From: Candidatus Omnitrophota bacterium
GTDB lineage: Bacteria > Omnitrophota > Omnitrophia > Omnitrophales > Aquincolibacteriaceae
Assembly: GCA_022709525.1 (NCBI GenBank)
Contig: JAKLIQ010000001.1
Coordinates: 78,709 to 142,708, forward strand
Reading direction: 5' to 3'
Length of the DNA: 64,000 bases
Of the stretch, positions 1 to 64,000 are shown piece after piece. The position numbers were made by a program, and so were the translations under genes. Under the pieces are notes generated by a model. It was given only the letters and a program-made list of their open reading frames with translations, made no database searches and was not told the origin of the DNA. Numbering within the stretch: position 1 is the first letter of the stretch; the number at the start of each line of letters is the position of its first letter.

Positions 1-640
1 AAGCGGTCTCCACAAGGAGGCGGCCGCGATCGTGCGCGATGCCATGAAAAAACACGGCAAGATCATTTTTAACGGGAACAATTATTCCGAAGAGTGGGTC
101 GCGGAGGCCAAGAAGCGCGGTTTGCCCAACATCAAGACGGGCGTCGAGGCCTTGGCGTCCATGGCGACCCCGGAAGCCGTGAAGCTTTTCGAGAAATACA
201 AAGTGCTCTCCAAAGGAGAGCTGCACGCGCGTTATGAGATCTACCTCGAGGGTTACGTGAAACATGTCAATATCGAGGCCCGGGCGGCGGTCCAGATGGT
301 AAAGCGCCAGTACCTGCCCGCGGTGATCGCCTTTACCAAGCATCTTGCCAAGGCGATCGCGCAGCTTAAAACGGCCGGCGTTTCCGCCAAGGTCCAAAAG
401 CAGCTTTTGTCCAGCGTGACCGAGCTTTTGGAATCGGCCAATGACAAACTCGAAGTCCTCGAAAGCTCGATCGAAAAAGCGCACGCGGTCAAAGACCTCA
501 TCAAACGCGCCGAGGCGTTTCGCGACAAAGTCGTAGTGGCTGCGAACGATCTTCGCAAGGATATCGACGCTCTTGAAGGTTTGACCCCGGCGGATCTCTG
601 GCCGGTGCCGACTTACGCGGAAATGCTTTTTAAGCTCTAA
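1..640 (+). CDS. glnN: C-terminal portion of a type III glutamine synthetase (GlnN-like); the 5' end lies outside the window
   Basis: The ORF is open from the window edge to a stop at 638-640. The C-terminal region (NGNNYSEEW...RGLPNIKT...YEIYLEGYVKHVNIEA) resembles the GSIII C-terminal extension as recalled. It lies next to amtB-glnK. Confidence 0.55.
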   Translation, partial: SGLHKEAAAIVRDAMKKHGKIIFNGNNYSEEWVAEAKKRGLPNIKTGVEALASMATPEAVKLFEKYKVLSKGELHARYEIYLEGYVKHVNIEARAAVQMVKRQYLPAVIAFTKHLAKAIAQLKTAGVSAKVQKQLLSSVTELLESANDKLEVLESSIEKAHAVKDLIKRAEAFRDKVVVAANDLRKDIDALEGLTPADLWPVPTYAEMLFKL

Positions 641-651
641 CTCTTAAAACG

Positions 652-701
652 CCAAAGCGGGTTCTCTCATCCTCGGGACGAACCCGCTTTGGGCGTCTTT
701 T
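652..701 (+). terminator. Rho-independent terminator after glnN
   Basis: Stem ccaaagcgggttc ... gaacccgctttgg is followed by tctttt. Confidence 0.55.
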
Positions 702-782
702 GATCTGCCAGACAAACCACTTTCCCACGGGCAGTCCGCTTTGTATACTGGGCGGGATTTTGCGCAAGGGGCGCGGGAGAAT

Positions 783-1178
783 ATGATGATCAGTACCGGG
801 GTCAAGGGTCTCGACCAGGTCATTACCGGATTGCGGCTTGGCGATAATGTTGTCTGGCAGATCGATGCCATTCACCATTACGCCGAGCTTGTGGCCTCCT
901 TCGTCCGGAGATCCCTTGAGGAAAAAAAGCGCGTCGTCTACATTCGCTTTGCCAACCATGAACCCCTCCTGAAAGAGGACGACAAGAGCGTTACGGTCTA
1001 TAAGCTGGACCCGCACGCGGGGTTTGAGCCCTTTTCCGCCCAGATCAACAGCATCGCCAAAAAGGAAGGCGAAGGCGTTTTTTACGTGTTCGATTGCCTT
1101 TCCGACCTCTTGTCCGCCTGGGCCAACGATCTCATGATCGGCAATTTCTTCAAGATCACCTGCCCCCTACCTCTATGA
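783..1178 (+). CDS. N-terminal part of a frameshifted gene: degenerate KaiC/RecA-like domain with no intact Walker A motif
   Basis: MMISTGVKGLDQVITGLRLGDNVVWQ resembles the KaiC/RadA N-terminal motif. The frame ends at a TGA immediately after a C5 run (1163-1167). The +1 frame then continues without a stop into the next ORF. Confidence 0.5.
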   Translation: MMISTGVKGLDQVITGLRLGDNVVWQIDAIHHYAELVASFVRRSLEEKKRVVYIRFANHEPLLKEDDKSVTVYKLDPHAGFEPFSAQINSIAKKEGEGVFYVFDCLSDLLSAWANDLMIGNFFKITCPLPL

Positions 1179-3372
1179 GCTTAACACCATCGCCTACTTT
1201 GGCATCTTGAGGAATCGCCACTCCTTTAAAACGGTCGCGCGCATTCGCGACACGACCCAGCTCTTGATCGATGTTTATCACTATCATGGCGATTGCTACG
1301 TCCATCTTCTGAAGGTCTGGAACCGCTATTCGCCGACCATGTTCCTGCCCCATATCCAGCAGAAAGAAAAGTTCGTTCCGATCGCCAACAGCGCCGACGC
1401 CGCAAAGGTCTTTTCCGAGATCTTCAAGAAAGGATCCAAAAGCGCGAAGAGGAATCTTGACTACTGGGACCAGCTTTTCCTTAAGGCCGAGGATCTCGCG
1501 GGATCCAAAGGCATTTCCCGCGACTCCAAAGAGCAGATGATGGACCAGCTTTGCCGTGTCATCCTGGCTCGGGACGAGAAGATGCTCGGCCTCGCCAAAG
1601 AGAACCTTACGCTTGAGGACCTTCTGAACATCAAAGCGAGGATGATCGGGACGGGATTCATCGGGGGAAAATCCGTCGGCATGCTGATCGCCCGAAGCAT
1701 TCTCGCCAGGGCAAAGTCCCTCGAGACCGAAAAACTCTTTGAGGCCCATGATTCCTTCTATATCGGTTCCGATGTTTTTTATACCTATATCGTCGAGAAC
1801 GGCCTGTGGAAGGATCATATGGCCCAGCGCACTCCGGAAGGTTTTTTTGAAAAAGCCGGAAAGCTCCATGAGAGACTTTTGACAGGGATTTTCCCCGAGG
1901 AGATCAAAGACCAGTTCCTGCAGATGATCGAATACTTCGGCCAGTCGCCCATCATCGTGCGCTCAAGCAGTCTTCTCGAGGACAGTTACGGGAACGCCTT
2001 TGCCGGGAAATATGAAAGCGTTTTTCTTGTCAATCAGGGTCCGCCGGAAGAACGGTACTCCAAATTTGTGGAGGCGGTCCGCCGCATTTACGCCTCCACC
2101 ATGAACCCGGATGCTTTGTCTTACCGTCTTCAACGCGGGCTGGACCAGATGGACGAGCAAATGGCGCTTCTCGTGCAGCGGGTTTCGGGCGCTTATCACA
2201 AAGATTACTTTTTCCCCGATGCCGCCGGCGTCGGGATCTCGCAAAACGTGTTCGTCTGGAAAAGAGGCCTCGACCCCAAGGCGGGCATGCTGCGCTTGGT
2301 GCTGGGTCTCGGGACGCGCGCGGTCAACCGGGTCGAGGGGGATTATCCGCGAGTCGTAGCGCTCGATGAACCGCTGCTCAAGGCCTACGACGGGATGGCC
2401 GCAACACAGAGGTTTTCGCAGCATGACGTCGATGTTCTGAATATCAAGGAAAATACACTGCAGACGGTCCCTTTCAGAAAACTGCTTAGAGAAAAGATCA
2501 ACGTGCCTTTGGATCTTTTCGCAATCAAGGACGAGGAGGTTGCGGAAAAATTGCGGGCGTCAGGATCCGACGAAGAACCCTGGATCATTACCTTTGACAA
2601 TCTGGTCTCCGAAACAAAGTTCGGCGCGACCATGCAAAAGATCCTCAAAACCCTTGAGGCGGCCTATGGCTATCCGGTGGATATCGAATTCACGGTCAAT
2701 TTTAAAAAAGACGGCGCGTTCCAGGTAAACCTGCTCCAATGCCGCCCGATGCAGACCAAAGGCCTGGGGCATCGCGTCAGGATCCCCAAGACGATCCCGA
2801 AGAACAGGATCGTTTTTCAATCCAAAGGGAATTTTCTTGGAGGGAACATCCTCCAGGCGATCGATAAGATCATCTATGTGGACCCAAAAGCTTATTGCGG
2901 TTTGGATACACAGTCGGAGCGCTATGACGTTGCGCGCGCTGTAGGAGAGCTTAACCGCAAGATCGAAAGCCGGGACAAGGCCGCCGTGATGCTTTTAGGC
3001 CCCGGCCGGTGGGGAACGACCACTCCCTCTCTCGGCGTCCCCGTTTCTTTTGCCGAGATCAACCATATCACGGTCCTCGGCGAGATCGCGTTCACGGCCG
3101 AGAACAATTGCCCCGAGATCTCCTTCGGGACCCATTTTTTCCAGGATCTGGTAGAGACCGGGATCTTCTATGTGGCGCTTTTCCCAGACGACCCCGGAGC
3201 GGGGGTGTCCATGGACCAAAAGTTTTTTGACGCTATCCCCAAAACCCTCCGGAAATTAGCGCCGGACTATAAAAAATACGAAGATGTTGTCAAAGTCTAC
3301 GATGTTAAAAAGAACGCCCTGAAGATCGCCGCCGACGTCCTGTCGCAAAAAGTCGTCTGCTATTTTGAATAA
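1165..3372 (+). CDS. PEP/pyruvate-binding (PPDK_N-like, PEP-utilizing enzyme family) protein; continuation of the preceding ORF after a frameshift
   Basis: FIGGKSVGMLIARSI resembles the GGKxxN motif of the PEP synthase / PPDK N-terminal nucleotide-binding domain. The 721-aa ORF begins without a stop in continuity with the upstream frame: ...ITCP|YLYELNTIAYFG. Confidence 0.45.
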   Translation, partial: PYLYELNTIAYFGILRNRHSFKTVARIRDTTQLLIDVYHYHGDCYVHLLKVWNRYSPTMFLPHIQQKEKFVPIANSADAAKVFSEIFKKGSKSAKRNLDYWDQLFLKAEDLAGSKGISRDSKEQMMDQLCRVILARDEKMLGLAKENLTLEDLLNIKARMIGTGFIGGKSVGMLIARSILARAKSLETEKLFEAHDSFYIGSDVFYTYIVENGLWKDHMAQRTPEGFFEKAGKLHERLLTGIFPEEIKDQFLQMIEYFGQSPIIVRSSSLLEDSYGNAFAGKYESVFLVNQGPPEERYSKFVEAVRRIYASTMNPDALSYRLQRGLDQMDEQMALLVQRVSGAYHKDYFFPDAAGVGISQNVFVWKRGLDPKAGMLRLVLGLGTRAVNRVEGDYPRVVALDEPLLKAYDGMAATQRFSQHDVDVLNIKENTLQTVPFRKLLREKINVPLDLFAIKDEEVAEKLRASGSDEEPWIITFDNLVSETKFGATMQKILKTLEAAYGYPVDIEFTVNFKKDGAFQVNLLQCRPMQTKGLGHRVRIPKTIPKNRIVFQSKGNFLGGNILQAIDKIIYVDPKAYCGLDTQSERYDVARAVGELNRKIESRDKAAVMLLGPGRWGTTTPSLGVPVSFAEINHITVLGEIAFTAENNCPEISFGTHFFQDLVETGIFYVALFPDDPGAGVSMDQKFFDAIPKTLRKLAPDYKKYEDVVKVYDVKKNALKIAADVLSQKVVCYFE

Positions 3373-3506
3373 AAAAAGCCGGCTTTTTCCGGCCCGCAAT
3401 ACCCGTTTTCCTCTTTAAGATCTTCTAACCCGCCTCTTTTCAAAAAGGCTATTTTTCCTCTACAAACCCAAGGATATTTTTGGCTAATCCTCTTGTCAGC
3501 TGAAGT

Positions 3507-3522
3507 TGGCATGGCTCTTGCA
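3507..3522 (+). promoter_or_regulatory. sigma54 (-24/-12) promoter upstream of amtB
   Basis: TGGCAT-N5-TTGCA is a near-perfect match to TGGCAC-N5-TTGCA. It lies 60 nt upstream of amtB, a nitrogen-regulated gene. Confidence 0.6.
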
Positions 3523-3584
3523 TATTTGTAGGCGATTTTTGCTATTAAAATAAAACTACAAAATTGTCATTTAATGGAGGAAAT

Positions 3585-4913
3585 ATGAAAAAAATGACAC
3601 TGCTTCTGAAAGGTATGGCCGCCATTTTTGCCATGATTGCTTTTCCCAAGATCCTGTTGGCCTCGGAGACAGCGCCACTTGCGGTGAACGGGGGGGATAC
3701 TGCATGGGTGCTGATCTCCGCGGGGCTTGTTTTTTTGATGACCCCCGGGCTCGCGTTCTTCTACGGCGGCTTGGTCCGTAAAAAGAACATGCTCTCGGTC
3801 CTCATGCAATGTTTCATGCTGATGTGTCTTATGACCTTGCAATGGGTCGTGATCGGCTACACGCTTTCCTTCGGCCCGGACGTTAAAGGAATGATCGGCA
3901 ATTTAAGCTGGGCGGGTCTGCATGGGGTTGGCGTAGAGCCCTTTGCCGATTATTCGGCCACGATCCCGCATCAAGCGTTCATGATCTTTCAGGCGATGTT
4001 CGCGATCATCACGCCAGGGCTTATTTTGGGCGCGTTCGCGGAACGCATGAAATTTTCCGCCTTTTGCGTCTTTTCACTTCTCTGGGCGACTTTTGTTTAC
4101 GATCCTGTTTGCCATTGGGTCTGGGGCGTGGGCGGTTTCTTGAGGAATTCAGGCGCTCTGGATTTTGCCGGCGGTACCGTCGTGCACATCAATGCCGGCA
4201 TCGCAGCGCTTGTCTGCGCCCTTGTGCTCGGTAAAAGAAAAGGTTATCCCGGACATATGTCGCCTCCACACAATCTTCCGTTCGCCGTATTGGGAGCGGG
4301 GTTGCTTTGGTTCGGCTGGTTCGGTTTCAACGGGGGAAGTTCGTTGGCCGCGAACGGCCTTGCGGCAAGCGCCCTTGTGGTGACCCACATTGCCGCTGCG
4401 GCCGCAGGACTTACCTGGTCGCTGCTGGAATGGAAGATCAGCTCAAAGCCGACCATGCTCGGCATGATCACGGGTGCGGTCGCGGGGTTAGTCGCGATCA
4501 CGCCGGCTGCGGGATTCGTCACACCGATCGATGCCATCTGGATCGGCGCCGGCGTTTCCCTGATCTGCTATTTCTTTGTCGCGGTGGTCAAAACCAAGCT
4601 GGGTTATGACGATTCGCTCGACGCTTTTGGCGTTCACGGTATCGGCGGCATCTGGGGCGCATTAGCCACAGGCCTTTGGGCCACCAAGACGGTCAATCCG
4701 GCCGGCAACGACGGCCTTTTTTACGGGAATCCGGGACTTTTTCTGATCCAGCTTAAAGCCGTGGCCGTGACGATCGTTTATTCATTCATTATTTCTTGGG
4801 TTCTCTTGAAGATCGTAGACGCCGTGATGGGTCTGCGCGTTTCGGAGGACGAAGAACGCATCGGGCTTGATCTTACGCAGCATCGTGAATCTGGTTACAC
4901 CATTCTGGATTAA
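3585..4913 (+). CDS. amtB: Ammonium transporter (Amt family)
   Basis: Multi-TM protein with Amt signature regions (AWVLISAGLVFLMTPGLAFFYGG..., HINAGIAAL...). GGAGG lies 7 nt before the ATG at 3585. It is followed by glnK. Confidence 0.9.
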   Translation: MKKMTLLLKGMAAIFAMIAFPKILLASETAPLAVNGGDTAWVLISAGLVFLMTPGLAFFYGGLVRKKNMLSVLMQCFMLMCLMTLQWVVIGYTLSFGPDVKGMIGNLSWAGLHGVGVEPFADYSATIPHQAFMIFQAMFAIITPGLILGAFAERMKFSAFCVFSLLWATFVYDPVCHWVWGVGGFLRNSGALDFAGGTVVHINAGIAALVCALVLGKRKGYPGHMSPPHNLPFAVLGAGLLWFGWFGFNGGSSLAANGLAASALVVTHIAAAAAGLTWSLLEWKISSKPTMLGMITGAVAGLVAITPAAGFVTPIDAIWIGAGVSLICYFFVAVVKTKLGYDDSLDAFGVHGIGGIWGALATGLWATKTVNPAGNDGLFYGNPGLFLIQLKAVAVTIVYSFIISWVLLKIVDAVMGLRVSEDEERIGLDLTQHRESGYTILD

Positions 4914-5014
4914 CCCCGTTAGAGATTTTTATATCTCGAAATGGGCTGTATGAAAATCGGCGTGAAAAAAATATAAAAATAATCCCGTAGGGACAGGTTA
5001 GATCTCTAACGGGG
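4914..5014 (+). promoter_or_regulatory. Perfect 13-bp inverted repeat (ccccgttagagat / atctctaacgggg) enclosing the amtB-glnK intergenic region
   Basis: The arms are at 4914-4926 and 5002-5014, separated by 75 nt. The right arm ends 2 nt before the glnK RBS aaaaggagg. Confidence 0.35.
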
Positions 5015-5030
5015 TAAAAGGAGGAAGACC

Positions 5031-5372
5031 ATGAAATACATTGTCGCAGTGATTCAGCCAGACCGGGTGGACGAGGTCCTCCGGATCCTTGAAGAAAAGG
5101 AGATCCATCTTGTGACGGTTTCGACTGTTCTCGGCCGGGGCCGGCAGAAGGGCATCTCGGAAGTTTACCGCGGCCACAAAGAAGGCGGCCGGCTTCTCAA
5201 GAAGGTTAAACTCGAGATCGCCGTCAACGAAGAATTTGTGAAAGCGACCGTGGACGCGATCAAGGAAGGCGCGCGGACCGGCCATGTCGGCGACGGAAAG
5301 ATCTTTGTTCTCGATCTCGCGGAATGTTTCCGCATCCGTACCGGCGAAACGGGAAAAGTCGCGATCGGATGA
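5031..5372 (+). CDS. glnK: Nitrogen regulatory protein P-II
   Basis: 112-aa P-II protein with the T-loop GRGRQKGISEVYRGHK, which includes the Tyr uridylylation site context. It lies downstream of amtB. Confidence 0.9.
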   Translation: MKYIVAVIQPDRVDEVLRILEEKEIHLVTVSTVLGRGRQKGISEVYRGHKEGGRLLKKVKLEIAVNEEFVKATVDAIKEGARTGHVGDGKIFVLDLAECFRIRTGETGKVAIG

Positions 5373-5409
5373 ACGATCCGATCTGAGATTCAAAAGGGAG
5401 GTAGCCCAT

Positions 5410-6723
5410 ATGAGGAATATACGAAGCGGTTTTTGGAGTTTTTGTTTGATCATGATGTATTTATCACCGGGGGTGGCGTTCGCCGAAGACAGTGAGATCG
5501 CCGCGCTGAAGGCGCAGATCGATACACTCACACGGAAGCTCGAGGCCATGGACAGCAAGATGATGACTATGGAAAAACCCGCTCCGGGAACGCAGGCGGT
5601 CTATATCCCGCCCGCGCCGGATGAAAAGAAAGGCTTCCTCCGCGCGATGGAGGACATCCAAATGGGCGGTTATGTGGAAGCCCAGTTCCAGAACAAAGTG
5701 GATCTGCCGCGTGGCACCGGCAATACGGGCCGTTCGCTGACCGATAAGGCCGCCGACACCTTCTCCATGAACGCGGCAAAGCTTTGGTTTGAAAAAGCCG
5801 CGAACCCGGAAGGCGGCGCCGGATTCCGTATCGATCTGATGATGGGAAGCGATGTGCAGTATTACTTCAACAATCTGACACGCGACAACGGAAGCACTTC
5901 CACCACGGCGTTCGCTTTTGAACAGGCCTATGTGCAATACATCGCGCCGCTTTGTTTCTGGTCCGACAGCAAGATCTTGCCGCATACGATCGACATCAAA
6001 GCCGGCCGGATGGTCACCTTGGCGGGCAATGAAGTGATCGAGGGGCCTTTTAACTGGAATATCAGCCGTTCGGTCTCTTTCGGTTACGCGATCCCGTTCA
6101 CGCATACCGGGGTGCGCGTTTCCTACAATCTCTTTAATGATTTCCTGACCGTTTATCACGGCGTCAATAACGGCTGGGATGTCGATGTCGACAATAACTC
6201 GTATAAAACGCTCGAGAACGCTTTCAGCTTCAGTCCATTCAAGAACACGAAGTGGACCACGGCGACCTATTTTGGTCCTGAAAATAATAACGCGAGCGGG
6301 GATAAGCGTTTCCTGGTCACGAACGTTCTCAGCTGGGACGCGACCGCAAAGCTCTCGTTTGTCGGAGAATTTGATTTCGGCAATCAAAACCGCGTCGACA
6401 CGGCCATGGATAATAATTTTGACACGGCTCAATGGTTTGATTATGCGGCCTATGCCCGCTACAAATTCACCGATAAGCTGGCCGCGGCTTACCGTTTCGA
6501 GCTCTTCGATGACAGCCGGCGTTACCGCAACTGGACCGGCGAGGGCGTGAACGGCGCTGCCCGGGACCTTGCGAATACGATCACGCTTGAGTACAAGCCT
6601 TACGAGAACATGATCGCGCGGGCGGAGTACCGGATCGATTACGCTCATGCCGACGACGGGCATGTGTTCGGCGGGAAACAACAGCAGAACACGCTCGGCG
6701 CTCAATTAAGCTACTTGTTCTAA
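5410..6723 (+). CDS. Outer-membrane beta-barrel porin-like protein with an N-terminal coiled-coil segment
   Basis: Signal peptide (MRNIRSGFWSFCLIMMYLSPGVAFA), then a coiled coil, then alternating amphipathic strands ending in a C-terminal ...LSYLF. RBS aagggagg precedes ATG 5410. It sits directly after glnK. Confidence 0.5.
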   Translation: MRNIRSGFWSFCLIMMYLSPGVAFAEDSEIAALKAQIDTLTRKLEAMDSKMMTMEKPAPGTQAVYIPPAPDEKKGFLRAMEDIQMGGYVEAQFQNKVDLPRGTGNTGRSLTDKAADTFSMNAAKLWFEKAANPEGGAGFRIDLMMGSDVQYYFNNLTRDNGSTSTTAFAFEQAYVQYIAPLCFWSDSKILPHTIDIKAGRMVTLAGNEVIEGPFNWNISRSVSFGYAIPFTHTGVRVSYNLFNDFLTVYHGVNNGWDVDVDNNSYKTLENAFSFSPFKNTKWTTATYFGPENNNASGDKRFLVTNVLSWDATAKLSFVGEFDFGNQNRVDTAMDNNFDTAQWFDYAAYARYKFTDKLAAAYRFELFDDSRRYRNWTGEGVNGAARDLANTITLEYKPYENMIARAEYRIDYAHADDGHVFGGKQQQNTLGAQLSYLF

Positions 6724-6783
6724 AGAAAGGTTTCGTCCCGGCCCAAGATCGCCTCCCCTGGTGATTCGAGAAGTACCCCTTCT

Positions 6784-6886
6784 CAGGGCCGGGTTTCTTT
6801 TTAAAGAGGATCAACAAAACCCGGACCAGTCCCAAACAACTTTGCTGAATATCGAAAGAGATTGGGGCAGGGCCGGGTTTCTTTTT
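6784..6886 (+). terminator. Two copies of the motif cagggccgggtttcttttt (6784-6802 and 6868-6886), forming terminator-like hairpins with the upstream sequence cccggccc/aaacccgg
   Basis: Direct 19-nt repeat of GC-rich sequence plus a T-tract downstream of the porin gene. Confidence 0.4.
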
Positions 6887-6938
6887 CATAAAATTTAATG
6901 TGGCTTTCCAAAAAGTTCGGTGCTAAATTATCCGCGCT

Positions 6939-7307
6939 ATGAAAAAGTCCCTCAAGGCGTTAACCGCGTTGGTTCTTCTTGCTATTTTTACCTTCCCGCT
7001 TTTTGCGGAAGAAGCAGAGATCCAAGCCGAAGGGACGCCGCAGCGGAAACTCCAACGCGGATTCCTCAATGTCGCCCTTTCACCGATCGAGATCTCCAAC
7101 GAACTTGCCAAAGAAGTCCGCAACGACACTTTTCCGCCGAGTTGGGTTGCGGGATTAGGACGCGGTGCGGTCTATACGGTGGGGCGGGCCTTAGTGGGAG
7201 TTTACGAAATGGTGACTTTTCCGCTGCCTTATCCGGCGAATTACAAGCCGGTCCTCCAGCCCGAATTTACCTGGCAACATTTACCTTCCGAAAAAGCTTC
7301 TTCATAA
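6939..7307 (+). CDS. Small secreted protein; paralog of the ORF at 36291-36671
   Basis: Signal peptide MKKSLKALTALVLLAIFTFPLFA. It shares the motifs KL.RG..N..LSP.E......GVYE..TFP.P.P..YKP...P with the second copy. Confidence 0.55.
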   Translation: MKKSLKALTALVLLAIFTFPLFAEEAEIQAEGTPQRKLQRGFLNVALSPIEISNELAKEVRNDTFPPSWVAGLGRGAVYTVGRALVGVYEMVTFPLPYPANYKPVLQPEFTWQHLPSEKASS

Positions 7308-7425
7308 AAAGGTAAATGTAGTCCTGATTTCCTCGAAGTTTTTTAGATAAGATCAGGGCAGCACTTGCCCGAAAGCAAGACTTGAGACGTCAGACCAGAG
7401 ACTGTAGACGAAAAAAATAAAAGTT

Positions 7426-8589
7426 TTAGCTGTGGCCTGTTGTCTGTGGTCTGCGGTCTAGGAAATCGAAGATTTCTTTTGCCGCCCGTCTGCTCGCGCC
7501 CTTTTCCCCGAGTTTTTCTTTCACCTCCCGGAACTCTTCTCTCATTTTTTCATGCAGTTCCGGGCTTCGGAGGAAGACGCGCGCTTCATGGGCGAGGGTT
7601 TCGGGGTGGGCGTCCTGCTGGATGAACTCCGGGACCACGCGGGTATCCGCAAGAAGGTTCACAAGGCCCAAGTAGGGGACTTTGATGAGGTATTTCCCGA
7701 GCAAATAGGTGGACCAACTTGCTTTGTAAAGGAGGAAGAACGGCGTTCCGATCAGCGTCGCCTCAAGCGTGGCGGTCCCGGAGGCCACGAACGCAAAATC
7801 CATAGCTTTGACCAGTTCATAGAACGGGGTTTCCGGGCATGTCACCTTTACGGGCGAGGCCTGGAGGAGCGTGTCATAGATTTCGGGGCGCACATTGGCT
7901 GATCTTGAAATAAAGAAAACCGTTTCGGGGATGTCTTTTTGGAGGTAGGAGGCGGCTTTCAGCATGACCGGGAGGATGCGCCGCACCTCTTTTTCCCTTG
8001 AGCCGGAAAAAAGCCCGATCGCCATTTGCTCTTGGGAGATCCCGAGTTGAGAACGCAAAACGGCCGCGTCGGGGAGTTCCGGGATCGCATCCAGCAGGGG
8101 ATGGCCCACGAATTTCACCGCGACGCCTTCCTTTTCATAAAAATCCTTTTCGAACGGCAAGATCACAAGCATCTCACGGATATGTTTTTTAACGATATGG
8201 ATCCTGCGTTTTCCCCAGGCCCAAAGTTGCGGGGAAATATAGTAAAGGACAGGAGCGTTCGCGGAGATCTTTTTAGCGAGCCGGAGGTTAAAGGCCGGGG
8301 AATCGATCAAGACGATGGCGTCGGGTTTTTCCTTCCGGATGTTCCGGATCGTTTCGTGGAAGATCTCGAGGTATTTGAAATAATTCCGGAGCACATCGCC
8401 CAGCCCCAGCGCGGAGATCTTTGTCATATCATGGAAGACCCGCATGCCGGCCGCTTGCATTTTGGCGCCGCCGACGCCGCAGAAAACGGTACCGGGAGCA
8501 AGTTTCCGGATCTCGGAGATCAAATGGGCGCCGTGGAGATCGCCGGATGCTTCACAAGCAACAAGGAAGATTTTTTTAGGAGCCGTCAT
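7426..8589 (-). CDS. lpxB: Lipid-A-disaccharide synthase
   Basis: N-terminus KIFLVACEASGDLHGAHLI plus overall LpxB-like length and motifs. Confidence 0.85.
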   Translation of the reverse strand: MTAPKKIFLVACEASGDLHGAHLISEIRKLAPGTVFCGVGGAKMQAAGMRVFHDMTKISALGLGDVLRNYFKYLEIFHETIRNIRKEKPDAIVLIDSPAFNLRLAKKISANAPVLYYISPQLWAWGKRRIHIVKKHIREMLVILPFEKDFYEKEGVAVKFVGHPLLDAIPELPDAAVLRSQLGISQEQMAIGLFSGSREKEVRRILPVMLKAASYLQKDIPETVFFISRSANVRPEIYDTLLQASPVKVTCPETPFYELVKAMDFAFVASGTATLEATLIGTPFFLLYKASWSTYLLGKYLIKVPYLGLVNLLADTRVVPEFIQQDAHPETLAHEARVFLRSPELHEKMREEFREVKEKLGEKGASRRAAKEIFDFLDRRPQTTGHS

Positions 8590-9527
8590 TTGCTGGAAGA
8601 AGGCTTGGGCTGGTTCGCTTGAACTTTGCGGGCGATCTCAAGAGCAAGCTTGAGTGCGTCACGGGCGGCAGTATCGGGCCGGCCGAGGCTTTTCCCGGAG
8701 CGGATATTTGAAAGGAAAAATTTCAATTCTTCCTTCAGCGGCTCGGCTTTTTCGATGTCGACGGTTTCCTGCACGATCTCGGCGCCGTTCTTACGGAAGA
8801 TCTTGCAGGCCTGCGCGCCGTAATCGAGTGAAATGTAGGCGTCTTCCTGGAAGATCCGGATCTTGCGCTGTTTTTCGAACGTGAGGCGCGAAGCGGTGAT
8901 GTCGGCGACGGCGCCGTTCTTGAATTTCATGCGGACATTCGCGATATCTTCGAAGGGCGTAAGCACGTTCACGCCGATCGCGTCGAAGCTGGCGACCTGG
9001 GATTTCACAAGCCCGAGCACGATATCCAGATCATGGATCATGAGGTCCAGCACGACGCCGCAGTCATTGATGCGGCCGGTAAAAGGGCCCAGGCGGTGGA
9101 TCTCAAAAAAGCGGATGTTCTTGGCGATCTCCTCGATCCGTTTAAAGCCGGGATTATGGCGTTCGATGTGGCCGACCTGAAGCGCGCAGTTTTTTTTTCG
9201 CGCCAGCGCAAGAAGTTCATCCGCCTCTTCAAGCTTCAACGTGATGGGTTTTTCGATCAAAGTATGAATGCCGGCTTTGAGGAATTCCTTGGCGACGGCG
9301 TAATGGGTCGAAGTCGGGGTGGCGATACTGACGGCCTCGACTTTTCCGATCAATTCCAGGGGGTTTTGATAATAATGAGTTCCGAGCTCTCTGGCTTTTT
9401 CCTGCTTTGCGGGGTCACTGTCAGAGATGCCGACCAGTTCGGATTCAGCAAGTTCGCGGTAAATGCGGGCGTGTTCCTTACCAAGATGCCCAACCCCGAC
9501 CACACCGACTTTTAGCGCTTCTACCAT
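8586..9527 (-). CDS. Gfo/Idh/MocA family NAD-dependent oxidoreductase, possibly a GnnA-like UDP-GlcNAc 3-dehydrogenase
   Basis: N-terminal Rossmann fold VGVVGVGHLGKEHARIY and EKP motif. It overlaps the lpxB start by 4 nt, so the two are co-transcribed. The GnnA assignment is an inference from context. Confidence 0.6.
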   Translation of the reverse strand: MVEALKVGVVGVGHLGKEHARIYRELAESELVGISDSDPAKQEKARELGTHYYQNPLELIGKVEAVSIATPTSTHYAVAKEFLKAGIHTLIEKPITLKLEEADELLALARKKNCALQVGHIERHNPGFKRIEEIAKNIRFFEIHRLGPFTGRINDCGVVLDLMIHDLDIVLGLVKSQVASFDAIGVNVLTPFEDIANVRMKFKNGAVADITASRLTFEKQRKIRIFQEDAYISLDYGAQACKIFRKNGAEIVQETVDIEKAEPLKEELKFFLSNIRSGKSLGRPDTAARDALKLALEIARKVQANQPKPSSSK

Positions 9528-9669
9528 CCTAAATCCTTTGTATTTCGAGGCTTAACAAGGGAGCGAACGAAGTTTTGAGAGCTTAAATCATAACCTTGAG
9601 CAGTGTCAACGAATATGTTACAGTGTGCGGGCTCAGAGGGACTGCCCCCTCGTTTCTCCCGGAGGATCC

Positions 9670-11421
9670 ATGGATATCTATAAGCGGCTCTTGGCGTATG
9701 TGAAGCCCCATAAGTGGCGTCTTATGGTGGCGATCCTTGCCATGTTCGCGTATTCTGTCGCGAACTCGCTTGTCTCGGCCACGCTCTACATCATCGTCAA
9801 CGGCCTTCACAATAAAAGCGAAGTCCGCTTAGATGACCTCCCGCATGTGCCCTTCCTTTCCTCCATCTCGTTCCCGGTTTTCTGGATCCCGTTCATCATG
9901 GTCGGCGTTTTTTTTCTGCGCGGTTTTTTCGATTATGTCTCGAACTATCAGATGTCGAATGTCGGGATCCGCGCGATCCGCAAGGTCCGGGACGACCTTT
10001 ACCGGCATCTTGTCTATCTCTCGCATGATTTCTACTCCAAAGGCCGGACAGGGGATTTCCTTTCCCGCATCATGAACGATGTCGGCCAGATCCAAGGAGC
10101 GATCACCGACGTGATCGTGGACCTTGTCAAACAGCCGCTCGTGATCCTTTTCAACATTCCCTGGGTTTTTCTCTGGGGCGGCAAATACGCGCTTTTCGCC
10201 GTGCTGATCTTCCCGCTTGTGGCGATCCCGATCGTGCTTTTGGGAAAACAACTTCGCAAGCTGACCAAAAAAATGCAGGAACGGACCGGTGACATTACCG
10301 CTTTTCTCGGCGAGACGCTTTCGGGCTTTCATATCGTGAAGGCCTTCTGCCGTGAAGAGCGCGAGATCAGCCGTTTTGAGGAGATCAACCGGAGCGTGTT
10401 CGAATATTTTCGCCGGACTATCCGCGTGACGATCATCCAGAGGCCTTTGATCGAGGTCATCGGCGCCGTCGGCGCCGCGATCGCTGTGCTTTTTGGCATC
10501 AAGTATCTTCCGCCCGACCGTTTTGTCGCGTTTGTGGGCTCGCTTTTTATTTTTTACGAGCCCTTAAAAAAGATCAGCAAGGTGAACAGCACGATCCAGC
10601 AGTCCATTGCCGCGGGTCAGCGCATTTTCGAGGTTCTTGACGCCCAGCCAAGCATCAAAGACAGGGCTGATGCGGTCGGTTTCGCAGAGCCGGTCCGCGA
10701 AGTGAGGTATGAGAACGTTTCTTTTGCCTATGAGGCGGGGGATTATGTTCTCGAGGATATCAATATTACGGCCAAACACAATGAGGTCGTCGCGATTGTT
10801 GGGGCAAGCGGTTCAGGGAAGACCACGCTTGTGAACCTGCTTTTGCGTTTTTATGATCCCGCGCAGGGTTCGATCAAGATCAACGGAAAAGATATCCGTG
10901 ATCTTACGCTTAATTCTCTTCGCGATATGATCGGCGTGGTCTCCCAGGAAACCGTGCTTTTTAACTGTTCCGTCCGGGACAATATCGCCTACGGCCGTCC
11001 GAACGCGAGCCTGGAGGACGTTAAGAAGGCCGCTGCGATCGCTTACGCGGATCATTTCATCGAAACGCTGCCCCAGGGTTACGACACCCAGCTCGGGGAA
11101 CGGGGTCTCAAGCTTTCAGGCGGGGAGCGCCAGCGTCTCGCGATCGCCCGCGCGCTTTTGAAGGATCCGCCGATCCTTGTGTTGGATGAGGCGACTTCCC
11201 ATCTTGATACGCAAAGTGAACAAGAGGTGCAGAAGGCGCTTGAAAACCTCATGAAGGCGCGCACCGTTTTTGTGATCGCCCACCGCCTTTCCACGATCCA
11301 GAAGGCCGATCGGATCCTTGTCATGGATAAAGGCAAGGTTGTCCAGCAGGGGACGAACGAATTCCTGCTGCGTCTAGGCGGGATCTATAAAAAGCTTTAC
11401 GACCTGCAATTTAATGTTTAG
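9670..11421 (+). CDS. msbA: ABC transporter with fused permease and ATPase, MsbA-like lipid A/lipid exporter
   Basis: Six-TM N-terminal domain; Walker A GASGSGKTT; ABC signature LSGGERQRLAIARAL; Walker B ILVLDEATSHLD. It is divergent from the lpxB operon. GGAGGA lies 4 nt before ATG 9670. Confidence 0.65.
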   Translation: MDIYKRLLAYVKPHKWRLMVAILAMFAYSVANSLVSATLYIIVNGLHNKSEVRLDDLPHVPFLSSISFPVFWIPFIMVGVFFLRGFFDYVSNYQMSNVGIRAIRKVRDDLYRHLVYLSHDFYSKGRTGDFLSRIMNDVGQIQGAITDVIVDLVKQPLVILFNIPWVFLWGGKYALFAVLIFPLVAIPIVLLGKQLRKLTKKMQERTGDITAFLGETLSGFHIVKAFCREEREISRFEEINRSVFEYFRRTIRVTIIQRPLIEVIGAVGAAIAVLFGIKYLPPDRFVAFVGSLFIFYEPLKKISKVNSTIQQSIAAGQRIFEVLDAQPSIKDRADAVGFAEPVREVRYENVSFAYEAGDYVLEDINITAKHNEVVAIVGASGSGKTTLVNLLLRFYDPAQGSIKINGKDIRDLTLNSLRDMIGVVSQETVLFNCSVRDNIAYGRPNASLEDVKKAAAIAYADHFIETLPQGYDTQLGERGLKLSGGERQRLAIARALLKDPPILVLDEATSHLDTQSEQEVQKALENLMKARTVFVIAHRLSTIQKADRILVMDKGKVVQQGTNEFLLRLGGIYKKLYDLQFNV

Positions 11422-11433
11422 GCGGGAAAATCT

Positions 11434-11706
11434 TTAAAGCCGGCTGTTGAAATCATCCACGGTCCGCTCCAGGTCCTGGATGCGCTCCGATAAAGAACTC
11501 ACTTCCTGACGAAGTTCCGCAACGCTCTGTTCGAGATCATCCATTCTTTCGTCTTTGAGGGTCTTTTGGAGACTGGCCATTTCCTGCGGAGTCCCGCTCA
11601 TGCCGTCGGTTTCCGTAACCGCGTTCTCTGTTGCACGAGAAGCCGGTATGACAGTCAAAAAGAGCAATATGCCAAATACGGAAAGGGCGGAAAGTTTTTT
11701 CTGCAT
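11434..11706 (-). CDS. Small secreted coiled-coil protein
   Basis: Signal peptide MQKKLSALSVFGILLFLTVIPASRA followed by a heptad-like helical region. Confidence 0.4.
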   Translation of the reverse strand: MQKKLSALSVFGILLFLTVIPASRATENAVTETDGMSGTPQEMASLQKTLKDERMDDLEQSVAELRQEVSSLSERIQDLERTVDDFNSRL

Positions 11707-11715
11707 AGATTGGGA

Positions 11716-12147
11716 TTAGAATTTGAAGAGGTTGATCTTGGCAGCGTCGCCGGACCTGTCTTCGGGCTCTTCGATCGTGTAGCTGTCATCTTTCGCGTAG
11801 CCGAACGAGACGACTTTTTTAACGCCCTTGATCGTGTTATCGACGACTTTTTCACCCGCTTTTTGGGATCCGTCCAGCGTGCCGACCACCGGTTTTTCGG
11901 TGATCGTGCCTTCAGCCGTGTCGCTTAAAGTGTCTTTAACATTGTCAACCGTCATTTCCTTAACGCCGGTCGCAAAATTCTTTGCCGGATGGCGTTTTTC
12001 GGTCGTTTCGGTTTCTTTTTGCATTTGTTTCTCGAGTTTTTCCTGTTCACGGGCAGCCTCATCGTATTGCCCGCGGCGGCTCATGCCAAGGTTCAAGGAA
12101 ACGGCAAGGATCATCAAAAGGACGGTGACGGCGAATTTTTTGTTCAT
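11716..12147 (-). CDS. Secreted hypothetical protein
   Basis: Start chosen at MNKKFAVTVLLMILAVSLNLG with RBS gaggga. The protein ends ...INLFKF. Confidence 0.4.
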   Translation of the reverse strand: MNKKFAVTVLLMILAVSLNLGMSRRGQYDEAAREQEKLEKQMQKETETTEKRHPAKNFATGVKEMTVDNVKDTLSDTAEGTITEKPVVGTLDGSQKAGEKVVDNTIKGVKKVVSFGYAKDDSYTIEEPEDRSGDAAKINLFKF

Positions 12148-12411
12148 GAATAGGTTCCCTCGTTTCAAGATCGAATCATGCCACGAACCTCTTTTATTGC
12201 GTGGGGGCGTAGTATACAAAAACCAGCGGGGTCGAGCAAGGGCTGTTTGATTTTTCCCCTAAGGTAAGTTATACTGCCCTGCCCTTGTTAAGTTTTTATC
12301 ATCGCTGAACTTAGCACTGTTTTCTATTTAATTTTAAAGGTTAACAGTGCTATACCGCAGACCCGTTGATTTTTAATGTTATGCGGTATTAGAGCGTTTT
12401 TACGGAGGAAA

Positions 12412-13707
12412 ATGAAAAAGATCAATATCGGGCTTCTGGGATTAGGCCAGATCGGCACGGGTCTTTACGAGATCCTTGCCGCCAAGAAGGGTCTCTTCGC
12501 GTGCCAGCTGGGTGTGTCCTTCGAGCTCAAGCGTATCGCGGAAAAATACCCGGAGCGCAATAAAAAGGTCCGTCCTCCCAAAAAGATCATGACTAAAGAT
12601 GCCTTCTCTGTCGTGAGAGACCCGTCCATCGACGTCGTGGTCGAGTTGATCGGCGGGACGACGGTCGCGCGCCAGCTGATCAAAGAGGCGCTCAAGAACG
12701 GCAAGCATGTGGTGACCGCCAACAAAGCGCTTTTAGCCGAACACGGCGACGAGATCTTCGCCCTCGCGCATAGGATGAAACGTTGGCTTTGTTTTGAGGC
12801 GAGCGTCGGCGGCGGGATCCCCTGCATCAAGGCTCTTCGCGAGGGGCTCGCGGCGAACCGGATTGATTCCGTACACGCCATCATCAACGGCACCACGAAC
12901 TATATTCTGACCCAAATGACCGCCAAAGGGATGAGTTTCGCGGAGGCGCTCGCCGGCGCGCAGAAGCAGGGCTACGCGGAAGCGAACCCTTTTCTTGATG
13001 TGAGCGGGCATGACGCCGCGCACAAGCTCGCGATCCTTGCGCGTTTTGCGTTCGGCGGAAAAGTGAAATTCAAAGACATCTACTGCGAAGGCATCACCGA
13101 GATCTCAAGCGACGACATCGCTTTCGCCAAGGAATTCGGATATACGATCAAATTGCTTGCCATCGCCAAAAAATCGGGGAGCGGCATGGAAGCGCGCGTT
13201 CAGCCGACACTTTTGCCGAATTCGCATATTTTGGCGAGCGTGAACGGATCATTTAACGCGATCCTGATGCGCGGCGACGAAGTGGGCGACGTGCTTTTTT
13301 ACGGTCGCGGAGCCGGGCCGCACCCGACCGCCAGCGCCGTGATCGCGGACCTTGTGGATATCGCCAAAGCCGGGGCCGAAGGGCCAGCGGAAGACCGGTT
13401 CATGGTGCGCGCACTTGGGAAAACGATCCCGGTGAAAAGTATTTTTTCGATCCAATCGCGCTATTATCTTCGTTTTAATGTGATCGACAGACCCAGCGTG
13501 CTGGCGGGGATCTCGAAGATCCTGGGCAAACACGGTATCAGCATTTCGGATGTGATGCAGCGTGAACGTAGTGTCGGCCGCGTGGTGCCGCTCATTCTTC
13601 TAACCCATGCTACACACGAAAAAGATCTCAGAGCCGCGGTCCGCGAGATCGACGGCCTGTCCTGCATCAAAGGCAAAACTCAGGTGATTCGCATCGAAGA
13701 GGCGTGA
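12412..13707 (+). CDS. hom: Homoserine dehydrogenase with C-terminal ACT domain
   Basis: NAD-binding motif [12 protein letters not shown]. Core matches the family: ...[19 protein letters not shown]...[16 protein letters not shown] lies 3 nt before ATG 12412. Confidence 0.9.
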
Positions 13708-13748
13708 TCAAATTTCAGATTTGCAATTTCAGATCGAAAACTGAATCC

Positions 13749-14819
13749 ATGGAAAAATACGCAGTCAAGAAAATCGGGATCATCGAACGCTACCAGGAAT
13801 ATCTTCCGGTTACGGAAAAAACTCCGATCGTCTCGCTCAATGAAGGCAATACGCCGCTCATTCTTGCGGAAGCGCTGCCTAAAGAGCTGGGCCTTAAGAA
13901 TATTCGGATCTATTACAAATTCGAAGGCTTGAACCCGACGGGATCTTTCAAAGATCGCGGCATGACCATGGCGATCTCGAAAGCGGTTGAAGCGGGATCG
14001 AAAGCCGTGATGTGCGCTTCGACCGGGAACACCTCGGCTTCCGCGGCGGCTTACGCGTGCCGCTCGGGGCTCAAATGCTATGTCTTGATCCCGGAAGGGA
14101 AGATCGCGAAGGGAAAACTTTTGCAGGCATACCGTTACGGCGCCAAAGTGATCATGATCGAAGGGAATTTCGACAAGGCCCTCGAGCTTGTAAAAGAAAT
14201 GACCAAGGACGGCAAGATCACGCTTGTAAACTCGATCAATCCTTACCGTATCGAAGGGCAGAAAACCGCAGCGTTTGAGATCGTCGATGACCTCGGCGAC
14301 GCGCCGGAATATCACGCGATCCCGGTCGGGAACGCCGGCAACATCACGGCTTACTGGAAAGGTTACAAGGAATATCAAAAAGCGGGAAAATCCAAGACGC
14401 TGCCCAAGATGCTCGGGTTCCAGGCCGCGGGCGCCGCGCCGATCGTGCTCGGCCATCCGGTGGAAAAGCCCGAAACGATCGCGACCGCGATCCGGATCGG
14501 AAATCCCGCCAGTTGGCAGGGGGCCGTCAACGCGCGCGACGAATCGGGCGGTTTGATCGATATGGTGACGGATGAAGAGATCACCAAAGCGTATCGTTTT
14601 ATCGCGGAGCGGGAAGGCGTTTTTGCGGAGCCGGCCTGCGCCGCGCCGGTCGCGGGAGTGATCAAACTTGCTCAAAAGAAATTTTTCAAGGAAGGAACAA
14701 GGATCGTGATCACATTGACGGGCGCGGGCCTGAAAGACCCGGATTTCGCGCTCAGCTTTGACGATCCGGTCTTTAAAGTCAAATCCACGCTTGAGGCCGT
14801 TAAGGAGGTCATCCGATGA
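13749..14819 (+). CDS. thrC: Threonine synthase
   Basis: PLP-lysine motif [10 protein letters not shown] and [11 protein letters not shown]. Start chosen at ATG 13749. The ORF track begins at an upstream GTG. Confidence 0.85.
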
Positions 14820-16015
14820 AATATATCGTCGTAGTGCTTGCGGGCGCCGCGGATCATCCGACCGAAGAGCTCGGTGGCAAGACCCCTTTGGAAGCGGCCA
14901 AGGTCTCGAACTTGAATTTTTTTGCGAAGACCGGCAAGGTCGGGACCGCGAAGCTTGTTTCCGACCGCCTGCCGCCGTCGCCCGATGTGAGTCTCTTCAA
15001 TCTTTTGGGCTATGACGCCGGCAAGCTTTATACCGGCCGTGGCCCGCTTGAGGCGGCGGATAAGGAACTCACGCTTGACGATAAAGAGGTCGCGTTCTGC
15101 ATGAACTTTATCACCGAGGCGGCGGGCAACTTGGCCGACCCGACGGCCGGCAACATCAGCACCAAAGAAGCGAGAGCGCTCGTGAATTTTCTTAACAAGA
15201 AGGTCGCAAGCGATTTCGTCCGTTTCTTTTCCGGGTCCGGGCACCGGCACATCGCCGTGATCAAGGATGCGCACGGGTTCGAAGCCTTATCCGCCAAAAC
15301 CCAGGCGCCGGAAAGCGTGATCGGGGAGAAGATCGACGACATTCTGCCGAAAGGCCCCGGCGAGGAATTGATCCGCAAACTGATGTATGACGCCCGACTG
15401 CTTTTGCAGGACCATGAGATCAACCAGGTGCGCGTGGACCTCGGGGAAAATCCGGCCAACATGGTCTGGCTTTGGGGCCAAGGCAAAAAACCATCGCTTA
15501 AGCCGTTTCGCGAATGTTTTGATATTTCCGGCGGCGCCATGGTCGCCGCGCGCGAATACGCGAAAGGTCTGGGGCGGACGGCGGGCTTGACCGTCATGGA
15601 GGTCAAGGAAGAGGGCGAAGAGCCGGCGGCTTTTTATGACAAGATCTCCAAGGTCGCCATCGACGCCGCGAACGAAAAAGATTTTGTCTGCCTTTTCCTT
15701 CATACGCCGGAAGAAGCGGCGCGGGCCGGGGACGTGAAAGGAAAGATCTCGGCTCTCGAAGGGATCGATTTTTTTGTGTTGTCCAAACTCCGGAAATATC
15801 TCGAACAGTCGAAGGACGCGAGGCTTCTGGTGACGCCGGGGCATGCGACACTCTGGAAAATGAAAGAGACGGTCCGCGATAGCGCTCCGTTCGTCATCGC
15901 CGGCAAGAACATTATGGCGGATGAAGTGGAGCGTTTCTCAGAGATCGCGGCCAAGACTTCGGAATTGAAATTCAACAAAACCACGGAATTGATGCCCTTT
16001 TTTATTACTAAATAA
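14816..16015 (+). CDS. Cofactor-independent phosphoglycerate-mutase (archaeal iPGM/ApgM)-like protein; the proposed non-canonical homoserine kinase of thr operons
   Basis: iPGM-like sequence, overlapping the thrC stop by 4 nt. No thrB is present. Matches my recollection of the TIGR02535 proposed homoserine kinase context. Confidence 0.6.
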
Positions 16016-16017
16016 AG

Positions 16018-16142
16018 GGACTCGTTCCTCGCCTGGCTCTCATTAATTTTTTTGGAAGCCAGTGCAGCACCGTGGTGCGGGACTAGGGACTCGCAAAAAC
16101 AAGGGACGCAGACGAGTCCCGAGGAGCTAGTCCCGAGTCCCC
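16018..16142 (+). repeat. Copy A of a palindromic GGGACTCG...CGAGTCCC element (long form, about 125 nt)
   Basis: It starts 2 nt after the stop codon. It is about 80% identical to copy B at 18995-19120, including the internal hairpin cctggctctc...ggaagccagtgcag. Confidence 0.8.
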
Positions 16143-16200
16143 AACGTGCTTGTTTCTTTGAGATTCAAACATAATCAAATTATTTCTTAGGAGTTAAAAA

Positions 16201-17418
16201 ATGTCACTTATTGTTCAGAAATATGGCGGCTCTTCCGTCGCCAATGCGGAAAAGATCCTGCGGGTCGCTCAACGCGTCATTAAAACGAAACAGGCGGGAA
16301 ATAAGGTCGTGGTGGTCGTCTCCGCCATGGGCGATATGACTGACGACCTTATCACGCTCGCGGACCAAATCAATAGGGATCCCGAAGAGCGCGAAATGGA
16401 TATGCTTCTTTCGACCGGGGAGCAGGTTTCGATCGCGCTTCTCGCAATGGCGATCCACAAACTCGGGCATGAAGCAGTTTCATTTACCGGATCACAGGTT
16501 GGTATTATCACGGACACGTTCCATAGCAAAGCCCGTATTCAAAATATCAGTCCGGAACGCATCAAGAAAGCTTTAGCGGACGGAAAGATCGTGATCGTGG
16601 CCGGTTTCCAGGGGCAGACGCCTTCCGGCGAGATCACAACGCTCGGGCGCGGCGGTTCGGATCTGACGGCCGTGGCGCTCGCGGTGGCTTTGCGTGCGAA
16701 ACATTGCGAGATCTATACGGATGTGGACGGGATCTATACCGCGGACCCGCGTGTGATCCCCGAAGCCAGTAAAATGGATGTCGCGACCTACGACGAGATC
16801 CTGGAACTGGCGTCGCTCGGCGCAAAGGTGATGCATTCCCGGTCGATTGAGGTCGGTAAAAAATTCAACATGCCCATTTGGGTATGCAATTCCCATAAAG
16901 ACATTAAAGGAACTCTTATCACGAAGGAGAACAAGAAAATGGAAGAAGTCGTCGTTAGCGGTGTCGCCCTTGCAGAAGATGAAGCCAAGATCACCCTGTT
17001 CCGCGTGCCGGACCGTCCGGGCGTGGCGGCGAAGATCTTTCAAACGCTCGCCGACGCGAACGTGAACGTGGATATGATCATCCAGAACAAAACGCAGACG
17101 AACTCGACGGACGTGTCCTTTACGGTCTTCAAGAACGAACTGACCAAGGCCATGAAAGTCGTTAAAGCCAACGCCAAAAAACTTGGCGTCAAAGACGTTG
17201 TCTGTGACGAAAATATCGCCAAAGTCTCGATCGTCGGGATCGGCATGCGCTCGCATTCCGGCATCGCGTCCAAAATGTTCTCAACGCTCGCGAAAAATAA
17301 GATCAATATCGATATGATCTCCACTTCCGAGATCAAGATCTCTGTCGTGGTGGCCGGCGACAAGGGCAAGCTCGCCGCCCGCGCCATCCATCAGGCGTTC
17401 GGGCTCGGGAAAAAATAA
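16201..17418 (+). CDS. lysC: Aspartate kinase with C-terminal ACT domains
   Basis: [10 protein letters not shown]-terminal motif; overall aspartokinase-like. Confidence 0.9.
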
Positions 17419-17423
17419 TAAGC

Positions 17424-18989
17424 ATGAAAAGCAAAAGGATCCTCTTTTACGATACAACGCTTCGCGACGGCTCGCAGGCCGAGGGGATCAGCCTGTCCAG
17501 CCACGACAAGGTCTTGATCGCAAAAAGATTGGATCAGTTCGGGATCCACTACATCGAGGGCGGATGGCCGGGCTCCAACCCGAAAGACATGGAATTTTTC
17601 AAAATGATCAAGAAGGCCGGGGTCAGGCGGTCGAAGATCGCGGCATTCGGTTCCACGCGCCGCGCGCATACCAAAGTCAAAGAAGACCCGCAGGTGAAGG
17701 CTTTACTTGAGGCCGGCACCAAGGTTGTAACGGTTTTCGGAAAATCCTGGGATTTTCATGTGACGGAAGTTTTCAAGACCGCGCTTAAAGAAAACCTGCT
17801 CATGATCTACGAGACGGTCGCGTATCTTAAGGACCGGAAGATCGAAGTGATCTATGATGCGGAGCATTTCTTTGACGGCTTCAAGGCGAATCCCGAATAT
17901 GCGCTGAAAGCCTTGCAGCAGGCGGCCAAAGCGGGCGCGAATAATCTCACGCTTTGCGATACCAACGGCGGAACATTGCCCCACGAGGTGCGCCACGCCA
18001 TCCTCAAAGTGAAGCGTACGGTGAAAACACCGCTCGGGATCCACTGTCATAACGATTCCGATCTTGCGGTCGCGAACTCGATCCAGGCCGTAGGAGAAGG
18101 CTGCGTGCTTGTGCAGGGGACCGTCAACGGTTACGGCGAACGCTGCGGGAACGCGAATCTTATCAGTATTATCTCGGACCTACAGCTTAAGATGAAGATC
18201 CCGTGCTTTCCGCCAAAAAAGATGAAAGAACTGACCTCACTTTCACATTATGTCGCGGAGATCTGCAATATGCCGCTTGCCAACAACCAACCGTTCACGG
18301 GGCGGTCGGCTTTTGCGCATAAAGGCGGCGTTCATATTAACGCGATGGTCAAGAACGCCAAAACCTATGAACACGTCGAGCCAAAAGTGGTCGGCAATTA
18401 CCGCCGTTACCTTGTTTCCGAACTCGGCGGCAAGACCAACATCATGATCAAAGCCAAGGAGCTCGAACTGCATTTCCAGAAGGATTCGCCGGAATCCAAG
18501 AAGATCCTGACCGAGATCCAGCGCCTGGAACATGAGGGCTATCAATTCGAGGCGGCGGAAGCGAGTTTTGAACTTCTCGTCCAGCGGCTTCTTGGAAAAC
18601 TCAAGCCGTTCTTTAAAACGGAATCCGTTTCCGTGCGCACCGAAAGGATCGGCGGGGGCGAGCCGCGCTCGATCGCTGACGTGAAACTTTCGGTCGGAGG
18701 GATGGAGCACTTTGAGTCCGCGGAAGGGGACGGCCCGGTGAACGCGCTCGATTCGGCGCTCCGCAAAGCGCTCCAGAAGTCCTATCCCGTGATCCATGAG
18801 ATCCATCTGACCGACTATAAAGTGCGTGTCGTTAATTCCGAAGCCGGCACGGCCGCCAAAGTGCGCGTTTTCATTGAATTCCAGGATAAAGAAAAAACCT
18901 GGACCACGGTCGGCGTTCACGAGAACATCATCGAAGCCAGCTGGAAAGCCCTCGTCGAAGCGATCGAGTATAAACTGCATAAAGGATAA
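17424..18989 (+). CDS. cimA: Citramalate synthase / 2-isopropylmalate synthase family (LeuA type 2, CimA-like)
   Basis: TTLRDGSQAEG HMGL-like motif; roughly 520 aa with a C-terminal regulatory domain. Context with lysC/hom/thrC suggests a threonine-independent isoleucine route. Confidence 0.65.
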   Translation: MKSKRILFYDTTLRDGSQAEGISLSSHDKVLIAKRLDQFGIHYIEGGWPGSNPKDMEFFKMIKKAGVRRSKIAAFGSTRRAHTKVKEDPQVKALLEAGTKVVTVFGKSWDFHVTEVFKTALKENLLMIYETVAYLKDRKIEVIYDAEHFFDGFKANPEYALKALQQAAKAGANNLTLCDTNGGTLPHEVRHAILKVKRTVKTPLGIHCHNDSDLAVANSIQAVGEGCVLVQGTVNGYGERCGNANLISIISDLQLKMKIPCFPPKKMKELTSLSHYVAEICNMPLANNQPFTGRSAFAHKGGVHINAMVKNAKTYEHVEPKVVGNYRRYLVSELGGKTNIMIKAKELELHFQKDSPESKKILTEIQRLEHEGYQFEAAEASFELLVQRLLGKLKPFFKTESVSVRTERIGGGEPRSIADVKLSVGGMEHFESAEGDGPVNALDSALRKALQKSYPVIHEIHLTDYKVRVVNSEAGTAAKVRVFIEFQDKEKTWTTVGVHENIIEASWKALVEAIEYKLHKG

Positions 18990-18994
18990 AGCCG

Positions 18995-19120
18995 GGGACT
19001 CGGGATTCGTAGCTCGCCTGGCTCTCGTTAATTCTTATCGGAAGCCAGTGCAGTACTTTAGTGCGGGACTCGAAAAAACGAGGAACCAAAACGAGTCCCT
19101 AGGAACTAGTCCCCAGTCCC
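18995..19120 (+). repeat. Copy B of the GGGACTCG...CGAGTCCC element (long form)
   Basis: It starts 6 nt after the cimA stop. It is homologous to copy A over about 125 nt. Confidence 0.8.
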
Positions 19121-19129
19121 GTTTTCATT

Positions 19130-21988
19130 ATGGACCTAGACAAACAATATAATTCCAAAGAAGTCGAGACGAAATGGTATTCCCTATGGGAATCGAAGGG
19201 CTATTTCCGTCCGCAGAGCGACGAAAAACGGGGACTCCGGGCTCGGGACTCGTCCCTCGGAAAAGTTCCTCACGAGTCCCTAGGAACTAGTCCCGAGCGA
19301 CGTCCGTATGTGATCGTGATTCCGCCACCGAACGTGACGGGGATCCTGCACATGGGCCATGCGCTCAACAATTCCATTCAGGATATCCTTGTTCGCTGGA
19401 ACCGTATGAAGGGCCGGGACACGCTCTGGGTTCCGGGCGTTGACCACGCGGGCATCGCGACGCAGAACGTGGTCGAGAAAAAACTCGCCAAAGAAAAGAA
19501 AACGCGCTGGGATCTTGGCCGCGAAAAGTTTCTCAAAGAAGTCTGGAAATGGAAAGAAGAGCACGGTTCCACGATCACGCGCCAGCTGAGGCGGCTTGGC
19601 GCCTCCTGCGACTGGTCGCGAGAGCGTTTTACAATGGATGAGGGGCTCTCCAAGGCCGTGCGCGAGGCTTTTGTCACGCTTTATGAAAAGGGCCTGATCT
19701 ATCGCGGCAATTACATCATTAATTGGTGCCCACGCTGTGAGACCGCGCTTTCGGACGAAGAGGCGGCGCACAAGGACGTGCAAGGCGGCCTTTATCATAT
19801 CAAGTATCCCTGCCTGCCGGCCGGCAGGCTATCGTCGGAAGTCCGCGGACCGTATGAGAAAATGGGTGAGGATCATATTGTGGTCGCCACGACCCGGCCC
19901 GAGACCATGCTGGGTGATACCGCGGTCGCAGTCCATCCGGATGATCCGCGCTACAAGCACCTGATCGGTCAAAAGGTCATCCTGCCTTTAATGGAACGCG
20001 AGATCCCTGTGATCGCCGATGAACTTGTCGATCCCGAATTCGGAACCGGGATCGTCAAGGTCACGCCCGCGCATGACCCGAACGATTTCGCGATAGGGCA
20101 CCGCCACAAACTCGAACAGGTCAATGTTATGACGCCGGACGGCAAGATCAATGAAAACGGCGGCGCCTATAAGGGCATGGACCGCTTCGAAGCCCGCAAG
20201 AAGATCCTCCATGACCTCGAAGAGCGCGGGCTTTTTGTCCGTCGCGATTCGCATTTGCACGCGGTCGGGCATTGTTATCGTTGCGATACCGTGATCGAGC
20301 CTTATCTTTCCAAGCAATGGTTCGTCAAGATGCAGCCGCTGGCCGAGAAAGCGCTCAAAGCTCATGAACAGGGAAAGACCGTTTTCTATCCTGACCGCTG
20401 GACCAAGGTTTATACCAACTGGCTTCGCAATATCCGCGACTGGTGCATTTCCCGCCAAATTTGGTGGGGGCATCAGATTCCAGCCTGGCATTGTTCCCAA
20501 TGCCAGGCTGCGGGACTCGCATCTCGCACCTCGGGGCTCGACAAGCGAGAAATCCAAACGAGTCCCGAGTCCCGAGTCCCGAGCAACGATGGGATTATCG
20601 TTGCCCGCGAGAAACCCGGAAAATGTCCCCGCTGCAGCAGCAAAGACCTCGTTCAAGACCCCGATGTGCTCGATACATGGTTTTCCTCTTGGTTGTGGCC
20701 GTTCTCAACGCTTGGTTGGCCGGAAAAAACCGACGATGTGAAAAAGTTTTATCCGACGTCGGACCTGATCACGGCGCCGGAGATCATCTTTTTCTGGGTC
20801 GCGCGCATGATCATGGCGGGTCTGGAATTCATGGGAGAAGTTCCTTTCAGTCGCATTTATATTCACGGAACGGTCCGCGCGGCAACCGGTCTTAAAATGT
20901 CAAAATCGCTCGGCAACTCGATCGATCCGCTCGAAGTGATCGAAGAAATGGGTGCCGACGCGCTCCGTTACAGCATGATCATGCTCTCCTCGCAGGATGT
21001 TTTCCTCTCCCGGGAGAAGTTTGAAGTCGGCCGCAATTTTGCCAACAAAGTCTGGAACGCCTGCCGGTTTGTTTTGATGCAGATCGCGGATCTCAAAGAA
21101 GCTTCAGCGGATCCAAAACAATTCGAAAGATCAGCGTTATCCCTTCCAAGCCGCTGGATCCTTTCTCGACTGGAAGAAAAGTCCGCCGGGATCGAACGCC
21201 ATCTTGCGCAATTCGGCCTCGCCCAGGCCGCGACCGAGCTTTATCATTTCGTATGGGACGATTTTTGCGACTGGTATATCGAGCTCGCCAAACCGATGAT
21301 CCAATCCGAAGACCCTGCGGTAAAGCTCCAGACGCAAAAAGTCCTTTTCTTTGTCTGTGAGAGGATCCTCCGGCTTCTGCATCCTTTTGTGCCGTTCATC
21401 ACCGAAGAGATCTGGCAGAAATTCAAAGAAAGAGCCGTGGACGGGAAGACTTGGCCGGAAAGCATCATGCTCGCCGCATGGCCGCACGACGGGAAGAAGC
21501 AATTCCATGACGCGGCCGCCCAGAAAGCCGTCGGCTTTTTGCAGGATGCCGTGACCGGGATCCGGGACCTGCGCGTCCGGTTCCAGATCGCGCCGACCGA
21601 TAAATTGAAAGCGGTGGTCGTCTGCAAAGAAAAAGGGACCCAGGAGGTTTTCAAGGCCTTTGAACGCGAAGTGAAAACGCTCGGCCGGTTGGCGGAACTT
21701 CAGTGTGTCCGCGAATTCCAGAAAAAAGGCGCTATGGCGGCCAATTCGTTCGCCGCGTTCGATGTCTTCATTTCTCTCGAGGGGATCCTGGACCCCGAGG
21801 AAGAGAAAAAGCGGCTCCAGAAAAAGATCCGGGAGACCGAACAGTGGATCGAACAGATCCTTAAAAAAGTCGGGAATCCTTCTTTCGCCGAAAAGGCTCC
21901 GAAGGAGATCCTTGAGAAAGAGAAAGAAAAACTCGAAGATGCCAAAAAACTTCTCGTATCCTACAAGACCCAGCTCGCAAGTTTCTAG
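19130..21988 (+). CDS. valS: Valyl-tRNA synthetase
   Basis: HIGH motif (PPPNVTGILHMGHALN) and KMSKS motif (KMSKSLGN), plus a C-terminal coiled coil. It carries two in-frame repeat-derived inserts. Confidence 0.9.
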   Translation: MDLDKQYNSKEVETKWYSLWESKGYFRPQSDEKRGLRARDSSLGKVPHESLGTSPERRPYVIVIPPPNVTGILHMGHALNNSIQDILVRWNRMKGRDTLWVPGVDHAGIATQNVVEKKLAKEKKTRWDLGREKFLKEVWKWKEEHGSTITRQLRRLGASCDWSRERFTMDEGLSKAVREAFVTLYEKGLIYRGNYIINWCPRCETALSDEEAAHKDVQGGLYHIKYPCLPAGRLSSEVRGPYEKMGEDHIVVATTRPETMLGDTAVAVHPDDPRYKHLIGQKVILPLMEREIPVIADELVDPEFGTGIVKVTPAHDPNDFAIGHRHKLEQVNVMTPDGKINENGGAYKGMDRFEARKKILHDLEERGLFVRRDSHLHAVGHCYRCDTVIEPYLSKQWFVKMQPLAEKALKAHEQGKTVFYPDRWTKVYTNWLRNIRDWCISRQIWWGHQIPAWHCSQCQAAGLASRTSGLDKREIQTSPESRVPSNDGIIVAREKPGKCPRCSSKDLVQDPDVLDTWFSSWLWPFSTLGWPEKTDDVKKFYPTSDLITAPEIIFFWVARMIMAGLEFMGEVPFSRIYIHGTVRAATGLKMSKSLGNSIDPLEVIEEMGADALRYSMIMLSSQDVFLSREKFEVGRNFANKVWNACRFVLMQIADLKEASADPKQFERSALSLPSRWILSRLEEKSAGIERHLAQFGLAQAATELYHFVWDDFCDWYIELAKPMIQSEDPAVKLQTQKVLFFVCERILRLLHPFVPFITEEIWQKFKERAVDGKTWPESIMLAAWPHDGKKQFHDAAAQKAVGFLQDAVTGIRDLRVRFQIAPTDKLKAVVVCKEKGTQEVFKAFEREVKTLGRLAELQCVREFQKKGAMAANSFAAFDVFISLEGILDPEEEKKRLQKKIRETEQWIEQILKKVGNPSFAEKAPKEILEKEKEKLEDAKKLLVSYKTQLASF
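19231..19295 (+). repeat. Copy C of the element (short form), in-frame inside valS, encoding RGLRARDSSLGKVPHESLGTSPER
   Basis: gggactccgggctcgggactcg...cacgagtccctaggaactagtcccgag matches the termini of copy B. The GYF...IPPPN spacing is about 23 aa longer than in E. coli ValRS as recalled. Confidence 0.7.
20511..20584 (+). repeat. Copy D of the element (short form), in-frame inside valS, encoding AAGLASRTSGLDKREIQTSPESRVPSN
   Basis: cgggactcgcatctcgcacctcggggctcg...aaacgagtcccgagtcccgagtcccgag. Confidence 0.7.
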
Positions 21989-22835
21989 CCGGGAACCCGG
22001 CGCCTACGGCCATCCGTTACCCGTTTCGCGGCGGACGCTCAATTTTATCAAGGAAGCGTTGAAAGAAGATATCGGGAGCGGGGACATGACTTCCAACCTG
22101 CTTATCCCTCCCTATGCGAGAGGGGAAGCGCGGGTGATCGCCAAGACCCGGGGTATTTTTTGCGGCGAGCGGCTTGTGCGCGAACTCTTCAAGATCGTGG
22201 ATCCCAAGGTCAAACTTGAATTCCGTATTCATAACGGCGGCCGGCTGCGCCCCGGAAAGACCGTTTTTAAAATGCGGGGCCATGTCCGCTCGATCCTTAA
22301 AGCCGAACGGACCATGGTGAATTTTATCAGCCATCTTTCCGGCGTCGCGACCAAGACCCGTCAGTTCGTGGACCGGGTTAAAAAATATCCGGTGCTGATC
22401 CTGGATACCCGGAAAACCACGCCGATCTGGCGCGAACTTGAAAAAGTCGCGGTGCAGGTCGGCGGCGGACGGAACCACCGCCAGGGGCTCGATGAATTCC
22501 TGTTCGTAAAAGAAAACCACAGGATCCACGGCGACCTGAAAAAATTACGCCGTCATCCCGGTGCATTCGAGATCGAAGTGCGGAGTCTCGGGGAGCTATG
22601 GGAGGCCATCGGCCTGCGGCCCAAGGTCATTTTGCTCGATAATTTTACGCCGAAAGAAGCCAAGCGGGCGGTCGAGATCGTCCGCAAAGAGGCCCCGGGA
22701 GTGATCGTTGAGGCCTCGGGAGGGATCACGCTTGAAAATGTCCGAAAATTCGCCGCGGCCGGTGTCGATACCATTTCAGTCGGCTCGCTCACGCATTCCA
22801 TTAAAGCCGTCGATTTTTCGCTCTTGGTGGATTAA
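21939..22835 (+). CDS. nadC: Nicotinate-nucleotide pyrophosphorylase (quinolinate phosphoribosyltransferase)
   Basis: NadC-like sequence: ALKEDIGSGDMTSNLL...RTMVNFISHLSGVAT...VDTISVGSLTHS. No start codon lies between the valS stop and the conserved N-terminus. The in-frame ATG at 21939 inside the valS 3' end is the likely start. The start is uncertain. Confidence 0.7.
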   Translation: MPKNFSYPTRPSSQVSSREPGAYGHPLPVSRRTLNFIKEALKEDIGSGDMTSNLLIPPYARGEARVIAKTRGIFCGERLVRELFKIVDPKVKLEFRIHNGGRLRPGKTVFKMRGHVRSILKAERTMVNFISHLSGVATKTRQFVDRVKKYPVLILDTRKTTPIWRELEKVAVQVGGGRNHRQGLDEFLFVKENHRIHGDLKKLRRHPGAFEIEVRSLGELWEAIGLRPKVILLDNFTPKEAKRAVEIVRKEAPGVIVEASGGITLENVRKFAAAGVDTISVGSLTHSIKAVDFSLLVD

Positions 22836-22861
22836 CCAGCCAGCAACTTGAGGAGAGGGTC

Positions 22862-23356
22862 ATGAAGAAACGCGCAAAAACAAAAAATGAAATGCTCGAT
22901 CTCGTCGCCGCGATGGCGAAACTTGTGGAGCGGCTCGAGGTCCTTGAGAAAAAGACGGATTCCCTTACCGGCCGCGTCGGGTCCTTACCCTCTGAGATCA
23001 AGCAATACCTGCAGAATCTTCGCCCCGGCCCCAAGGAGCACCATCTCCCGGCCCCCCACGCCGGATCTTCCCAGGCGCCGCGTGAAAAGATCCTCTACGA
23101 AGTCGTTTGCTCCGATTGTTTCAAAAATTGCAAAGTCCCTTTTAAACCGAGCGAAAACCGGCCGGTCTATTGCCCGGAATGTTTCGCGATCCGTAAAGCC
23201 GGCCACGTCCCGCAGGACCCGACGCAGCGTGTCAAGCCAATGCACCCGCCCAAACAGATCGTGCCGCTTGTGCATAAAAAGGCGAAACCGCTCAGCCCTT
23301 CCAAGCGCGCCGCTTCTCCCAAAAAGAAAAAATCCGCCAAACGGTCCAAAAAATAA
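22862..23356 (+). CDS. Zinc-ribbon protein (CSDCF...PVYCPECF) with an N-terminal coiled coil and a Lys-rich basic tail
   Basis: Cys4 motif C-x2-C-x17-C-x2-C. The tail KRAASPKKKKSAKRSKK suggests nucleic-acid binding. Confidence 0.4.
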   Translation: MKKRAKTKNEMLDLVAAMAKLVERLEVLEKKTDSLTGRVGSLPSEIKQYLQNLRPGPKEHHLPAPHAGSSQAPREKILYEVVCSDCFKNCKVPFKPSENRPVYCPECFAIRKAGHVPQDPTQRVKPMHPPKQIVPLVHKKAKPLSPSKRAASPKKKKSAKRSKK

Positions 23357-23418
23357 CGGGCGCTTTCAAACGCGTAAGGCTCCTTTTTCGTGTTTGCCGT
23401 GTGGTAAAATACCTCATC

Positions 23419-24033
23419 ATGAGACCTCAAAACGCGTTTAGGATCTTGGCCTTCAGCCTTCTTCTTTCCGGTTGCGCGACGTTATTCGGATGGGATATTC
23501 ACGCACCCGGCGTTCTTTCCCAGAGGTTTTATGAGCGCGTCGAGCCGCTCGACCAACGCATCGGGCTTTACCTTGATCCCTCTTTTTCGGACCTGATCTC
23601 GAAGAACAAAGGCGGCCGTTTCGCGGACCCACAGACCTACTATATCGGAGAAGCCTACGTGCCTCTGGTGATCGAGGGGTTTCAGCGGGGGTTTGGGGAA
23701 TTCCTCTTTCTTGAAGATGAGCCCCGGCGGGAAGTTTTGGCCCAATACGGGATCACTTACGCGGTCTATATCAGGCCTCGCGCCTTTACCAACGATGTGA
23801 CGCTTAAGGGCCAGAAGGTCGGATTTGAATCCGACACCTTCGTCTTTGATGCTGATCTGAATCTCCTGGACCGTTTCCAGACGACGGGAACCAGCGATTC
23901 CAAAAAAGTTTTCGCCAAGCGCGGCGGCCCGCAGGTCAACTTGAACGGCGCGCTTGAAAATAATGTCGAAAGCATCGTGCTTCATATCCAGGACGCGGTT
24001 CGGAGCGGCCGGTGGAAGAAAGGCGCGGCATGA
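23419..24033 (+). CDS. Lipoprotein, hypothetical
   Basis: Signal peptide with lipobox LLLSGC. Confidence 0.45.
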   Translation: MRPQNAFRILAFSLLLSGCATLFGWDIHAPGVLSQRFYERVEPLDQRIGLYLDPSFSDLISKNKGGRFADPQTYYIGEAYVPLVIEGFQRGFGEFLFLEDEPRREVLAQYGITYAVYIRPRAFTNDVTLKGQKVGFESDTFVFDADLNLLDRFQTTGTSDSKKVFAKRGGPQVNLNGALENNVESIVLHIQDAVRSGRWKKGAA

Positions 24034-24617
24034 AAAGGGTCCTGACAATCGTAACGATCCTTTTTTGGAGGATGGGAACGGTTTGTGGCGCCGAAAACGA
24101 AGTGCTGCAGGAAAGCGGCGCGAAAGTATTCGTCCGCGAGCATCCGCAGACCGGCCAGTCGTTCGTCAGTCTCCGAACCGAAGGAAAAGAGGGGCGGGAC
24201 CTTTTTAAAGGATTTACCCGCCGCGAGATCAGGCCGGACTACAAGATGCTTGATCCTAAAACGAAGTCGGGCGAGATCCCTTACGAAGGGCCCGTGAGCG
24301 ACCGGACCAAAGTATATGTCTTTGCCGCGACGATCGCCACGCTCGGAGTCGCGGGAAGCGCCGTCGCGGCCGCGGCTTTTCCGGCGAGCGCCGCCGCTGC
24401 GGCTAGTTCCGGCGGCGGAGCGGTGCTTGGCACCGGCGCTGCCGTGGTCGCAGGCGTCGCGGCGGATATTGTCGTGGAATCTCATATCGCGCCCGGAGAA
24501 GAGAATTATATCCACGAGGGCAAAACGGAATCTGCGACGGGCAGTCCGAAGAAGCTCAGCTTTCAGGAGATCATCCGGGAGCAGGACGCTTTGGGACCGA
24601 AGGAAAATATGATATGA
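24030..24617 (+). CDS. Secreted/membrane hypothetical protein with an Ala/Gly-rich hydrophobic segment
   Basis: Signal peptide MKRVLTIVTILFWRMGTVCGA. ATGA overlap with the upstream ORF. Confidence 0.4.
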   Translation: MKRVLTIVTILFWRMGTVCGAENEVLQESGAKVFVREHPQTGQSFVSLRTEGKEGRDLFKGFTRREIRPDYKMLDPKTKSGEIPYEGPVSDRTKVYVFAATIATLGVAGSAVAAAAFPASAAAAASSGGGAVLGTGAAVVAGVAADIVVESHIAPGEENYIHEGKTESATGSPKKLSFQEIIREQDALGPKENMI

Positions 24618-26632
24618 GCGAATTTAAATTAGTTTCTTCCATGACGCCGAAAGGCGATCAGCCGCAGGCGATCGAAAAACTGATCGCGGGTTTCCGGTCG
24701 GGCAAAAAAGAGCAGGTCCTCATGGGCGTGACCGGTTCCGGGAAAACCTTCACCATGGCGCATGTGATCGAGGGGCTCGGCAAACCGACGCTTGTGATCT
24801 CGCATAATAAGACCCTTGCTGCGCAGCTTTACGCCGAGCTCAAGGAATTCTTTCCCGGAAATGCCGTCGAGTATTTCGTTTCTTATTACGATTACTACCA
24901 GCCCGAGGCGTATATCCCGCACACGGATACCTACATCGAAAAAGACGCCTCGATCAACGAAGATTTGGACCGTCTCCGGCTTTCAGCCACAAGCTCCATT
25001 CTTTCGCGAAAAGACTGCATTATCGTTTCAAGTGTTTCCTGTATCTACGGCCTCGGCGCGCCGGAGGATTGGCAGGGGATGCTTATCACGATCAAAAAGG
25101 GCGATCCTGCGGACCGGGATAAATTCCTCTCGGACCTGATCGGCCTTCAATATGAAAGGGTTGAAACGGAATTGCGGCGCGGGACATTCCGTGTGCGCGG
25201 CGGCAGGATCGATCTCCTGCCATCCTACGGTCAGAACCCTTACCGGATCGACCTTGGTCCCGAAACGGTCGAGCGGATCACGCTTCTTGACCCCGTGAAA
25301 TTCACCGCGATTAAGGAGATCGAAAAACTCGCCGTTTATCCGGCCAAACATTTCGTGACGCCGGGCGACCGTTTGGAAACCGCCGTCGTTTCGATCGAAC
25401 AAGAAATGAAAGAGCAGGTCAAAAAACTCCTTAGCGAGGGCAAAGAGCTTGAAGCGAAACGTTTGGAATCGAGGACTCAGTATGATCTTGAGATGCTTAA
25501 AGAGGTCGGTTATTGTTCGGGTGTCGAGAATTATTCGCGCCATCTTGCCGGCCGCGCTCCCGGTTCCACGCCTTATACGCTCCTTGATTACTTTCCCAAG
25601 GATTTCCTCATGATCATCGACGAGTCGCACCAAAGCGTGCCGCAGATCCGCGGCATGTTTAACGGCGATATCTCCCGGAAAAAAGTCCTCGTTGAACACG
25701 GTTTCCGCCTGCCTTCCGCGCTTGATAACCGGCCGCTGCGATTCCCGGAATTTGAAAGCAAGATCAAACAATGCCTTTATGTTTCCGCCACGCCCGGGCC
25801 TTATGAAATAGGCCGCGCGCCGGAAGTGATCGAACAAGTCATCCGGCCGACCGGGCTGATGGACCCGGAGATCGAGGTTCGCAGGACGAAGGGCCAGATC
25901 GATGATCTGATCGCCGAGATCAAAAAGCGCGCCAAGGCGGGGGAACGGACGATCGTAACGACCTTGACCAAAAAAATGGCCGAAGACCTGAGCCGCTATC
26001 TGAAAGAGATTGGGATCAAAGTCCATTATCTTCACTCGGAATTCGACGCTTTTGAGCGTGTGGAGATCCTGCGTGATTTCCGGCTTAAAAAATACGATTG
26101 CGTGATCGGCGTGAACCTGTTGCGCGAAGGCCTGGACCTTCCGGAAGTGTCGCTGGTGGCGGTGCTTGACGCCGACAAAGAAGGTTTTTTAAGGAGCGAT
26201 GTTTCGCTCATTCAGATCGCGGGCCGCGCCGCGCGCCACATTCATGGCAAGGTGATCATGTACGGCGATAAGATCACGGATTCCATGAAGCGGGCAATCG
26301 ACGAGACTACGCGCCGCCGCAAAATCCAGGAGCATTACAATCTCGTGAACCGCATCACACCGGTCTCGATCAAAAAAGAGATCAAAGACGGGATCGAGAA
26401 ATGGAAAAAAGCAGAAGAATTTGTTCATGACGTCGTTCACGAGTCCGGCAGGGAATACGAAACCAAGAACTATCTCGCATTTTTGAAACAGCGGATGGAA
26501 TCCTGCGCCAGGGCCCTTGAATTCGACAAGGCCGCCCGCTACCGCGATGAGATCCGGCGTCTGGAAGCAGGAATGCCAAAAGAAAAAACCGCCCTGGAAC
26601 CCGCGCCTAAGAAGTCAAAACGCAAGCTTTAA
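24614..26632 (+). CDS. uvrB: Excinuclease ABC subunit B
   Basis: GVTGSGKTFTMAHVI Walker A; YYDYYQPEAY beta-hairpin region; C-terminal UVR domain. Confidence 0.95.
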   Translation: MSEFKLVSSMTPKGDQPQAIEKLIAGFRSGKKEQVLMGVTGSGKTFTMAHVIEGLGKPTLVISHNKTLAAQLYAELKEFFPGNAVEYFVSYYDYYQPEAYIPHTDTYIEKDASINEDLDRLRLSATSSILSRKDCIIVSSVSCIYGLGAPEDWQGMLITIKKGDPADRDKFLSDLIGLQYERVETELRRGTFRVRGGRIDLLPSYGQNPYRIDLGPETVERITLLDPVKFTAIKEIEKLAVYPAKHFVTPGDRLETAVVSIEQEMKEQVKKLLSEGKELEAKRLESRTQYDLEMLKEVGYCSGVENYSRHLAGRAPGSTPYTLLDYFPKDFLMIIDESHQSVPQIRGMFNGDISRKKVLVEHGFRLPSALDNRPLRFPEFESKIKQCLYVSATPGPYEIGRAPEVIEQVIRPTGLMDPEIEVRRTKGQIDDLIAEIKKRAKAGERTIVTTLTKKMAEDLSRYLKEIGIKVHYLHSEFDAFERVEILRDFRLKKYDCVIGVNLLREGLDLPEVSLVAVLDADKEGFLRSDVSLIQIAGRAARHIHGKVIMYGDKITDSMKRAIDETTRRRKIQEHYNLVNRITPVSIKKEIKDGIEKWKKAEEFVHDVVHESGREYETKNYLAFLKQRMESCARALEFDKAARYRDEIRRLEAGMPKEKTALEPAPKKSKRKL

Positions 26633-26730
26633 TTCCCCCCGAGCTTCTGTTATACTACCGCCCTGCTTCGAAGTCGATCTTTGTAACCTACGGCGCGGGG
26701 TGGAGCAGCTCGGTAGCTCGTTGGGCTCAA

Positions 26731-27153
26731 GTGGATACAAAACTCAAGTCAGACATAGCAGAAAGTGCCGTTCTTACCCGGCTTTTGAAAGAGGGATTTA
26801 GAGTTCTTAAACCCGTAGGCGACAGGTTGCCATACGACCTGGCCTTGGACATGGGTAAAAAACTTTTCAAGATCCAAGTCAAAAGCGCGTGGGGCAAGGA
26901 CGGCATCTACAATGTTGACAGCCGGCGGACCAAAACAAACCGGCGGAAAATGTTGCGAAGTCGTTATGCTGAAGACGACTTTGATTTTGCTGTGTTGTAT
27001 ATTGAGGATCTCGGTATTTTCTATGTGATGCCGCGGAATGTTTTTGATTCTTATAAAAGCGGGATCAGAATTGTAGAAAAGATCACAAGGCAGAGAACGC
27101 CGAGATCCGGAAAATATCGCGAAGCTTGGGATTTGTTGAAAAGGGCCGCTTAA
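26731..27153 (+). CDS. Intron-encoded putative homing endonuclease, 140 aa, possibly PD-(D/E)xK-type like I-Ssp6803I of the cyanobacterial tRNA-fMet intron
   Basis: The ORF fills the peripheral 5' part of the intron. Motif LPYDLALDMGKKLFKIQVKS is PD-(D/E)xK-like. Its GTG start lies 3 nt after the 5' splice site, so the true start is uncertain. Confidence 0.5.
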   Translation: MDTKLKSDIAESAVLTRLLKEGFRVLKPVGDRLPYDLALDMGKKLFKIQVKSAWGKDGIYNVDSRRTKTNRRKMLRSRYAEDDFDFAVLYIEDLGIFYVMPRNVFDSYKSGIRIVEKITRQRTPRSGKYREAWDLLKRAA

Positions 27154-27253
27154 CCGGAAACGGTTAAGGCAACACCTGTCAAACTCGGTGAACCCTGTCA
27201 GATGGGAATACCGAACCAAGCCTTACGGATCGTTCGTGAGGAAGGCGTAGAGA

Positions 27254-28981
<1,728 letters not shown>

Positions 28982-29227
28982 GATGACAGGCCTCCTTTCA
29001 GGCAGGGATCGAAAGCGCCAGCCCGGCGCTTTGATCGAGAAACGAATAATACACCCGCCGTCAAGTGGACGGAAGCCGTTCGCCCTTTCTGTTTTGCTAT
29101 CCAATGCCGAACCAGCCATTGCGCAAGCATAGCTAATGAGCCGTTCCGGGCATATTCCGGAGGCGGCTCGGGCATCTCAAAATCTTCGATGGTCAGATCT
29201 CTGGATTTATCAGCTCTATCCCGATCC

Positions 29228-30061
29228 TTATGTGCAGGATGGATCAGAGACAGCACCTCCCTTGTAGCGTTTATAGCGCTGTTTATAAAACTCTTCTTTC
29301 TCAAACCGGCGGAGTTCTGCTTCCGCCTTGTGGATTTCGTCGTACTCGTCAACGAAGTCCTCATCAAACTCAAGATAATTGTTCAAAACGAGTGTGCTGT
29401 TCTTTTTGTTGACGAAAGTTGTTTCTCCTTCGCGTCTGAGCAGTTCCTCCATCGTTGCGAAATAGAAACACTCCGGACAATGTTCAAGTTTCTTGAACCA
29501 CTCGATCATCGATTTTCTTTCCACGAGATAGAGAAAGGCGCTGATGCCCTCGTTTTTGACCCAGGTATCTATGAGCACCCGATCATAATACCGCTTACTC
29601 TTCAGCGTCCGTTCGATCTCGATCACAAAACTGTGTTTTCGGCCATCATCAGCCAGGCCATCCGGGACCTTTCTCCGTTCCGTCTTACTTTTCAACACGC
29701 GCTCAGATGTCCAGATGAGCCCCGGAGAACGCTCTAGGATAATACGCGCATCCGTGACCCAAACATCGTGCTCGTAGATTTTCAGGTCCACTCCATCCAG
29801 CGGTCGTAGTCCGTTCGACAGATCCAGGCTCCTCAGGTGCTTTACGCCTTTGGCGGTCGTGAGATAAAGCGTGTCATGACCGACCCTTGGCTTCACGGCT
29901 TTCAAATAACCCTGTCGCATCAGGAGATTCACTCTTCTTGCCGGGACCTTGTACATGCTCAGGCTCTCGGGGAAGAACTTCTTGGCGATATGCCTCAGGA
30001 GCAGAAACTTCTGCTCAAGGCACATCTTCAGGATCTCCGAATCTCTTTCTGTAATGATCAT
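29228..30061 (-). CDS. Hypothetical protein with N-terminal winged-helix-like region (possibly replication-relaxation family)
   Basis: N-terminal helix-turn-helix-like region ILKMCLEQKFLLLRHIAKKF...LMRQGYLK and an acidic C-terminus. It lies in the recombinase island. The family assignment is a guess. Confidence 0.3.
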   Translation of the reverse strand: MIITERDSEILKMCLEQKFLLLRHIAKKFFPESLSMYKVPARRVNLLMRQGYLKAVKPRVGHDTLYLTTAKGVKHLRSLDLSNGLRPLDGVDLKIYEHDVWVTDARIILERSPGLIWTSERVLKSKTERRKVPDGLADDGRKHSFVIEIERTLKSKRYYDRVLIDTWVKNEGISAFLYLVERKSMIEWFKKLEHCPECFYFATMEELLRREGETTFVNKKNSTLVLNNYLEFDEDFVDEYDEIHKAEAELRRFEKEEFYKQRYKRYKGGAVSDPSCT

Positions 30062-30235
30062 CCGCTACTTGTTCCTTATCTGATTTCGTGAGAGACATAT
30101 TAAAAATTGATCTGACGGTGGAGCGATCTGCGTCGTGTCATTTTTGTGATCTTCAAATCTCCGGTACTTCTTGGGCTTTAGCGCCGTGTTAGCAACCAGG
30201 CTTTAGACTGGTCTTGGTTTTTATTTATAATTTCA

Positions 30236-30587
30236 AATACCCCTCATGGGACATTGAGTTAAGGAGGGGGCGTTCAACGTTTGCGCACATTTTTATACTT
30301 GAAATAAATTTTCACGAACATCGATCTGATCCATTTAACCTGTCCGAAAGATCCCAAATTCTCCGGAAACCGTTCCGCAAGAAAATCATCAATTTCCCAA
30401 ACAAGCCTCTCATGGGAGGTCGAGTTACGACATGGTCGTTCACACCAAACGAACATTTCTAAGCTTGAAATAAATTTTTCAGCGATTTTGTCCGCCTTTC
30501 TTTTACCTTGATAACCCCTCATGGGAGGTCAATTTACGACATGGGTGTGACGCTTTTGGGAAGGTTTTTAAGCTTGAAATAAAGTTT
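30236..30587 (+). repeat. Three imperfect direct repeats of 75-80 nt (30236-30311, 30405-30479, 30514-30587), iteron-like
   Basis: Each unit has the form cctcatgggaggtcRaKttacgacatgg...cttgaaataaaKttt. Peptides encoded inside are not conserved between copies, so a DNA or RNA function is more likely. Confidence 0.6.
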
Positions 30588-31027
30588 ATCGCATAGCAAC
30601 TGCCACTCGGATAAAAGCTCCGGAGGGATTAAGGTCTTGATAGGTAAGAACCCAAAGAAGGAATCTTAAAGGTCGTCTTTTGTTTATGCCCGGTCCACCA
30701 GAGGACGGATCTGTCTAACGCGATGTGGCAGATAAGAACCGGGGAAAGTTAAGAGCATGGGGACATTCAAAACGATATATTTCTTAAAAACAGAAGAAAG
30801 GATTATCCCTATCCAGCCCAGATTCATTTCAACAGCTTGCCCGAAGCCCGTCACAATGCAGCCGACCACTCCATCTCGCTCCAACAGATTATGAGAGGGA
30901 GTGGTCGGGTGCACGCAACAAGGGCGAAGGGCAAGCGCTGATTGAACTTAAGTAGGGCTGGACTGGTGGAATCCATTCCCTCACTTCATTCCACCGACCT
31001 GACCCGATCGAAATCGGTCAAAAATGT

Positions 31028-31072
31028 GAATGGTATACTCGACTTTACAAATGGTATATCGAATGGTATACT
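31028..31072 (+). promoter_or_regulatory. Three tandem (G/A)AATGGTATA(C/T) boxes upstream of fic
   Basis: gaatggtatac, aaatggtatatc and gaatggtatact lie 40-85 nt upstream of the fic ATG. Three similar boxes lie at 32138-32181. Confidence 0.5.
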
Positions 31073-31113
31073 GATGTTGAAGCTAGACCGTTAACCGAAA
31101 CAGAGGTGCAACC

Positions 31114-32151
31114 ATGAATTCCTTCAAGAATGATAATCTCGAAATGCCTTTAAGCTCGGTTTGGCTGCTGAGCGGGATCTCGGAGTACAAAGGCAAGCAG
31201 GAACTTTACACAAAGCAGGCACCGCAGGTCCTTAAAACCCTTATTGAAATGGCGCTAATCGAAAGCGCGGAATCTTCCAACCGCATCGAAGGCGTCACAG
31301 TTGACCGGGAACGTCTTAAACCGCTCGTTATCGGTCATAGCAAGCCCCGGGACCGCTCTGAAGAGGAAGTGGCCGGATACCGCAAGGCCCTCGACCTGAT
31401 TCATAAAAAATACGACACCTTGCAGATCACTCCGGATCTTATCAAGGAACTGCATCGTTTATGCCGGGGTGAATCATGGGATGCCGGGAAGTGGAAGGAG
31501 AAGGATAACGACATTATCAAAAAATACCCCGATGGCCGCGTGGAAGTGATCTATAAGCCCGTTAGCGCGGCGAAAACACCGGAGGCCATGGAGCAACTGT
31601 GCCTTAGCTACAGACATAGCATCGATCAGCTGAGATACCCTTCGCTTTACGCCATCGCCTGCCTTGTTCTTGATTTCCTCTGCGTCCATCCTTTCCGGGA
31701 CGGGAACGGCAGGGTTTCCAGGCTTCTGACATTACTGGCGCTTTATCAACACGGGTTTATGGTGGGAAAATATATCAGCATCGAGCGCATTGTGGAGCAG
31801 TCCAAGGAAACGTATTACGAGACGCTCAACAAAAGCTCACAGCAGTGGCATGAGGCCAAACATGATGTCCTTCCGTGGTTTAATTATTTCCTGGGGACCA
31901 TTACCGCTGCCTACAAGGAATTCGAAGAACGCGCCAGCCATGCAAGCCCGGAACGGGGCGCCAAGACCGGCATTGTCGAGGCCGCGGTTGATCGGCAGCT
32001 TGGAGAATTCAGTATTTCCAATATTGAGCAAGAGTGTCCGAATGTCAGCCGGGTCATGATCAAAAAAGTTCTCAGCCAGATGAGCAACGCCAAAAAGATC
32101 AAATGCCTCGGCAAGGGCAAGTCAGCCAAGTGGTTGCGAATGGTATCCTAA
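31114..32151 (+). CDS. fic: Fic family protein (class II, with an internal inhibitory SxxxEG helix and a C-terminal winged-helix)
   Basis: Fic motif HPFRDGNGRVSR; inhibitory motif SAESSNRIEGV near the N-terminus. Confidence 0.9.
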   Translation: MNSFKNDNLEMPLSSVWLLSGISEYKGKQELYTKQAPQVLKTLIEMALIESAESSNRIEGVTVDRERLKPLVIGHSKPRDRSEEEVAGYRKALDLIHKKYDTLQITPDLIKELHRLCRGESWDAGKWKEKDNDIIKKYPDGRVEVIYKPVSAAKTPEAMEQLCLSYRHSIDQLRYPSLYAIACLVLDFLCVHPFRDGNGRVSRLLTLLALYQHGFMVGKYISIERIVEQSKETYYETLNKSSQQWHEAKHDVLPWFNYFLGTITAAYKEFEERASHASPERGAKTGIVEAAVDRQLGEFSISNIEQECPNVSRVMIKKVLSQMSNAKKIKCLGKGKSAKWLRMVS

Positions 32152-32181
32152 GTCTCGCGATGGTATATCAAATGGGATATT
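32138..32181 (+). promoter_or_regulatory. Second set of three ATGGTATA-like boxes, overlapping the fic stop and preceding nuc
   Basis: gaatggtatcc, gatggtatatc and aaatgggatatt lie immediately upstream of the ATG at 32187. Confidence 0.45.
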
Positions 32182-32186
32182 AACGA

Positions 32187-32723
32187 GTGCACATGCGAAA
32201 AAACATCTGCTGTATAGTTGTTCTGATCATTATTTTTCTCTCCATCCCCGCATCGTTGCAAGCCAAACAAACGGCCACCGATGAGCAGGTTTATTTTTCC
32301 CCTAAAGGTGGATGCACAGAGGCCATTGTCAAGAATCTGGATCAGGCCGAAAGATATGTGCTTGTTCAGGCATATTCCTTCACGTCGAAGCCCATTGCCG
32401 AAGCTCTCGTCGACGCGCACAAGCGCGGCGTGAAAGTAAAAGTGCTTTTGGACAAGAGTCAGCGGAATGGCAAAGGGAGCAAGCTCTCCCTATTGGCTGA
32501 GGCCGGGATACCTGTCAGCATTGACACCAAACACTCGATTGCTCACAATAAGGTTATGATTATCGACGGCGTTACTGTAATCACGGGTTCTTTCAATTTT
32601 ACCAGCGCCGCCGAAGACAAAAACGCCGAAAATCTTTTAGTCGTTAGAGATAAGGTTATCGCGAGGAAATACCGCAATAACTGGAACAAACATCAGAAGC
32701 ATTCCGAGCTGTATCAGATATAA
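32187..32723 (+). CDS. nuc: Secreted phospholipase-D superfamily endonuclease (Nuc-like)
   Basis: Signal peptide; HxK(x4)D motif IAHNKVMIIDG; size and organization like plasmid Nuc. Confidence 0.8.
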   Translation: MHMRKNICCIVVLIIIFLSIPASLQAKQTATDEQVYFSPKGGCTEAIVKNLDQAERYVLVQAYSFTSKPIAEALVDAHKRGVKVKVLLDKSQRNGKGSKLSLLAEAGIPVSIDTKHSIAHNKVMIIDGVTVITGSFNFTSAAEDKNAENLLVVRDKVIARKYRNNWNKHQKHSELYQI

Positions 32724-32801
32724 AATATGCGGCGAGATAAAAACCGATGTATTCCTTGAATGACAGAGATAGAGGAATTGAAAATGAGGAGGAAATGCCA
32801 A

Positions 32802-33530
32802 ATGAAAAAAGCGATTTTAGCGTTGTGTGGGATAATGTTATTAATGCTCGAAACATTTACGCCCTGCTGTGTTGCCGAGGAAAGCAAAAGATATACGGAT
32901 GAATTTTTATTCGTCAATTCTTATCTTGAGTGCTTAGAAAATTATATATCTATTCAAACATATGATGGTCTTATGGTAACAGGAAAGGCCAATTATTCTT
33001 CCGAAGAAGTTGTCAACAGCGCTTTTATGAAACAATTAAAAAAAGAACAGGAATTCATTTCGGAAATGATTCGTGCAATGGGAAAATATTCCGATTCTCC
33101 GGTAGATAGCATCAAGAACGCCTCCAATACAATTTTGGAAAAATATCAGAAAATGCAAGCTCTGAACACCAAAGCGCAAGATGCATATTTTCATGTGAAG
33201 ACGGGGCAATTTAAGGCGGGCATTTTGACCGGCAGCGAACTTTTCGATGAAAAGCAAGCTATTGAAAGCGGCATGTTTTTTGAGGAAGAAAATTTAATGA
33301 GACAAATTTTGTTTCCCAAAGGTAGCTCTGTAATGAAAATAACTGCCGAAGAGAAAAAACAGCTTCAAGAAAAAATAAGAAGCTTAAAACAGATCAGCCT
33401 TGCCAAGGAGCATTCTATTGGCGAAGGAGAGTATTTAGTGGCCGAGGGAGGACAGTTTCTCAAATTTTTTTTACAGGCTTTCCAACGATTTATAGATATT
33501 AATTTTCCTTGTTTGAAAACAGTAGCGTGA
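32802..33530 (+). CDS. Secreted hypothetical protein, low GC
   Basis: Signal peptide MKKAILALCGIMLLMLETFTPCCVA. RBS gaggagg lies 9 nt upstream. The alternative start is 32784. Confidence 0.4.
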   Translation: MKKAILALCGIMLLMLETFTPCCVAEESKRYTDEFLFVNSYLECLENYISIQTYDGLMVTGKANYSSEEVVNSAFMKQLKKEQEFISEMIRAMGKYSDSPVDSIKNASNTILEKYQKMQALNTKAQDAYFHVKTGQFKAGILTGSELFDEKQAIESGMFFEEENLMRQILFPKGSSVMKITAEEKKQLQEKIRSLKQISLAKEHSIGEGEYLVAEGGQFLKFFLQAFQRFIDINFPCLKTVA

Positions 33531-33627
33531 AATAGCTGTGGTGTTTTAGTTCCGCTTATGCATCGCTTATTTTAAAACGAAACTCCAGAATTTTGAGCGA
33601 GGTAGGCCCAAAAGGAGATGCTATAAA

Positions 33628-34311
33628 ATGACTATGGAAGCGCACTGTTTCCAAAACGTTCAATGGATTAAATTTATCTTGCCGATCTTTGCGACATTTC
33701 TTGGCGCTTGGCTCGCTTTTTTCTTGCAAAATCGTAGGGATGCTAAAAAACAGGAAAAAACCAACTATGGAGTACTTTTAAAAACACAGGCGTTATTTTA
33801 TGAATATTTTGAAGCTATTTATTCGGTCAAAAAAGATTTTTTAGACCAGCATGCAAAAGACGCAGAGAGATCAACAAGGGTTAAGCATATTAGTCTTTGC
33901 CAAAAGTTCTCTGAGCTTGATTTCGAAGGCATATCCTTTATCCTTACAACAAAAAATCCGGACTTGTTTGGTGATATTGTATGCACCTATAGAAAGTGCG
34001 TTTCGGCTATAGAAGCCATTAATGAGCGCAATAAGCAATACGGAAAATACAGCGGAGGGATTGCCAAAAGTATCGATTTGGGAAGTGGCAAATCTCAGGT
34101 AGATTTAATATTTCTTAGAGATTTTACAGACATTATGTATAGGGAAACGGATCAGGTGCTACAACGCATTAAACAAATCGACGGTGAATTACAGCAATTC
34201 ATAAAAGAAAAATTTAAAGGGAAACATGCCCTGAAAGTTACTTTTGTCGAGACTGCGACGCAATGCGCCAAAGGAAATGCAGACGGAGGCGGTCATGAAA
34301 CCGTCGCTTAA
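33628..34311 (+). CDS. Membrane-anchored hypothetical protein (one N-terminal TM helix)
   Basis: RBS aaggag; TM segment FILPIFATFLGAWLAFFL; no recognizable domain. Confidence 0.4.
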   Translation: MTMEAHCFQNVQWIKFILPIFATFLGAWLAFFLQNRRDAKKQEKTNYGVLLKTQALFYEYFEAIYSVKKDFLDQHAKDAERSTRVKHISLCQKFSELDFEGISFILTTKNPDLFGDIVCTYRKCVSAIEAINERNKQYGKYSGGIAKSIDLGSGKSQVDLIFLRDFTDIMYRETDQVLQRIKQIDGELQQFIKEKFKGKHALKVTFVETATQCAKGNADGGGHETVA

Positions 34312-35161
34312 AAATAAGATATTAAACTATATCGCTATGGGGTTTATTTTTTCCCCATGTTTATTGCCCCCTTTTCTTTGGATTAGATTGCTTGCGGTTG
34401 ATATCGATGTTAAGTTGAAAATAATGTGCCTTGCCTTTTTCAGCGCCGTCGTTCCTCTTATGATTGTCATTCTCGGTTTTGCCTGGGTTTGTTTTTTTGC
34501 AGTTTGCCTGTTCTTTAAAAATGTTTTCGACGAAACATTTCGTAATAAGCATGATTCATATCGAGATAATGATAAATGGCTCAGTGAAACCTTCAGTGAT
34601 GTTCATAAGCTTTTTAATAAGTGGGATAAATCAGAGAGGTGGAAAAAAACCAACGCAACGCTTCTGTGTGTCTTTTTTTTATCGGGAGCAGGAATTTCTT
34701 GGATTGATTTCGACCATAGAATTAAAGTGAAAACCGATAATCTTTCAAACATTGTTTCCATGAACATCATTGGGGATATCGATTTGCCAGTTTCTAAGCA
34801 AGGCCTTGTAAAACAGCGTGGTCTCCCAAAATCTGTTGATGTCCGATACCGGGGCGATGGGAAGAAATACAAGTTTGAAACATTGAGTTATGACTGGGCG
34901 GCCGGGCAAATGGAGGTTGTTTTCGTCAATGACAACTATGCGGATGGAATTGTTCGATATAAGCCGACGGATTTAAGCGTAAAAGTTTTGTTGCGTGATG
35001 TGTCGCACGTAAAGCAAAAGCCTTTGAAGTCTTATACCATTAGCGTCGTGAATACTAACGGCAAAACTTTATTAATTCGTGTCCAAAAAAATCAAAAAAT
35101 AAGTTCGATCACATATTTTGGTTCTTCCGCAAAGAAAGGGGCGATAAGACTGCTCCGATAA
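34295..35161 (+). CDS. Polytopic membrane protein with a C-terminal beta-rich soluble domain, hypothetical
   Basis: It overlaps the upstream ORF by 17 nt. GGAGG lies 5 nt before the ATG. There are 4-5 predicted TM helices. Confidence 0.4.
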   Translation: MKPSLKNKILNYIAMGFIFSPCLLPPFLWIRLLAVDIDVKLKIMCLAFFSAVVPLMIVILGFAWVCFFAVCLFFKNVFDETFRNKHDSYRDNDKWLSETFSDVHKLFNKWDKSERWKKTNATLLCVFFLSGAGISWIDFDHRIKVKTDNLSNIVSMNIIGDIDLPVSKQGLVKQRGLPKSVDVRYRGDGKKYKFETLSYDWAAGQMEVVFVNDNYADGIVRYKPTDLSVKVLLRDVSHVKQKPLKSYTISVVNTNGKTLLIRVQKNQKISSITYFGSSAKKGAIRLLR

Positions 35162-35214
35162 GGGATCATTTTCGATATAACTATCAAAGAAGTTGTTTTT
35201 ATCTGGAGCAAGTT

Positions 35215-35691
35215 ATGGGTCATTGGGATCGCAAGAATGTTCCGCAAAAAGGATGGGAATGCATTGATTTCTATGATTTATGTGCCGATGCGAATGAAGT
35301 TTATGCAACATGTGAAATGTGTGGGCAAGAGCGAATACGATATGTTCATGTAATGCGGCATCCAGATTTTTATGACGACTTGTTGGTTGGCTGTGTATGT
35401 GCCGGAAAAATGTCAGATGACTATGTCAATCCTGAAAAACACGAAAAGATTCTGAGTAATCGATCAAAACGTCGAAAAAGTTGGCTGAGCCGAACTTGGC
35501 GAGTATCGGCAAAGGGTAATGATTTTCTTAATGTTAAGGGGCATAACGTAACCATTTTTCCAGCAAAGTATCGATTAGGCCATTGGTGTTTTAAGATAGA
35601 CGATGATTTTAATCAAAATACCTATGAAGACAAAAATCGCGCAAAATTGGCGGCATTTGACTTGCTGCAAAAATATAACGAAAAAATTTAG
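35215..35691 (+). CDS. Cys-rich (CxxC...CxC) zinc-finger-like hypothetical protein
   Basis: CEMCGQ...GCVCAGK cysteine cluster. It is the last gene of an apparent three-gene operon. Confidence 0.4.
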   Translation: MGHWDRKNVPQKGWECIDFYDLCADANEVYATCEMCGQERIRYVHVMRHPDFYDDLLVGCVCAGKMSDDYVNPEKHEKILSNRSKRRKSWLSRTWRVSAKGNDFLNVKGHNVTIFPAKYRLGHWCFKIDDDFNQNTYEDKNRAKLAAFDLLQKYNEKI

Positions 35692-35712
35692 TTAATCGAG
35701 ATGGTTAGGTCC

Positions 35713-35950
35713 ACGGTTTCAAACCGCAAATTCTCCTCGGCCCAATATTTCGCGAAATGTTCCCCACTTTTCCGGATTTCACGCTCGACGGCCCGATTAA
35801 GAACAGATATAATCACCCAGCTGTTTTAGGGAAAATTTCAAGGTGGGCTTAAGAGGTTCTTACGGGCTGCGGACGGGATTGCGGGGAAAGATCAACGGTT
35901 TCAAAAGCGAGAGCTTCCTCGGTCCAGTATTTGGCGAAATGTTCCCCCGC
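35713..35950 (-). pseudogene. Two diverged copies (35713-35768 and 35893-35950) of a decayed coding fragment. Minus-strand translations are ...EHFAKYWAEENLRFET... and ...EHFAKYWTEEALAFET...
   Basis: A 56-nt direct repeat whose differences are concentrated at codon third positions when read on the minus strand. Neither copy has a start codon or a long ORF. Confidence 0.4.
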
Positions 35951-35962
35951 TACCAATTGAGA

Positions 35963-36000
35963 AACCCGCCAGGGATTTATTCCTTGGCGGGTTTTTCTTT
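35963..36000 (+). terminator. Rho-independent terminator
   Basis: aaacccgccagg-gatttattc-cttggcgggttt followed by tttcttt. Confidence 0.6.
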
Positions 36001-36290
36001 ACGGCGGCTGTACCATCGGTAAAAAACTTGCCTAGTCGGCTTGCTTTTTGGGGGTTCATCAGGTAGCTTTCCGCCATGGTTTAATCCCGCTAGCTTTTCC
36101 TGGGGAAAATCCAGTTAAACCTTGCAAGAAAGTGCTCATGAAGAGGATCACGATCTTTCTGTTTCTGCTGGCAGTTACCTACGCCTTCGCGGCTCTGGCA
36201 TTTGCCCACTAAGAGCTAAAACAAGCGATCTTTTAAAAAGGACAGGTAATGGAAACTTGCCCATCCTTTTTTGCGCTTCGGGCCATTCCT

Positions 36291-36671
36291 CTATTCGAAA
36301 TTCTCTTTGGCAAAAGTTTGGACGGGTTTTGCGCTTCGGGCGTCCCAGTCCGCGAATGTTGTGACGGGTTCGATAAGCGGCTTGTAGTCTTTCGGAACGG
36401 GGAACGGGAATGTCAGCACTTCGAAGACCCCCACCAGCTCTCTTGTCACGAAAACCGAAAGCCCCTTGAAGATCCCTCCCAGTATCGCGACAGATTCATC
36501 GTTGTTTTTCTCCATCAAAATAGGCTGCGTGTAGAGCTCCCCGGGGGAGAGAACGATATTGGCAAGGCCCCGGCCGAGCTTTGTGAACGCATTGTCTTCG
36601 GCTCGGCATATCGCAGTCCCGCAAGCCAAGCAAAAAAAGATCGTCCCCAGAACCAAAAAAGTTTTTTTCAT
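36291..36671 (-). CDS. Small secreted protein; paralog of the ORF at 6939-7307
   Basis: Signal peptide MKKTFLVLGTIFFCLACGTAICRA. It shares the motifs KLGRGLANIVLSPGE...GVFEVLTFPFPVPKDYKP with the first copy. Confidence 0.55.
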   Translation of the reverse strand: MKKTFLVLGTIFFCLACGTAICRAEDNAFTKLGRGLANIVLSPGELYTQPILMEKNNDESVAILGGIFKGLSVFVTRELVGVFEVLTFPFPVPKDYKPLIEPVTTFADWDARSAKPVQTFAKENFE

Positions 36672-36837
36672 GCCTCACTCCTTTTAGGTAGATGAAAGAT
36701 ACAAATCCGGCTTTGCGGGATCGATCCCGCACGCTTATTGTATCGGCCAATCCCCTTGGAATTGAACGTCCTTTGGTATTTTCCGGAGGCGGTCAAACCG
36801 CTGGTTTTTTTGTTTCGGACAACCTAGAATAGCGGCC

Positions 36838-37872
36838 GTGAAGATCGAAAAAAATAAATCCCTCAAACTCCTGAACACCTTCGGTATTGACGTCATCGCA
36901 AAATATTTCGTTGAAGTGTGTTCTGTCGATGAGTTCAGAGAGCTTTGCCGCGATCCGGAATTCGTCCGTACAAGAAGGCTTATTCTGGGCGGAGGCAGCA
37001 ACGTCCTTTTGACTGGCGATTTTGACGGATGGGTCGTGAAAAATTCGATCCCCGGCATTTCGATCGCCGCCGAAACCGGAGGCGAAGTAACCGTCAAAGC
37101 CGGCGCGGGCGAGAACTGGCATGATCTTGTCATGTGGTCGATCGAGCGGGATTACGCGGGCCTTGAAAATCTTTCGCTTATTCCCGGTCTGACGGGCGCT
37201 GCGCCGATCCAGAATATCGGGGCTTATGGCGCCGAACAAAAAGATGTGTTCGACCAGCTTGAAGCGATCGAGATCGGTTCGGGTGATAAGGTGATTCTGA
37301 AAGCCGGGGATTGCGCTTTTGGGTATCGCGACAGCATTTTCAAACGTCAATGGAAGAACCGTTTTTTCATTACCTCAGTCTCATTCAAACTCGCGAAGCT
37401 CTCTTCTCCCAATGCTCACTATCGTTACCGGGCGGAATACGGCAATGTCCGCGCCATGCTCGATGAAATGAAAGTCCAGGATCTTTCCCTCAAAGCAATG
37501 AGCGAAGCGGTTTGCCGTATCCGGCGCGCCAAACTTCCGGACCCTAAAGAGCTCGGCAACGCCGGAAGTTTTTTTAAAAATCCCTCTATCCCCCAAGCTC
37601 AATTCGAGGCGCTTGCTTCAAAATATCCCGAGATGCCGCATTATCCGCAAGAGGACGGCAGGATCAAGGTCCCGGCCGGTTGGTTGATCGAACAATGCGG
37701 CTGGAAGGGCAAGAAGGTCGGCCGCGCGGGTTGCCACAAAACCCAGGCGCTTGTGCTTGTCAATTATGGCGGCGCAACGGGCCGGGAGGTCCTTGAATTC
37801 GCCGAGTCTATTCGCGGGTCCGTGACTGAAAAATTCGGCATCGAACTCTCTTCCGAAGTGAATATTATTTGA
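36838..37872 (+). CDS. murB: UDP-N-acetylenolpyruvoylglucosamine reductase
   Basis: FAD-binding domain ILGGGSNVLL and LIPGLTGAAPIQNIGAYG; C-terminal MurB domain. Confidence 0.85.
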   Translation: MKIEKNKSLKLLNTFGIDVIAKYFVEVCSVDEFRELCRDPEFVRTRRLILGGGSNVLLTGDFDGWVVKNSIPGISIAAETGGEVTVKAGAGENWHDLVMWSIERDYAGLENLSLIPGLTGAAPIQNIGAYGAEQKDVFDQLEAIEIGSGDKVILKAGDCAFGYRDSIFKRQWKNRFFITSVSFKLAKLSSPNAHYRYRAEYGNVRAMLDEMKVQDLSLKAMSEAVCRIRRAKLPDPKELGNAGSFFKNPSIPQAQFEALASKYPEMPHYPQEDGRIKVPAGWLIEQCGWKGKKVGRAGCHKTQALVLVNYGGATGREVLEFAESIRGSVTEKFGIELSSEVNII

Positions 37873-37997
37873 AAAAGCCGGTCTCAAGCGGCGGTTTCTA
37901 GCAAGAGGAAAATCTTGTTTTTGCCCCTGCGAGGGCATAGAATCCCCATGTTTGAAGTTATAGGTCGTTCAACCAGGGGAATAGGTCGCTTCCATCC

Positions 37998-40900
37998 ATG
38001 AAAAAAGCGTTTTCCTTCTTTATTGCTTTAACCCTCGTTTTCTCTCCAGTCATGTCCGCATTCGGAGCTACCGCCGTGACGCAGGATGCGTCCGGCACTT
38101 GGTCCTCAAGCGGAAATCACCTCGATGATGGAACCATTGCCGAAGCTTTGACTACCGCTGATCTTACCATAGGGGCCGGCCGAACCATTACGGTTCAAAA
38201 CAATAACGTGGCGGATGATAATAGCGGGAATAAGAATACGTTCGTGCTTGGAACCGTTTCCAACGCGGGAGGAACGGGCAGCTTGATCATAAATACCGGC
38301 GCTAGCGTTGTCGGCGACGGCACTCTTAATGTCACGGTGGGAGCGGCGACGATCGGCGGATCTTTTACGGTAGAAAACTTGGGGTCTTCCACTAAATCGA
38401 CGACAGTTAGCATTACAAATGGATTGACGCTTAACGGCGCCGGAAATTTAACCGTTGCCAACTATGCTTCTACGGACAGCAAGACGGTCGATTTGACGGT
38501 GGGTGGTGACTTCAGCACCGTCACATCATCCGTAATGATCACTTCTTCTGTAAATGCGGTAACAGGCGCTAATTCAACTTTAATCCTAAATGGCGCCTCG
38601 ATTAGCATTGCCGGCGGCGTTACTCTTTATGACAATGCCGGCGGCTCTTCTATTCTGACTTTTAACCGTGCCGGTGACCAGACCATCACCGCCGCGATCA
38701 ATGGAGGCGGCGCGGGACAAGGAGCATTAAATGTAACCGGCACGGGGGATACAACATTTAACAGCGCAGTTGGTACCACCTCTTTGAAGGAGATCAACAT
38801 TGCCGCCGGATCGGGGAAGATAACCACATTTGGGGACATTGCAAATGCAACCACTATTACCATGACCGGCGCCGGAACAGCGCAGTTTGACGACGCAGTT
38901 ACTGCAACAGACCTCAACCTTAGCTCAACAGGAACTGTTATTTTGAACGCAACGTTGACGGGAGATATTAATTTTTCCGATGATGGAACCGTGCAATTGG
39001 CTGATGGAGAAAATATTACCGGAAACATTGCTACCAGCAACGGCGGAGAGGGAAATCTGGTTTTGAAAGGAGCGCATGTTGTTGGCGGCACTGTTGGTAC
39101 GTCCTCAGCCGCCCTTAATACGATTACAGCGGACGGTTTGGGGACATTGACCGATCTTCAAGGGGATGTTTATGCCGGCACTCTTAATTTTGGCGCGGAC
39201 GGCGAAGTCCAGGTCAACGGCACAGCGGGTTTTGAGACCGTTGATAATACGACAGGCAGCGACCAAAGCGGCACTTTGACTTTTCTTGGCGCCGCCACCA
39301 TCGCCGGGAATGTCGGAGATAGTAATTCGCTTAAGGCGGTCAATGCCTATGGGGCAGGAACTATTTCAGGCGGCGACGGCGTAGATTTTCAAGGCGATTT
39401 CAATGTGGATGTCCTGAATTTTTACGGTGACGGCGAGGTCCGCATAGCCGGCAGCGCCACTTTGACCGGAAATATCGCCAATAATACCGGCGGCGATAAC
39501 ATGGGAACCGTTATTTTTGAAGGTAATGCGACCATTGCGTCCGGGATCGGCCTGAATACGGCATGTTTAAAAATCGTCGATATCAGCGGTGCCGTGGGCA
39601 CAACGGTCACCGTTAATGATGATCTTTACGCCCAAGATGTCTTGATCGATGCCGGCGAGCTCTATATGAACGGGGATTTGAGGACCTCCTCGCTTTCGAC
39701 GGTAAAATTCCAGGGTGACGGCCTCTTGACCCTAGCCAATGGCGGCTATCAGATCGTTACCAGCATTGTCAATGACACGGGCACGGATAAACAAGGCACG
39801 CTCGCTTTTGAAGGCGATGGAACGGTCACGAATTCCATCGGCGCTTCCGGAGCCGCTTTAAAGGCCATCAACGCCAATGGCAATGACACGGTCTATTTGC
39901 AGGGCGATGTTTATGGCGATACGGTCAGTTTTGGGAATGACGGAGAGCTTGATATCAGCGGGACCGCCGAATTGGGCACCGTGACCAACGATAGCGGAAG
40001 CGATGGCTTCGGCACTTTAACCTTCCAGGGAAGTGGTACCATCACGGGAGACGTCGGTGTTTCCGGCGCGAGCTTGAACACGATCAACGCAAACGGTTCC
40101 GGCGCAACGCTTGATCTGCAAGGAACTGTTTATGTGAGCGCTTTGAACTTTGGCAACGACGGCACGATCAATCTTGCGGACGGAAAAAATCTTAACGGCG
40201 CCGTCACCAATAATTCGGGGTCGACGGCCGGCACGTTGAATTTTCTTGGGGATTCTACCGTATCAGGGGATGTCAGCGCTTCCGGGGCCGAACTTAATCA
40301 AGTAGGTGTGAATGGGGCCGCCGGCACCAATGTTCTTTTCAAGGGCGATGTGTATGCCACAACATTGAATTTTGGCGGCGATGGATCCTTCACGATGGGG
40401 ACTAAAGAGAATATTTATGCCGATGTCACCACTGCGGCAGACGGCACCGGAGAACTTATTTTTAAAGGATCTTCGAACGTGAATGGCAACGTAGGCGTTT
40501 CCGGAACAGCCGTCAGGTTGATCACTCTGAGCGGCGGTTCCGGCCGCGATGTCCTCTTCAAAGGAGATGTCTATGCGGCAACATTGAATTTTGACGATGA
40601 CGGGTCGGCGACGATGGGCACCAATGAAACCCTTAACGCTAATGTGACCACTTCCAATGATGGCGCGGGAGAATTGATCTTTAAAGGAAGCGGCACTGTC
40701 ACGGGAGACGTTGGGGCAATCGGAGCCGTCCTTAGGCAGATCAGCGCGAACGGCGGATCGGGAAGGAACGTGCTTTTAGATGGCGATATTTTTGCAACGA
40801 CGCTTGATTTTGGGGACGATGGTACCGTCCAAATACAGGACGGGAAGAATCTTAACGCCACCGTGACGGCCAGCGCCGGGGCTGGAACGGGGACGCTCAC

Positions 40901-42662
40901 GTTTCTCGGTTCGACCACGACCGGCGGCGATATCGGCGCGATCGGCAACGAATTACGAGCCGTTAATTTTAACGGCGGTTCCTCCAATCTCGGCCACGAC
41001 ATTGCGGCCAACACCGTGGCCATTGATACGGGCGCCACCCTTACCCTGACCGGCGACCGGACCATCACGGGCGATCTGACGCTTGCGGGTTCCGGCGGTG
41101 CGGGAACGGGAACTCTCGAGCTTGGTGCGAACTTATTGACGCTTTCCGGAACTTATACGCAGGACGCGACCGCGCAAGTGTTGAGCTTATCTATTACCGA
41201 TGCGACAACTTACGGAAAGATCGACGCTTCCGCGACAGGAACGGCCGCTTTTAGCGCTGGAACGGTCAACGTGACCCTTGGCGGCGCGACGATCGCCAAT
41301 GGAACCCAGTTCACGATCTTTGATGCGGCCGGGGGCACCGTTACGACGGCCGGGATCACCGTGGCGGTTGTCGATAGCACGACAGTCACATTTAATCTTA
41401 GCAGCACGGGCGATGATCTGATCCTGACGGCCGTGACCGGACGGGGCGGAACTTTTCAAAGCGCCTCCACCAACGGAAATATCGAGGCCGTCGGCGCGGT
41501 GTTTGATCAGATCGAATCGGGAGGCGGCGGCACCGGCGACATGCAAAATGTTATTGATACGCTTAACGGCATGACAAGCGATGAGGAAGTCGCAAATGCC
41601 ATGGGGACCATGATGCCCGACATGAGCTCCGGGTCGATGCAGGCCAGTCTCAATCTGTCAGGGCAAAATTTCACGATGATCAGCAACCGCTTGGGCGGTA
41701 TGCGGAACGGTTTTCTGGGTGCCGGCGTCTCAGCCGGAGAAATGCTAAACGGCGTGGGCGTGTGGTTACAGGGTCTTGGCAGTCACATGAAACAGGATCC
41801 CCGCCGCGGGGTTGAAGGTTATCAAGCCAATCTGTTCGGAACCACGGTCGGCGCCGACAAAGTAATAGACCGGCATTTTCGCGCGGGTTTAGCCGGCAGT
41901 TACGGCTTTGCGCGCGTGAAATCCAAAACGGCGGGGAGCCCATCGGATGATATCAACAGCTTCCAAGGGACGATCTACGGGAGCTACGATTCTCTAGACC
42001 TCTGCGAAGCCCGTCAGAGCGGCCGGAAATCCTACGAAGCGGTGCGCAGCCAGGTCGAGAATTCCTGGTATGCGGACGGCATGTTCGCTTTTACGCAAAA
42101 CAATTATGATAGCCGCCGCGAGATCTGGCTGACTCCGGCAACAAAACGCGTCGCAAAAGCGGATCATCATGCTCAGCAATATTCCACCCAGTTCGAGACC
42201 GGTTACACCTTTGTATTCGAAAAAACAAAGGCGTTCGAATTTACACCGTTCGCGTCCTTGGGTTACAACTATCTGTATATGAACAAGTATAAGGAAGACG
42301 GCGCAAATGCTTTGAATCTTACGGTGGATGGGGAAGGCTACAATCAGCTCGAGCAGGGACTCGGGACAAAGCTCGCGTATCCGATCGCGGCAGAGAAAGT
42401 CGGGACATTCATTCCTTCGGTGAAGGCCGCCTGGCTTTACGATTATATTGCCGATGCATTCGAAACGACCGCAAGTTTTGCCGGCGGAGGGCCCGCCTTT
42501 AGCACCCAGGGAGCGAAACCCGCGAAGAACGGGATCCTCTTCGGCGCCGAGCTGGCATTCTTAAACAAAGGGAACATCACAGCGACTGGAAATTGGGATA
42601 TGGAGCTCAAAGACGAATATATGAGCAATACCTATTACGGTACCGTCCGCTACGATTTTTAA
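37998..42662 (+). CDS. Autotransporter (type Va) with a roughly 1,250-aa repeat-rich passenger and a C-terminal beta-barrel translocator
   Basis: Signal peptide; roughly 10 tandem repeats of about 70 aa (...GDVYA.TLNFG.DG...T..N..G...G.L.F.G...); C-terminal domain with MGTMMPDMSSG...GVWLQGLGSHMKQD...ending YYGTVRYDF. Confidence 0.75.
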   Translation: MKKAFSFFIALTLVFSPVMSAFGATAVTQDASGTWSSSGNHLDDGTIAEALTTADLTIGAGRTITVQNNNVADDNSGNKNTFVLGTVSNAGGTGSLIINTGASVVGDGTLNVTVGAATIGGSFTVENLGSSTKSTTVSITNGLTLNGAGNLTVANYASTDSKTVDLTVGGDFSTVTSSVMITSSVNAVTGANSTLILNGASISIAGGVTLYDNAGGSSILTFNRAGDQTITAAINGGGAGQGALNVTGTGDTTFNSAVGTTSLKEINIAAGSGKITTFGDIANATTITMTGAGTAQFDDAVTATDLNLSSTGTVILNATLTGDINFSDDGTVQLADGENITGNIATSNGGEGNLVLKGAHVVGGTVGTSSAALNTITADGLGTLTDLQGDVYAGTLNFGADGEVQVNGTAGFETVDNTTGSDQSGTLTFLGAATIAGNVGDSNSLKAVNAYGAGTISGGDGVDFQGDFNVDVLNFYGDGEVRIAGSATLTGNIANNTGGDNMGTVIFEGNATIASGIGLNTACLKIVDISGAVGTTVTVNDDLYAQDVLIDAGELYMNGDLRTSSLSTVKFQGDGLLTLANGGYQIVTSIVNDTGTDKQGTLAFEGDGTVTNSIGASGAALKAINANGNDTVYLQGDVYGDTVSFGNDGELDISGTAELGTVTNDSGSDGFGTLTFQGSGTITGDVGVSGASLNTINANGSGATLDLQGTVYVSALNFGNDGTINLADGKNLNGAVTNNSGSTAGTLNFLGDSTVSGDVSASGAELNQVGVNGAAGTNVLFKGDVYATTLNFGGDGSFTMGTKENIYADVTTAADGTGELIFKGSSNVNGNVGVSGTAVRLITLSGGSGRDVLFKGDVYAATLNFDDDGSATMGTNETLNANVTTSNDGAGELIFKGSGTVTGDVGAIGAVLRQISANGGSGRNVLLDGDIFATTLDFGDDGTVQIQDGKNLNATVTASAGAGTGTLTFLGSTTTGGDIGAIGNELRAVNFNGGSSNLGHDIAANTVAIDTGATLTLTGDRTITGDLTLAGSGGAGTGTLELGANLLTLSGTYTQDATAQVLSLSITDATTYGKIDASATGTAAFSAGTVNVTLGGATIANGTQFTIFDAAGGTVTTAGITVAVVDSTTVTFNLSSTGDDLILTAVTGRGGTFQSASTNGNIEAVGAVFDQIESGGGGTGDMQNVIDTLNGMTSDEEVANAMGTMMPDMSSGSMQASLNLSGQNFTMISNRLGGMRNGFLGAGVSAGEMLNGVGVWLQGLGSHMKQDPRRGVEGYQANLFGTTVGADKVIDRHFRAGLAGSYGFARVKSKTAGSPSDDINSFQGTIYGSYDSLDLCEARQSGRKSYEAVRSQVENSWYADGMFAFTQNNYDSRREIWLTPATKRVAKADHHAQQYSTQFETGYTFVFEKTKAFEFTPFASLGYNYLYMNKYKEDGANALNLTVDGEGYNQLEQGLGTKLAYPIAAEKVGTFIPSVKAAWLYDYIADAFETTASFAGGGPAFSTQGAKPAKNGILFGAELAFLNKGNITATGNWDMELKDEYMSNTYYGTVRYDF

Positions 42663-42708
42663 ACATTACGGATTTTCCAAAACTTCCACCAAGGAAAGGG
42701 GTGCAGTA

Positions 42709-42981
42709 ATGCGTAAATTGGTAATGGCGTTCATGGTTCTCGCTTTAATGCTGGGAGGGGCGTCTCTGACTGCCTACGCGGCGGATTGTACGAAAGACAC
42801 GCCGTTCGATAAAGTTTGGGATTGGGGCACCACGATCGGTAAAGAAGGCATGGAAAAAAACAAGGTCCTTGCGAAGAATAAGGCCGATCGCGTTGCCGCC
42901 TGCACCAAGCGCGAAGCGGAAAAAGCCGCCAAAGAAGCCCAAAAAGCGGCTGGCGATATGAAAAAGAAGCTCGGGTTCTAA
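42709..42981 (+). CDS. Small secreted Lys-rich protein
   Basis: Signal peptide MRKLVMAFMVLALMLGGASLTAYA; RBS aaggaaagggg. Confidence 0.45.
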   Translation: MRKLVMAFMVLALMLGGASLTAYAADCTKDTPFDKVWDWGTTIGKEGMEKNKVLAKNKADRVAACTKREAEKAAKEAQKAAGDMKKKLGF

Positions 42982-43014
42982 GACCGGGTTTTCGCGGAAA
43001 TTCAGTTTTGAAAT

Positions 43015-43047
43015 GGCCTGATCGTCCATGATCAGGCCATTTTATTT
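43015..43047 (+). terminator. Rho-independent terminator
   Basis: ggcctgatc-gtccat-gatcaggcc followed by attttattt. Confidence 0.6.
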
Positions 43048-43056
43048 AAAATAAAG

Positions 43057-43085
43057 GGAACTTTTTACCAGTTGCCAGCGTCTAA
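43057..43085 (+). promoter_or_regulatory. ECF sigma-factor-type promoter (GGAAC-N17-CGTCTAA), probably autoregulatory
   Basis: The GGAAC -35 element and the CGTCT -10 element are separated by 17 nt. It lies about 110 nt upstream of the ECF sigma gene. Confidence 0.5.
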
Positions 43086-43196
43086 ACGTTAGAGGCCTAA
43101 GAAGCGCTATCCTTGTCTCTCACTTCTTTTTCTTGAGGGCGACAAGGATTGCCCCATCCCGCCGCTACAAAGGCGGGATGAAAGGAATTGGGACTA

Positions 43197-43759
43197 TGCA
43201 AGAGATCGAGAAGGAGCTGATCGTAAGAGCGGGACAGGGCGACATGAAGGCGTTTCGGGATATTTATGAGCGGGCTTCCGCTTATGTCTATACCCTTGCC
43301 TATCGCGTTACCAACAAAAAGCATGACGCCGAAGAAGTGACGCAGGATGTGTTCCTTAAGATCCATCGCAATCTCGGCTTTTTTAAATTCGAATCGTCTT
43401 TTAAGACCTGGCTTTACCGGATCGCCGTCAACACGGCTCTTAACCATGCGAAAAAAAGGGGCCGTGTGGCCGCGCGCGAAGTCGAAGAAGTGTTTGAAGA
43501 CCCCGTGACCGTGACCCAGCCCGAGGCCAGAGATCGCCTGGAAGCGGAGGATGCCGCCGGCAAGCTCAAGGTTTTATTGGATCGGCTGAATCCGGACCAG
43601 CGGGCCTGTATCGTGCTTAGGGAGATCGAAGGTTTGGATTACCAGGAAATTTCGAGAAGTCTTGGGATCAATATCAATACGGTCCGTTCGCGGCTCAAAA
43701 GAGCCCGGGAGGCCTTGATGATCCTTGGACGGGGGGAGGTGGCGAACCATGCAGTGTAA
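43197..43759 (+). CDS. RNA polymerase sigma-70 factor, ECF subfamily
   Basis: Region 2 (FLKIHRNLGFF...WLYRIAVNTALNH) and region 4 (IVLREIEGLDYQEISRSLGININTVRSRLKRARE). Confidence 0.85.
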
Positions 43760-44246
43760 AAAAGCGCAGGAAGTATTGCTGACAAGATATCTGGACAAGG
43801 AGATGGGCTCAAAGGAACAAGCCAGGATCGAGGAGCATTTGGCGGCCTGTCCGGGATGCCGGGAGTTTCTAGAAACTGTCAAGGTGACGGCCGTGGCCCC
43901 TTTTAAAGAGGCGACTGAAATACGGCCGGATGATGTGGTCTGGCAGAGGATCCAGGAAAAGATCGCGGCCAACGAAACCCGCCTTTGGGGTTGGCTTGAA
44001 AGGTTGGCTGATGCGTCGGTTCCTTGGCTAAGGGTCGCCCGGCCGGTCTTTGGCACGGCGTTTGTTGCGGCCTTGACCTTGTTGGTTGTTGTACTTGCAA
44101 GATGGCCGTTGGCCCAGACAGATCCTGTTTATGGCTATATGCTCGAGCAAACGATGTTTTTAAGTGACCTCGGCGCCGGGAACACGGATCTCCTGAACGG
44201 CGACTTTGCGGAGTATGACGTCATTTTTGATCAGATGGCCGGGTAA
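43749..44246 (+). CDS. Anti-sigma factor (zf-HC2 type) with a TM segment
   Basis: HLAACPGCRE motif. It overlaps the sigma gene (ATG at 43749, TAA at 43757-43759). TM helix AFVAALTLLVVVLA. Confidence 0.7.
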   Translation: MQCKKAQEVLLTRYLDKEMGSKEQARIEEHLAACPGCREFLETVKVTAVAPFKEATEIRPDDVVWQRIQEKIAANETRLWGWLERLADASVPWLRVARPVFGTAFVAALTLLVVVLARWPLAQTDPVYGYMLEQTMFLSDLGAGNTDLLNGDFAEYDVIFDQMAG

Positions 44247-44302
44247 TGGAACTTTTAGCCATTCCCGGTTGTCTTAGTAACCGGAAAAAGGAGGGTACTC
44301 AA

Positions 44303-44839
44303 ATGACAAAAAAACTAACGATGATCATAGGGGTTTTGGCAGTGACCGGCTTGATGGCGGGCATTCCCGCACTTTACGCGGAATCGCCGGACGGGGGCCC
44401 CACAGACGAACAAGGCATTCGGCAATGCGACCTCAAGGGAACAGGTTACGGATGGGGAAGCGGCCGCAAGCAGCGGGATCCCGAAGCGTTTTTTAAGGAT
44501 CTGAACCTTACCGCTGAACAGAAAGAGCAGTTGAAAGCCCGGCGCGAAGCCGGCATGCAGCAGTCCAAAGCGGTCAGAGAACAGCTCAAAGTAAAAATGC
44601 AGGCGCTTCATGAGGAGATCGCCAAGCCCGGAACCACCCGGGAAAGCGTGAACGGGCTTATCGGGGAGATCAATGCCCTTAAGGCCCAGATGTTCTCCCA
44701 GAGGATCGACGGCATTTTTACTACGAAACAGGTCCTCACGCCTGAGCAATTCACGAAAATGGAAGAGAAACATAAGAAGTGGATGGAAAAGAAAGGCCGG
44801 GGTTGGGGGAATAGGGGCGGGGGGCAAAAAGAAGGTTAA
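44303..44839 (+). CDS. Periplasmic Spy/CpxP/ZraP-like stress protein (LTxxQ family)
   Basis: Signal peptide and two LTxxQ motifs (LNLTAEQKEQL and LTPEQFTKM). Gly-rich C-terminus. RBS aaggagg. Confidence 0.65.
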   Translation: MTKKLTMIIGVLAVTGLMAGIPALYAESPDGGPTDEQGIRQCDLKGTGYGWGSGRKQRDPEAFFKDLNLTAEQKEQLKARREAGMQQSKAVREQLKVKMQALHEEIAKPGTTRESVNGLIGEINALKAQMFSQRIDGIFTTKQVLTPEQFTKMEEKHKKWMEKKGRGWGNRGGGQKEG

Positions 44840-44862
44840 CCTCCAATCCTGTATTAAGTGGA

Positions 44863-44901
44863 GCCGGATCTCCTCTTGGCGGGGAGATCCGGCCTTTTTT
44901 T
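44863..44901 (+). terminator. Rho-independent terminator
   Basis: gccggatctcc-tcttggcgg-ggagatccggc followed by ctttttttt. Confidence 0.65.
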
Positions 44902-45060
44902 AGAGGCCCTAACACCCGCTTCTCATCAAGCCCGTTTTTTGCTATCATACCCGCCCTGAGCCCATTGGGTTCAGGGCAGTCCCGCATCCGACGTGGCGCG
45001 GGGCGCCCGTGTCTTTTTCCAAACCATAATATTACTTAAAAACGTTGGAGATCTAACGAG

Positions 45061-45840
45061 GTGGAAACGCTTTCTCAAAGACAAAATGGCATTCTCCGGG
45101 GGGTCATCGAGACTCATATCGAGACCACCCAGCCGGTGGGTTCCCGCGCTATCGCCGAAAAATACGCCTTCTCTTTCTCTCCGGCGACCATCCGCAATGA
45201 GATGGGAACCCTGGAGGAAATGGGTTATTTGACGCACCCGCATACTTCCTCCGGCCGCCTGCCGACGGACCGCGGCTACCGCTATTATCTTGATCACACT
45301 TCGTTCGAGGAACCTTCTCAAGGGCCTTTTGAGCGTTTGGCCGAGGATCTTTCCGCCGGGATCGATGAAGAAAAACTCGAGGAATTCTTAGACCGGGTTT
45401 CCATCCTGCTTTCTTCGCTCTCCCAGGAGGTCGGGTTGACCTTGATGCCTCTCGGAGGAAACGCTTTGTCCGAGAAGCCGGCGCGGTTTAAATTCTCATT
45501 ACAAGGATTGCCTTACATCCTGGAACAGCCCGAATTCCAGGATGTCCGCAAGGTCAGGAATCTCATCGGGGCTTTTGAGGAAAGATCCACGCTGACGAAG
45601 TGGGTCCTGACGCATGCCGACCGTGACCACGTTTCGGTGTCCGTAGGCCGTGAACACTCCAGCGAAGCCCTCGAGGATTGCGCGATCGTCACTGCCCGCT
45701 ACGTCAGCGGCGGGAACCGCCAGGGAGCTATCGCGATCTTGGGCCCGAAACGCATGGCTTACCGGCAGATCATCCCATTAGTTTCCCGCATGGCGGTCGT
45801 GGTCGGGGATCTTATGGCGCATGTGGAGCCCGAAGCATGA
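45061..45840 (+). CDS. hrcA: Heat-inducible transcription repressor HrcA (short form)
   Basis: N-terminal winged helix (QRQNGILRGVIETHIETTQPVGSRAIAEKY). It is followed by grpE and dnaJ. Confidence 0.75.
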   Translation: METLSQRQNGILRGVIETHIETTQPVGSRAIAEKYAFSFSPATIRNEMGTLEEMGYLTHPHTSSGRLPTDRGYRYYLDHTSFEEPSQGPFERLAEDLSAGIDEEKLEEFLDRVSILLSSLSQEVGLTLMPLGGNALSEKPARFKFSLQGLPYILEQPEFQDVRKVRNLIGAFEERSTLTKWVLTHADRDHVSVSVGREHSSEALEDCAIVTARYVSGGNRQGAIAILGPKRMAYRQIIPLVSRMAVVVGDLMAHVEPEA

Positions 45841-46496
45841 TGAACTTTCATTCCAAGAAGCACCATGGTTCTGATAAAAAATCTCAGGATCCGTCCTCGG
45901 AAAAACAGGAAACCGCGCCTTCTCCGGCTCCAGGCAAGGACGGCAAGATCGAGATATCAGTTCACGAATATGAGGAGCTCAAAAAGAAGGTCCAGGAAAT
46001 CGAGGGGTTGCGGGAAAAATTCCTGCGCGCGGCCGCGGATTTCGAGAACGCCAAGAAACGGAACGCCAAAGAAAAAGAGGATTTCATTAAATTCAGCCAG
46101 GAAAGGATCCTGCGCGAGATCCTGCCGGTGCTGGATAATTTTGAGCGGGCGGTGAGCCACGCGACCGCGGCTTCGGCGAACGCTTCGGCCTATGAGGACC
46201 TGCGGAAAAATCTGACCACCGTGATCGCGGGCGTCGAGCGAGTGGAAAAACAGCTGGTCGATATCCTTAAAATGCACGGCCTGAAACGGATCGAAACTTC
46301 GGGCCAAATCTTCAACCCTCATTTCCATGAGGCCGTTGCGCACGTAGCCGAAGAGGGCAAAGAGGACCAGATCGTCGACGAGCTGGAGCCCGGCTACATG
46401 CTTCACGACCGTCTTCTCCGTCCGGCCAAAGTCCGGGTCCGGACATCTCCCAAACGGACGTCCGCTCCCGAAGAAAAACAGGACGAGATCACCTAA
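45837..46496 (+). CDS. grpE: Nucleotide exchange factor GrpE
   Basis: GrpE core [21 protein letters not shown]...[11 protein letters not shown]. Its ATG overlaps the hrcA stop. Confidence 0.85.
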
Positions 46497-46503
46497 TTAA
46501 ATC

Positions 46504-46575
46504 GGGACTCGGGGTTCGCCCCTCGGGACTCGAACAAAATGTGACGAGCCCCAAGTCTCGAGGAACGAGCCTCGG
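46504..46575 (+). repeat. Copy E of the GGGACTCG...CGAG(T/C)CCC element (short form)
   Basis: gggactcggggttcgcccctcgggactcg...gacgagccccaagtctcgaggaacgagcctcgg. It starts 8 nt after the grpE stop. Confidence 0.6.
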
Positions 46576-46585
46576 TTTTATTAAT

Positions 46586-47680
46586 ATGAAAAAACGCGAT
46601 TATTATGAAGTGCTTGGGGTCAGCCGGAACGCCGATGCCGAGTCGATCAAAAAAAGTTACCGCAAGCTTGCGCTCCAATACCACCCTGACCGGAACCCGG
46701 GCGACAAGGCCTCTGAAGAAAAATTCAAAGAGGCCGCCGAGGCCTATGCCATTTTAAGCGACCCCGACAAACGGACCCGCTACGACCAGTTCGGGCACAG
46801 CATGGGCGGCGCCGGATTTTCCGGCTTTGAAGGGTTTCAGGACGCTTTTGGCGGGTTCAGCGATATCTTTGGCGACCTCTTCGAGGATTTCTTTGGCGGC
46901 GGGTCCGGGCGCCGCCGCGGCCGCGGGCAACGCGGTTCGGACCTTGAATACAGCGTCGAGATGACGCTCGCGGAAGTTTTGACCGGGAAGACTTTTAACC
47001 TTGAGATCCCGCGCAAAGAGACTTGCGGAGAGTGCCAGGGAACGGGCGCCGAAAAAGGAACGAAGAAAAAAATCTGTCCCGATTGCGGCGGCCGGGGCGA
47101 AGTGCGCGTTTCGCAAGGTTTTTTTACGCTTCGCAGGACCTGCCCGCGGTGCCGCGGCGAAGGAGAATCGATCGAAAAGCCGTGCCAGGCCTGCCGCGGC
47201 GAAGGACGCGTCAAAAAGACGCGCAAACTCGAAGTGAAGATCCCCGCGGGGATCGAGCACGGTTCGCGGCTGCGCGTGACCGGCGAAGGCGAGGCCGGCC
47301 AGGGCGGCGCCTCGCGCGGCGATCTTTATATTCATGTGCTCGTCAAAAAACACAAGACCTTCGAACGCCGGGGCCAGGATGTTTATTGCGAGGTTTTGAT
47401 CCCTTACACGGTTGCGGTCTTGGGGGGCGAAGTGGAAGTGCCGACGATCACAGGAACGGCGCGCCTTGAGATCCCCGCCGGCACCCCGGCCGGGAAGGTC
47501 GTCAAGATCAAAGGCGAAGGCGTGGCAGTTTTCGGGATGCCTGAGCGGCGCGGCGATGAATACGTCAAAGTCGATATCGAGATCCCGGCAAAGCTCAGCA
47601 AGATCGAACGCGAATTGCTCGAAAAACTCGCGGCCGAACGCAAAGAAAAGATCCACGCAAAAAAAGGATTCTTTCAATAG
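46586..47680 (+). CDS. dnaJ: Chaperone DnaJ
   Basis: J-domain (DYYEVLGV...HPDRN); G/F region; four CxxCxGxG repeats. Confidence 0.95.
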
Positions 47681-47688
47681 GAGTGATC

Positions 47689-48120
47689 ATGGACTATTTT
47701 GATTACCGTTACAGGGTGCTTTACGCTGATACCGACCAGATGGGGATCACCTACTACGCGAATTATTTCAAGTGGTTCGAGGCCGCCCGCACCGAATATT
47801 TCCGGGCGCTGGGTTTTCCCTATACCGAATGCGAAAAAAAAGGCATCTATCTTCCCGTCGCGGAGGCGCACGCCAATTATGTTGCGCCCTCGACCTATGA
47901 CGACGATATCATTGTTCGCACCAGCGTGGCGGAGATCGGTAACAGCACGCTGCGGTTCGAATACCAGGTCATGAAAGCCAAGACCCAGATCATGGTCGCG
48001 ACGGGCTATACGGTGCATGTGTTCGTGAACAAAGCCATGAAACCGTGCCGCGTGCCGGAGGAGATCAAGCGGGTCGTTAAAGAGCACACGCTTCTCAAAA
48101 AACGCTGCCGCTGCAAATGA
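47689..48120 (+). CDS. Acyl-CoA thioesterase, YbgC/4HBT hotdog family
   Basis: YADTDQMGITYYANYFKWFEAARTEYF matches the 4HBT motif. AGGAG lies 6 nt before ATG 47689. Confidence 0.7.
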   Translation: MDYFDYRYRVLYADTDQMGITYYANYFKWFEAARTEYFRALGFPYTECEKKGIYLPVAEAHANYVAPSTYDDDIIVRTSVAEIGNSTLRFEYQVMKAKTQIMVATGYTVHVFVNKAMKPCRVPEEIKRVVKEHTLLKKRCRCK

Positions 48121-48135
48121 CGCGGCAGAGCCGCG

Positions 48136-48200
48136 CGGGACTCGTATCTCGGGACTCGTCACTCGTGACGGTCTAAACGAGTCCCTGGTCCCGAGTCCCG
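48136..48200 (+). repeat. Copy F of the GGGACTCG...CGAGTCCC element (short form)
   Basis: gggactcgtatctcgggactcgtcactcgtgacggtctaaacgagtccctggtcccgagtcccg. It lies about 16 nt after the thioesterase stop. Confidence 0.65.
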
Positions 48201-48247
48201 AATTTGGTATACTGTGCATCCAGCAGGCCTTTAAAAAGAAGGATCCG

Positions 48248-49297
48248 ATGGTTAAAAAAATAAGAGTAACGGTCTTAGGCGACGGAGGATGGGGCACGGC
48301 GCTCGCGCTTGTTAACGTCCGCCGCGGCAATGACGTCATGCTTTGGTCCGCTTTTGAGGATTATGCAAAAATCCTGGATAAAGAACGCGAGAATGTCAAA
48401 TTCCTTCCCGGCGTCAAGCTGCCCCGGGAGCTGGCGATTACTTCCAATTTAAAAGAGGCCGTTGATTTCGGCGAGATCCTGGTGCTTGCGATCCCGTCCC
48501 AGTACCTCCGCAATATCCTTTTCAAACTCCGCGAACTTGATTATAAGGGCAAGATTCTGGTCAGCACCGCCAAGGGGATCGAGAAAAAGACCTGCCTCCG
48601 CTCTTCCGAGATCATCCGTTCGGTTCTTGGCAAGAACGCGCCCGTGGTCGCCTTATCGGGGCCGTCGCATGCCGAGGAAGTGGCCCGGAAGATCCCGACC
48701 CTGACGGTGGTCGCTTCCGATGACATGAAAAACGCTCAATATGTTCAGGAGCATTTCCGCGACCCGCAATTCAGGATCTATGTTCAAAAAGATATTATCG
48801 GGGCGGAGTTCGGCGGCGCGCTCAAGAACGTGATCGCGATCGCGGCCGGCGTTTGCGACGGGCTGAAATTCGGCGACAATACCAAGTCCGGGCTTATCAC
48901 GCGCGGGCTTTATGAAATGGTGCGCCTCGGCGTCAAACACGGCGCTAATCCGAACACCTTCTTTGGGCTCTCCGGGATCGGAGATCTCATCACCACCTGC
49001 TTTTCCAAACACGGCCGCAACCTTTATGTCGGCCGGGAGCTCGGCAAGGGCCGGAAGATCAAGGAGATCCTTGCGGGGATGGCGATGGTGGCGGAGGGCG
49101 TGGATACTTCCTTAAGCGTCCATCAGCTTTGCGAGCGCGAAGACCTCCATCTTCCTATCATGCACGAGGTTTACCGGATGCTTTTTGAGGATAAAGATCC
49201 CGAGGAAGTGGTCTCGACGCTTCTTTCGCGGACACCCTACGAAGAATGGAAGGCGTTTGACCTGAGTTCTTTTAAGGCGAGATCTACAAAGAAATAA
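48248..49297 (+). CDS. gpsA: NAD(P)H-dependent glycerol-3-phosphate dehydrogenase
   Basis: VLGDGGWGTALA dinucleotide-binding motif; conserved GpsA core. Confidence 0.9.
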   Translation: MVKKIRVTVLGDGGWGTALALVNVRRGNDVMLWSAFEDYAKILDKERENVKFLPGVKLPRELAITSNLKEAVDFGEILVLAIPSQYLRNILFKLRELDYKGKILVSTAKGIEKKTCLRSSEIIRSVLGKNAPVVALSGPSHAEEVARKIPTLTVVASDDMKNAQYVQEHFRDPQFRIYVQKDIIGAEFGGALKNVIAIAAGVCDGLKFGDNTKSGLITRGLYEMVRLGVKHGANPNTFFGLSGIGDLITTCFSKHGRNLYVGRELGKGRKIKEILAGMAMVAEGVDTSLSVHQLCEREDLHLPIMHEVYRMLFEDKDPEEVVSTLLSRTPYEEWKAFDLSSFKARSTKK

Positions 49298-49310
49298 AAC
49301 GTTCTTATTC

Positions 49311-49357
49311 AAATAAAAAAGGGACAGGCATGAAGTAATTGCCTGTCCCTTTTTTTG
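49311..49357. terminator. Bidirectional rho-independent terminator between convergent gpsA and the FadL-like gene
   Basis: aaaaaaaaa-gggacaggc-atgaagtaatt-gcctgtccc-ttttttt. Confidence 0.7.
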
Positions 49358-49377
49358 CCACCTGCTAGATGCTGTTT

Positions 49378-50793
49378 TTATGCCGCCGGTTTGATATCGA
49401 TCGAAGGCGCCGCCGGAGCATCCTCGGCTTTGGTGCCATAAGCCCGCGGGAAGATGTCGTCCCATTTCATCGTCAGCGTGAACGCGAATTGCTGCAGGTA
49501 GGAATGATACGTTCCGTCCACCGACGAATTAAGGAGCGCCGCGTTTTCCGCGATGTCATTATTGACGCGCCTTCTGAAATAGAATGCGTTCGAATACATA
49601 ACATCCGCGGTAAGGTATTTGTTGATGGCATAGCCAAGCCCAAGGCTGAAAGAAACGCGGTTTGAATCCGGCACGGACGGCGTGAAGTGAGTTTTCGGGA
49701 CGGGCGTCCAGTAATAATACGACCCGCCGCGGAGCGTTAATTTATCCGTAAGTTTGTGACTAACGCCCAACTGGATCCCGTACGCATTCTGCCAGTCTTT
49801 ATTGGCCATGCGAATGTTGTTTAGAATAATATCATCCGCGGCGTTTCCTGAAGGATCATTGACAAAATAAAGACGCTTGAACGTGGACCAGCGCGACCAT
49901 GTAAAATCGATCTCATAATGGGTTTTTTTGGTCGGCTGAAATGCGTAGGCCCATGTCATGTTCATAGGGAGCGGGAGCTTGGTGTGAACGCCGGTTTCGA
50001 AGTTTCGAAGACCAAGACCTCCTAAAGCAACGGGGATATTGGAATTCTCTACTTTAACTCGCCCCTTAAGATCCATCACCACGGGGCTACGGAAATAATA
50101 ACCAAAACGATGCTTTTCTTTTAATTTTATGAGAGCGCCTAATTGCCAACCCCAGTGGTTACCGGAGGTATTGATCCGGACCTGTCCGTCCGGCGAAGTC
50201 ACTCCAAAAAGCGAAGTATATAAGTTGTTAGGGTAGCCCTGGATCCCGCCGAAATCGTAGACCCGGTACCACATCGGGCCGCCGCCGACATTCAGCCAAT
50301 CCGTGACCTTGTAGGCAACGGTGGGCTTGATCGTGAACATCTTGAGGTAATTGCGCCAACCGGTGTAATGGGCGGCGGGGTCATTGGAATTATATTTATT
50401 CATCAACCCGAACGGGGAATCGGTGCCGACGCCGAGCGTCAACCGGTCGCAGAAGATCTTGCCGGGGTTGATCGTGAAATAAGCGGTCGGGACCATACTG
50501 AGCGTGCCCGAACTGCGGGTATCGCCGGTGACGCTATTGTCTTTCCAGGTGAACAGACTAATGAAACTGGAGTTGCCCTGGAATTGAATGCCCGGAAGGT
50601 CCGCGATGCCGGCCGGGTTATAAGAGATCGCCGCCGGCTCATCCGGCGTGGCGGTTCCCGCGCCGCTTAAAGCCAATTGTTTTGCGCTGAACGAGGCATT
50701 TTCAAGCCCGCCCCCGCCCACCGCGTAAGCTGCCATAGGGGAGATGAAAACAAGAGCGATCATGATCCCTGCCGAGAAAGCTTTTTTCATCAT
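49378..50793 (-). CDS. Outer membrane transport protein, OmpP1/FadL/TodX family
   Basis: Signal peptide and the N-terminal hatch-region motif ISYNPAGIADLPG. About 450 aa of beta-barrel-like sequence. Confidence 0.6.
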   Translation of the reverse strand: MMKKAFSAGIMIALVFISPMAAYAVGGGGLENASFSAKQLALSGAGTATPDEPAAISYNPAGIADLPGIQFQGNSSFISLFTWKDNSVTGDTRSSGTLSMVPTAYFTINPGKIFCDRLTLGVGTDSPFGLMNKYNSNDPAAHYTGWRNYLKMFTIKPTVAYKVTDWLNVGGGPMWYRVYDFGGIQGYPNNLYTSLFGVTSPDGQVRINTSGNHWGWQLGALIKLKEKHRFGYYFRSPVVMDLKGRVKVENSNIPVALGGLGLRNFETGVHTKLPLPMNMTWAYAFQPTKKTHYEIDFTWSRWSTFKRLYFVNDPSGNAADDIILNNIRMANKDWQNAYGIQLGVSHKLTDKLTLRGGSYYYWTPVPKTHFTPSVPDSNRVSFSLGLGYAINKYLTADVMYSNAFYFRRRVNNDIAENAALLNSSVDGTYHSYLQQFAFTLTMKWDDIFPRAYGTKAEDAPAAPSIDIKPAA

Positions 50794-51051
50794 GAGTTTA
50801 AACTCCTCATTGGTTTTCTATCTAATTTTCTATCTAAATGGATGACACCCGCTGCGCTTCCGGAAAAATACCGAAATACTTCTGCTAGGTTATCGAACCG
50901 GAAGGGGGTTTTCTTCAGCTGTTTTTAATTGAGTTTCTCTCATTGGGTATAAAAATGATTATTAATGCTATAAATCACTATTAAAAATACTAGTTTGACT
51001 TGTAAATATTTAAATAGAATGTTAGAGTTCAAACAGAACAGGAGGCATATC

Positions 51052-51243
51052 GTGTCTTCGGATGAGTTGGATTGTAGATTGGCCCAGATCAAGGATAAAA
51101 AGCTCGCAAGCGAGACGCGGCGCTTCCTCTTGAATCTTTTTCTCCTCTTCGACGGAGACCCCCCGCCGCCCATCCAGCGCTATATCGTCGAGATCCTGGA
51201 ATTGCTCGAGGCCAAAGGAGTTCCCGCCAGGGTCCGTATTTAG
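51052..51243 (+). CDS. Small hypothetical protein (63 aa) in a low-GC region
   Basis: AGGAGG lies 6 nt before GTG 51052. It contains a PPPP segment. Support is weak. Confidence 0.25.
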   Translation: MSSDELDCRLAQIKDKKLASETRRFLLNLFLLFDGDPPPPIQRYIVEILELLEAKGVPARVRI

Positions 51244-51423
51244 CATTCTCTGAATGGCTGCCAAGGCGGCCCTCCGCTCACTCGGAAAGTCTATTATTAG
51301 TAGATTTAATACTTCTATAAATATCCTCCCGGCGATTTTTTCCTTCTTTCCCGTTCCTTTCTTGCCGAGGCGGGACTATGTTTATACCGACAGGAACAGA
51401 AAAAAGTTTTGAAGGAGGCGGTT

Positions 51424-51672
51424 ATGGAAAACGCCGCAGAAAAAGAAAAAGCTTTACCGGTCGATCAAGTTCCCGACAACGTATGGTTCCAGATCACATT
51501 CACGCTCGACCCTAAGAGTTATCGGCGTCTTTGGGCCTATGCCGAAAGCGTCAATTCAGGGGTTTCGAGTGTTGTCCGTGAAAAGATCTTGGAATTTCTA
51601 AAAGAGTTGAAACCCTTGCCGTCGGTCCGAAGATTTCATTTCGGATTAAATGATGAGGAAAGCCGCTCGTGA
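51424..51672 (+). CDS. Small ribbon-helix-helix (CopG/Arc-like) DNA-binding protein candidate, translationally coupled to the giant gene
   Basis: GGAGG lies 5 nt before ATG 51424. The predicted beta-strand VWFQITFTLD is followed by two helices, which is the RHH pattern. Its TGA stop overlaps the GTG start of the next gene (gtga). Confidence 0.4.
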   Translation: MENAAEKEKALPVDQVPDNVWFQITFTLDPKSYRRLWAYAESVNSGVSSVVREKILEFLKELKPLPSVRRFHFGLNDEESRS

Positions 51673-54600
51673 AAAGCGCTTTTTCGTATCCGGTCAGAAT
51701 CGTTGCGATCCTGACCGCTATTCTTTTTGCCTGGAATCAGATCGTTTGGGCGGATGGCATCCAGTCGGTGCAGCCGTATGATCCTGAAACTTCGCAACCG
51801 ACAACCTCGGCGATCTCTCAGGATCCTCCCGTCGCGCCGGAAACTCTTTCCCTTCCGGAAACCACTCAAGATTTTCTCACCAGCGATTTTCCGCTAAGCC
51901 CCGCGACCCCCGAATCTCCGGACGGACAAGGCGGCGGGGAACCCTTACAGACGGAGACTACGGCGGACGGGCACACCCTCTTTCATGTCTATGAAAATGA
52001 ATCGATCCAGGAGGCCATCAACGGAGCATCCGTAGGAGATACCGTATTTCTTCACGCGGGCATTTACAATCAATCCGTCACCTTAAGACAAGGAGTAAAT
52101 CTTAAAGGAGAAGATAGCGCCACCGTCATTCTTGACGGGCAGGGAATGTTCAGGGATGTGATCCTGGCGCAGGGGGATAATCTGATCGAAGGCATTACGG
52201 TCAAGGGTGGAGCGCCTTATGCCGGGCCAAAATCCGCGATCAGAATTGAAGGCAACAATGTTATTCTCCGGAACAGCCGGGTGGTCGATAACGCGGATTA
52301 CGGGGTCTACCTGCGCTCCGGAAATAATATCCTTATCGAAAGGGTGTTCTTTCAGAACAACCATCTTGCCATCCAGCATCCAAGCGCTGCGGCAACGAAT
52401 GTTGTGATCCGCTATAACACCATGGTGAATAACAGCATCGGGATCAATATTTTAAGCGGTGTTACTCCCAGGATCGAAAACAATATCATCACCGGAAGCA
52501 GTTTTTGCGCGATCTACGAATTCAACTGGAACGCTTACGCGACCGGCCAGTTAAGCCGCGGGTTTGCCGTTCTTGAGAACAACGTCTTTTCCGGCAACGC
52601 GTGGCGGCCGACCGCCTACGGAAGCTCGACGCCCCCGGTCGTTGAAAATTCAGCCGCCGGCAATATCACGGCGGACCCTCAATTCAATAGCGACTATTCC
52701 ATCCCCGAAACTTCGCCTGCTTACGGTAAAGGGGCGTTCTTGCCAGCAGCTTTTTTGTGGGCTGTTAACAGGGCAGATCAGTTTAATGTTTCTTACAGCA
52801 TCCAAACGATTTTCGAAAACGGCACCGCAAAAGGTTTTCGGATTCTTTACACCGAAGGATCTCATGAAGAATTCTATAACAACGGAGCCATGGTGCTTGA
52901 TATAACTCCGCCTCAAATCAGTTTTTCTTCGACAAGCATTTTTACCAATCAAGTCGATTATGAGTTCGTCTATATCGTGGACAACATTGAGAAAAAAGAA
53001 TTCTACCATCTCAATCCCGGTCAAAATCCGATTACCTTGGAAGCTGTAGATATTTTTGGGAACAAAGCGAGCCAAACCGTCATAGTAATGCTCGATCAAG
53101 TTGCCCCCACAGGGACACTCACTATCAATGATGGCGACCAAGAAACAAATTCCAGATTCGTCGTTCTTTCTTTTGATATTCAAGATGATTCGCCTTTGAA
53201 AGATGTTCGTTTTTCGTTGGATGGAGGAAACAGCTGGATGGATTGGGAAGAATTTGCAGCGTCAAAAGTAATAACATTCTCTGAAGATGAAGGGGAGAAA
53301 GAAATCCTTTGTCAATTGCGTGATGCGGCGGGGAATAGCGCTTCGTTTTCCGATGTGATCCGTTTTACGATGTCACCCTCCAAGCCGGCTATCCAGTTTC
53401 TTTCACCTTCAACAGCGACTAACCCTCTCTATTTGCTTCGCTATACCGTCAATGGAGTTGAGCGCCAGGAAACCTGGCAGCTTCAGCCGGGCGAAAACCA
53501 TTTGATGGTTTGTTCATCTTTTGGAACCTTGCCGGCATTTGGCGATCATGTTGTTGTTTTGGACCAAGAAGAAACTCCTTTGCCTGAAATGCCAGTATTT
53601 TCAGGATTGCCTTCGGCGCTTACTTCCGTCACCGCTTCGAATGGCCTTATTTTCAAATATGATCCCAGCACGTTGGTTGCGATTGAAAAGACCGGCGAAT
53701 ACACACTCTTCAATTTAATATTTGATGCACAGAATAACCTTACGGGAGGTGTGCTTCTTTTTGAAAATGGGGACCAGTTACTTTTCCAAAATAATAAACC
53801 AATTTATCGTTTAGCGCAGAGTGGTGAAAGAACGGTTTATAACGAAGACGGGTCTGTGGCCTATGTTTTGACCGTAGATAATAAAAAAATACGATTCGCC
53901 TATCATGTCGACATTTCCGGCAAGGTCATTGGCATAGCCAGCTTCGAAGAAACCGCTACAAGTCTTTACGATGAAAAAGGCCGACCGGTTTGGATTAAAA
54001 AAAGCGGCGGGATTTCCATTCTCTTTCAAGACGGATTTTTAAACACTTATACCGATGCTGCCGGCAATGTTTTTCATTATGAAGTTTCTATTCTTCGCGA
54101 AGGGAACGATCTGATCGGGTATCGTTCAGAACTTGTTTCGGTCGCTTTATCGGGGACATCGGTTGAGATGCCCATCGCGACCGTTCTTAACGATCTCGAA
54201 TCTTATCCTTCGATCAAGCCAACTATCGAAGAAGAAATTTCCAAAACCATCGAATATGACGCTGCCGGGAATATGAAAACTGTTATTTCCGGAAAAGGAG
54301 AAATTCTCCGGCTTGCCGCCCAATTGCCTGAAGCATTGACCAACAACGCGGGAGAAATTTTCCAATTTCAAAGCTCTATTTTGCAAGATAACGAATGGTT
54401 TTCGATGGCTTCGGACCAGGGAAGCTTGGAGCAGATTTTTGATGCCCAGGGTCAATTGGCTGGTATTCGTTTGAGCGATGGAACAGTTTTTGATATTTCA
54501 GCGCTCAGTTTGAACGAAATCAGATTGGAGGACGGCAGTATTTTAAGCCAGCTTGTTTGGAATGGGCAGAACTTAACGGGTTTCAGGCGCCAAAATACCG

Positions 54601-57600
54601 ATGGCTCCGCAGACATTTATCAAAATTCTTATCTCATGGAACATGTTGATCCTGAAGGGAATCGTACTCTCTATATTCTTTACAAAGAGCCCGGCAAGCC
54701 TACCCAACACAAACCTTCCGAAATCCATATGGCGGATGGAAGAACCTACAAGGTTATTGAATTTAAAAATGCAAGCGGCGCCTTAGAACGGATCAATGAA
54801 TTAACTTCGATAACGCTTCCTGACGGAGGAAAGGTTGAATTTGAGAACGGCGTTCCAGTCCGATATATCCAATATCAAGAAGTCCGTCTCGATGCTGAAA
54901 CATTGCCGGAACTTCCGAACGGTCAATCCTATATCCCGTCTTTGACTTTTCCCGAATTGGAACTTCGCGGTATCACGATCGACGCGACAGGCAATATTCT
55001 TTCCGGAGAGATTTTATACCGGGACGGTACCCAGCATTTAATAAAAAATGGAGTGCTTTATAAACAGATCACGCCTGGCGGCCAGATCGTGGAATTCAAT
55101 GAAAATTTTGAAAATACGTGGGATCCTCCGCAAGCTACTTTGCCCCAACCTCTTACTCAGGAAGAATTGGCTTACCGTAATGCTCTTATTGAAGCACAAC
55201 TTGATTACTTCAAAGAAGGCGTCGGCCTTCATCAGCTAACGGGGCTTCCGCTGGACAATTATCAAACCGGCGCCGCAGAACCCGCGGATTACAGCCAGGC
55301 AACTCTCGTCGGATTTTGGGCCGAGATCCTGGTTGCTATTGCAACGGGAGATTATGTCACTTCCAAAATGACGCAAGAAGAGGCCCTCTCAAAGCTTGAA
55401 AATCTTCTAGCGGCTTATCGTCAGGCGCAATTGGAAGCCGGTTGGAACGGAATGCTGGCCTTTTTTACGATCGTTGAAAGCCAGGAAGAAATTCTAGACA
55501 GCCAGGGGTTGCCTACGGGCGAAATGCGAACAGTTATTCATTATGAGAATAGATTTAATCAGTATGGCTTCGGGGACACGCTGAATCTTTCCGTAAGCCT
55601 GGCCTCTGTGATAGGAGCGCTTGAAGGGCGTTCCTTGGGCGCCTCGCTGGATATTTTTAAAAATAATATATTGGAGACAGCAAACAATATTTTAACGGAT
55701 CAAGAAGCCGGGTATGCCGCGTTCTACGATCCATCTAAAAAAAGATTCCATGGGTCTTACGCGAAGGACCCCGCTACCGGGACGTGGAAATTCGTCAAAG
55801 ATTTTTATATCGACCGTGTTTTCAGCGAATTCCGGACAGGGCTTATCTGGCTGGCCGCGAAGTACCCTCAATATCAAGAAGCCGTTAACGCGATTGATGT
55901 GGCTTTTCGTTCTTATCAGAGCGAAAGCGGCGAGGTTGTCGATAATGTTGCGCCGTGGGACGGCGGAGCTTTTCAGATGTTCTGGCCGCAAATCCATGTT
56001 GATGAGACCCAGTATCCCGAGTTCGCCGTAGCTCTCCGAAATTTTCTTTATACCCAAGCCGAATTTGTGAATCAAAACGATATCGCAGGATTACTTTCGG
56101 CTGGCGCGGATCCCGGGCAAGGATATGAAGGAAAGATCGGGGTCCCTTATGCCGCGGAGACCGATGATCCGCTTCATACCGATATCGGTTCGCTTTACGG
56201 TCTTGCTTCGGCATTCTCCGTGGCGCCGCATTACGTTCTGCAATTTTTTAAAAATATCGAAGCCGCTATTCCCGGCGTTCTTACCGGAGCGGGTTTTGCC
56301 GATTCCGTGAAATTTCTTACCGAAACCTCGACGGATCCTGTGAGCGGGGAAGAGCTCATCACGCGAACGCCGGTGCTGGCAACCGAATATTTTGGCGTCG
56401 ATCAAGCTTCCTTTGTGCTTTCGTTGCTTCAAACAAGCCGGAGTTATTTTTCAAATTACCTGAATCAAACCAACACCAAAAATTCTTTCGATAACCTTTA
56501 TCGGTCCTTTCAATTCAATTTAACACCGGTGGAAAAAAACTTGCCGCCGCCTCCCGATTTCGGGTTGACACAGGAAAATCTTTATACCGGAAGCGAGACG
56601 AATCCTGACGGCAATGGATATCCTTTGGTGAAAGAAGATGCCTTTATTTCTTCCCTTTTTGATCCGGAGTACGGGGAAGGACATATCTATAATTATCGAA
56701 CGCCCAGCGGTGCTTTCCATCATACCGGGATAGAATTCCTTTCTTCTGCCGGTGAAACGGTCTCCATGGGACTTCAAGAATTTCTTTTGCTTCCGGGTCG
56801 CCGGGATGCCGCCCGCTCTCTCTTTGAATCGCTTAACTTTGATCTTTTTGATCAGGCGAAAGCTCAGGGGGCTTTTTATACTCCCGGCTACGGTTTTGCC
56901 AACGGCGCTTTGGCCTATGTTCCTCCCATGGGAGAAGTTCAAACCGTTCAATTTGATTTTCGTGATGTCACCAGACCGGTAGGTTTGTGGGCCCAATTCC
57001 AGGGGATCGATCTCAACAATTTTGACTTTATCTCAGTTCCTATCAAGCTTGATTTAAATACCGATGTGGCCATGCGGCTCAAATTTGAATTGAAAGGAAT
57101 GGGCGAGGTTTTTATAACGCCGGAACTTACTCATGAATGGCAATATATTCAAGTGCCCATCAAAAAACCCTCCTCATTACTTACCGAGATCGCAGTGGTG
57201 GCTCAATCCATGGATGGCAGTCCCATCAAAGGGGAATTTCTTTTGGGGCCGCTTTCTACTTTTAAGATCCGGACAAACAATACCATTGACTGGCAATCAC
57301 TGATCGGAAAAACAAACGCTCAGCTTCAAAATCTTTTAAAAAGCGCCGCGTTAGAACAACCTAGTAGCGGCGGCATTGTCACCAAGGAAGAGATCCTCGA
57401 AGATTTCGTGATCGATTCCCAGGGGAAGCTTGTGAGCGGGATCTTGAGAAAAGCTAATGGCGAAATTCAGTATTATCAAAGCGGGCAACTGATGAAATGG
57501 GTTTTCCCGAGCGGAAGAACAGTGCTTTTTGAAAACGGGCTTGCGACCTTTGTTGTCGATCTGGCTCGCGGCCAGTTGGAAGAATCGCGATTCTATTATG

Positions 57601-60600
57601 ATCAAGACCTTCGCGGCCAGCTTCATTCGTTTGTGATTCAGGAGAATGACCGGAAAAGGGTTTTTAACGCTCAGGGAGAACTTGAGCTGCTTGTCGAAGA
57701 AGGATTTCTCGCACATTTTGAACAAGGCGAAATTTTATCCATTGAAACCCCCACGGCCACTTTAACCAACATTGTTCTTGCTGACGATCTCAGGATCTTA
57801 ACGGCACACGTCAAAATGAAAAATGGGTCGGAATTCGATATCGATCAAACGCAGGAACAGGCGGTCAGCTTTAGTGATGGCGTTAAACTTTTTTATTCAA
57901 ACCGGGAAGTCACGGCGATCGAAACACCGTCAAACGGCAGGACCGAACTTCAGTATGATTACGACGCGTTAGGCCGGTTAATGGGCGTCAATGTCTCGTT
58001 TCAAGAGGTTGGAAGCAGCGCTGTTGTCGAAATGAGCTTAAGTGATTTTTTGAATTTACCAAGCCGGGAGGTAGAAAAAACGTATTTACTGAAAGAAGGC
58101 GCTCTGGATCTGGACTCCGTTTCCTCCATTTTAGGATATAGCGTGGGGGGAACGGTCAATCATCTCTGGTTGGACGCGCGTAAAGAAGGCGGCAGTTTTT
58201 ACAATGGTTGGGCGTGCACAGAGCCGGCTTGTTGGAATTTCGGATACAACGCGAATACGCCTACGATCGGCATGGCGTTCAATTATGCCGCGCCTGTGAA
58301 TCTTTCCGACTATGATTTTCTTTCCGTAACGATCCGTTTGGATCCCGGCGTGACATGGCCGCAGGATTTCGTTCTTTCCGTCAAAGATGGTTACTGGGCA
58401 AGGTTTTCTTACGCCATTCAGGGGCTGACCGAGGAATATCAAACTTTTACTATTCCTTTGGCCGGGAAGACATGGGCCATGAACCAGCTGACATTGGAGA
58501 TCCAAGGCGGGGATCACGATCCCCTGGCTTATGGATCGATGGGCAAAGTATTTCTGGAAGATGTTTCCTTTTTTTCCATTCATGACGGGGAAAACCCCAT
58601 TTGGGAAGCCCAGGCGGGGATCACCGATGCTCAGATCCAAAACCTGAAGATCGAATCGGATAATTTGAATAGCGTCGGTGCTCACATAGCTTCTCAAACC
58701 CCTCTTCAATATGAAGCCCTTCGCGCATTTCTGGACCTTCCGACTTATATGATCTACCAGCAAGAAACGTCGGGGAGCGATTTCCAGCTCGAGCATTTCA
58801 GGCGTTTTGACGGAAGCCAGATCGATCTGGAAGGCCAAAACGTTAGCCGCGTCATTTTGCCCGATGGCACGATCAACGAATATTCAGCTACTGGGAATAC
58901 GGCGGAGGGAACCATTCTAGATCCCGGAAATGGTGTGAGTGATATCGGGAATATAAACTACAGCTATGGAGCTCTCCGGCGGATCACGCAAGCGGACGGG
59001 CGGCAATATGAGCTTTCTTATGAATTTGATCCAGGCGGTGCGGAAATAACGGTATTCCGCGACATACTTACGGGAGAAGTGAGGCGATTCAAAGGCGGAA
59101 AACTTATTTCTGCAACCGATCCCAATCAGATCCAGACTCATTATCTTTATGAAAATGGCGAATTGATCGGGGCGGAACTGACCTATCACAATCGCGTTCT
59201 CAATAGCACGCAATATTTCTTCAACGGGGAAGAAACTCAGGTCACGGATGAGCGGGGGACCACATGGTTCTATGATAAAGACGGTAAATTGCTCAAACAT
59301 ATGACGCGGGACGGTTTTCTCTATGAGTATTCGGAATTCACGCAGCCTCTTTCGGAAGGGCAGACAGTCGATCCAGATGATTATAAGAATGCCGTTTACG
59401 CAGGGAACGGTCTTACAGCCGTTACTCTTAAAGGTTATCAAGCTCCGAATGGTTCTTGGATCTTATGGGATGAGGAACACGGTTCCGAGATCCACTTGGC
59501 ATCAGGGGCGCAAGGAGTGAATCTTGTCTTTGACGGAGAGCAGAAAATTCAGAGCGGGCAGATCCAATTTCCGGACGGCATGCTTCTTGAGATCGAAAAT
59601 TATATCCCTGTTCGAGGCCGTCTTGCGAGCGGGGAAACTTTTGAATATACACTTCCACAAGCTACGGACCACGAAATACTTCAAGGTCCGGATGGCAGCT
59701 ATCTTGGATTTTGTTTCAAGATCGGCACGACTCGTTTTACTTACAGCCCGCTCGGAGAATTGGTTAAGACAGAGTCTGAGGACGGCGTCACTCATCTTTT
59801 CACCTATACGCGCAATCGTTGGGGAGACATCATAAATTACACAAATCTTGAACGCCGCCAGATCGCTTTCAACGGAGTCCCTTTTCCCAAAGAAGTAAAG
59901 CTCATTGCCGGAACGGATCAAAAACTCATGGATTCCGGAAATGAAATAGCGGTTCATAACGGGAATGGATTCATTGTTGGAATATACAAAGAAAGCGCGA
60001 ACCAGTGGGATGTTTATTCCGGAAGTTTTGCGTCTGAAGCGGACCGGATCGGTCTCAGACATTTTCTTTCAGAGATCAAGACCGGCGATTTCGTGGCCAT
60101 GACGGTTTCAGATTCCGCTTTTTCGCAAGTCGATGAAGAGATCTTTTCGCTTTTGGAAGGGATGGGGGCCGGAGCGGTTCGTCAGGCGGCCGCCAGTAAC
60201 AGTTCATGGAGTTTTTTTGGAAATGAAAATCTGAATTTAGGGGAGGGACGTGAAGCCGTTGGCGTAAATTCCTTCTCGACCCTGACAGAAACAAGTAGAT
60301 TTGAAAGCTTGATCAGGAATCAAAATCTTTTTTTTCAAAATGCCCCGATGTCTTTAAACATAGCCCCGGAGATTTCGGCGGGCTTTTCTCAGTTTTTGAA
60401 AGATTATCTTCCCCTAAAAGCGGCCCGAGACCTTCAGGCGGTAACCGTTTACAACAAACAGGATGAGATTGTGTTCTCAAGGCGGCTTGATGGGATCAAT
60501 TCCTATTATGAATTCGGGAAAGTAAGGGAAACATTCGACGGGAATGGCGAGCTTTTAAGCGTTCATGAATACGTTTGCCCCGAAACCGGCTGCCATAGCG

Positions 60601-63600
60601 CAGAAGATATGGCGCTTAAAAAGATCACGCTTGTGAAGAGCCGTCAGGATTTTGAAGCCCAGGCGATAGAACTTTCCGAACAGATAGAACAAGCGAAATT
60701 CGAAGCGCTTTACCGCCTGGCTTGGCAGGATGAGGTGGCGCGCGCCCAGATCAAAGAAAATGTAGATGCCGGCGTCGCCCAGATCAATGCACAGATATCC
60801 AGTTTGGAGTCCCAGCGTTTTAAAAAAGTTAAAGAATGTCGCAGCTTTCTTTTTTGGAAACATTGCGAAGAAAGGACCTACGAGGTCCCGGGTGTCCAAT
60901 CCGCCATCAATCAATTAGCGGGCCAGCGCGCCGAGCTTGTTCGGACCGGTGAAGAGCAGCTCGCGGCGATTCCTGGCGCGATGGCGGCGAAACAGATCGA
61001 GATCGAACAGGCGACAGCTCAAAAGATGGCCGAACTGGTCGCGCAAAAAGAAGCTTTTCTTTTGGATATCCTGCGCGAAGAAATGGAACCGATCATTACG
61101 GATTTTTATCGCCGCATCCTCGGCCGGGATGCCAGTGAAGAAGAATTCAATTCCTGGGTTGACCGGTATAAGGAGGCCGGGGCGCTTGATATTCAAATTC
61201 TTCAAACGGAATTGCAAACCTCCGAAGAAAAGATCCTTCGTGAAGCCCAAAAAACAGCCATCATCGAAAATATCAGGACCCTTTTAAATACTTATGTGGC
61301 CGGAACTCCGGAAGAAAAGTCAGCGATCCTGCAAACTTTACATCTCGAGGCTTCCGAGGCCGTGGATCTTAACGCGGAAGATGTGAACAAGATCCTCGAA
61401 TGGCTCGAAAGCCGCGATCTCCATTTCGGGCAATCCGCATTCTTATCCCTTAAGGAAATGCTCGCTTCTAAAGGCGTGGATGTCCCTGTGGAGACGATTG
61501 GAAAAGAAGCGATCCTGATCGACATCTTGGCCGGCGTGATCACGCGCTTCACGGAAGGCGATATTCTGATCTCAACATTTGCTCTCAACAGGACCGCGGC
61601 TATTCATGGCCAGGAATTTACCACGGTCAAATATTCCTATCAGGATCTTCTCGCGCTTTATCAAAGCGTATGCCCGGATCTTGCGAGCGCTTGCCCCTTG
61701 CGCGTGATCGCCCATATCGATGAAGACCATTTTGTGGTCATCAAGAAAGTGACAGATACCGAGGTTATCTATGAAGAGACCAATAAAGGGGCGAATGGCT
61801 CGGATGTCACGATCTCAAGAGAAAATTTTCTCAGGGTTTGGACCGCGGAAAATGATGCGGGACATTTAATTGTCTCGCAGGAACAGGCGCTTGAAACACA
61901 GAGGCTTTCCGATCAGGAAGCCATGAGGATAAGAGGCTCTTTCTTCGGGATCGACGATCTTATTTTTTGGGCTTTTGTGGCGAGCATGGTCTTTACGGTA
62001 GCGTCGGTCGCCGTTTCTTTCTTCAGTCCCGCGCTCGGGAAGATCCTCGGCTATGCGGCGCTTGTGGCCGGCATTGTGGGGATCGTGGCGAGCATCGGTC
62101 AGTTCGTCGTGCAGGGTCTTAAGATGGTTTTTTCCAGCATCTCAAGTCAGGGCTTTTTTTCTACCATCAAACAAGGCCTGGCTTATGTGGGAAAAGTTCT
62201 CTGGGCGCCCGTTAAGGCCGTAGGCCAGTTCATCCAGAACGGTTTTCAATTTCTAACAAGTGGTTTTTCAGCCGGGTTCGGGAGTTTTGGTTCCGGGATC
62301 GCCCAAATAAAAGATTTTCTTCTAGTCGGGGCGAACGAAATTTATAAAGACGGTGTTTTGATCGGCCGCGAATTTACATTTTCCCAGATCGCGGCCCGTC
62401 AATTAGTGGCGGCGGGACTTAATATGGGTGTTTCAAGCGGTCTGGAAGGTTTAGGGCTTGATCCTCAGCTTTGCCAGCTCGCGGGCGCTTTTGTGGGCGG
62501 GGGTTTTCTTGGGATCGGGCAGGCGGGTTCAAGTTTCATACGGTCGGGACTGCAGAATTTTGCCTTACAAGGCGTTTCCCAGCTTGGGCTTCGGCTCGGC
62601 CTCGCGCCGCCGATCGCAAGCGCCCTCTCACTTGTTGCCTCCACGAGCCTTACCGCTTTATTTGACGGCAGTTTTAACCTTAAAACTTTTTCTGATATCG
62701 CTCCCACCCTCGCATCCCAGCTCACCATGGGCGGCATGGAACTCATCGGCCGCTCCTTAGGCCTCGATCCCCGCATTACACAGCTTTTAGGACTCCCCAT
62801 ATCCTCAATCGTAGGAAATATTACAGCCCGATTTTCGGGAACTGTTATCGGGTATCGGGATGATGGTACGCCGATTTATGTGACAAGCCAATATGATACC
62901 GGTTCCCTCTGGGATTCCATAAAAAATTCCTTGGTTAATGGCATCCAACAAATCGGATTTGTTTTTGGGGGAGAATCTACGAATTCGATCTTTGGTTCTT
63001 TGCTGAGCAGCAGCATTTTAAATTCTGTCGGAAGTATTTTGGGCAGCGAAGGACTTTTCAATGGCATTTTGGATATTCTTAAAACGACGGTTCTTGCGCC
63101 CTTGAATCTTATAAACGGTATTGTCCAGACAACGATCCAAGGGCTTCGGAATTTCAATGATCTGATCCAGGAAAAAGGATTAATCGGAGCCTTTGAATCG
63201 TTAGCCACTTCCATTTTTAGCCGGAGTGCCCTCGAAAAGCTTCTTGGTTTTGGAGGGATTTCGGGGTTTTTAGGTTCTGCGGCTAAAAACTTGACCACGC
63301 TCGCAAATGGCCAGCAGGTGCAGGAACAGAAAGTCGACGGCTCCACATCTCTTTATTATGATCTGTTTGGAAATTTTATTGGCAAGAAAGAGAACGGAGT
63401 TACGCAGATCGGCACCTTTGGCATTAACTCTGTGGGCAAGTGGGCGCTTCTGGCAGGAACTTTTATTAGTAATGTAGTAGCTGATTGGGCATTTGCCGGA
63501 GAAGTAAATAATGGCCAACTCAAAAGCGGAAAGCTTTATCAAAACGGAACACTCGTAGGTGAATTTACACCTGAAAATAATGATGGAAGCATTATCATCA

Positions 63601-64000
63601 ATGGCAGTCACCCAGATGCTCAGCGGTTCAGTTCCTCAGGCGGATTCTGGGGCATGGTTTTTAAATTCATACCTTATGCCATGGAGTTTGTGTTCAACGG
63701 CGGCCTTCTTCAGGGGGTTAATTTTACTTCTGGTTCTTCCCAAAATACGGATTCCAATAAGCCATTTTTTGTTTTAGCGAATGGTGTTGGAAATCCTTCG
63801 GCTACAGGTTCGCCCGATTACATTAATAATTTAACATCCGATCTTCAAACAAGCAGCAATGGCCAGATTGCTTATGATGACATTATAAAACCACCGCTTT
63901 ATAATGCATTGCTCAATGGCGGGACAACCGACCAGGTAAAAGATATCCTGCATTGGATCGCAGAATCAAATACCCCCTATATCCGTTTGGACCTTGTCGG
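51669..64000 (+). CDS. Giant secreted multidomain protein, more than 4,100 aa, continuing past the window end. Domains in order: signal peptide; parallel beta-helix repeats; long uncharacterized region; YD-like repeats; C39-like papain-fold domain; TM-helix cluster; Gly/Ser-rich segments.
   Basis: Frame 0 is open from the stop at 51654 to the window end. No complete + ORF in that frame appears in the track, and manual translation found no stop. Signal peptide VKSAFSYPVRIVAILTAILFAWNQIVWA. Other landmarks are NNVILRNSRVVDN...NNILIERVFFQNN (PbH1-like) and YD-like motifs (YDYDALGRL, YSYGALRRIT..YELSYEFD, WFYDKDGKLL...YEYSEF). A C39-like pattern is HFGQSAFLSLKEMLASKG...HFVVIKKV...NFLRVW. Hydrophobic helices lie at about 61960-62115. 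Confidence 0.7.
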   Translation, partial: MKSAFSYPVRIVAILTAILFAWNQIVWADGIQSVQPYDPETSQPTTSAISQDPPVAPETLSLPETTQDFLTSDFPLSPATPESPDGQGGGEPLQTETTADGHTLFHVYENESIQEAINGASVGDTVFLHAGIYNQSVTLRQGVNLKGEDSATVILDGQGMFRDVILAQGDNLIEGITVKGGAPYAGPKSAIRIEGNNVILRNSRVVDNADYGVYLRSGNNILIERVFFQNNHLAIQHPSAAATNVVIRYNTMVNNSIGINILSGVTPRIENNIITGSSFCAIYEFNWNAYATGQLSRGFAVLENNVFSGNAWRPTAYGSSTPPVVENSAAGNITADPQFNSDYSIPETSPAYGKGAFLPAAFLWAVNRADQFNVSYSIQTIFENGTAKGFRILYTEGSHEEFYNNGAMVLDITPPQISFSSTSIFTNQVDYEFVYIVDNIEKKEFYHLNPGQNPITLEAVDIFGNKASQTVIVMLDQVAPTGTLTINDGDQETNSRFVVLSFDIQDDSPLKDVRFSLDGGNSWMDWEEFAASKVITFSEDEGEKEILCQLRDAAGNSASFSDVIRFTMSPSKPAIQFLSPSTATNPLYLLRYTVNGVERQETWQLQPGENHLMVCSSFGTLPAFGDHVVVLDQEETPLPEMPVFSGLPSALTSVTASNGLIFKYDPSTLVAIEKTGEYTLFNLIFDAQNNLTGGVLLFENGDQLLFQNNKPIYRLAQSGERTVYNEDGSVAYVLTVDNKKIRFAYHVDISGKVIGIASFEETATSLYDEKGRPVWIKKSGGISILFQDGFLNTYTDAAGNVFHYEVSILREGNDLIGYRSELVSVALSGTSVEMPIATVLNDLESYPSIKPTIEEEISKTIEYDAAGNMKTVISGKGEILRLAAQLPEALTNNAGEIFQFQSSILQDNEWFSMASDQGSLEQIFDAQGQLAGIRLSDGTVFDISALSLNEIRLEDGSILSQLVWNGQNLTGFRRQNTDGSADIYQNSYLMEHVDPEGNRTLYILYKEPGKPTQHKPSEIHMADGRTYKVIEFKNASGALERINELTSITLPDGGKVEFENGVPVRYIQYQEVRLDAETLPELPNGQSYIPSLTFPELELRGITIDATGNILSGEILYRDGTQHLIKNGVLYKQITPGGQIVEFNENFENTWDPPQATLPQPLTQEELAYRNALIEAQLDYFKEGVGLHQLTGLPLDNYQTGAAEPADYSQATLVGFWAEILVAIATGDYVTSKMTQEEALSKLENLLAAYRQAQLEAGWNGMLAFFTIVESQEEILDSQGLPTGEMRTVIHYENRFNQYGFGDTLNLSVSLASVIGALEGRSLGASLDIFKNNILETANNILTDQEAGYAAFYDPSKKRFHGSYAKDPATGTWKFVKDFYIDRVFSEFRTGLIWLAAKYPQYQEAVNAIDVAFRSYQSESGEVVDNVAPWDGGAFQMFWPQIHVDETQYPEFAVALRNFLYTQAEFVNQNDIAGLLSAGADPGQGYEGKIGVPYAAETDDPLHTDIGSLYGLASAFSVAPHYVLQFFKNIEAAIPGVLTGAGFADSVKFLTETSTDPVSGEELITRTPVLATEYFGVDQASFVLSLLQTSRSYFSNYLNQTNTKNSFDNLYRSFQFNLTPVEKNLPPPPDFGLTQENLYTGSETNPDGNGYPLVKEDAFISSLFDPEYGEGHIYNYRTPSGAFHHTGIEFLSSAGETVSMGLQEFLLLPGRRDAARSLFESLNFDLFDQAKAQGAFYTPGYGFANGALAYVPPMGEVQTVQFDFRDVTRPVGLWAQFQGIDLNNFDFISVPIKLDLNTDVAMRLKFELKGMGEVFITPELTHEWQYIQVPIKKPSSLLTEIAVVAQSMDGSPIKGEFLLGPLSTFKIRTNNTIDWQSLIGKTNAQLQNLLKSAALEQPSSGGIVTKEEILEDFVIDSQGKLVSGILRKANGEIQYYQSGQLMKWVFPSGRTVLFENGLATFVVDLARGQLEESRFYYDQDLRGQLHSFVIQENDRKRVFNAQGELELLVEEGFLAHFEQGEILSIETPTATLTNIVLADDLRILTAHVKMKNGSEFDIDQTQEQAVSFSDGVKLFYSNREVTAIETPSNGRTELQYDYDALGRLMGVNVSFQEVGSSAVVEMSLSDFLNLPSREVEKTYLLKEGALDLDSVSSILGYSVGGTVNHLWLDARKEGGSFYNGWACTEPACWNFGYNANTPTIGMAFNYAAPVNLSDYDFLSVTIRLDPGVTWPQDFVLSVKDGYWARFSYAIQGLTEEYQTFTIPLAGKTWAMNQLTLEIQGGDHDPLAYGSMGKVFLEDVSFFSIHDGENPIWEAQAGITDAQIQNLKIESDNLNSVGAHIASQTPLQYEALRAFLDLPTYMIYQQETSGSDFQLEHFRRFDGSQIDLEGQNVSRVILPDGTINEYSATGNTAEGTILDPGNGVSDIGNINYSYGALRRITQADGRQYELSYEFDPGGAEITVFRDILTGEVRRFKGGKLISATDPNQIQTHYLYENGELIGAELTYHNRVLNSTQYFFNGEETQVTDERGTTWFYDKDGKLLKHMTRDGFLYEYSEFTQPLSEGQTVDPDDYKNAVYAGNGLTAVTLKGYQAPNGSWILWDEEHGSEIHLASGAQGVNLVFDGEQKIQSGQIQFPDGMLLEIENYIPVRGRLASGETFEYTLPQATDHEILQGPDGSYLGFCFKIGTTRFTYSPLGELVKTESEDGVTHLFTYTRNRWGDIINYTNLERRQIAFNGVPFPKEVKLIAGTDQKLMDSGNEIAVHNGNGFIVGIYKESANQWDVYSGSFASEADRIGLRHFLSEIKTGDFVAMTVSDSAFSQVDEEIFSLLEGMGAGAVRQAAASNSSWSFFGNENLNLGEGREAVGVNSFSTLTETSRFESLIRNQNLFFQNAPMSLNIAPEISAGFSQFLKDYLPLKAARDLQAVTVYNKQDEIVFSRRLDGINSYYEFGKVRETFDGNGELLSVHEYVCPETGCHSAEDMALKKITLVKSRQDFEAQAIELSEQIEQAKFEALYRLAWQDEVARAQIKENVDAGVAQINAQISSLESQRFKKVKECRSFLFWKHCEERTYEVPGVQSAINQLAGQRAELVRTGEEQLAAIPGAMAAKQIEIEQATAQKMAELVAQKEAFLLDILREEMEPIITDFYRRILGRDASEEEFNSWVDRYKEAGALDIQILQTELQTSEEKILREAQKTAIIENIRTLLNTYVAGTPEEKSAILQTLHLEASEAVDLNAEDVNKILEWLESRDLHFGQSAFLSLKEMLASKGVDVPVETIGKEAILIDILAGVITRFTEGDILISTFALNRTAAIHGQEFTTVKYSYQDLLALYQSVCPDLASACPLRVIAHIDEDHFVVIKKVTDTEVIYEETNKGANGSDVTISRENFLRVWTAENDAGHLIVSQEQALETQRLSDQEAMRIRGSFFGIDDLIFWAFVASMVFTVASVAVSFFSPALGKILGYAALVAGIVGIVASIGQFVVQGLKMVFSSISSQGFFSTIKQGLAYVGKVLWAPVKAVGQFIQNGFQFLTSGFSAGFGSFGSGIAQIKDFLLVGANEIYKDGVLIGREFTFSQIAARQLVAAGLNMGVSSGLEGLGLDPQLCQLAGAFVGGGFLGIGQAGSSFIRSGLQNFALQGVSQLGLRLGLAPPIASALSLVASTSLTALFDGSFNLKTFSDIAPTLASQLTMGGMELIGRSLGLDPRITQLLGLPISSIVGNITARFSGTVIGYRDDGTPIYVTSQYDTGSLWDSIKNSLVNGIQQIGFVFGGESTNSIFGSLLSSSILNSVGSILGSEGLFNGILDILKTTVLAPLNLINGIVQTTIQGLRNFNDLIQEKGLIGAFESLATSIFSRSALEKLLGFGGISGFLGSAAKNLTTLANGQQVQEQKVDGSTSLYYDLFGNFIGKKENGVTQIGTFGINSVGKWALLAGTFISNVVADWAFAGEVNNGQLKSGKLYQNGTLVGEFTPENNDGSIIINGSHPDAQRFSSSGGFWGMVFKFIPYAMEFVFNGGLLQGVNFTSGSSQNTDSNKPFFVLANGVGNPSATGSPDYINNLTSDLQTSSNGQIAYDDIIKPPLYNALLNGGTTDQVKDILHWIAESNTPYIRLDLV

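What the first reader, a model, noticed from the sequence alone, without database searches (positions are those of the whole stretch)
33628..35691. Uncharacterized three-gene module (TM-anchored protein, polytopic membrane protein with beta-rich tail, Cys-cluster protein) in the low-GC island
The three ORFs are tightly packed; the first two overlap by 17 nt. Each has a plausible RBS, and none has recognizable catalytic motifs. The third has a CxxC...CxC zinc-finger-like cluster (CEMCGQ...GCVCAGKM). They are followed by a strong terminator at 35963-36000. The location is a mobile island next to a Fic/nuclease pair, and membrane-effector plus sensor architectures are common in abortive-infection systems. 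This module is therefore a candidate for an undescribed phage-defense or conflict system. That assignment is speculative.
Basis: inference. Interest (0 to 1): 0.5.

Follow-up and report, generated by a model that had tools for sequence, protein, structure and literature searches.

The report
Unlinked cargo genes ending a tRNA island
The three tightly packed genes are real, but they are not a conserved system: they are three independently distributed cargo genes at the far end of a small mobile island, and only the third, a zinc-binding protein found across many bacteria, plasmids and phages next to known anti-phage systems, is a useful lead.

Summary
The ORFs, the 17-nt overlap, the RBSs, the Cys cluster, the low GC and the hairpin are all present as described. 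ORF3 relatives were examined in 151 loci (80 genomes, 64 viral contigs, 7 plasmid or phage records), and none has an ORF1 or ORF2 relative nearby. ORF1 relatives (small family, Omnitrophota where a source names them) and ORF2 relatives (about 6 distant families) also occur without the other two. The ORF1/ORF2 overlap comes from an 18-residue tail that the nine aligned ORF1 relatives lack.

The genes are the last cargo of an ~8.6 kb serine-recombinase island (27388-35955). The island is inserted at the 3' end of an initiator tRNA gene and bounded by the 12-nt repeat CCCCCGCTACCA. A 99% identical copy sits in a different flank (L099). The "module terminator" is most likely the displaced tRNA terminator.

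ORF1 is a membrane-anchored four-helix bundle. ORF2 is a polytopic membrane protein with a conserved C-terminal domain that is probably periplasmic. ORF3 belongs to a large uncharacterised family with six invariant Cys/His residues, a weakly AP2-like C-terminal domain and no Pfam, PADLOC or PDB match. It recurs as a single gene inside defence islands (BREX, Wadjet, CBASS, type I RM, PsyrT). Its function is unknown; I infer nucleic-acid binding.

The parts
26694..27387 (+). Initiator tRNA(CAU) gene, the island's integration target. It is split by a 617-nt group I intron (26728-27344) that carries an I-Ssp6803I-like PD-(D/E)XK homing endonuclease ORF (26731-27153). Exons are 26694-26727 and 27345-27387.
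   Evidence: aragorn -i finds a 77-nt tRNA with a 617-nt intron. Rfam Intron_gpI scores 45.7 bits, E 3e-10, below the gathering score of 50. The ORF matches PDB 2ost at 4.4e-44. The sequence read shows a U before the 5' splice site, a G before the 3' splice site, and a GGG:CCC anticodon stem.
27376..27387 (+). attL core CCCCCGCTACCA (3' end of the tRNA)
   Evidence: Exact 12-nt repeat of 35944-35955, read. The same core ends the island in L099.
27254..29119 (-). Large serine recombinase (island integrase). Its ORF reads across attL into the tRNA.
   Evidence: Pfam Resolvase, Recombinase and Zn_ribbon_recom. The tail is mapped.
29228..30061 (-). 277-aa protein, weakly MobC/replication-relaxation-like
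   Evidence: NCBIfam NF041423 at 2.9e-8, 33 bits against a cut-off of 200, so below threshold. PHROG 9996 at 5.9e-7.
30240..30587 (.). Three imperfect direct repeats of about 70 nt between the MobC-like gene and Fic. They may be binding sites or oriT; this was not tested.
   Evidence: the repeat finder families D1 and D3.
31114..32151 (+). Fic-domain protein, SoFic-like
   Evidence: Pfam Fic 2e-14. PADLOC SoFic 1.2e-37.
32187..32723 (+). PLD-family (Nuc-like) nuclease with an N-terminal signal-like hydrophobic segment
   Evidence: Pfam PLDc_2 4.8e-29. Hydropathy segment 1-28.
32760..33530 (+). 256-aa protein with an N-terminal hydrophobic segment and no family match
33628..34311 (+). ORF1: single N-terminal TM helix followed by a four-helix bundle, inferred cytoplasmic. 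It has an 18-aa C-terminal tail not seen in its relatives.
34295..35161 (+). ORF2: polytopic membrane protein with a conserved C-terminal domain of about 150 aa after the last TM segment
   Evidence: Hydropathy. An exhaustive phmmer search gives 9 hits, six of which share the C-terminal domain at 29-47% identity.
35215..35691 (+). ORF3: soluble protein. The N-terminal domain has invariant C33, C36, H45, H49, C60 and C62. A long basic helix follows, then a C-terminal beta-beta-beta-alpha domain.
   Evidence: Alignment A1. AF2 pLDDT 94. 397 genome loci, 64 viral contigs, 45 plasmids and 4 phages encode relatives.
35707..35765 (+). Island right-end arm, copy 1, followed by a degenerate core (CCCCACTTTTCC)
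   Evidence: the repeat finder D2. In L099 this single copy is joined directly to CCCCCGCTACC and a different flank.
35889..35955 (+). Right-end arm, copy 2 (35889-47, 78% identical to copy 1), ending in the attR core CCCCCGCTACCA (35944-55). Probably the remnant of an earlier related insertion.
35959..35997 (+). Strong intrinsic terminator, most likely the original tRNA terminator displaced by the island
   Evidence: -37.9 kcal/mol, z -7.2. It starts 4 nt after the attR CCA.

Best explanation
The three ORFs are real genes but not a functional three-gene system. They are the last three cargo genes of an ~8.6 kb integrative element (27388-35955).

The element. A large serine recombinase inserted it at the 3' end of an intron-containing initiator tRNA gene. 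The element supplies a replacement tRNA 3' end (attL). It pushed the original 3' end and its terminator to 35944-35997 (attR). It carries a MobC-like protein, a SoFic-like Fic protein, a probably secreted PLD nuclease, a probably secreted 256-aa protein, and ORF1-3.

The three genes. Each of ORF1-3 belongs to its own family with its own distribution, so they arrived or persist as separate cargo.
- ORF1 is a membrane-anchored four-helix bundle, inferred cytoplasmic. Its family is small; the members that a source names are Omnitrophota.
- ORF2 is a polytopic membrane protein whose conserved C-terminal domain probably faces the periplasm.
- ORF3 is a member of a large, unnamed family carried by ICE-like islands, plasmids and phages in many phyla. 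Its N-terminal domain has six invariant Cys/His residues. A basic helix follows, then a small beta3-alpha domain of AP2-like topology.

Inferred mechanism for ORF3 (not shown). It binds nucleic acid and acts alone as a regulator or sensor associated with defence islands, or possibly as a small nuclease. It does not act as the partner of ORF1 and ORF2.

Shown: gene reality, island boundaries and mobility, absence of co-occurrence, the family distributions, the fold predictions. Inferred: topologies, zinc binding, DNA binding, any role in defence.
For: Island:
- Recombinase domains.
- tRNA with intron.
- The 12-nt repeat CCCCCGCTACCA at 27376-87 and 35944-55.
- GC trough.
- A 99% identical island in L099 ends with the same arm and core, then continues into unrelated flank.
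- Hairpin immediately after attR.

No unit:
- tblastn of ORF1 and ORF2 against 80 genome loci and 71 viral, plasmid or phage loci that encode ORF3 relatives gives 0 hits.
- ORF1 relatives sit in four different contexts without ORF2 or ORF3. In the closest one (82% identity), the next gene starts 224 nt after the stop, with no overlap.
- ORF2 relatives sit in five contexts (L100-L106) without ORF1 or ORF3.
- The ORF1 tail that creates the overlap is absent from all nine aligned relatives and has pLDDT about 32.

ORF3 family:
- Invariant C33, C36, H45, H49, C60, C62. pLDDT 94.
- Neighbours are hypervariable on both sides and rich in defence genes. WYL/BrxR occurs in 20 loci, JetBCD in 11, HsdM in 11, PsyrT in 7, a DUF3223/HamC2-like gene in 8, AbiJ_NTD3 in 6. 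Together, 48 of 80 loci have at least one within 6 kb.
- BREX in Cupriavidus; an AAA_13 ATPase with a faint HEPN hit in a planctomycete; an MmeI-type methyltransferase and a PLD-SNF2 helicase in an omnitrophote.
- AAA ATPase plus UvrD helicase on pAsa4. Directly after a patatin/CD-NTase/ThiF-family CBASS-like operon on a Ti plasmid.
- Two small minus-strand genes away from the integrase in Agrobacterium phage Rivra.
Against: - Context could be read for only a handful of ORF1 and ORF2 relatives, many on short contigs.
- The closest ORF3 relatives (P0002, P0003 and P0005, 63-70% identity) and the gene downstream of the 82% ORF1 relative could not be inspected. Conservation of a pair within close Omnitrophota relatives is therefore not excluded.
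- Non-conservation does not prove that the three proteins do not cooperate in this island.
- A 12-nt att repeat is short, and serine recombinases need only a 2-bp core. No empty site was recovered.
- The recombinase ORF running about 44 codons into the tRNA and intron is unusual.
- The defence association is guilt by association. The 80 loci are not phylogenetically independent, and no control set was scored.
Confidence: 0.7

Rival explanations
1. ORF1-ORF2-ORF3 form one operon-encoded conflict system, with a cytoplasmic zinc-finger sensor or regulator (ORF3) controlling membrane effectors (ORF1 and ORF2) in an abortive-infection-like way. The combination would be specific to this lineage.
For: All three are on the same strand and tightly spaced (17-nt overlap, 53-nt gap), each with an RBS. 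They lie in a mobile island beside a SoFic-like Fic and a PLD nuclease. The ORF3 family lives in defence islands. In other loci the genes flanking ORF3 relatives on the same strand are variable and often closely spaced: 31 of 51 upstream and 34 of 52 downstream genes lie within 100 nt. That would fit a conserved component paired with swappable partners.
Against: There is no co-occurrence in 151 ORF3 loci, nor in any ORF1 or ORF2 context. The overlap is caused by an ORF1 tail that its relatives lack. No PADLOC model matches. ORF3 relatives are flanked by complete, self-sufficient known systems rather than by one recurring partner.
Confidence: 0.12
2. ORF3-family proteins are themselves single-gene defence or anti-defence factors, for example a small zinc-dependent nuclease or an inhibitor of host immunity carried by mobile elements. 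ORF1 and ORF2 are irrelevant bystanders.
For: The family is carried by ICE-like islands, conjugative plasmids and phages across many phyla. It sits among defence systems. H45, H49 and D21 are invariant, and D69 nearly so, beside the four Cys. A beta-hairpin followed by a helix lies between the Cys pairs, which is the topology of beta-beta-alpha-metal nucleases; that comparison is my inference.
Confidence: 0.25
3. ORF1, ORF2 and the upstream secreted proteins serve the element's own envelope-related needs, such as entry exclusion or help with transfer. They would then be unrelated to phage defence.
For: The island encodes a run of envelope-directed products: PLD with a signal-like segment, p256 with a hydrophobic N-terminus, and ORF1 and ORF2 with TM segments. 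It also encodes a MobC-like protein. From general knowledge, periplasmic Nuc-type PLD nucleases are typical cargo of conjugative plasmids.
Against: No similarity to any known exclusion or transfer protein was found. ORF1 and ORF2 relatives also occur outside mobile contexts, between metabolic or housekeeping genes.
Confidence: 0.1

Closest known systems
tRNA-targeting genomic islands or integrative mobilisable elements with a large serine recombinase
   Same: The recombinase gene sits at one end, next to a tRNA gene whose 3' end is duplicated at the far end. GC is lower than in the host. The cargo includes defence-type genes (Fic, PLD). The same element is found in two flanking contexts.
   Different: The target is an initiator tRNA that already carries a group I intron. 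The repeat is only 12 nt. The recombinase ORF runs into the tRNA. A second, partial right end lies in tandem.
AP2/ERF-type DNA-binding domains (three-stranded sheet packed on a helix), including the HNH-AP2 homing endonucleases of phages and cyanobacteria
   Same: The ORF3 C-terminal domain is predicted as beta-beta-beta-alpha. It ends in a 'Y-T-x-D-E-A-K-L-A-A-F-D' helix that aligns with the 'F-E-T-A-E-D-A-A-L-A-Y' helix of AtERF1. UniRef labels one relative 'AP2 domain-containing'. The overall layout, a metal-binding N-domain followed by an AP2-like C-domain, resembles HNH-AP2 proteins; that comparison is from general knowledge.
Defence-island regulators such as the WYL-domain BrxR/CapW family
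   Same: Small, predicted nucleic-acid-binding proteins that recur next to many different defence systems rather than one. In 20 of 80 loci an ORF3 relative lies within a few genes of a WYL/BrxR gene.
   Different: There is no sequence or fold relation, and no evidence that ORF3 regulates anything. ORF3 has a Cys/His metal site instead of wHTH-WYL domains.
Membrane-effector abortive-infection systems
   Same: Small membrane proteins encoded beside a soluble putative sensor in a mobile island.

Membership tests
Conserved multigene defence system (any) | Component genes co-occur as a unit in unrelated genomes | tested here: not met
   0 of 151 loci with an ORF3 relative carry ORF1 or ORF2 relatives. 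ORF1 and ORF2 relatives occur without the other two. The trio is seen only in near-identical copies of this island.
Known or candidate defence systems in PADLOC-DB v2.0.0 | HMM match of a component | tested here: not met
   No hit at E up to 1 for ORF1, ORF2 or ORF3. Among the neighbours, Fic matches SoFic at 1.2e-37 and the PLD matches DrmC-type models at 2.6e-14.
AP2/ERF DNA-binding domain (Pfam PF00847) | Profile match to the AP2 family | tested here: not met
   No Pfam hit for ORF3 or for any of 44 family members at E up to 5. hhalign against AtERF1 gives 1% probability.
AP2/ERF DNA-binding domain (Pfam PF00847) | Three-stranded antiparallel sheet packed against a C-terminal helix | tested here: inconclusive
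HNH / beta-beta-alpha-metal nucleases | HNH profile match or the catalytic His-Asn-His arrangement | tested here: not met
   No Pfam HNH hit. hhalign against the annotated phage Rivra HNH gives 0.1%. H45 and H49 are invariant, but there is no conserved Asn or His on the helix.
Zinc ribbon / treble-clef zinc-binding domains | Two pairs of conserved metal ligands flanking a beta-hairpin | tested here: met
   C33-x2-C36 and C60-x-C62 are invariant in 44 sequences, with strands 43-48 and 56-58 between them. Five members give weak OapC hits and two give weak Zn_Ribbon_TF hits. Actual metal binding is not testable here.
tRNA-integrated genomic island | Site-specific recombinase at the border, tRNA target, direct repeat of the tRNA 3' end, deviant composition | tested here: met
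   The repeat CCCCCGCTACCA lies at 27376-87 and 35944-55. The same right end is joined to another flank in L099. No empty site was recovered.
Group I intron (Rfam RF00028) with an I-Ssp6803I-type homing endonuclease (neighbouring feature) | Covariance-model match above the gathering score; U before the 5' splice site and G before the 3' splice site; endonuclease ORF inside the intron | tested here: inconclusive
   45.7 bits against a gathering score of 50, E 3e-10. The splice-site rules are satisfied at 26727/26728 and 27344/27345. The ORF matches PDB 2ost at 4.4e-44. Splicing itself is not testable.

The most novel reading that the evidence does not exclude
ORF3 represents an undescribed, very widespread protein family: at least 397 of 185,579 species-level genomes, plus plasmids and phages. 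It has a new zinc-binding fold combination and acts on its own in the phage/plasmid-host conflict, as a defence gene, an anti-defence gene, or a shared regulator of neighbouring immune systems. A weaker variant is that it works as a conserved component with swappable adjacent partners, with ORF2 as the partner in this island.
Probability: 0.3. Interest if true: 0.6.

Novelty: new member of a known kind. Interest (0 to 1): 0.3.

Why it matters
For the finding as written, the result is deflationary. A neat-looking operon at the edge of an island turns out to be an accretion of unrelated cargo, and the terminator and the overlap that made it look like a unit have other explanations. Treating it as a candidate three-gene defence system would waste effort.

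What is worth keeping is ORF3. Its family has no name and no Pfam, PADLOC or PDB relative, yet it gives a confident predicted fold and six invariant Cys/His residues. It is spread across many phyla, conjugative plasmids (IncC/pAsa4-type, Ti/Sym-type) and temperate phages. It recurs between BREX, Wadjet, CBASS, type I RM, PsyrT and Abi-type genes.

Members exist in culturable hosts (Cupriavidus, Aeromonas, Agrobacterium and its phage Rivra, an E. coli IncC plasmid). The question of what this gene does in defence islands can therefore be tested directly, unlike in the uncultured omnitrophote.

Tried and rejected
- Family libraries gave nothing usable for ORF1-3: Pfam, PADLOC, PHROGs and NCBIfam, and Pfam on all 44 ORF3 relatives.
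- The PDB sequence search with the ORF3 and ORF2 profiles returned only chance hits.
- hhalign of the ORF3 profile against AtERF1 and against an annotated phage HNH was insignificant.
- The search for related loci with the eight-sequence ORF2 alignment failed because it was too divergent. With a trimmed alignment it found nothing in viral contigs and only a self copy plus one 1.1 kb contig in metagenomes.
- The contig of the closest ORF1 relative has no DNA on file.
- I first read the two 59-nt repeats after ORF3 as pseudogene fragments, because the minus strand reads GEHFAKYW..FETVDL. I rejected that in favour of recombinase-arm or att remnants, because L099 carries one copy fused directly to the att core.
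- I considered the 160-aa gene after an ORF2 relative (L103) and the 218-aa gene before another (L101) as possible ORF3 and ORF1 equivalents. tblastn shows no similarity.
- A Fic link was considered. Fic-like genes lie near some ORF3 and ORF2 relatives, but distance and orientation vary, and Fic is common island cargo. I left it as an observation.
- Default ARAGORN missed the tRNA.
Full report
OBSERVATION

ORF1 and ORF2 overlap by 17 nt. Each start is preceded by a Shine-Dalgarno-like motif 5-10 nt upstream (sequence). GC falls to 0.375-0.445 between 30 and 36 kb, against about 0.53 around it. A hydropathy scan gives one TM segment in ORF1, a long hydrophobic block plus a further segment in ORF2, and none in ORF3. 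The CxxC...CxC cluster is present. The hairpin at 35959-35997 is very stable (-37.9 kcal/mol, z = -7.2) and is followed by a U run. None of the three matches Pfam, PADLOC, PHROGs or NCBIfam.

WHERE THE WINDOW COMES FROM, AND THE ISLAND

The exact proteins occur on contigs of Candidatus Omnitrophota MAGs. The gene order is UvrB, a PDDEXK_5 ORF, a large serine recombinase (minus strand), a 277-aa protein (minus strand), Fic, a PLD nuclease, a 256-aa protein, ORF1-3, an exosortase-associated protein (minus strand), then MurB.

An Rfam scan of the left border gave a group I intron core at 27125-27309 (45.7 bits, E 3e-10, just under the gathering score of 50). Just downstream it gave a tRNA-like 3' end.

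Reading the sequence shows an initiator-type tRNA. The 5' part CGCGGGGTGGAGCAGCTCGGTAGCTCGTTGGGCT ends at 26727. The 3' part CATAACCCAAAGGTCGCAGGTTCAAATCCTGCCCCCGCTACCA runs from 27345 to 27387. There is a U before the 5' splice site, a G before the 3' splice site, and the GGG:CCC anticodon stem typical of initiator tRNAs. aragorn with intron search finds the 77-nt tRNA with a 617-nt intron; the default run had missed it. The intron ORF (26731-27153) matches PDB 2ost at 4.4e-44 over its whole length. From my own knowledge, 2ost is I-Ssp6803I, the homing endonuclease of the Synechocystis tRNA-fMet intron. Its close homologues are said to be generally cyanobacterial (PMC3384342).

The last 12 nt of the tRNA, CCCCCGCTACCA (27376-27387), recur exactly at 35944-35955. 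The strong hairpin follows four bases later. I read this as attL and attR of an ~8.6 kb element. The element brought a replacement tRNA 3' end with its own hairpin (27397-27445). It displaced the original 3' end and terminator to the right.

The decisive support is L099, a 99% identical copy of Fic-to-ORF3 from another metagenome. After ORF3 it has the same 59-nt arm ending in ...GAAATGTTCCCCCGCTACC, and then it continues into unrelated sequence with a different hairpin. So the island ends at that core and sits in at least two flanks.

In the window the arm is present twice (35707-35765 and 35889-35947, 78% identical). The first copy is followed by a degenerate core, which looks like the remnant of an earlier related insertion. 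Three independent assemblies also break between the two copies, at window position 35856.

ARE THE THREE GENES A UNIT?

ORF3 has 56 relatives in the word-indexed protein search. In one genome per species, 397 stretches encode a relative, across many phyla. So do 64 IMG/VR contigs, 4 GenBank phages and 45 plasmids. tblastn with ORF1, ORF2 and the 256-aa protein against the 80 best genome loci (up to 10 kb on each side) gave no hit. The same search with ORF1 and ORF2 against 71 viral, plasmid and phage loci also gave none.

ORF1 has ten relatives, and those that a source names are Omnitrophota. Their contexts differ:
- alone between metabolic genes (L087);
- the last gene of a string of small ORFs in a resolvase/HTH/PLD island, start-stop coupled to an unrelated 205-aa gene (L089-91);
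- followed by small ORFs and a DUF6804 protein (L092).

In the contig of the 82% identical relative, the next gene starts 224 nt after the stop. The nine aligned relatives end at about residue 209. The window copy reads on for 18 residues (TATQCAKGNADGGGHETVA), which the model leaves disordered. That extension alone creates the overlap with ORF2.

ORF2 found only itself in the indexed search. An exhaustive phmmer search of 1.84 billion representatives found nine hits. Six are proteins of 122-314 aa, mostly membrane proteins, that share the C-terminal ~150 residues at 29-47% identity. Their contexts (L100-L106) show unrelated neighbours or an isolated gene among housekeeping genes, and none has an ORF1 or ORF3 relative.

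The trio occurs together only in near-identical copies of this island.

WHAT THE PROTEINS LOOK LIKE

ORF2: hydrophobic segments at 12-78 and 121-139. A very basic loop (76-120) lies between them, so the conserved C-terminal domain probably faces outward; this is an inference. Its structure was not predicted.

CONTEXT OF ORF3 RELATIVES

The genes on both sides are hypervariable, and many are known defence genes. Cluster representatives match the following:
- WYL/BrxR;
- type I methyltransferase (7.6e-153);
- JetD (1.8e-136);
- PsyrT (9.4e-275);
- DUF3223/HamC2 (7.3e-83);
- AbiJ_NTD3 (1.5e-49);
- ADP-ribosylglycohydrolase.

In 48 of 80 loci, at least one of six such families lies within 6 kb.

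Pfam-annotated and record-annotated examples:
- BrxR-BrxB-BrxC-PglX, then an HD protein, then the ORF3 relative, then SACS/NOV_C and a NERD helicase (Cupriavidus);
- integrase, two genes, the ORF3 relative, then an AAA_13 ATPase and a gene with a faint HEPN hit (Planctomycetota);
- PLD-SNF2 helicase, an MmeI-type methyltransferase, DUF4747, two genes, the ORF3 relative, DUF2130, HNH, PIF1 (Omnitrophota);
- AAA ATPase plus UvrD helicase on pAsa4;
- directly after a patatin/CD-NTase/ThiF-family CBASS-like operon on a Ti plasmid;
- two small minus-strand genes away from the integrase, as the first plus-strand gene after them, in Agrobacterium phage Rivra.

The loci are not independent and no control was run, so this is a strong qualitative association, not a statistic.

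INTERPRETATION

The best-supported reading is an integrative element with accreted, unrelated cargo. ORF3 is one copy of a widespread single-gene family of mobile elements that lives in defence islands. I infer, without proof, that it binds nucleic acid through a metal-stabilised N-domain and an AP2-like C-domain, and that it acts alone as a regulator, sensor or small nuclease. ORF1 and ORF2 are envelope proteins of unknown role and narrow distribution.

The three-gene effector-plus-sensor system is not excluded as a lineage-specific assembly, but nothing supports it beyond spacing. I give it about 0.12.

VERDICT

As a kind of object this is a new member of a known kind, a tRNA-targeting recombinase island with orphan cargo. 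Overall interest is about 0.3, and it rests on the ORF3 family as a lead that can be tested in culturable hosts.

Noticed in passing
window 26694-27387: An initiator tRNA(CAU) gene is interrupted between U33 and C34 by a 617-nt group I intron. The intron encodes a close homologue of the PD-(D/E)XK homing endonuclease I-Ssp6803I (PDB 2ost, E 4.4e-44). This arrangement is described mainly for cyanobacteria, and here it is in an Omnitrophota MAG. Default ARAGORN missed the tRNA, and the Rfam intron score is 45.7 against a gathering score of 50.
   Followed up: yes
window 27254-27390 (minus strand): The serine recombinase ORF does not stop inside the island. It reads about 44 codons across attL into the tRNA 3' exon and the end of the intron. 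Its C-terminal tail therefore depends on the integration state.
   Followed up: partly
window 35707-35765 and 35889-35947; L099 3660-3760: The island's right-end arm is present twice in the window, 182 nt apart and 78% identical, but only once in the 99% identical island copy L099, which has a different flank. This is probably a scar of tandem or successive insertions. Three independent assemblies (L002, L003, L004) end exactly between the copies, at window 35856.
   Followed up: partly
window 30240-30587: Three imperfect direct repeats of about 70 nt (spacing 166 and 109 nt) lie between the MobC-like gene and Fic. The 82-aa ORF called there by gene finders overlaps them and may be spurious. 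The repeats may be oriT or protein-binding sites.
   Followed up: no
L018, L021, L022, L026, L032, L033, L049, L050 (about +1.3 to +4.7 kb from the ORF3 relative); L095 17529-18662; L104 6163-7116; L177 8648-9997: Fic-domain genes recur within a few kb of ORF3 relatives and of one ORF2 relative, as in the window. Orientation and distance vary, so this may only reflect shared island cargo.
   Followed up: partly
H19-H34 plasmid hits (e.g. L176 5977-6480): In many Rhizobium and Agrobacterium plasmids the similarity to ORF3 covers only residues 2-115/122. The Cys/His N-domain plus the basic helix is the conserved core, and the C-terminal domain is exchangeable.
   Followed up: no
L089 5686-6339 and 8001-8654: The Omnitrophota island that carries an ORF1 relative also has a resolvase, an HTH gene, a PLDc_2 gene and a second 217-aa gene of the same length as the ORF1 relative. 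This is a similar 'recombinase + PLD + small unknown genes' layout, with otherwise unrelated proteins.
   Followed up: no
window 37998-42662: A 1554-aa autotransporter with highly repetitive Gly/Thr/Asn-rich passenger repeats lies just right of the island, after MurB.
   Followed up: no

Follow-up and report, generated by a model that had tools for sequence, protein, structure and literature searches.

The window, the whole stretch of 64,000 nucleotides analyzed here, ends within a giant gene that is preceded on the same strand by two small genes (Table 1). As a first-pass annotation had stated, a single frame is open from the GTG at 51669 to the window end, with zero stops on the forward strand, a length not explicable by chance because about 5% of random codons are stops. 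This GTG is the earliest possible start, since the nearest upstream in-frame stop is the TGA at 51654-51656. The C-terminus, which that annotation had recommended pursuing in downstream sequence, was recovered from locus L026 of the same contig, which is identical over 5,262 nt to window positions 58739-64000 and puts the last base of the stop 742 nt beyond the window. The publicly available gene calls for the source contig (JGI Ga0116241_10000025) give identical starts for the giant gene and its small upstream neighbor and a giant product of 4,357 residues.

The GC content of the giant gene (0.46-0.49, against 0.52-0.57 across most of the window) is the sole hint that the frame might be an assembly artefact or a decaying pseudogene, a reading to which we assign virtually no chance. 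It is ruled out by collinear homologues in >10 other assemblies with 40-57% identity over >3,300 residues, and is further refuted by the same gene being called on a 551-kb contig, by the L026 overlap, by identical pieces in at least 11-13 independent assemblies, and by full-length collinear homologues of 4,190-4,980 residues that include a syntenic orthologue of 4,358 residues with the same flanking genes (P0008). The 12-kb frame is a real, intact gene of an uncultured Omnitrophota bacterium.

The 82-residue ORF, which has a GGAGG ribosome-binding site 6 nt upstream of its ATG, is translationally coupled to the giant gene: its TGA and the GTG share the sequence GTGA. Its suspected ribbon-helix-helix (RHH) character is borne out by a three-orthologue profile that matches the RHH structures 2k1o (E 6e-4), 1x93, AvtR, and NikA (E from 6e-4 to 1) and by Pfam NikA-like, RHH_7, and RHH_1 matches to two of the three orthologues. 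Homologues lie directly upstream of giant genes in loci L009 (44% identity, E 1e-10) and L024 (4-nt overlap); the gene is present beside the giant gene only in the closest relatives and is therefore a local regulator, not a family hallmark. The 74-residue ORF farther upstream has no Pfam match on record, and a 69-residue homologue occupies the equivalent site in the syntenic locus L024 (2289-2498).

Table 1. Features of the locus, with positions in the window and residue numbers (aa) of the giant protein
Feature	Positions	Strand	Remarks
Conserved 74-aa ORF upstream of the operon	51019..51243	+	Called on source contig (L017 9596-9820)
82-aa RHH protein	51424..51672	+	GTGA overlap with giant gene; RHH profile matches
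Giant gene	51669..64000 in window	+	4,110 codons in window; 4,357-aa full product; stop at window-extended 64740-64742
Signal-peptide-like N-terminus	51669..51755	+	aa 1-29, ...AILFAWNQIVWA followed by DG; hydrophobic aa 9-27
Right-handed parallel beta-helix	52005..52688	+	aa ~113-340; Pfam Beta_helix E 4.2e-9, NosD E 3.8e-7
Ig-like domain(s) and first YD-like repeat block	52881..55058	+	aa ~405-640 and ~650-1130; Pfam in homologues, YD motifs
GH192-like (clan GH-S) beta-1,2-glucanase-like domain	55116..56528	+	aa ~1150-1620; profile match 8xuj_A
Unassigned beta-rich segments and YD/RHS-like repeat blocks 2 and 3	56586..59918	+	aa ~1640-2750; Pfam RHS_repeat
ILEI/FAM3-like domain	60006..60224	+	aa 2780-2852; Pfam ILEI E 1.4e-7, above curated cut-off
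Helical and C39-like papain-fold domain (modeled)	61086..61883	+	aa 3140-3405; Ser3256/His3354/Glu3370 at catalytic positions
Double-glycine-type motif LSDQEAMRIRGS	61905..61940	+	aa 3413-3424; predicted cis cleavage after Gly3423-Ser3424
Two transmembrane helices	61959..62111	+	aa 3431-3449 and 3463-3481; Kyte-Doolittle
Gly/Ala/Ser-rich low-charge amphipathic region	62112..62948	+	aa ~3482-3760; final conserved body part
Variable pre-toxin region	62949..63758	+	aa ~3761-4030; homologue identity falls from ~55% to 17-31%
C-terminal alpha/beta-hydrolase (putative toxin) domain	63759..64000	+	aa 4031-4357; only aa 4031-4110 in window

Domain architecture of the giant protein

The N-terminus is signal-peptide-like by hydrophobicity, in line with the first-pass annotation, and a WNQIVWA(D/E/G)G motif recurs among distant family members. 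The beta-helix expected to follow the signal is also present: Pfam Beta_helix and NosD cover residues 113-313, NCBIfam NosD and beta_helix models match as well, and the source gene record carries Pel9A-like_beta_helix. The ensuing ~2,000 residues had been described as lacking recognizable motifs; however, they contain Ig-like domains, YD-like repeats, and a GH192-like (alpha/alpha)6 domain. Big_3_2, Big_13, and Big_7 match homologues in the Ig-like region, where the unit at residues 407-615 is internally repeated in homologues with more copies, and YD motifs occur at residues 767 and 863; a profile search with residues ~405-1130 gave no PDB match. The profile of residues 1130-1640 matches EeSGL1 of family GH192 (8xuj_A, E 1.8e-19), with D150 and E222 of the chain aligned to D1303 and E1387, both invariant across 10 homologues; the catalytic residues of EeSGL1 are named as E221 and D149 (PMC12102758). 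The region is a GH192-like domain that keeps both catalytic residues, and Pfam Glycoamylase (PF10091) weakly matches the region in five of 10 homologues.

The YD/Rhs-like repeats recognized earlier match Pfam RHS_repeat (E 3.6e-11; best stretch residues 2081-2106), as do nine of 10 homologues. The profile of residues 2330-3000 weakly resembles the Rhs core structures 8qjd, 8qjb, and 8qjc (E ~1e-3), and that of residues 1640-2330 has no PDB match. Pfam ILEI likewise matches nine of 10 homologues, FAM3A and FAM3C structures are weak profile matches to this region, and NCBI names one family member "interleukin-like EMT inducer domain-containing protein".

A C39/papain-like pattern had been noted beyond the repeats. 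Pfam Peptidase_C39 matches weakly (E 1.2e-3), and an AlphaFold2 model of residues 3140-3405 (pLDDT 95.3, pTM 0.92), in which the C39-like region proper spans residues ~3250-3405, confirms the fold: Foldseek returns the C39 peptidase domains 6mpz (TM 0.72), ComA (5xe8/3k8u, 0.65-0.70), and PCAT1. The nucleophile position is, however, Ser and not Cys. Among 111 family members, this position is Ser in 107 and Cys in four, the His is invariant (111/111), and Glu or Asp occupies the third position in 110. We thus regard the modeled domain as a true papain-fold domain in which Ser replaces Cys. Eight residues past its end, in the same polypeptide, begins a double-glycine-type motif, the single match to the corresponding regular expression in the whole giant protein. 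The double-glycine consensus is M(R/K)ELX3E(I/L)X2(I/V)XG(G/A) (PMC3140520). Positions -7 and -13 of the motif deviate from it; among the 111 members, Gly is found at -2 in all, Ala or Ser at -1 in 105, Ile or Val at -4 in 110, Glu or Gln at -8 in 85, and Leu or Ile at -12 in 104. Given the prevalence of Ser at the nucleophile position, the C39-like domain may, like that of HlyB, which is non-catalytic, only bind this motif.

The hydrophobic helices and Gly/Ser-rich stretch reported after this domain are all present. The 19-residue Kyte-Doolittle means of the two helices are 2.29 and 2.25, and the FSP(T/A)LGKILGYAA... sequence of the hairpin is strongly conserved. Residues 3425-3800 are 15% Gly and 35% Gly, Ala, and Ser combined, with 13 GxxxG motifs; 128 of the 152 relatives conserve the Gly-rich region, which has no PDB match. 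We interpret motif, hairpin, and Gly-rich region as a self-cleaving module for release and membrane insertion, with cleavage being a prediction.

Variable tips and downstream genes

The giant protein has relatives of 2-5 kaa in ~300 clusters, and every named one is from Candidatus Omnitrophota. We gathered 16 loci and 152 proteins and classed 119 tails. Identity along the protein is ~20% over residues 1-400, 45-65% over residues 500-3700, and 10-30% past residue 3700, and collinear alignments with relatives of other tail classes stop between residues 3712 and 3979. The variable part comprises the last ~400-600 residues and falls into at least 28 unrelated classes, some of them with recognized toxin domains: Ntox10 (E 3.5e-24), Peptidase_C92, RES, PT-TG, Tle3(-like), DUF676, and Abhydrolase_8. 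The tip studied here is an alpha/beta-hydrolase, the commonest class. It has no Pfam match and carries a Ser4135/Asp4265/His4301 set in the motifs GFSGG, GTED, and GATH. A model built on a homologue with 35% identity to this tail (P0084) is of moderate confidence (pLDDT 71.5), and its fold matches do not separate lipase, esterase, and thioesterase.

The ORFs downstream of the giant genes abut or overlap the stop codon of the latter and change in step with the tail class. After the Ntox10 tail comes an ORF that matches Pfam Imm27 (E 5.9e-14), which Zhang et al. 2012 (PMC3482391) list as the immunity partner of Ntox10. At the locus studied here, a 257-residue ORF with a signal peptide overlaps the giant stop codon (ATGA) and shares 53%, 44%, and 40% identity with the ORFs that follow the three tails closest to this one; its sequence suggests a periplasmic, TPR-like protein of the immunity type, cognate in kind to this tail. 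Farther downstream lie an IS200-like transposase and a second, orphan immunity-like gene, a 284-residue TPR ORF with 38-40% identity to partners of the other hydrolase subtype; L004 also contains an orphan immunity candidate. The polymorphic toxins to which the first-pass annotation had likened the domain combination are thus matched in the sharing of a body by unrelated tips with corresponding downstream genes, and the variable tip and immunity ORF that it proposed to look for are both found.

Relation to known systems

Among the closest parallels are the "T2SS-type" RHS/YD polymorphic toxins, exemplified by Ntox10-bearing RHS proteins of Bacteroidetes and Verrucomicrobia (PMC3482391). These share an N-terminal secretion signal, a long repeat-rich body, a C-terminal toxin that varies between otherwise similar proteins, and an immunity gene immediately downstream in addition to orphan immunity genes, and their Ntox10 and Imm27 pair is found in one Omnitrophota sister gene. 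In contrast, the Omnitrophota body is a much longer mosaic (beta-helix, Ig, GH192-like, ILEI), its YD repeats are sparse and interrupted, and a C39-like domain, double-glycine-type motif, transmembrane hairpin, and ~300-residue Gly-rich region separate the putative toxin from the repeats. None of the releasing peptidases of that study (HINT, ZU5, PrsW, caspase, MCF1-SHE, PVC-metallopeptidase, OTU) is used, and C39 occurs there only as a toxin domain. Canonical Rhs and Tc (TcB/TcC) proteins also have RHS_repeat/TIGR01643 YD repeats and a variable C-terminal toxin, and resemble the Omnitrophota protein weakly in the Rhs core profile; however, their YD-repeat cocoon encloses the toxin and carries the aspartyl autoprotease motif DPxGL, whereas the Omnitrophota repeats form three blocks with other domains between them, DPxG[LW] is absent from all 4,357 residues, and Pfam detects no PAAR, VgrG, or TcB-type domain. 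Encapsulation is unlikely because the putative toxin lies >1,200 residues past the last YD block, behind two transmembrane helices, and we reject assignment as a canonical Rhs protein.

The C39 domains of PCAT1, ComA, and LahT, whose substrates have double-glycine leaders, share the papain-like fold (TM 0.65-0.72), His and Asp/Glu at the expected positions, and a location directly N-terminal to transmembrane helices, as well as a substrate motif whose positions -2 and -1 are Gly and Ala/Ser; the His-to-acid spacing of 16 residues equals that in ComA. Unlike in these transporters, the catalytic Cys is mostly replaced, the presumed substrate motif is in cis, and the domain resides in a secreted protein with only two transmembrane helices and no ABC ATPase. 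In MARTX and clostridial TcdA/TcdB toxins, an internal cysteine protease domain and a hydrophobic translocation region release enzymatic effectors. The Omnitrophota protein shares the logic of a receptor-binding part, internal autoprotease, membrane-insertion region, and enzymatic cargo in one polypeptide; a relationship in sequence or fold was not detected, the domains come in another order, and the protease is a C39-type one that has Ser. T6SS lipase effectors (Tle) and their periplasmic Tli similarly pair a GxSxG alpha/beta-hydrolase with a signal-peptide repeat protein, here presumed to confer immunity, and one other Omnitrophota tail class matches Pfam Tle3; however, our tail matches no Tle family, T6SS genes are absent nearby, and a lipid substrate is putative. 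T1SS, T5SS, T6SS, and TpsB genes adjoin none of the loci examined. Published Omnitrophota giants, called "Archaeovorins" or dockerin-type and 10,000-147,000 residues long, likewise have C39-like domains, C-terminal-proximal transmembrane segments, and beta structures of the RHS type, with a presumed action on other cells (10.1101/2023.11.21.568195; 10.64898/2026.06.07.730766). As described there, they differ in size (>=10 kaa, against 2-5 kaa) and architecture (dockerin, TSP3, SecA, or multi-enzyme), and the passages searched in both reports make no mention of variable toxin tips or immunity genes.

Proposed function of the locus

We propose, with a probability of roughly 0.7, that the RHH gene and the genes for the 4,357-residue precursor and the 257-residue immunity-type protein make up a polymorphic toxin-immunity operon, with cleavage, toxicity, and export all inferred. 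The N-terminal signal would export the precursor, and its long N-terminal part (beta-helix, Ig-like domains, YD-like repeats, GH192-like glucanase, and ILEI lectin-like domain) would form a fibre, on the surface or extracellular, that attaches to the glycans of target cells and digests them locally. The C39-like domain, acting through Ser, His, and Glu, would recognize the motif directly behind it and cut there, and the freed C-terminal fragment of ~930 residues would enter the target membrane via the hydrophobic hairpin and Gly-rich region, thereby delivering a hydrolase of the esterase/lipase type to the envelope of the target. The signal-peptide TPR-like protein would shield the producer and its kin.

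Several observations speak against this proposal. The C39-like domain mostly has Ser at its nucleophile position, the double-glycine-type motif deviates at -7 and -13, the secretion-system genes named above adjoin none of the loci examined, and the tail lacks a Pfam match and has a homologue-based model of moderate confidence. In addition, a single hydrolase class ends 65 of the 119 classed relatives, more than half, as would also be expected of a conserved enzyme that is not a toxin, and a Sec-type signal combined with an internal hairpin would, read naively, anchor the protein in the inner membrane of the producer. The last two would suit a rival reading in which an Omnitrophota cell living as an epibiont or predator makes a giant adhesin or attachment fibre on its surface. 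The hairpin would anchor this protein in the producer, the hydrolase would serve the producer in envelope remodelling or prey-surface digestion, and the TPR-like protein encoded downstream would be a chaperone or a partner in assembly. Modules such as the beta-helix and the Ig-like, ILEI lectin-like, and YD-like ones are characteristic of adhesins, TPR proteins often serve as assembly factors, and the literature on Omnitrophota giant proteins favours attachment and cell-wall degradation (10.1101/2023.11.21.568195). We nevertheless judge an adhesin unlikely, as it leaves unexplained the swapping of the tip to Ntox10 (with Imm27), RES, PT-TG, C92, and ~20 further unrelated classes, the overlapping downstream gene that accompanies each swapped tip, and the orphan immunity-type genes beside transposases. 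The catalytic residues retained in the GH192-like domain, the pectate-lyase/NosD-type beta-helix, the ILEI lectin-like domain, and a tail whose fold relatives include carbohydrate and feruloyl esterases along with many others could instead describe a membrane-anchored multi-enzyme that acquires nutrients by degrading extracellular or prey polysaccharides and has no role in inter-bacterial conflict. This we hold to be quite improbable: only eight of 152 relatives have the GH192-like domain, what the family conserves as its core is the C39-like/transmembrane/Gly-rich module with its variable tip and not the enzymes, and sister genes carry toxin and immunity Pfam families.

For the polymorphic toxin-immunity operon, the targets are presumably bacteria, because immunity genes are present. 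The giant gene belongs to a large, previously undescribed family of giant secreted proteins of Candidatus Omnitrophota that would act as polymorphic toxins.

The giant gene and its upstream neighbors

Window 51669-64000 translates into 4,110 codons with zero stops, as the first-pass annotation had read it, and translation can start no earlier than GTG 51669, because the nearest in-frame stop ahead of it is TGA 51654. The same annotation had called for the downstream sequence that would hold the C-terminus. A profile built from the proteins encoded right after three related giant genes, used in a protein-database search, led to P0173, a 257-aa protein, and from it to L026, a piece of the source contig that matches window 58739-64000 without a difference over its opening 5,262 bases. 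L026 supplies the stop codon and thereby the full product of 4,357 aa. An exact look-up places the 82-aa protein encoded immediately upstream on 13 public contigs, one of which, Ga0116241_10000025 (550,887 bp; JGI sample 3300010429), carries the same two called starts and a giant product of 4,357 aa; collinear homologs with 40-57% identity over >3,300 residues occur in many other assemblies. Given this public gene call and the collinear homologs elsewhere, the giant gene is a real, intact gene. Its GC content is 0.46-0.49, compared with 0.52-0.57 over most of the window, and the whole window contains no tRNA and no Rfam family.

The first-pass annotation had described the small upstream gene as ribbon-helix-helix (RHH)-like, and its orthologs agree: a profile of three orthologs matches RHH structures (2k1o, E 6e-4; 1x93, 8e-3; AvtR, 0.016; NikA, 1) and two of the three match RHH models in Pfam (NikA-like, 4.4e-5; RHH_7, 3.7e-4; RHH_1), while the window copy alone has zero Pfam matches. 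Two related loci, L009 and the syntenic L024, have a homolog immediately ahead of the giant gene, and the gene order of L024 (gpsA, FadL, 69-aa ORF, 81-aa ORF, giant, 265-aa ORF) mirrors the window. The RHH gene is absent upstream of the more distant giants P0084 and P0017, which rules it out as a family-wide partner. A role as a type II antitoxin was also rejected, with an NCBIfam RelB match of E 0.069 only and a 4,357-aa secreted protein as the partner. RHH proteins are generally transcriptional regulators, and by analogy with this usual role the most fitting reading of the 82-aa protein is a regulator of transcription of local scope. The FadL-type porin gene and the RHH gene are separated by a 74-aa ORF that has a 69-aa counterpart in the same place in L024 (2289-2498) and no family match on record; it may be a further operon member.

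Two other regions of the window are recorded here for context. A low-GC island (27254-35691; GC 0.40-0.48) encodes a large serine recombinase (27254-29119, minus strand), a Fic-domain protein (31114-32151), a PLD-like nuclease (32187-32723), and four more ORFs without a Pfam match, and is probably an integrated mobile or defense element. Window 37998-44839 encodes a 1,554-aa autotransporter (37998-42662; PF03797, E 1.5e-49) followed by an ECF sigma factor, a zf-HC2 anti-sigma factor, and an LTXXQ/Metal_resist periplasmic protein; the autotransporter gene has no relation to the giant gene and encodes a surface protein in its own right.

Features of the giant gene, its product, and its neighbors (window, numbering of the 64,000-nt stretch, carried past 64000 on the source contig; aa, residues of the giant protein; L026, numbering of the overlapping contig piece)
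Feature	Position	Observation
74-aa ORF	window 51019-51243	between FadL-type porin gene and RHH gene
RHH gene	window 51424 (ATG) to 51672 (TGA)	82 aa; GGAGG ahead; stop overlaps giant GTG (GTGA)
Giant gene stop	window 64740-64742	TGA
Signal-peptide-like segment	aa 9-27	hydrophobic, then VWA followed by DG
WNQIVWA(D/E/G)G	aa 21-29 (window 51729-51755)	closes the signal-peptide-like segment
Pro/Thr/Ser-rich linker		follows the signal-peptide-like segment
Parallel beta-helix		Pfam Beta_helix/NosD; follows the linker
Ig-like domains		after the beta-helix; copy number differs among homologs
YD/RHS-like repeats	scattered over aa 650-2750	three degenerate blocks
GH192-like domain (predicted)	aa ~1150-1620	well conserved
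ILEI/FAM3-like domain	aa 2780-2852	
TM helices	aa 3431-3449 and 3463-3481	strongly hydrophobic; first starts six residues after the double-glycine-type motif
Low-charge region	after the helices	~300 aa; 15% Gly; 13 GxxxG
Identity zone	aa 1-400	~20% to homologs
Identity zone	aa 500-3700	45-65% to homologs
Identity zone	beyond aa 3700	10-30% to homologs
257-aa protein gene	L026 6001-6774	signal-peptide-like N-terminus; ATG overlaps giant stop (ATGA)
IS200-like transposase (Y1)	L026 6893-7483	Pfam E 2e-14
TPR protein gene	L026 7619-8473	284 aa; signal peptide
BrnT-toxin-family gene (PF04365) and overlapping 94-aa ORF	L026 10810-11365	~5 kb downstream of the giant gene

Variable tips and the genes at the stop codon

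An exhaustive HMMER search of 1.84 billion representative proteins, with aa 3140-3800 as the query, returned 296 relatives, 150 of them at E <= 1e-30 and some as close as 49% identity. Most are 2,000-5,000 aa long, with the matching module 450-720 residues before the C-terminus. A word-index protein search gave 6 matches for aa 3150-3750 and none for aa 3760-4110, so few beside the 296 that very long proteins are apparently thinly covered by that index. All members with an organism name are Candidatus Omnitrophota, bar one fragment labeled Opitutales, and their public names are "hypothetical protein" or "interleukin-like EMT inducer domain-containing protein".

A full-length alignment of ten sequences defines the identity zones in the table, and the drop after aa ~3700 is the C-terminal variable tip that the first-pass annotation had proposed to look for. 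Among 119 relatives, the C-terminal 400 residues sort into 28 classes that share no detectable similarity with one another. Tails recognized by Pfam include Ntox10 (E 3.5e-24), Peptidase_C92, RES, PT-TG (a pre-toxin domain), Tle3 phospholipase, DUF676, and Abhydrolase_8. The C-terminal domain therefore varies among proteins that share an N-terminal and central body.

The tail of the giant protein itself belongs to the dominant class (65/119 tails). Its GFSGG (Ser4135), GTED (Asp4265), and GATH (His4301) sequences sit in three motifs that are nearly invariant across this hydrolase class, and we predict from fold and motifs that the tip is an alpha/beta-hydrolase toxin with Ser4135, Asp4265, and His4301 as its key residues.

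Wherever the 3' end of a locus is complete, one gene starts at or overlaps the stop codon of the giant gene, and this gene differs by tail class. In L004, a locus with a related giant gene, the ORF after an Ntox10 tail encodes 85 aa and matches Pfam Imm27 (E 5.9e-14), the partner listed for Ntox10 by Zhang et al. 2012 (PMC3482391). The same locus holds, besides the Imm27 gene, a 126-aa ORF (14786-15166) with 30-32% identity to the ORFs after the tails of L012 and L013, tails that are unrelated to Ntox10; the 126-aa ORF is an orphan immunity candidate because its homologs are partners of a different tail class.

In L026, the immunity ORF sought by the first-pass annotation takes the form of the 257-aa immunity-type gene at the giant stop codon. 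Its product is 53%, 44%, and 40% identical to the proteins encoded after the tails of L016 and of the relatives P0084 and P0008, respectively, the same ranking as for resemblance of the tails. The transposase and TPR genes follow 0.9-2.5 kb past the giant stop codon (window-extended ~65.6-67.2 kb). The 284-aa TPR protein has 38-40% identity to partners of the other hydrolase subtype (L002, L008, and L015), and because its homologs accompany a different subtype of tail, the gene beyond the transposase looks like an orphan immunity candidate. The signal-peptide-like N-termini of the 257-aa and 284-aa proteins suggest that the toxin acts in the envelope. The immunity candidates of L008 and L022 are also trailed by IS200 and IS110 transposases. 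Farther downstream in L026, the BrnT-family gene and the 94-aa ORF, which has no family match, may be a small toxin-antitoxin pair.

A putative cognate immunity gene, of predicted protective function, thus lies directly downstream and co-varies with the tip, and the N-terminus carries a secretion/trafficking signal as judged by inspection of the sequence. A conserved body, swapped tips, partners that track them, and orphan immunity candidates are the defining features of polymorphic toxins. The 28 tail classes on a common body and the Ntox10/Imm27 pair bear out the resemblance to polymorphic toxins that the first-pass annotation had pointed out, and we conclude that this system belongs, by sequence, to the broad group of polymorphic toxins that combine RHS-type repeats with a Sec signal.

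The conserved body and its C39-like region

Several parts of the body had been called correctly at first pass. The signal peptide is supported by inspection of the hydrophobic segment and of the similar N-termini of full-length relatives, the beta-helix by its Pfam match, and the YD/Rhs-like repeats by their three blocks. The WNQIVWA(D/E/G)G sequence is near letter-identical in the distant members P0008, P0084, P0100, and P0146; conservation of this kind is not expected of an ordinary Sec signal, and the motif may be the tag for a sorting route of its own. Searched with a loose regular expression, the motif turns up in 11 of 103 long members, a set with many 5'-truncated sequences.

The middle of the protein, described at first pass as free of motifs, in fact holds a domain whose profile matches 8xuj_A (EeSGL1, a GH192 beta-1,2-glucanase) at E 1.8e-19, in two stretches over profile positions 39-450. 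Mutagenesis of EeSGL1 showed that E221 and D149 are needed for catalysis (PMC12102758). These residues, the general acid and candidate base, align with E1387 and D1303 with a numbering offset of +1 at both, and both are invariant in the ten closest homologs. We predict a GH192-like (clan GH-S) domain with an (alpha/alpha)6 barrel fold and activity on beta-1,2-glucan. The domain is present in 8/152 relatives only and is therefore an accessory of the closest subfamily. It would link a beta-1,2-glucanase to a toxin-delivery protein, to our knowledge the first such link. Gram-negative bacteria contain periplasmic and cyclic glucans that are among the known substrates of beta-1,2-glucanases (PMC12102758). 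Compared with solved structures, profiles of aa 400-1130, aa 1640-2330, and the TM/Gly-rich region all came back without a match.

For the C39-like region, comparison by sequence profile with solved structures likewise gave no match, whereas comparison of folds succeeded. Based on 25 family sequences, a model of aa 3140-3425 (pLDDT 95.3, pTM 0.92) superposes in its second half on C39 peptidases (Foldseek, probability 1.0), namely LahT150 (6mpz, TM 0.72), ComA (0.65-0.70), and PCAT1; the Pfam Peptidase_C39 model (PF03412) scores 19.2, under its cut-off of 22. Together with this papain-like fold, the family retains His3354 (111/111) and, 16 residues after it, Glu/Asp3370 (110/111). Where the catalytic Cys is expected, however, position 3256 is Ser in 107/111 members and Cys in 4/111, the four most divergent. 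The C39/papain-like pattern noted at first pass consequently stands as to fold, but not as to nucleophile, and the modeled Ser variant may be either catalytic or binding only.

Eight residues past this domain lies LSDQEAMRIRGS, with the pattern L-S-x-x-E-x-x-x-I-x-G-[AS]. Counted from the predicted cut, Gly occupies position -2 (111/111), Ala/Ser -1 (105/111), Ile/Val -4 (110/111), Glu/Gln -8 (85/111), and Leu/Ile -12 (104/111). Compared with the double-glycine leader consensus M(R/K)ELX3E(I/L)X2(I/V)XG(G/A) (PMC3140520), 5/7 defined positions agree and -7 and -13 misfit. The pattern occurs a single time in the giant protein.

The order of a Ser-type C39-like domain, a double-glycine-type site in cis, a two-helix hairpin, and a ~300-aa Gly-rich amphipathic region invites a functional reading. 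The domain would dock the motif and probably cut behind it, and the cut would part a ~3,420-aa adhesive N-terminal part from a ~930-aa hydrophobic-plus-toxin C-terminal part. We tentatively posit, at roughly three chances in ten, that the module is an undescribed, self-contained release-and-translocation device that cuts a ~900-aa cassette off an adhesive fiber and passes it into the envelope of another cell without known secretion systems. No dedicated secretion genes flank any locus examined. For a protein with a Sec signal and an internal hairpin, the default outcome is a precursor anchored in the inner membrane of the producer. Should cis cleavage at the double-glycine-type site be true, it would represent a new type of releasing peptidase for polymorphic toxins and a naturally occurring C39 fold with Ser in place of Cys.

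Relation to known systems and to Omnitrophota biology

In canonical Rhs/TcC proteins, a continuous YD core abuts the toxin, with a DPxGL aspartyl autoprotease motif between the two, and delivery is of the PAAR, VgrG, or TcB type. The YD blocks of the giant protein are instead interrupted by the GH192-like and other segments, and its toxin lies beyond two TM helices, from aa ~4031 onward. The DPxGL motif is absent (DP.G[LWIM] has no match in aa 1-4110, nor DP.G[LW] in aa 4001-4357), and delivery components of these types are found neither in the protein by Pfam nor among the flanking genes. A canonical Rhs cocoon toxin is ruled out by the missing DPxGL motif and the distance of the toxin from the repeats. 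CdiA/TPS proteins are distinguished by a TPS domain, FHA repeats, and a VENN motif, none of which is present by Pfam or NCBIfam, and by a CdiB neighbor, unlike the flanks of the giant gene, which contain no TpsB-type gene. With no PAAR, TPS, FHA, or RTX domains found by Pfam or NCBIfam, a CdiA/TPS protein, a T1SS RTX adhesin, and an autotransporter are excluded by the absence of the matching domains. An adhesin or nutrient-acquisition role for the body is possible, but either reading leaves the swapping of tips and partners unexplained.

The portions of the literature covered by our searches contain no description of the release/insertion module, the GH192-like insert, or the restriction of the family to Omnitrophota. 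If the conditional steps of cleavage and insertion fail, what is left is a polymorphic toxin of very large size but otherwise ordinary. The conserved module proposed for processing and insertion offers three residues, Ser3256, His3354, and Gly3423, that can be changed by point mutation.

Omnitrophota are widespread, mostly uncultured, and ultra-small, and are suspected to live on other cells as predators or parasites; to date, discussion of their giant genes has centered on attachment and cell-wall degradation. The giant family described here gives these bacteria a concrete, testable candidate weapon, with a defined toxin tip (a predicted serine hydrolase in this protein; Ntox10, RES, and others elsewhere) and matching immunity-type genes.

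Follow-up and report, generated by a model that had tools for sequence, protein, structure and literature searches.

This locus raises the question of what a serine is doing at the position of the catalytic cysteine in a C39-like domain, deep inside a giant and apparently secreted protein, and on what such a domain could act. The window, by which we mean the whole stretch of DNA analysed (64,000 nucleotides), holds an open frame of 4,114 codons in frame 3 of the plus strand, which extends from position 51657 to the window end and contains the peptide described in the first-pass annotation. A GTG at position 51669 is the likely start codon, with GAGGA upstream of it; residue numbers of the giant protein are counted from 51657 throughout (Table 1). 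The predicted signal peptide was read from the sequence by eye, together with a hydrophobicity peak, and is supported by similar N-termini in complete relatives of the protein. Pfam matches comprise a beta-helix/NosD region (residues 117-317), RHS/YD repeats near residues 2085-2110 and an ILEI domain (residues 2784-2856), so that the N-terminal part has the layout of a polymorphic toxin, with a signal peptide followed by long beta-helix and RHS/YD repeats. The genes beside it encode housekeeping functions, an autotransporter and a FadL-type protein, and no functional link to the giant protein was seen among these neighbours. Our preferred reading, to which we assign a probability of roughly 0.5 as a whole, is that residues 3245-3411 form a papain-fold peptidase of the C39 family in which Ser has taken the place of the Cys nucleophile, and that this peptidase would cleave its own chain in cis at G3427-S3428|F3429.

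Table 1. Positions in the window of the giant gene and of the features of its product, in 5' to 3' order.
Feature	Position	Strand	Basis or remark
Giant gene	51669..63998	+	At least 4,110 codons, open to the window end; sole long open frame there
Sec signal peptide (predicted), VKSAFSYPVRIVAILTAILFAWNQIVWA before DG	51669..51752	+	KD peak 1.72; basic n-region, h-region, V-W-A motif
Conserved helical region, aa 2940-3240	60474..61376	+	Start of the family-wide C-terminal module; phmmer coverage
C39-type papain-fold peptidase domain, aa 3245-3411	61389..61889	+	Profile alignment, AF2 model
His3256, family-specific, -4 from the nucleophile	61422..61424	+	H in 142/146 non-gap sequences
Ser3260, predicted nucleophile	61434..61436	+	Pairs with the 'DCG' Cys of six PCAT C39 domains
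Asp3289, acidic, on a helix absent from C39	61521..61523	+	D 146, E 3 of 149
CPDLASAC loop, subfamily-specific Cys pair	61671..61694	+	Co-occurrence in the family alignment
His3358, catalytic His equivalent	61728..61730	+	Pairs with the 'AHFVV' His of PCAT1 (His102)
Glu3374, catalytic Asp equivalent	61776..61778	+	Pairs with the Asp of 'DP' in PCAT domains (PCAT1 Asp118)
Double-glycine-leader-like motif LSDQEAMRIRGS, aa 3417-3428	61905..61940	+	Predicted scissile bond S3428|F3429
Transmembrane helix 1, aa 3435-3456	61959..62024	+	KD 2.29 (19-residue mean, aa 3435-3453); AF2 helix 193-214
Transmembrane helix 2, aa 3464-3487	62046..62117	+	KD 2.25 (19-residue mean, aa 3467-3485); AF2 helix from model residue 219
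Gly/Ala/Ser-rich low-charge region, then beta-rich region, aa 3488-4030	62118..63746	+	Conserved (phmmer)
Alpha/beta-hydrolase-like domain, first 84 residues	63747..63998	+	Aligns with tails of P0002 and others; remainder past the window

Treated in isolation, the segment scores 24.3 bits against Pfam PF03412 (cut-off 22), compared with 19.2 bits, below the cut-off, when it is scored within the whole protein, and only positions 71-122 of the 133 in the profile are matched. An NCBIfam search of the domain added nothing, and phmmer with its single sequence against PDB sequences gave noise only, the PDB matches having come with a profile. Profile alignment to PCAT C39 domains and the AF2 model agree on a papain-like fold in which the nucleophile opens the first helix and His and Asp/Glu lie on adjacent beta-strands. 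The C39-like papain-fold domain, the replacement of its catalytic Cys and the transmembrane helices directly behind it, all proposed in the first-pass annotation, are thus upheld by the alignments, the model and the hydrophobicity means in Table 1. The annotation had placed 'Phe/Ser' at the Cys position; profile alignment retains the serine, Ser3260, whereas Phe3257 belongs to a two-residue insertion. The protein is not a PCAT/AMS exporter, since a two-helix hairpin follows the domain instead of a six-helix TMD plus NBD, and Pfam detected no ABC domain in the 687 residues after the domain or in the C-terminal modules of the relatives.

An exhaustive HMMER search revealed the family to which the domain belongs; a word-indexed search returned one partial relative with a single sequence and two with a profile. 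The sample comprises 230 Omnitrophota cluster representatives, residue counts refer to 150 aligned sequences, and the median pairwise identity in the family is 35%. Ser3260 sits in the first turn of helix 20-32 of the AF2 model, and its position is occupied by Ser in 142 sequences and by Cys in five. The His3358 position is His in 140 of the 150, the other sequences being split or misaligned domains, and position 3374 is Asp in 77 and Glu in 69. His and Asp/Glu, which are separated by 16 residues as in C39, are kept in all relatives with an aligned C-terminal half, save for one Asn. In related genome loci, found with a closer 11-sequence alignment, the serine is encoded 59 times by TCN (all four forms) and once by AGT, a test weakened by the retrieval of these loci with the pattern LHFGQSAF, which fixes the Ser. 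The prevalence of Ser with occasional Cys, the retained His and acid, and the synonymous variation of the Ser codons argue for a selected nucleophile rather than decay, and the interchange of Ser and Cys beside a kept His and acid points to a working Ser-His-acid triad, predicted here as Ser3260-His3358-Glu3374. The vicinity of the putative nucleophile differs from that of C39 in further respects. The Gln six residues before the C39 nucleophile, the proposed oxyanion-hole residue, has no conserved counterpart, its column aligning with the non-conserved S3252. His3256, which lies within the two-residue insertion and is replaced by Asn in four of the five Cys variants, is a possible oxyanion-hole residue. 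In the hhalign alignment, C39 shows gaps at the helix that carries Asp3289.

These counts also bear on the idea, raised in the first-pass annotation, that the domain is inactive like the CLD of HlyB. Such a domain would sit next to the membrane anchor and act as a clamp or chaperone, binding the leader-like helix or another chain without cutting it. The giant protein does share with HlyB-type CLDs a C39 fold lacking the catalytic Cys. HlyB, however, carries Tyr at the Cys position, and its CLD (PDB 3zua) is the non-proteolytic N-terminal domain of an RTX ABC exporter with a degenerate active site, whereas here Cys is the only alternative to Ser, the triad positions are conserved and no ABC exporter context is present. 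At about 35% identity, the conservation of Ser, His and Asp/Glu equals that of the structural glycines, and a domain made only for binding would not need all three. We consider a non-catalytic clamp unlikely.

If the domain is an active peptidase, the chain that carries it is the likeliest target. Immediately behind the domain and ahead of the first membrane helix lies a motif resembling a double-glycine leader, L-S-D-Q-E-A-M-R-I-R-G-S in the giant protein and L-S-x-x-E-x-x-x-I-R-G-[A/S] in the family, which the first-pass annotation had overlooked. Published leader rules for C39 enzymes comprise a GG, GA or GS end, Leu at -12, Glu at -8, hydrophobic residues at -4 and -7, an extended conformation from -1 to -3 and a helical one from -4 to -11 (PMC6363468). 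Residues 3417-3428 fit these rules in their GS end, Leu-12, Glu-8 and hydrophobic -4 (PMC6363468), and the AF2 model places a helix at 3419-3424 (-10 to -5) and an extended stretch at 3426-3427 (-3/-2), with pLDDT values of 81-97; position -7, by contrast, is Ala/Thr here, where ComA and LahT prefer Leu. The pattern [LIVM]x3[EQ]x3[IV]xG[GAS] is found at the motif site in 102 of 142 relatives, compared with 21 occurrences away from it in 422,686 residues (a background of 5e-5 per residue), and only once in the giant protein; the motif is also seen in 60 genome loci. Inheritance of the motif from a PCAT linker was considered and rejected, as nothing like it follows the domain in six genuine PCAT sequences. 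Conservation of a juxtamembrane helix could also have purely structural causes.

An active Ser-type C39 domain might instead work in trans, on double-glycine proteins, paralogous giants or prey surface proteins, with the motif serving as an autoinhibitory pseudo-substrate or as a linker. The arguments for activity apply equally to this possibility. Several paralogues occur per genome (L023/L026 and L042/L071), the C39 domain of StbD also cuts target proteins at Gly-Gly (bioRxiv 10.64898/2026.05.07.723447), and West-Roberts et al. left both the cis and the trans option open (bioRxiv 10.1101/2023.11.21.568195). Against it, the spacing between domain and motif is constant in nearly all relatives, and the motif is essentially missing from the rest of these proteins, which is what a cis site predicts. 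We judge action in trans improbable and retain cleavage in cis as the preferred reading.

A membrane hairpin follows the motif. Its two transmembrane helices are joined by a loop of about seven residues, and apart from the N-terminal signal peptide no other segment of the giant protein reaches such hydrophobicity on the Kyte-Doolittle scale. In the relatives, the median start of the hydrophobic run is one residue past the conserved Gly. Given the predicted Sec signal peptide and the absence of another membrane segment before residue 3435, the C39-type domain should be extracytoplasmic, in contrast to PCAT exporters, whose C39 domains are cytoplasmic. This placement is also favoured by the finding that only nine of 141 relatives have a TM-like run upstream, and by the strict pairing of two cysteines in the domain. 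The region downstream of the hairpin (residues 3488-4030) is matched by phmmer across most of its length in 97 relatives and has no match in Pfam, PADLOC or the PDB sequence profile search.

Domain, motif and hairpin belong to a C-terminal module of constant size (about 1,050 residues, range approximately 1,000-1,100) behind N-terminal parts whose length varies between 316 and over 3,343 residues. From about residue 2940 of the giant protein onwards, phmmer coverage rises from around 17 to between 91 and 141 of 143 relatives. The module ends in tails that differ between relatives: 71 of 149 are of the alpha/beta-hydrolase type, and others correspond to Ntox10 (1.8e-24), RES (7e-5), PT-TG and C92. 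The tail of the homologue P0002 was modelled by AF2 with a pTM of 0.83 and matches TesA, LipA and esterases (Foldseek: TesA 2e-5, LipA TMt 0.61), and in the hydrolase-like tails of the relatives the Ser of GYSGG and one His are nearly invariant. Differing C-terminal toxin domains on a conserved scaffold are a feature shared with polymorphic toxin systems.

Based on these features, we propose the following hypothetical sequence of events, in which (i) residues 3417-3428 would turn back on the C39-type domain and enter its leader groove as a short helix, placing G3427-S3428 at the active site; (ii) cleavage after S3428 would yield a secreted, adhesin-like N-terminal part of about 3,400 residues with the peptidase still attached; and (iii) the second piece would begin with the membrane hairpin (3435-3487) and carry the Gly-rich region and the effector, in this case an alpha/beta hydrolase. 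A precedent is the C39 toxin domain of StbD, which processes itself in cis after Gly-Gly of an adjacent linker (bioRxiv 10.64898/2026.05.07.723447). Natural papain-fold enzymes with a Ser nucleophile are not known to be active (PMC10318531). More speculatively, the whole C-terminal module, from the helical region through the Ser-type peptidase, the double-glycine site, the hairpin and the Gly-rich region to the exchangeable effector, might be an undescribed, self-contained processing-and-delivery device of predatory Omnitrophota. A redox-insensitive Ser would let the peptidase fire outside the cytoplasm and free a bacteriocin-like, membrane-inserting polypeptide whose warhead (lipase, nuclease or NADase) would enter or cross the prey membrane with it. 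This extension is doubtful; if true, a bacteriocin leader-processing system would have been fused into one giant chain.

Several characterised systems share parts of this arrangement, and each differs from it. The C39 domains of PCAT/AMS exporters (LahT, ComA, PCAT1; PF03412) use a catalytic Cys, whereas the giant protein has Ser, lacks the oxyanion Gln and has gained an H-F dipeptide and an additional helix bearing an invariant Asp; its domain is internal to a Sec-exported chain, has no ABC transporter, and is followed further along that chain by its putative recognition sequence. StbD-CT (CdiA-like; PDB 8ssm/8ssk) has a Cys nucleophile switched on by reducing conditions and a site N-terminal to the domain, and there the peptidase itself is the toxin at the extreme C-terminus, whereas the giant protein has an internal domain followed by a hairpin and a separate effector. 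The overall layout resembles polymorphic toxins with releasing peptidases, which combine a secretion signal, a repeat stalk, an internal peptidase and variable C-terminal toxins such as Ntox10, RES and PT-TG (Zhang et al. 2012, PMC3482391). In that survey, however, the C39-type domain Tox-PL-C39 is listed as a toxin (C, H, D) and not as an internal releasing peptidase of the Ser type (PMC3482391). No counterpart is known for the conserved combination of TM hairpin and Gly-rich module. Papain-like families exist in which Ser is conserved in place of the Cys, beside the other two triad residues (menin, PF09641, DUF2145, DUF2272, DUF3750; PMC10318531), but they include no C39 relative and have no identifiable substrate motif. 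In Omnitrophota giant proteins, C39-like domains near transmembrane anchors have already been reported and proposed to cleave them (bioRxiv 10.1101/2023.11.21.568195; 10.64898/2026.06.07.730766). No mention of the Ser substitution, catalytic residues, a cleavage motif or variable C-terminal toxins was found in those two papers, so that the predicted Ser nucleophile and the built-in site are new relative to them.

If the preferred reading of a Ser-type peptidase acting in cis is true, the family would represent a natural, family-wide switch from Cys to Ser in C39, and a substrate on the same chain would make it a convenient test of whether, and how, a papain fold can be run by Ser. Whether and where Omnitrophota giant proteins are cut is a question raised by the papers describing them, for which the family offers a candidate bond, RG[A/S]|F, candidate catalytic residues and about 230 representatives. 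The variable C-terminal toxin domains tie giant proteins to the logic of polymorphic toxins, and hence to the predatory or epibiotic way of life proposed for the phylum.

The domain of the giant protein also contains two cysteines, Cys3339 and Cys3346, and the suggestion of the first-pass annotation that the CPDLASACP segment supplies a variant nucleophile, which would require a rearranged active site, can be dismissed as highly improbable, since the loop connects a helix with a strand, neither of which is an active-site element in C39, and both residues are absent from 118 of the 150 sequences. The loop is variable and missing from most relatives; where the cysteines occur (32 of 150) they are always found together and never singly, and the pair probably forms a disulfide.

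Profile-profile matching, an AlphaFold2 model and Foldseek matches to C39 peptidase domains all bear out the C39-like papain-fold domain that the first-pass annotation placed in the giant protein (Table). In Pfam, the isolated segment scores 24.3 bits for C39 (cut-off 22), and the match is confined to the half of the profile that contains the His. The family profile aligns with six genuine PCAT peptidase domains drawn from plasmid records at a probability of 98.4% (hhalign; E 6e-14, 149 columns), and the AlphaFold2 model of aa 3240-3500, built from a 37-sequence alignment, reaches pLDDT >90 over the whole domain, with the peptidase domains of PCAT1, LahT150 and ComA as top PDB matches. Pfam also gives a weak DUF7242 match, which overlaps both the N-terminal helix and the HFGQSAF motif. 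In the relatives P0027, P0061, P0064, P0084, P0047, P0058 and P0081, a foreign insert splits the two halves of the domain: the first half still matches, what follows is unrelated, and a leader-like motif lies far downstream (e.g. LTHFESQRVTGS in P0027).

Table. Features of the giant gene and its surroundings (nt, window positions; aa, residues of the giant protein, numbered from nt 51657)
Feature	Position	Strand	Evidence or remark
Autotransporter, 1,554 aa	nt 37998-42662	+	C-terminal beta-domain PF03797 (1.5e-49)
ECF sigma factor, Metal_resist/LTXXQ protein, hrcA-grpE-dnaJ, gpsA, FadL/TodX outer-membrane protein (minus strand)	nt 43133-50793		housekeeping/stress genes
Giant gene open frame	nt 51657 to window end, 4,114 codons	+, frame 3	contains C39-like domain
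Beta-helix/NosD region	aa 117-317		Pfam + NCBIfam
RHS/YD repeats	near aa 2085-2110		Pfam + NCBIfam
Island	aa 2380-2560 (nt about 58794-59336)		common to ~100/143 relatives
Variable stretch	aa 2580-2900		holds ILEI domain
ILEI domain	aa 2784-2856		Pfam + NCBIfam
DUF7242, weak match	aa 3204-3283 (nt 61266-61505)		22.1 bits (cut-off 27)
C39-like domain	aa 3245-3411 (nt 61389-61889)	+
His3256, Asp3289, Ser3306	nt 61422-61424, 61521-61523, 61572-61574		invariant or nearly so in family
Peptidase_C39, partial match	aa 3342-3396		Pfam + NCBIfam
Leader-like motif L-S-D-Q-E-A-M-R-I-R-G-S	aa 3417-3428		between domain's last strand and first hydrophobic helix
Hydrophobic segments	aa 3435-3453, 3467-3485		19-residue means 2.29, 2.25 (Kyte-Doolittle)
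LGLDP[QR]...L.G, two copies	aa ~3599-3612, ~3701-3714 (nt about 62451-62492, 62757-62798)		in Gly-rich region

The catalytic Cys had been read as replaced by Phe or Ser; the replacement stands, and profile alignment identifies the replacing residue as Ser. Against the six PCAT domains, hhalign pairs Ser3260 with the Cys of 'DCG', His3358 with the catalytic His and Glu3374 with the Asp, with the 16-residue His-acid spacing of C39 and with His3256 and Phe3257 as a two-residue insertion. The position matching the oxyanion Gln of C39 is not conserved in the Omnitrophota domain. The model places Ser3260 in the first turn of a helix and His3358 and Glu3374 on adjacent strands, the same arrangement as described for LahT (PMC6363468). 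When the window sequence is aligned with 149 relatives (n=150), the three positions hold Ser (142) or Cys (5), His (140, the exceptions being split or misaligned domains), and Asp (77) or Glu (69); they are conserved as strongly as the structural glycines, at a median pairwise identity of only 35%. Such conservation speaks in favour of a functional Ser-His-acid triad and against decay into an inactive, HlyB-type C39-like domain, as had been suggested. Natural papain-fold families based on Ser are known, with activity unproven (PMC10318531). A non-catalytic binding domain is a less likely second reading.

The Ser3260 codon is a TCN triplet in 59 loci, with each of the four forms in use, and AGT in one, at L057:10067; this adds little, since the loci were retrieved with a Ser-fixing pattern. 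To pass from one of these Ser codon classes to the other, a gene has to go through another residue, e.g. Cys (TGT) or Thr. Asn takes the place of His3256 in four of the five Cys variants; His3256, like Asp3289, lies within insertions absent from genuine C39 domains. The Cys of CPDLASACP, previously offered as a variant nucleophile, can be set aside: both cysteines of the pair are present in 32 sequences and both absent in 118 (n=150), and the loop that holds them is missing from most relatives. They are best read as a putative subfamily disulfide, a reading that also suits a domain outside the cytoplasm.

The hydrophobic helices said to follow the domain are real and lie at the positions given for them, as does the quoted sequence. 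In the whole giant protein, a Kyte-Doolittle scan marks just three stretches as strongly hydrophobic, namely the N-terminal signal and two adjoining segments; the gene likely starts at GTG 51669, with GAGGA upstream, and the segment resembling a signal peptide right after the protein start ends V-W-A|D-G. In the relatives, the hydrophobic run starts, at the median, one residue past the conserved Gly, and its median length is 58 residues, or about two helices. Complete relatives bear N-terminal signal peptides and a further hydrophobic segment upstream of the domain occurs in only 9/141; therefore, judged from hydropathy and signal-peptide appearance, the domain should lie outside the cytoplasm. 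A recurring K-x-V-A...L..T-F....Q...W-A pattern in the signal peptides of loci L008, L013, L019, L021, L032, L033, L042, L054 and L056 may reflect a shared signal for export or sorting. In loci with complete genes, about 316 to >3,300 residues precede the domain, and from the domain to the stop there is a constant length of some 1,000-1,100 residues. Conservation across the family sets in with a helical region near aa 2940; upstream, the variable stretch separates this C-terminal module from the island. The hairpin is followed by a conserved low-charge region rich in Gly/Ala/Ser, for which no match was found in Pfam, PADLOC or PDB sequences, and whose paired LGLDP motif, conserved in relatives (consensus LGxSLGLDPRLxxLIGxP), suggests an internal repeat.

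Directly before the hairpin lies a motif resembling double-glycine leaders, which end in GG, GA or GS, carry Leu-12, Glu-8 and Leu-7, dock hydrophobic residues -4, -7 and -12 in a groove, and are extended at -1 to -3 and a two-turn helix at -4 to -11 (PMC6363468). Among the 150 sequences, position -12 is Leu in 108 and Ile in 29, -11 Ser in 68 and Thr in 33, -8 Glu in 76 and Gln in 35, -4 Ile in 100 and Val in 40, -2 Gly in 142, and -1 Ala in 85 and Ser in 54; the sole deviation from such leaders is Ala/Thr at -7. The pattern [LIVM]x3[EQ]x3[IV]xG[GAS] occurs at this site in 102/142 relatives; in 422,686 residues it has just 21 further occurrences, and the giant protein of the window contains a single copy. 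The motif is also present in 60 genome loci, and nothing similar follows the peptidase domain in the genuine PCAT sequences examined. In the AlphaFold2 model, 3419-3424 (-10 to -5) are helical and 3426-3427 extended (pLDDT 81-97), which would be compatible with a docked leader.

We propose a mechanism in which (i) the extracytoplasmic serine-type C39 peptidase would bind the leader-like helix that its own chain carries; (ii) it would cut that chain after G3427-S3428; and (iii) the cut would part the secreted N-terminal portion from a piece starting at the membrane hairpin and bearing the effector. Such self-cleavage is the best-supported reading, with a probability of about 0.5; action mainly in trans appears unlikely, more so than non-catalytic binding. 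In experiments, StbD-CT, the C39 domain of a giant surface toxin, cleaved itself in cis at a neighbouring diglycine, in a redox-dependent manner owing to its Cys nucleophile (bioRxiv 10.64898/2026.05.07.723447), whereas the predicted Ser nucleophile of the Omnitrophota domain would abolish redox dependence. Earlier work on the giant proteins of Omnitrophota has reported C39 peptidase-like domains beside membrane anchors and suggested that these cut the giant proteins (West-Roberts et al. 2023, bioRxiv 10.1101/2023.11.21.568195; 2026 preprint, 10.64898/2026.06.07.730766). We found no mention of the serine substitution, catalytic residues, cleavage motif or toxin-type C-termini in either. Therefore, the novelty lies in the predicted Ser nucleophile, the polymorphic tails and the putative double-glycine site in cis at the boundary with the membrane, and not in the class of domain or the overall idea, which are known.

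The extreme C-terminus differs among relatives, with a domain starting at window aa ~4031 common to about half of the representatives. That of the closest full-length relative is an alpha/beta hydrolase (AlphaFold2, pTM 0.83) whose model matches TesA (E 2e-5) and minimal lipases (TM 0.6); the window ends before the gene's 3' end, and its own hydrolase assignment is based on homologues. A GYSGG serine and one histidine are nearly invariant in hydrolase-type tails, and other relatives end in Ntox10 (1.8e-24), RES, PT-TG or C92 amidase domains. Like polymorphic toxins, which combine a conserved scaffold with exchangeable toxin-type ends (PMC3482391), the Omnitrophota family has a constant scaffold with exchangeable toxin-type ends; our literature search for Omnitrophota and polymorphic toxins found no relevant paper.

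A word-indexed protein search with the domain returned one partial relative, P0001, the only close one in that database; its 2-kb contig (L001, DAOPZN010000480.1), labelled Opitutales (Verrucomicrobiota), is probably mis-binned. An exhaustive HMMER search gave 230 cluster representatives at E <= 1e-3 (164 at E <= 1e-10). Almost all are 2,000-7,000 residues long and have the domain some 1,000 residues before the C-terminus. Species-representative genomes yielded 72 loci, almost all Candidatus Omnitrophota, the closest (L002) at 70% identity; all lie in Omnitrophota or 'uncultured Planctomycetia' bins. Single genomes carry several such proteins, as the same C-terminal module occurs in two paralogous genes on ASOC01000009.1 (L023 and L026) and on CAZSGP010000001.1 (L042 and L071). 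In the window, the neighbours of the giant gene (murB and the genes tabulated) point to a diderm chromosome; no functional link to the giant gene was seen among them, nor a dedicated exporter among those at 43133-50793. The autotransporter is a second large surface protein, whose gene precedes the giant gene by about 9 kb.
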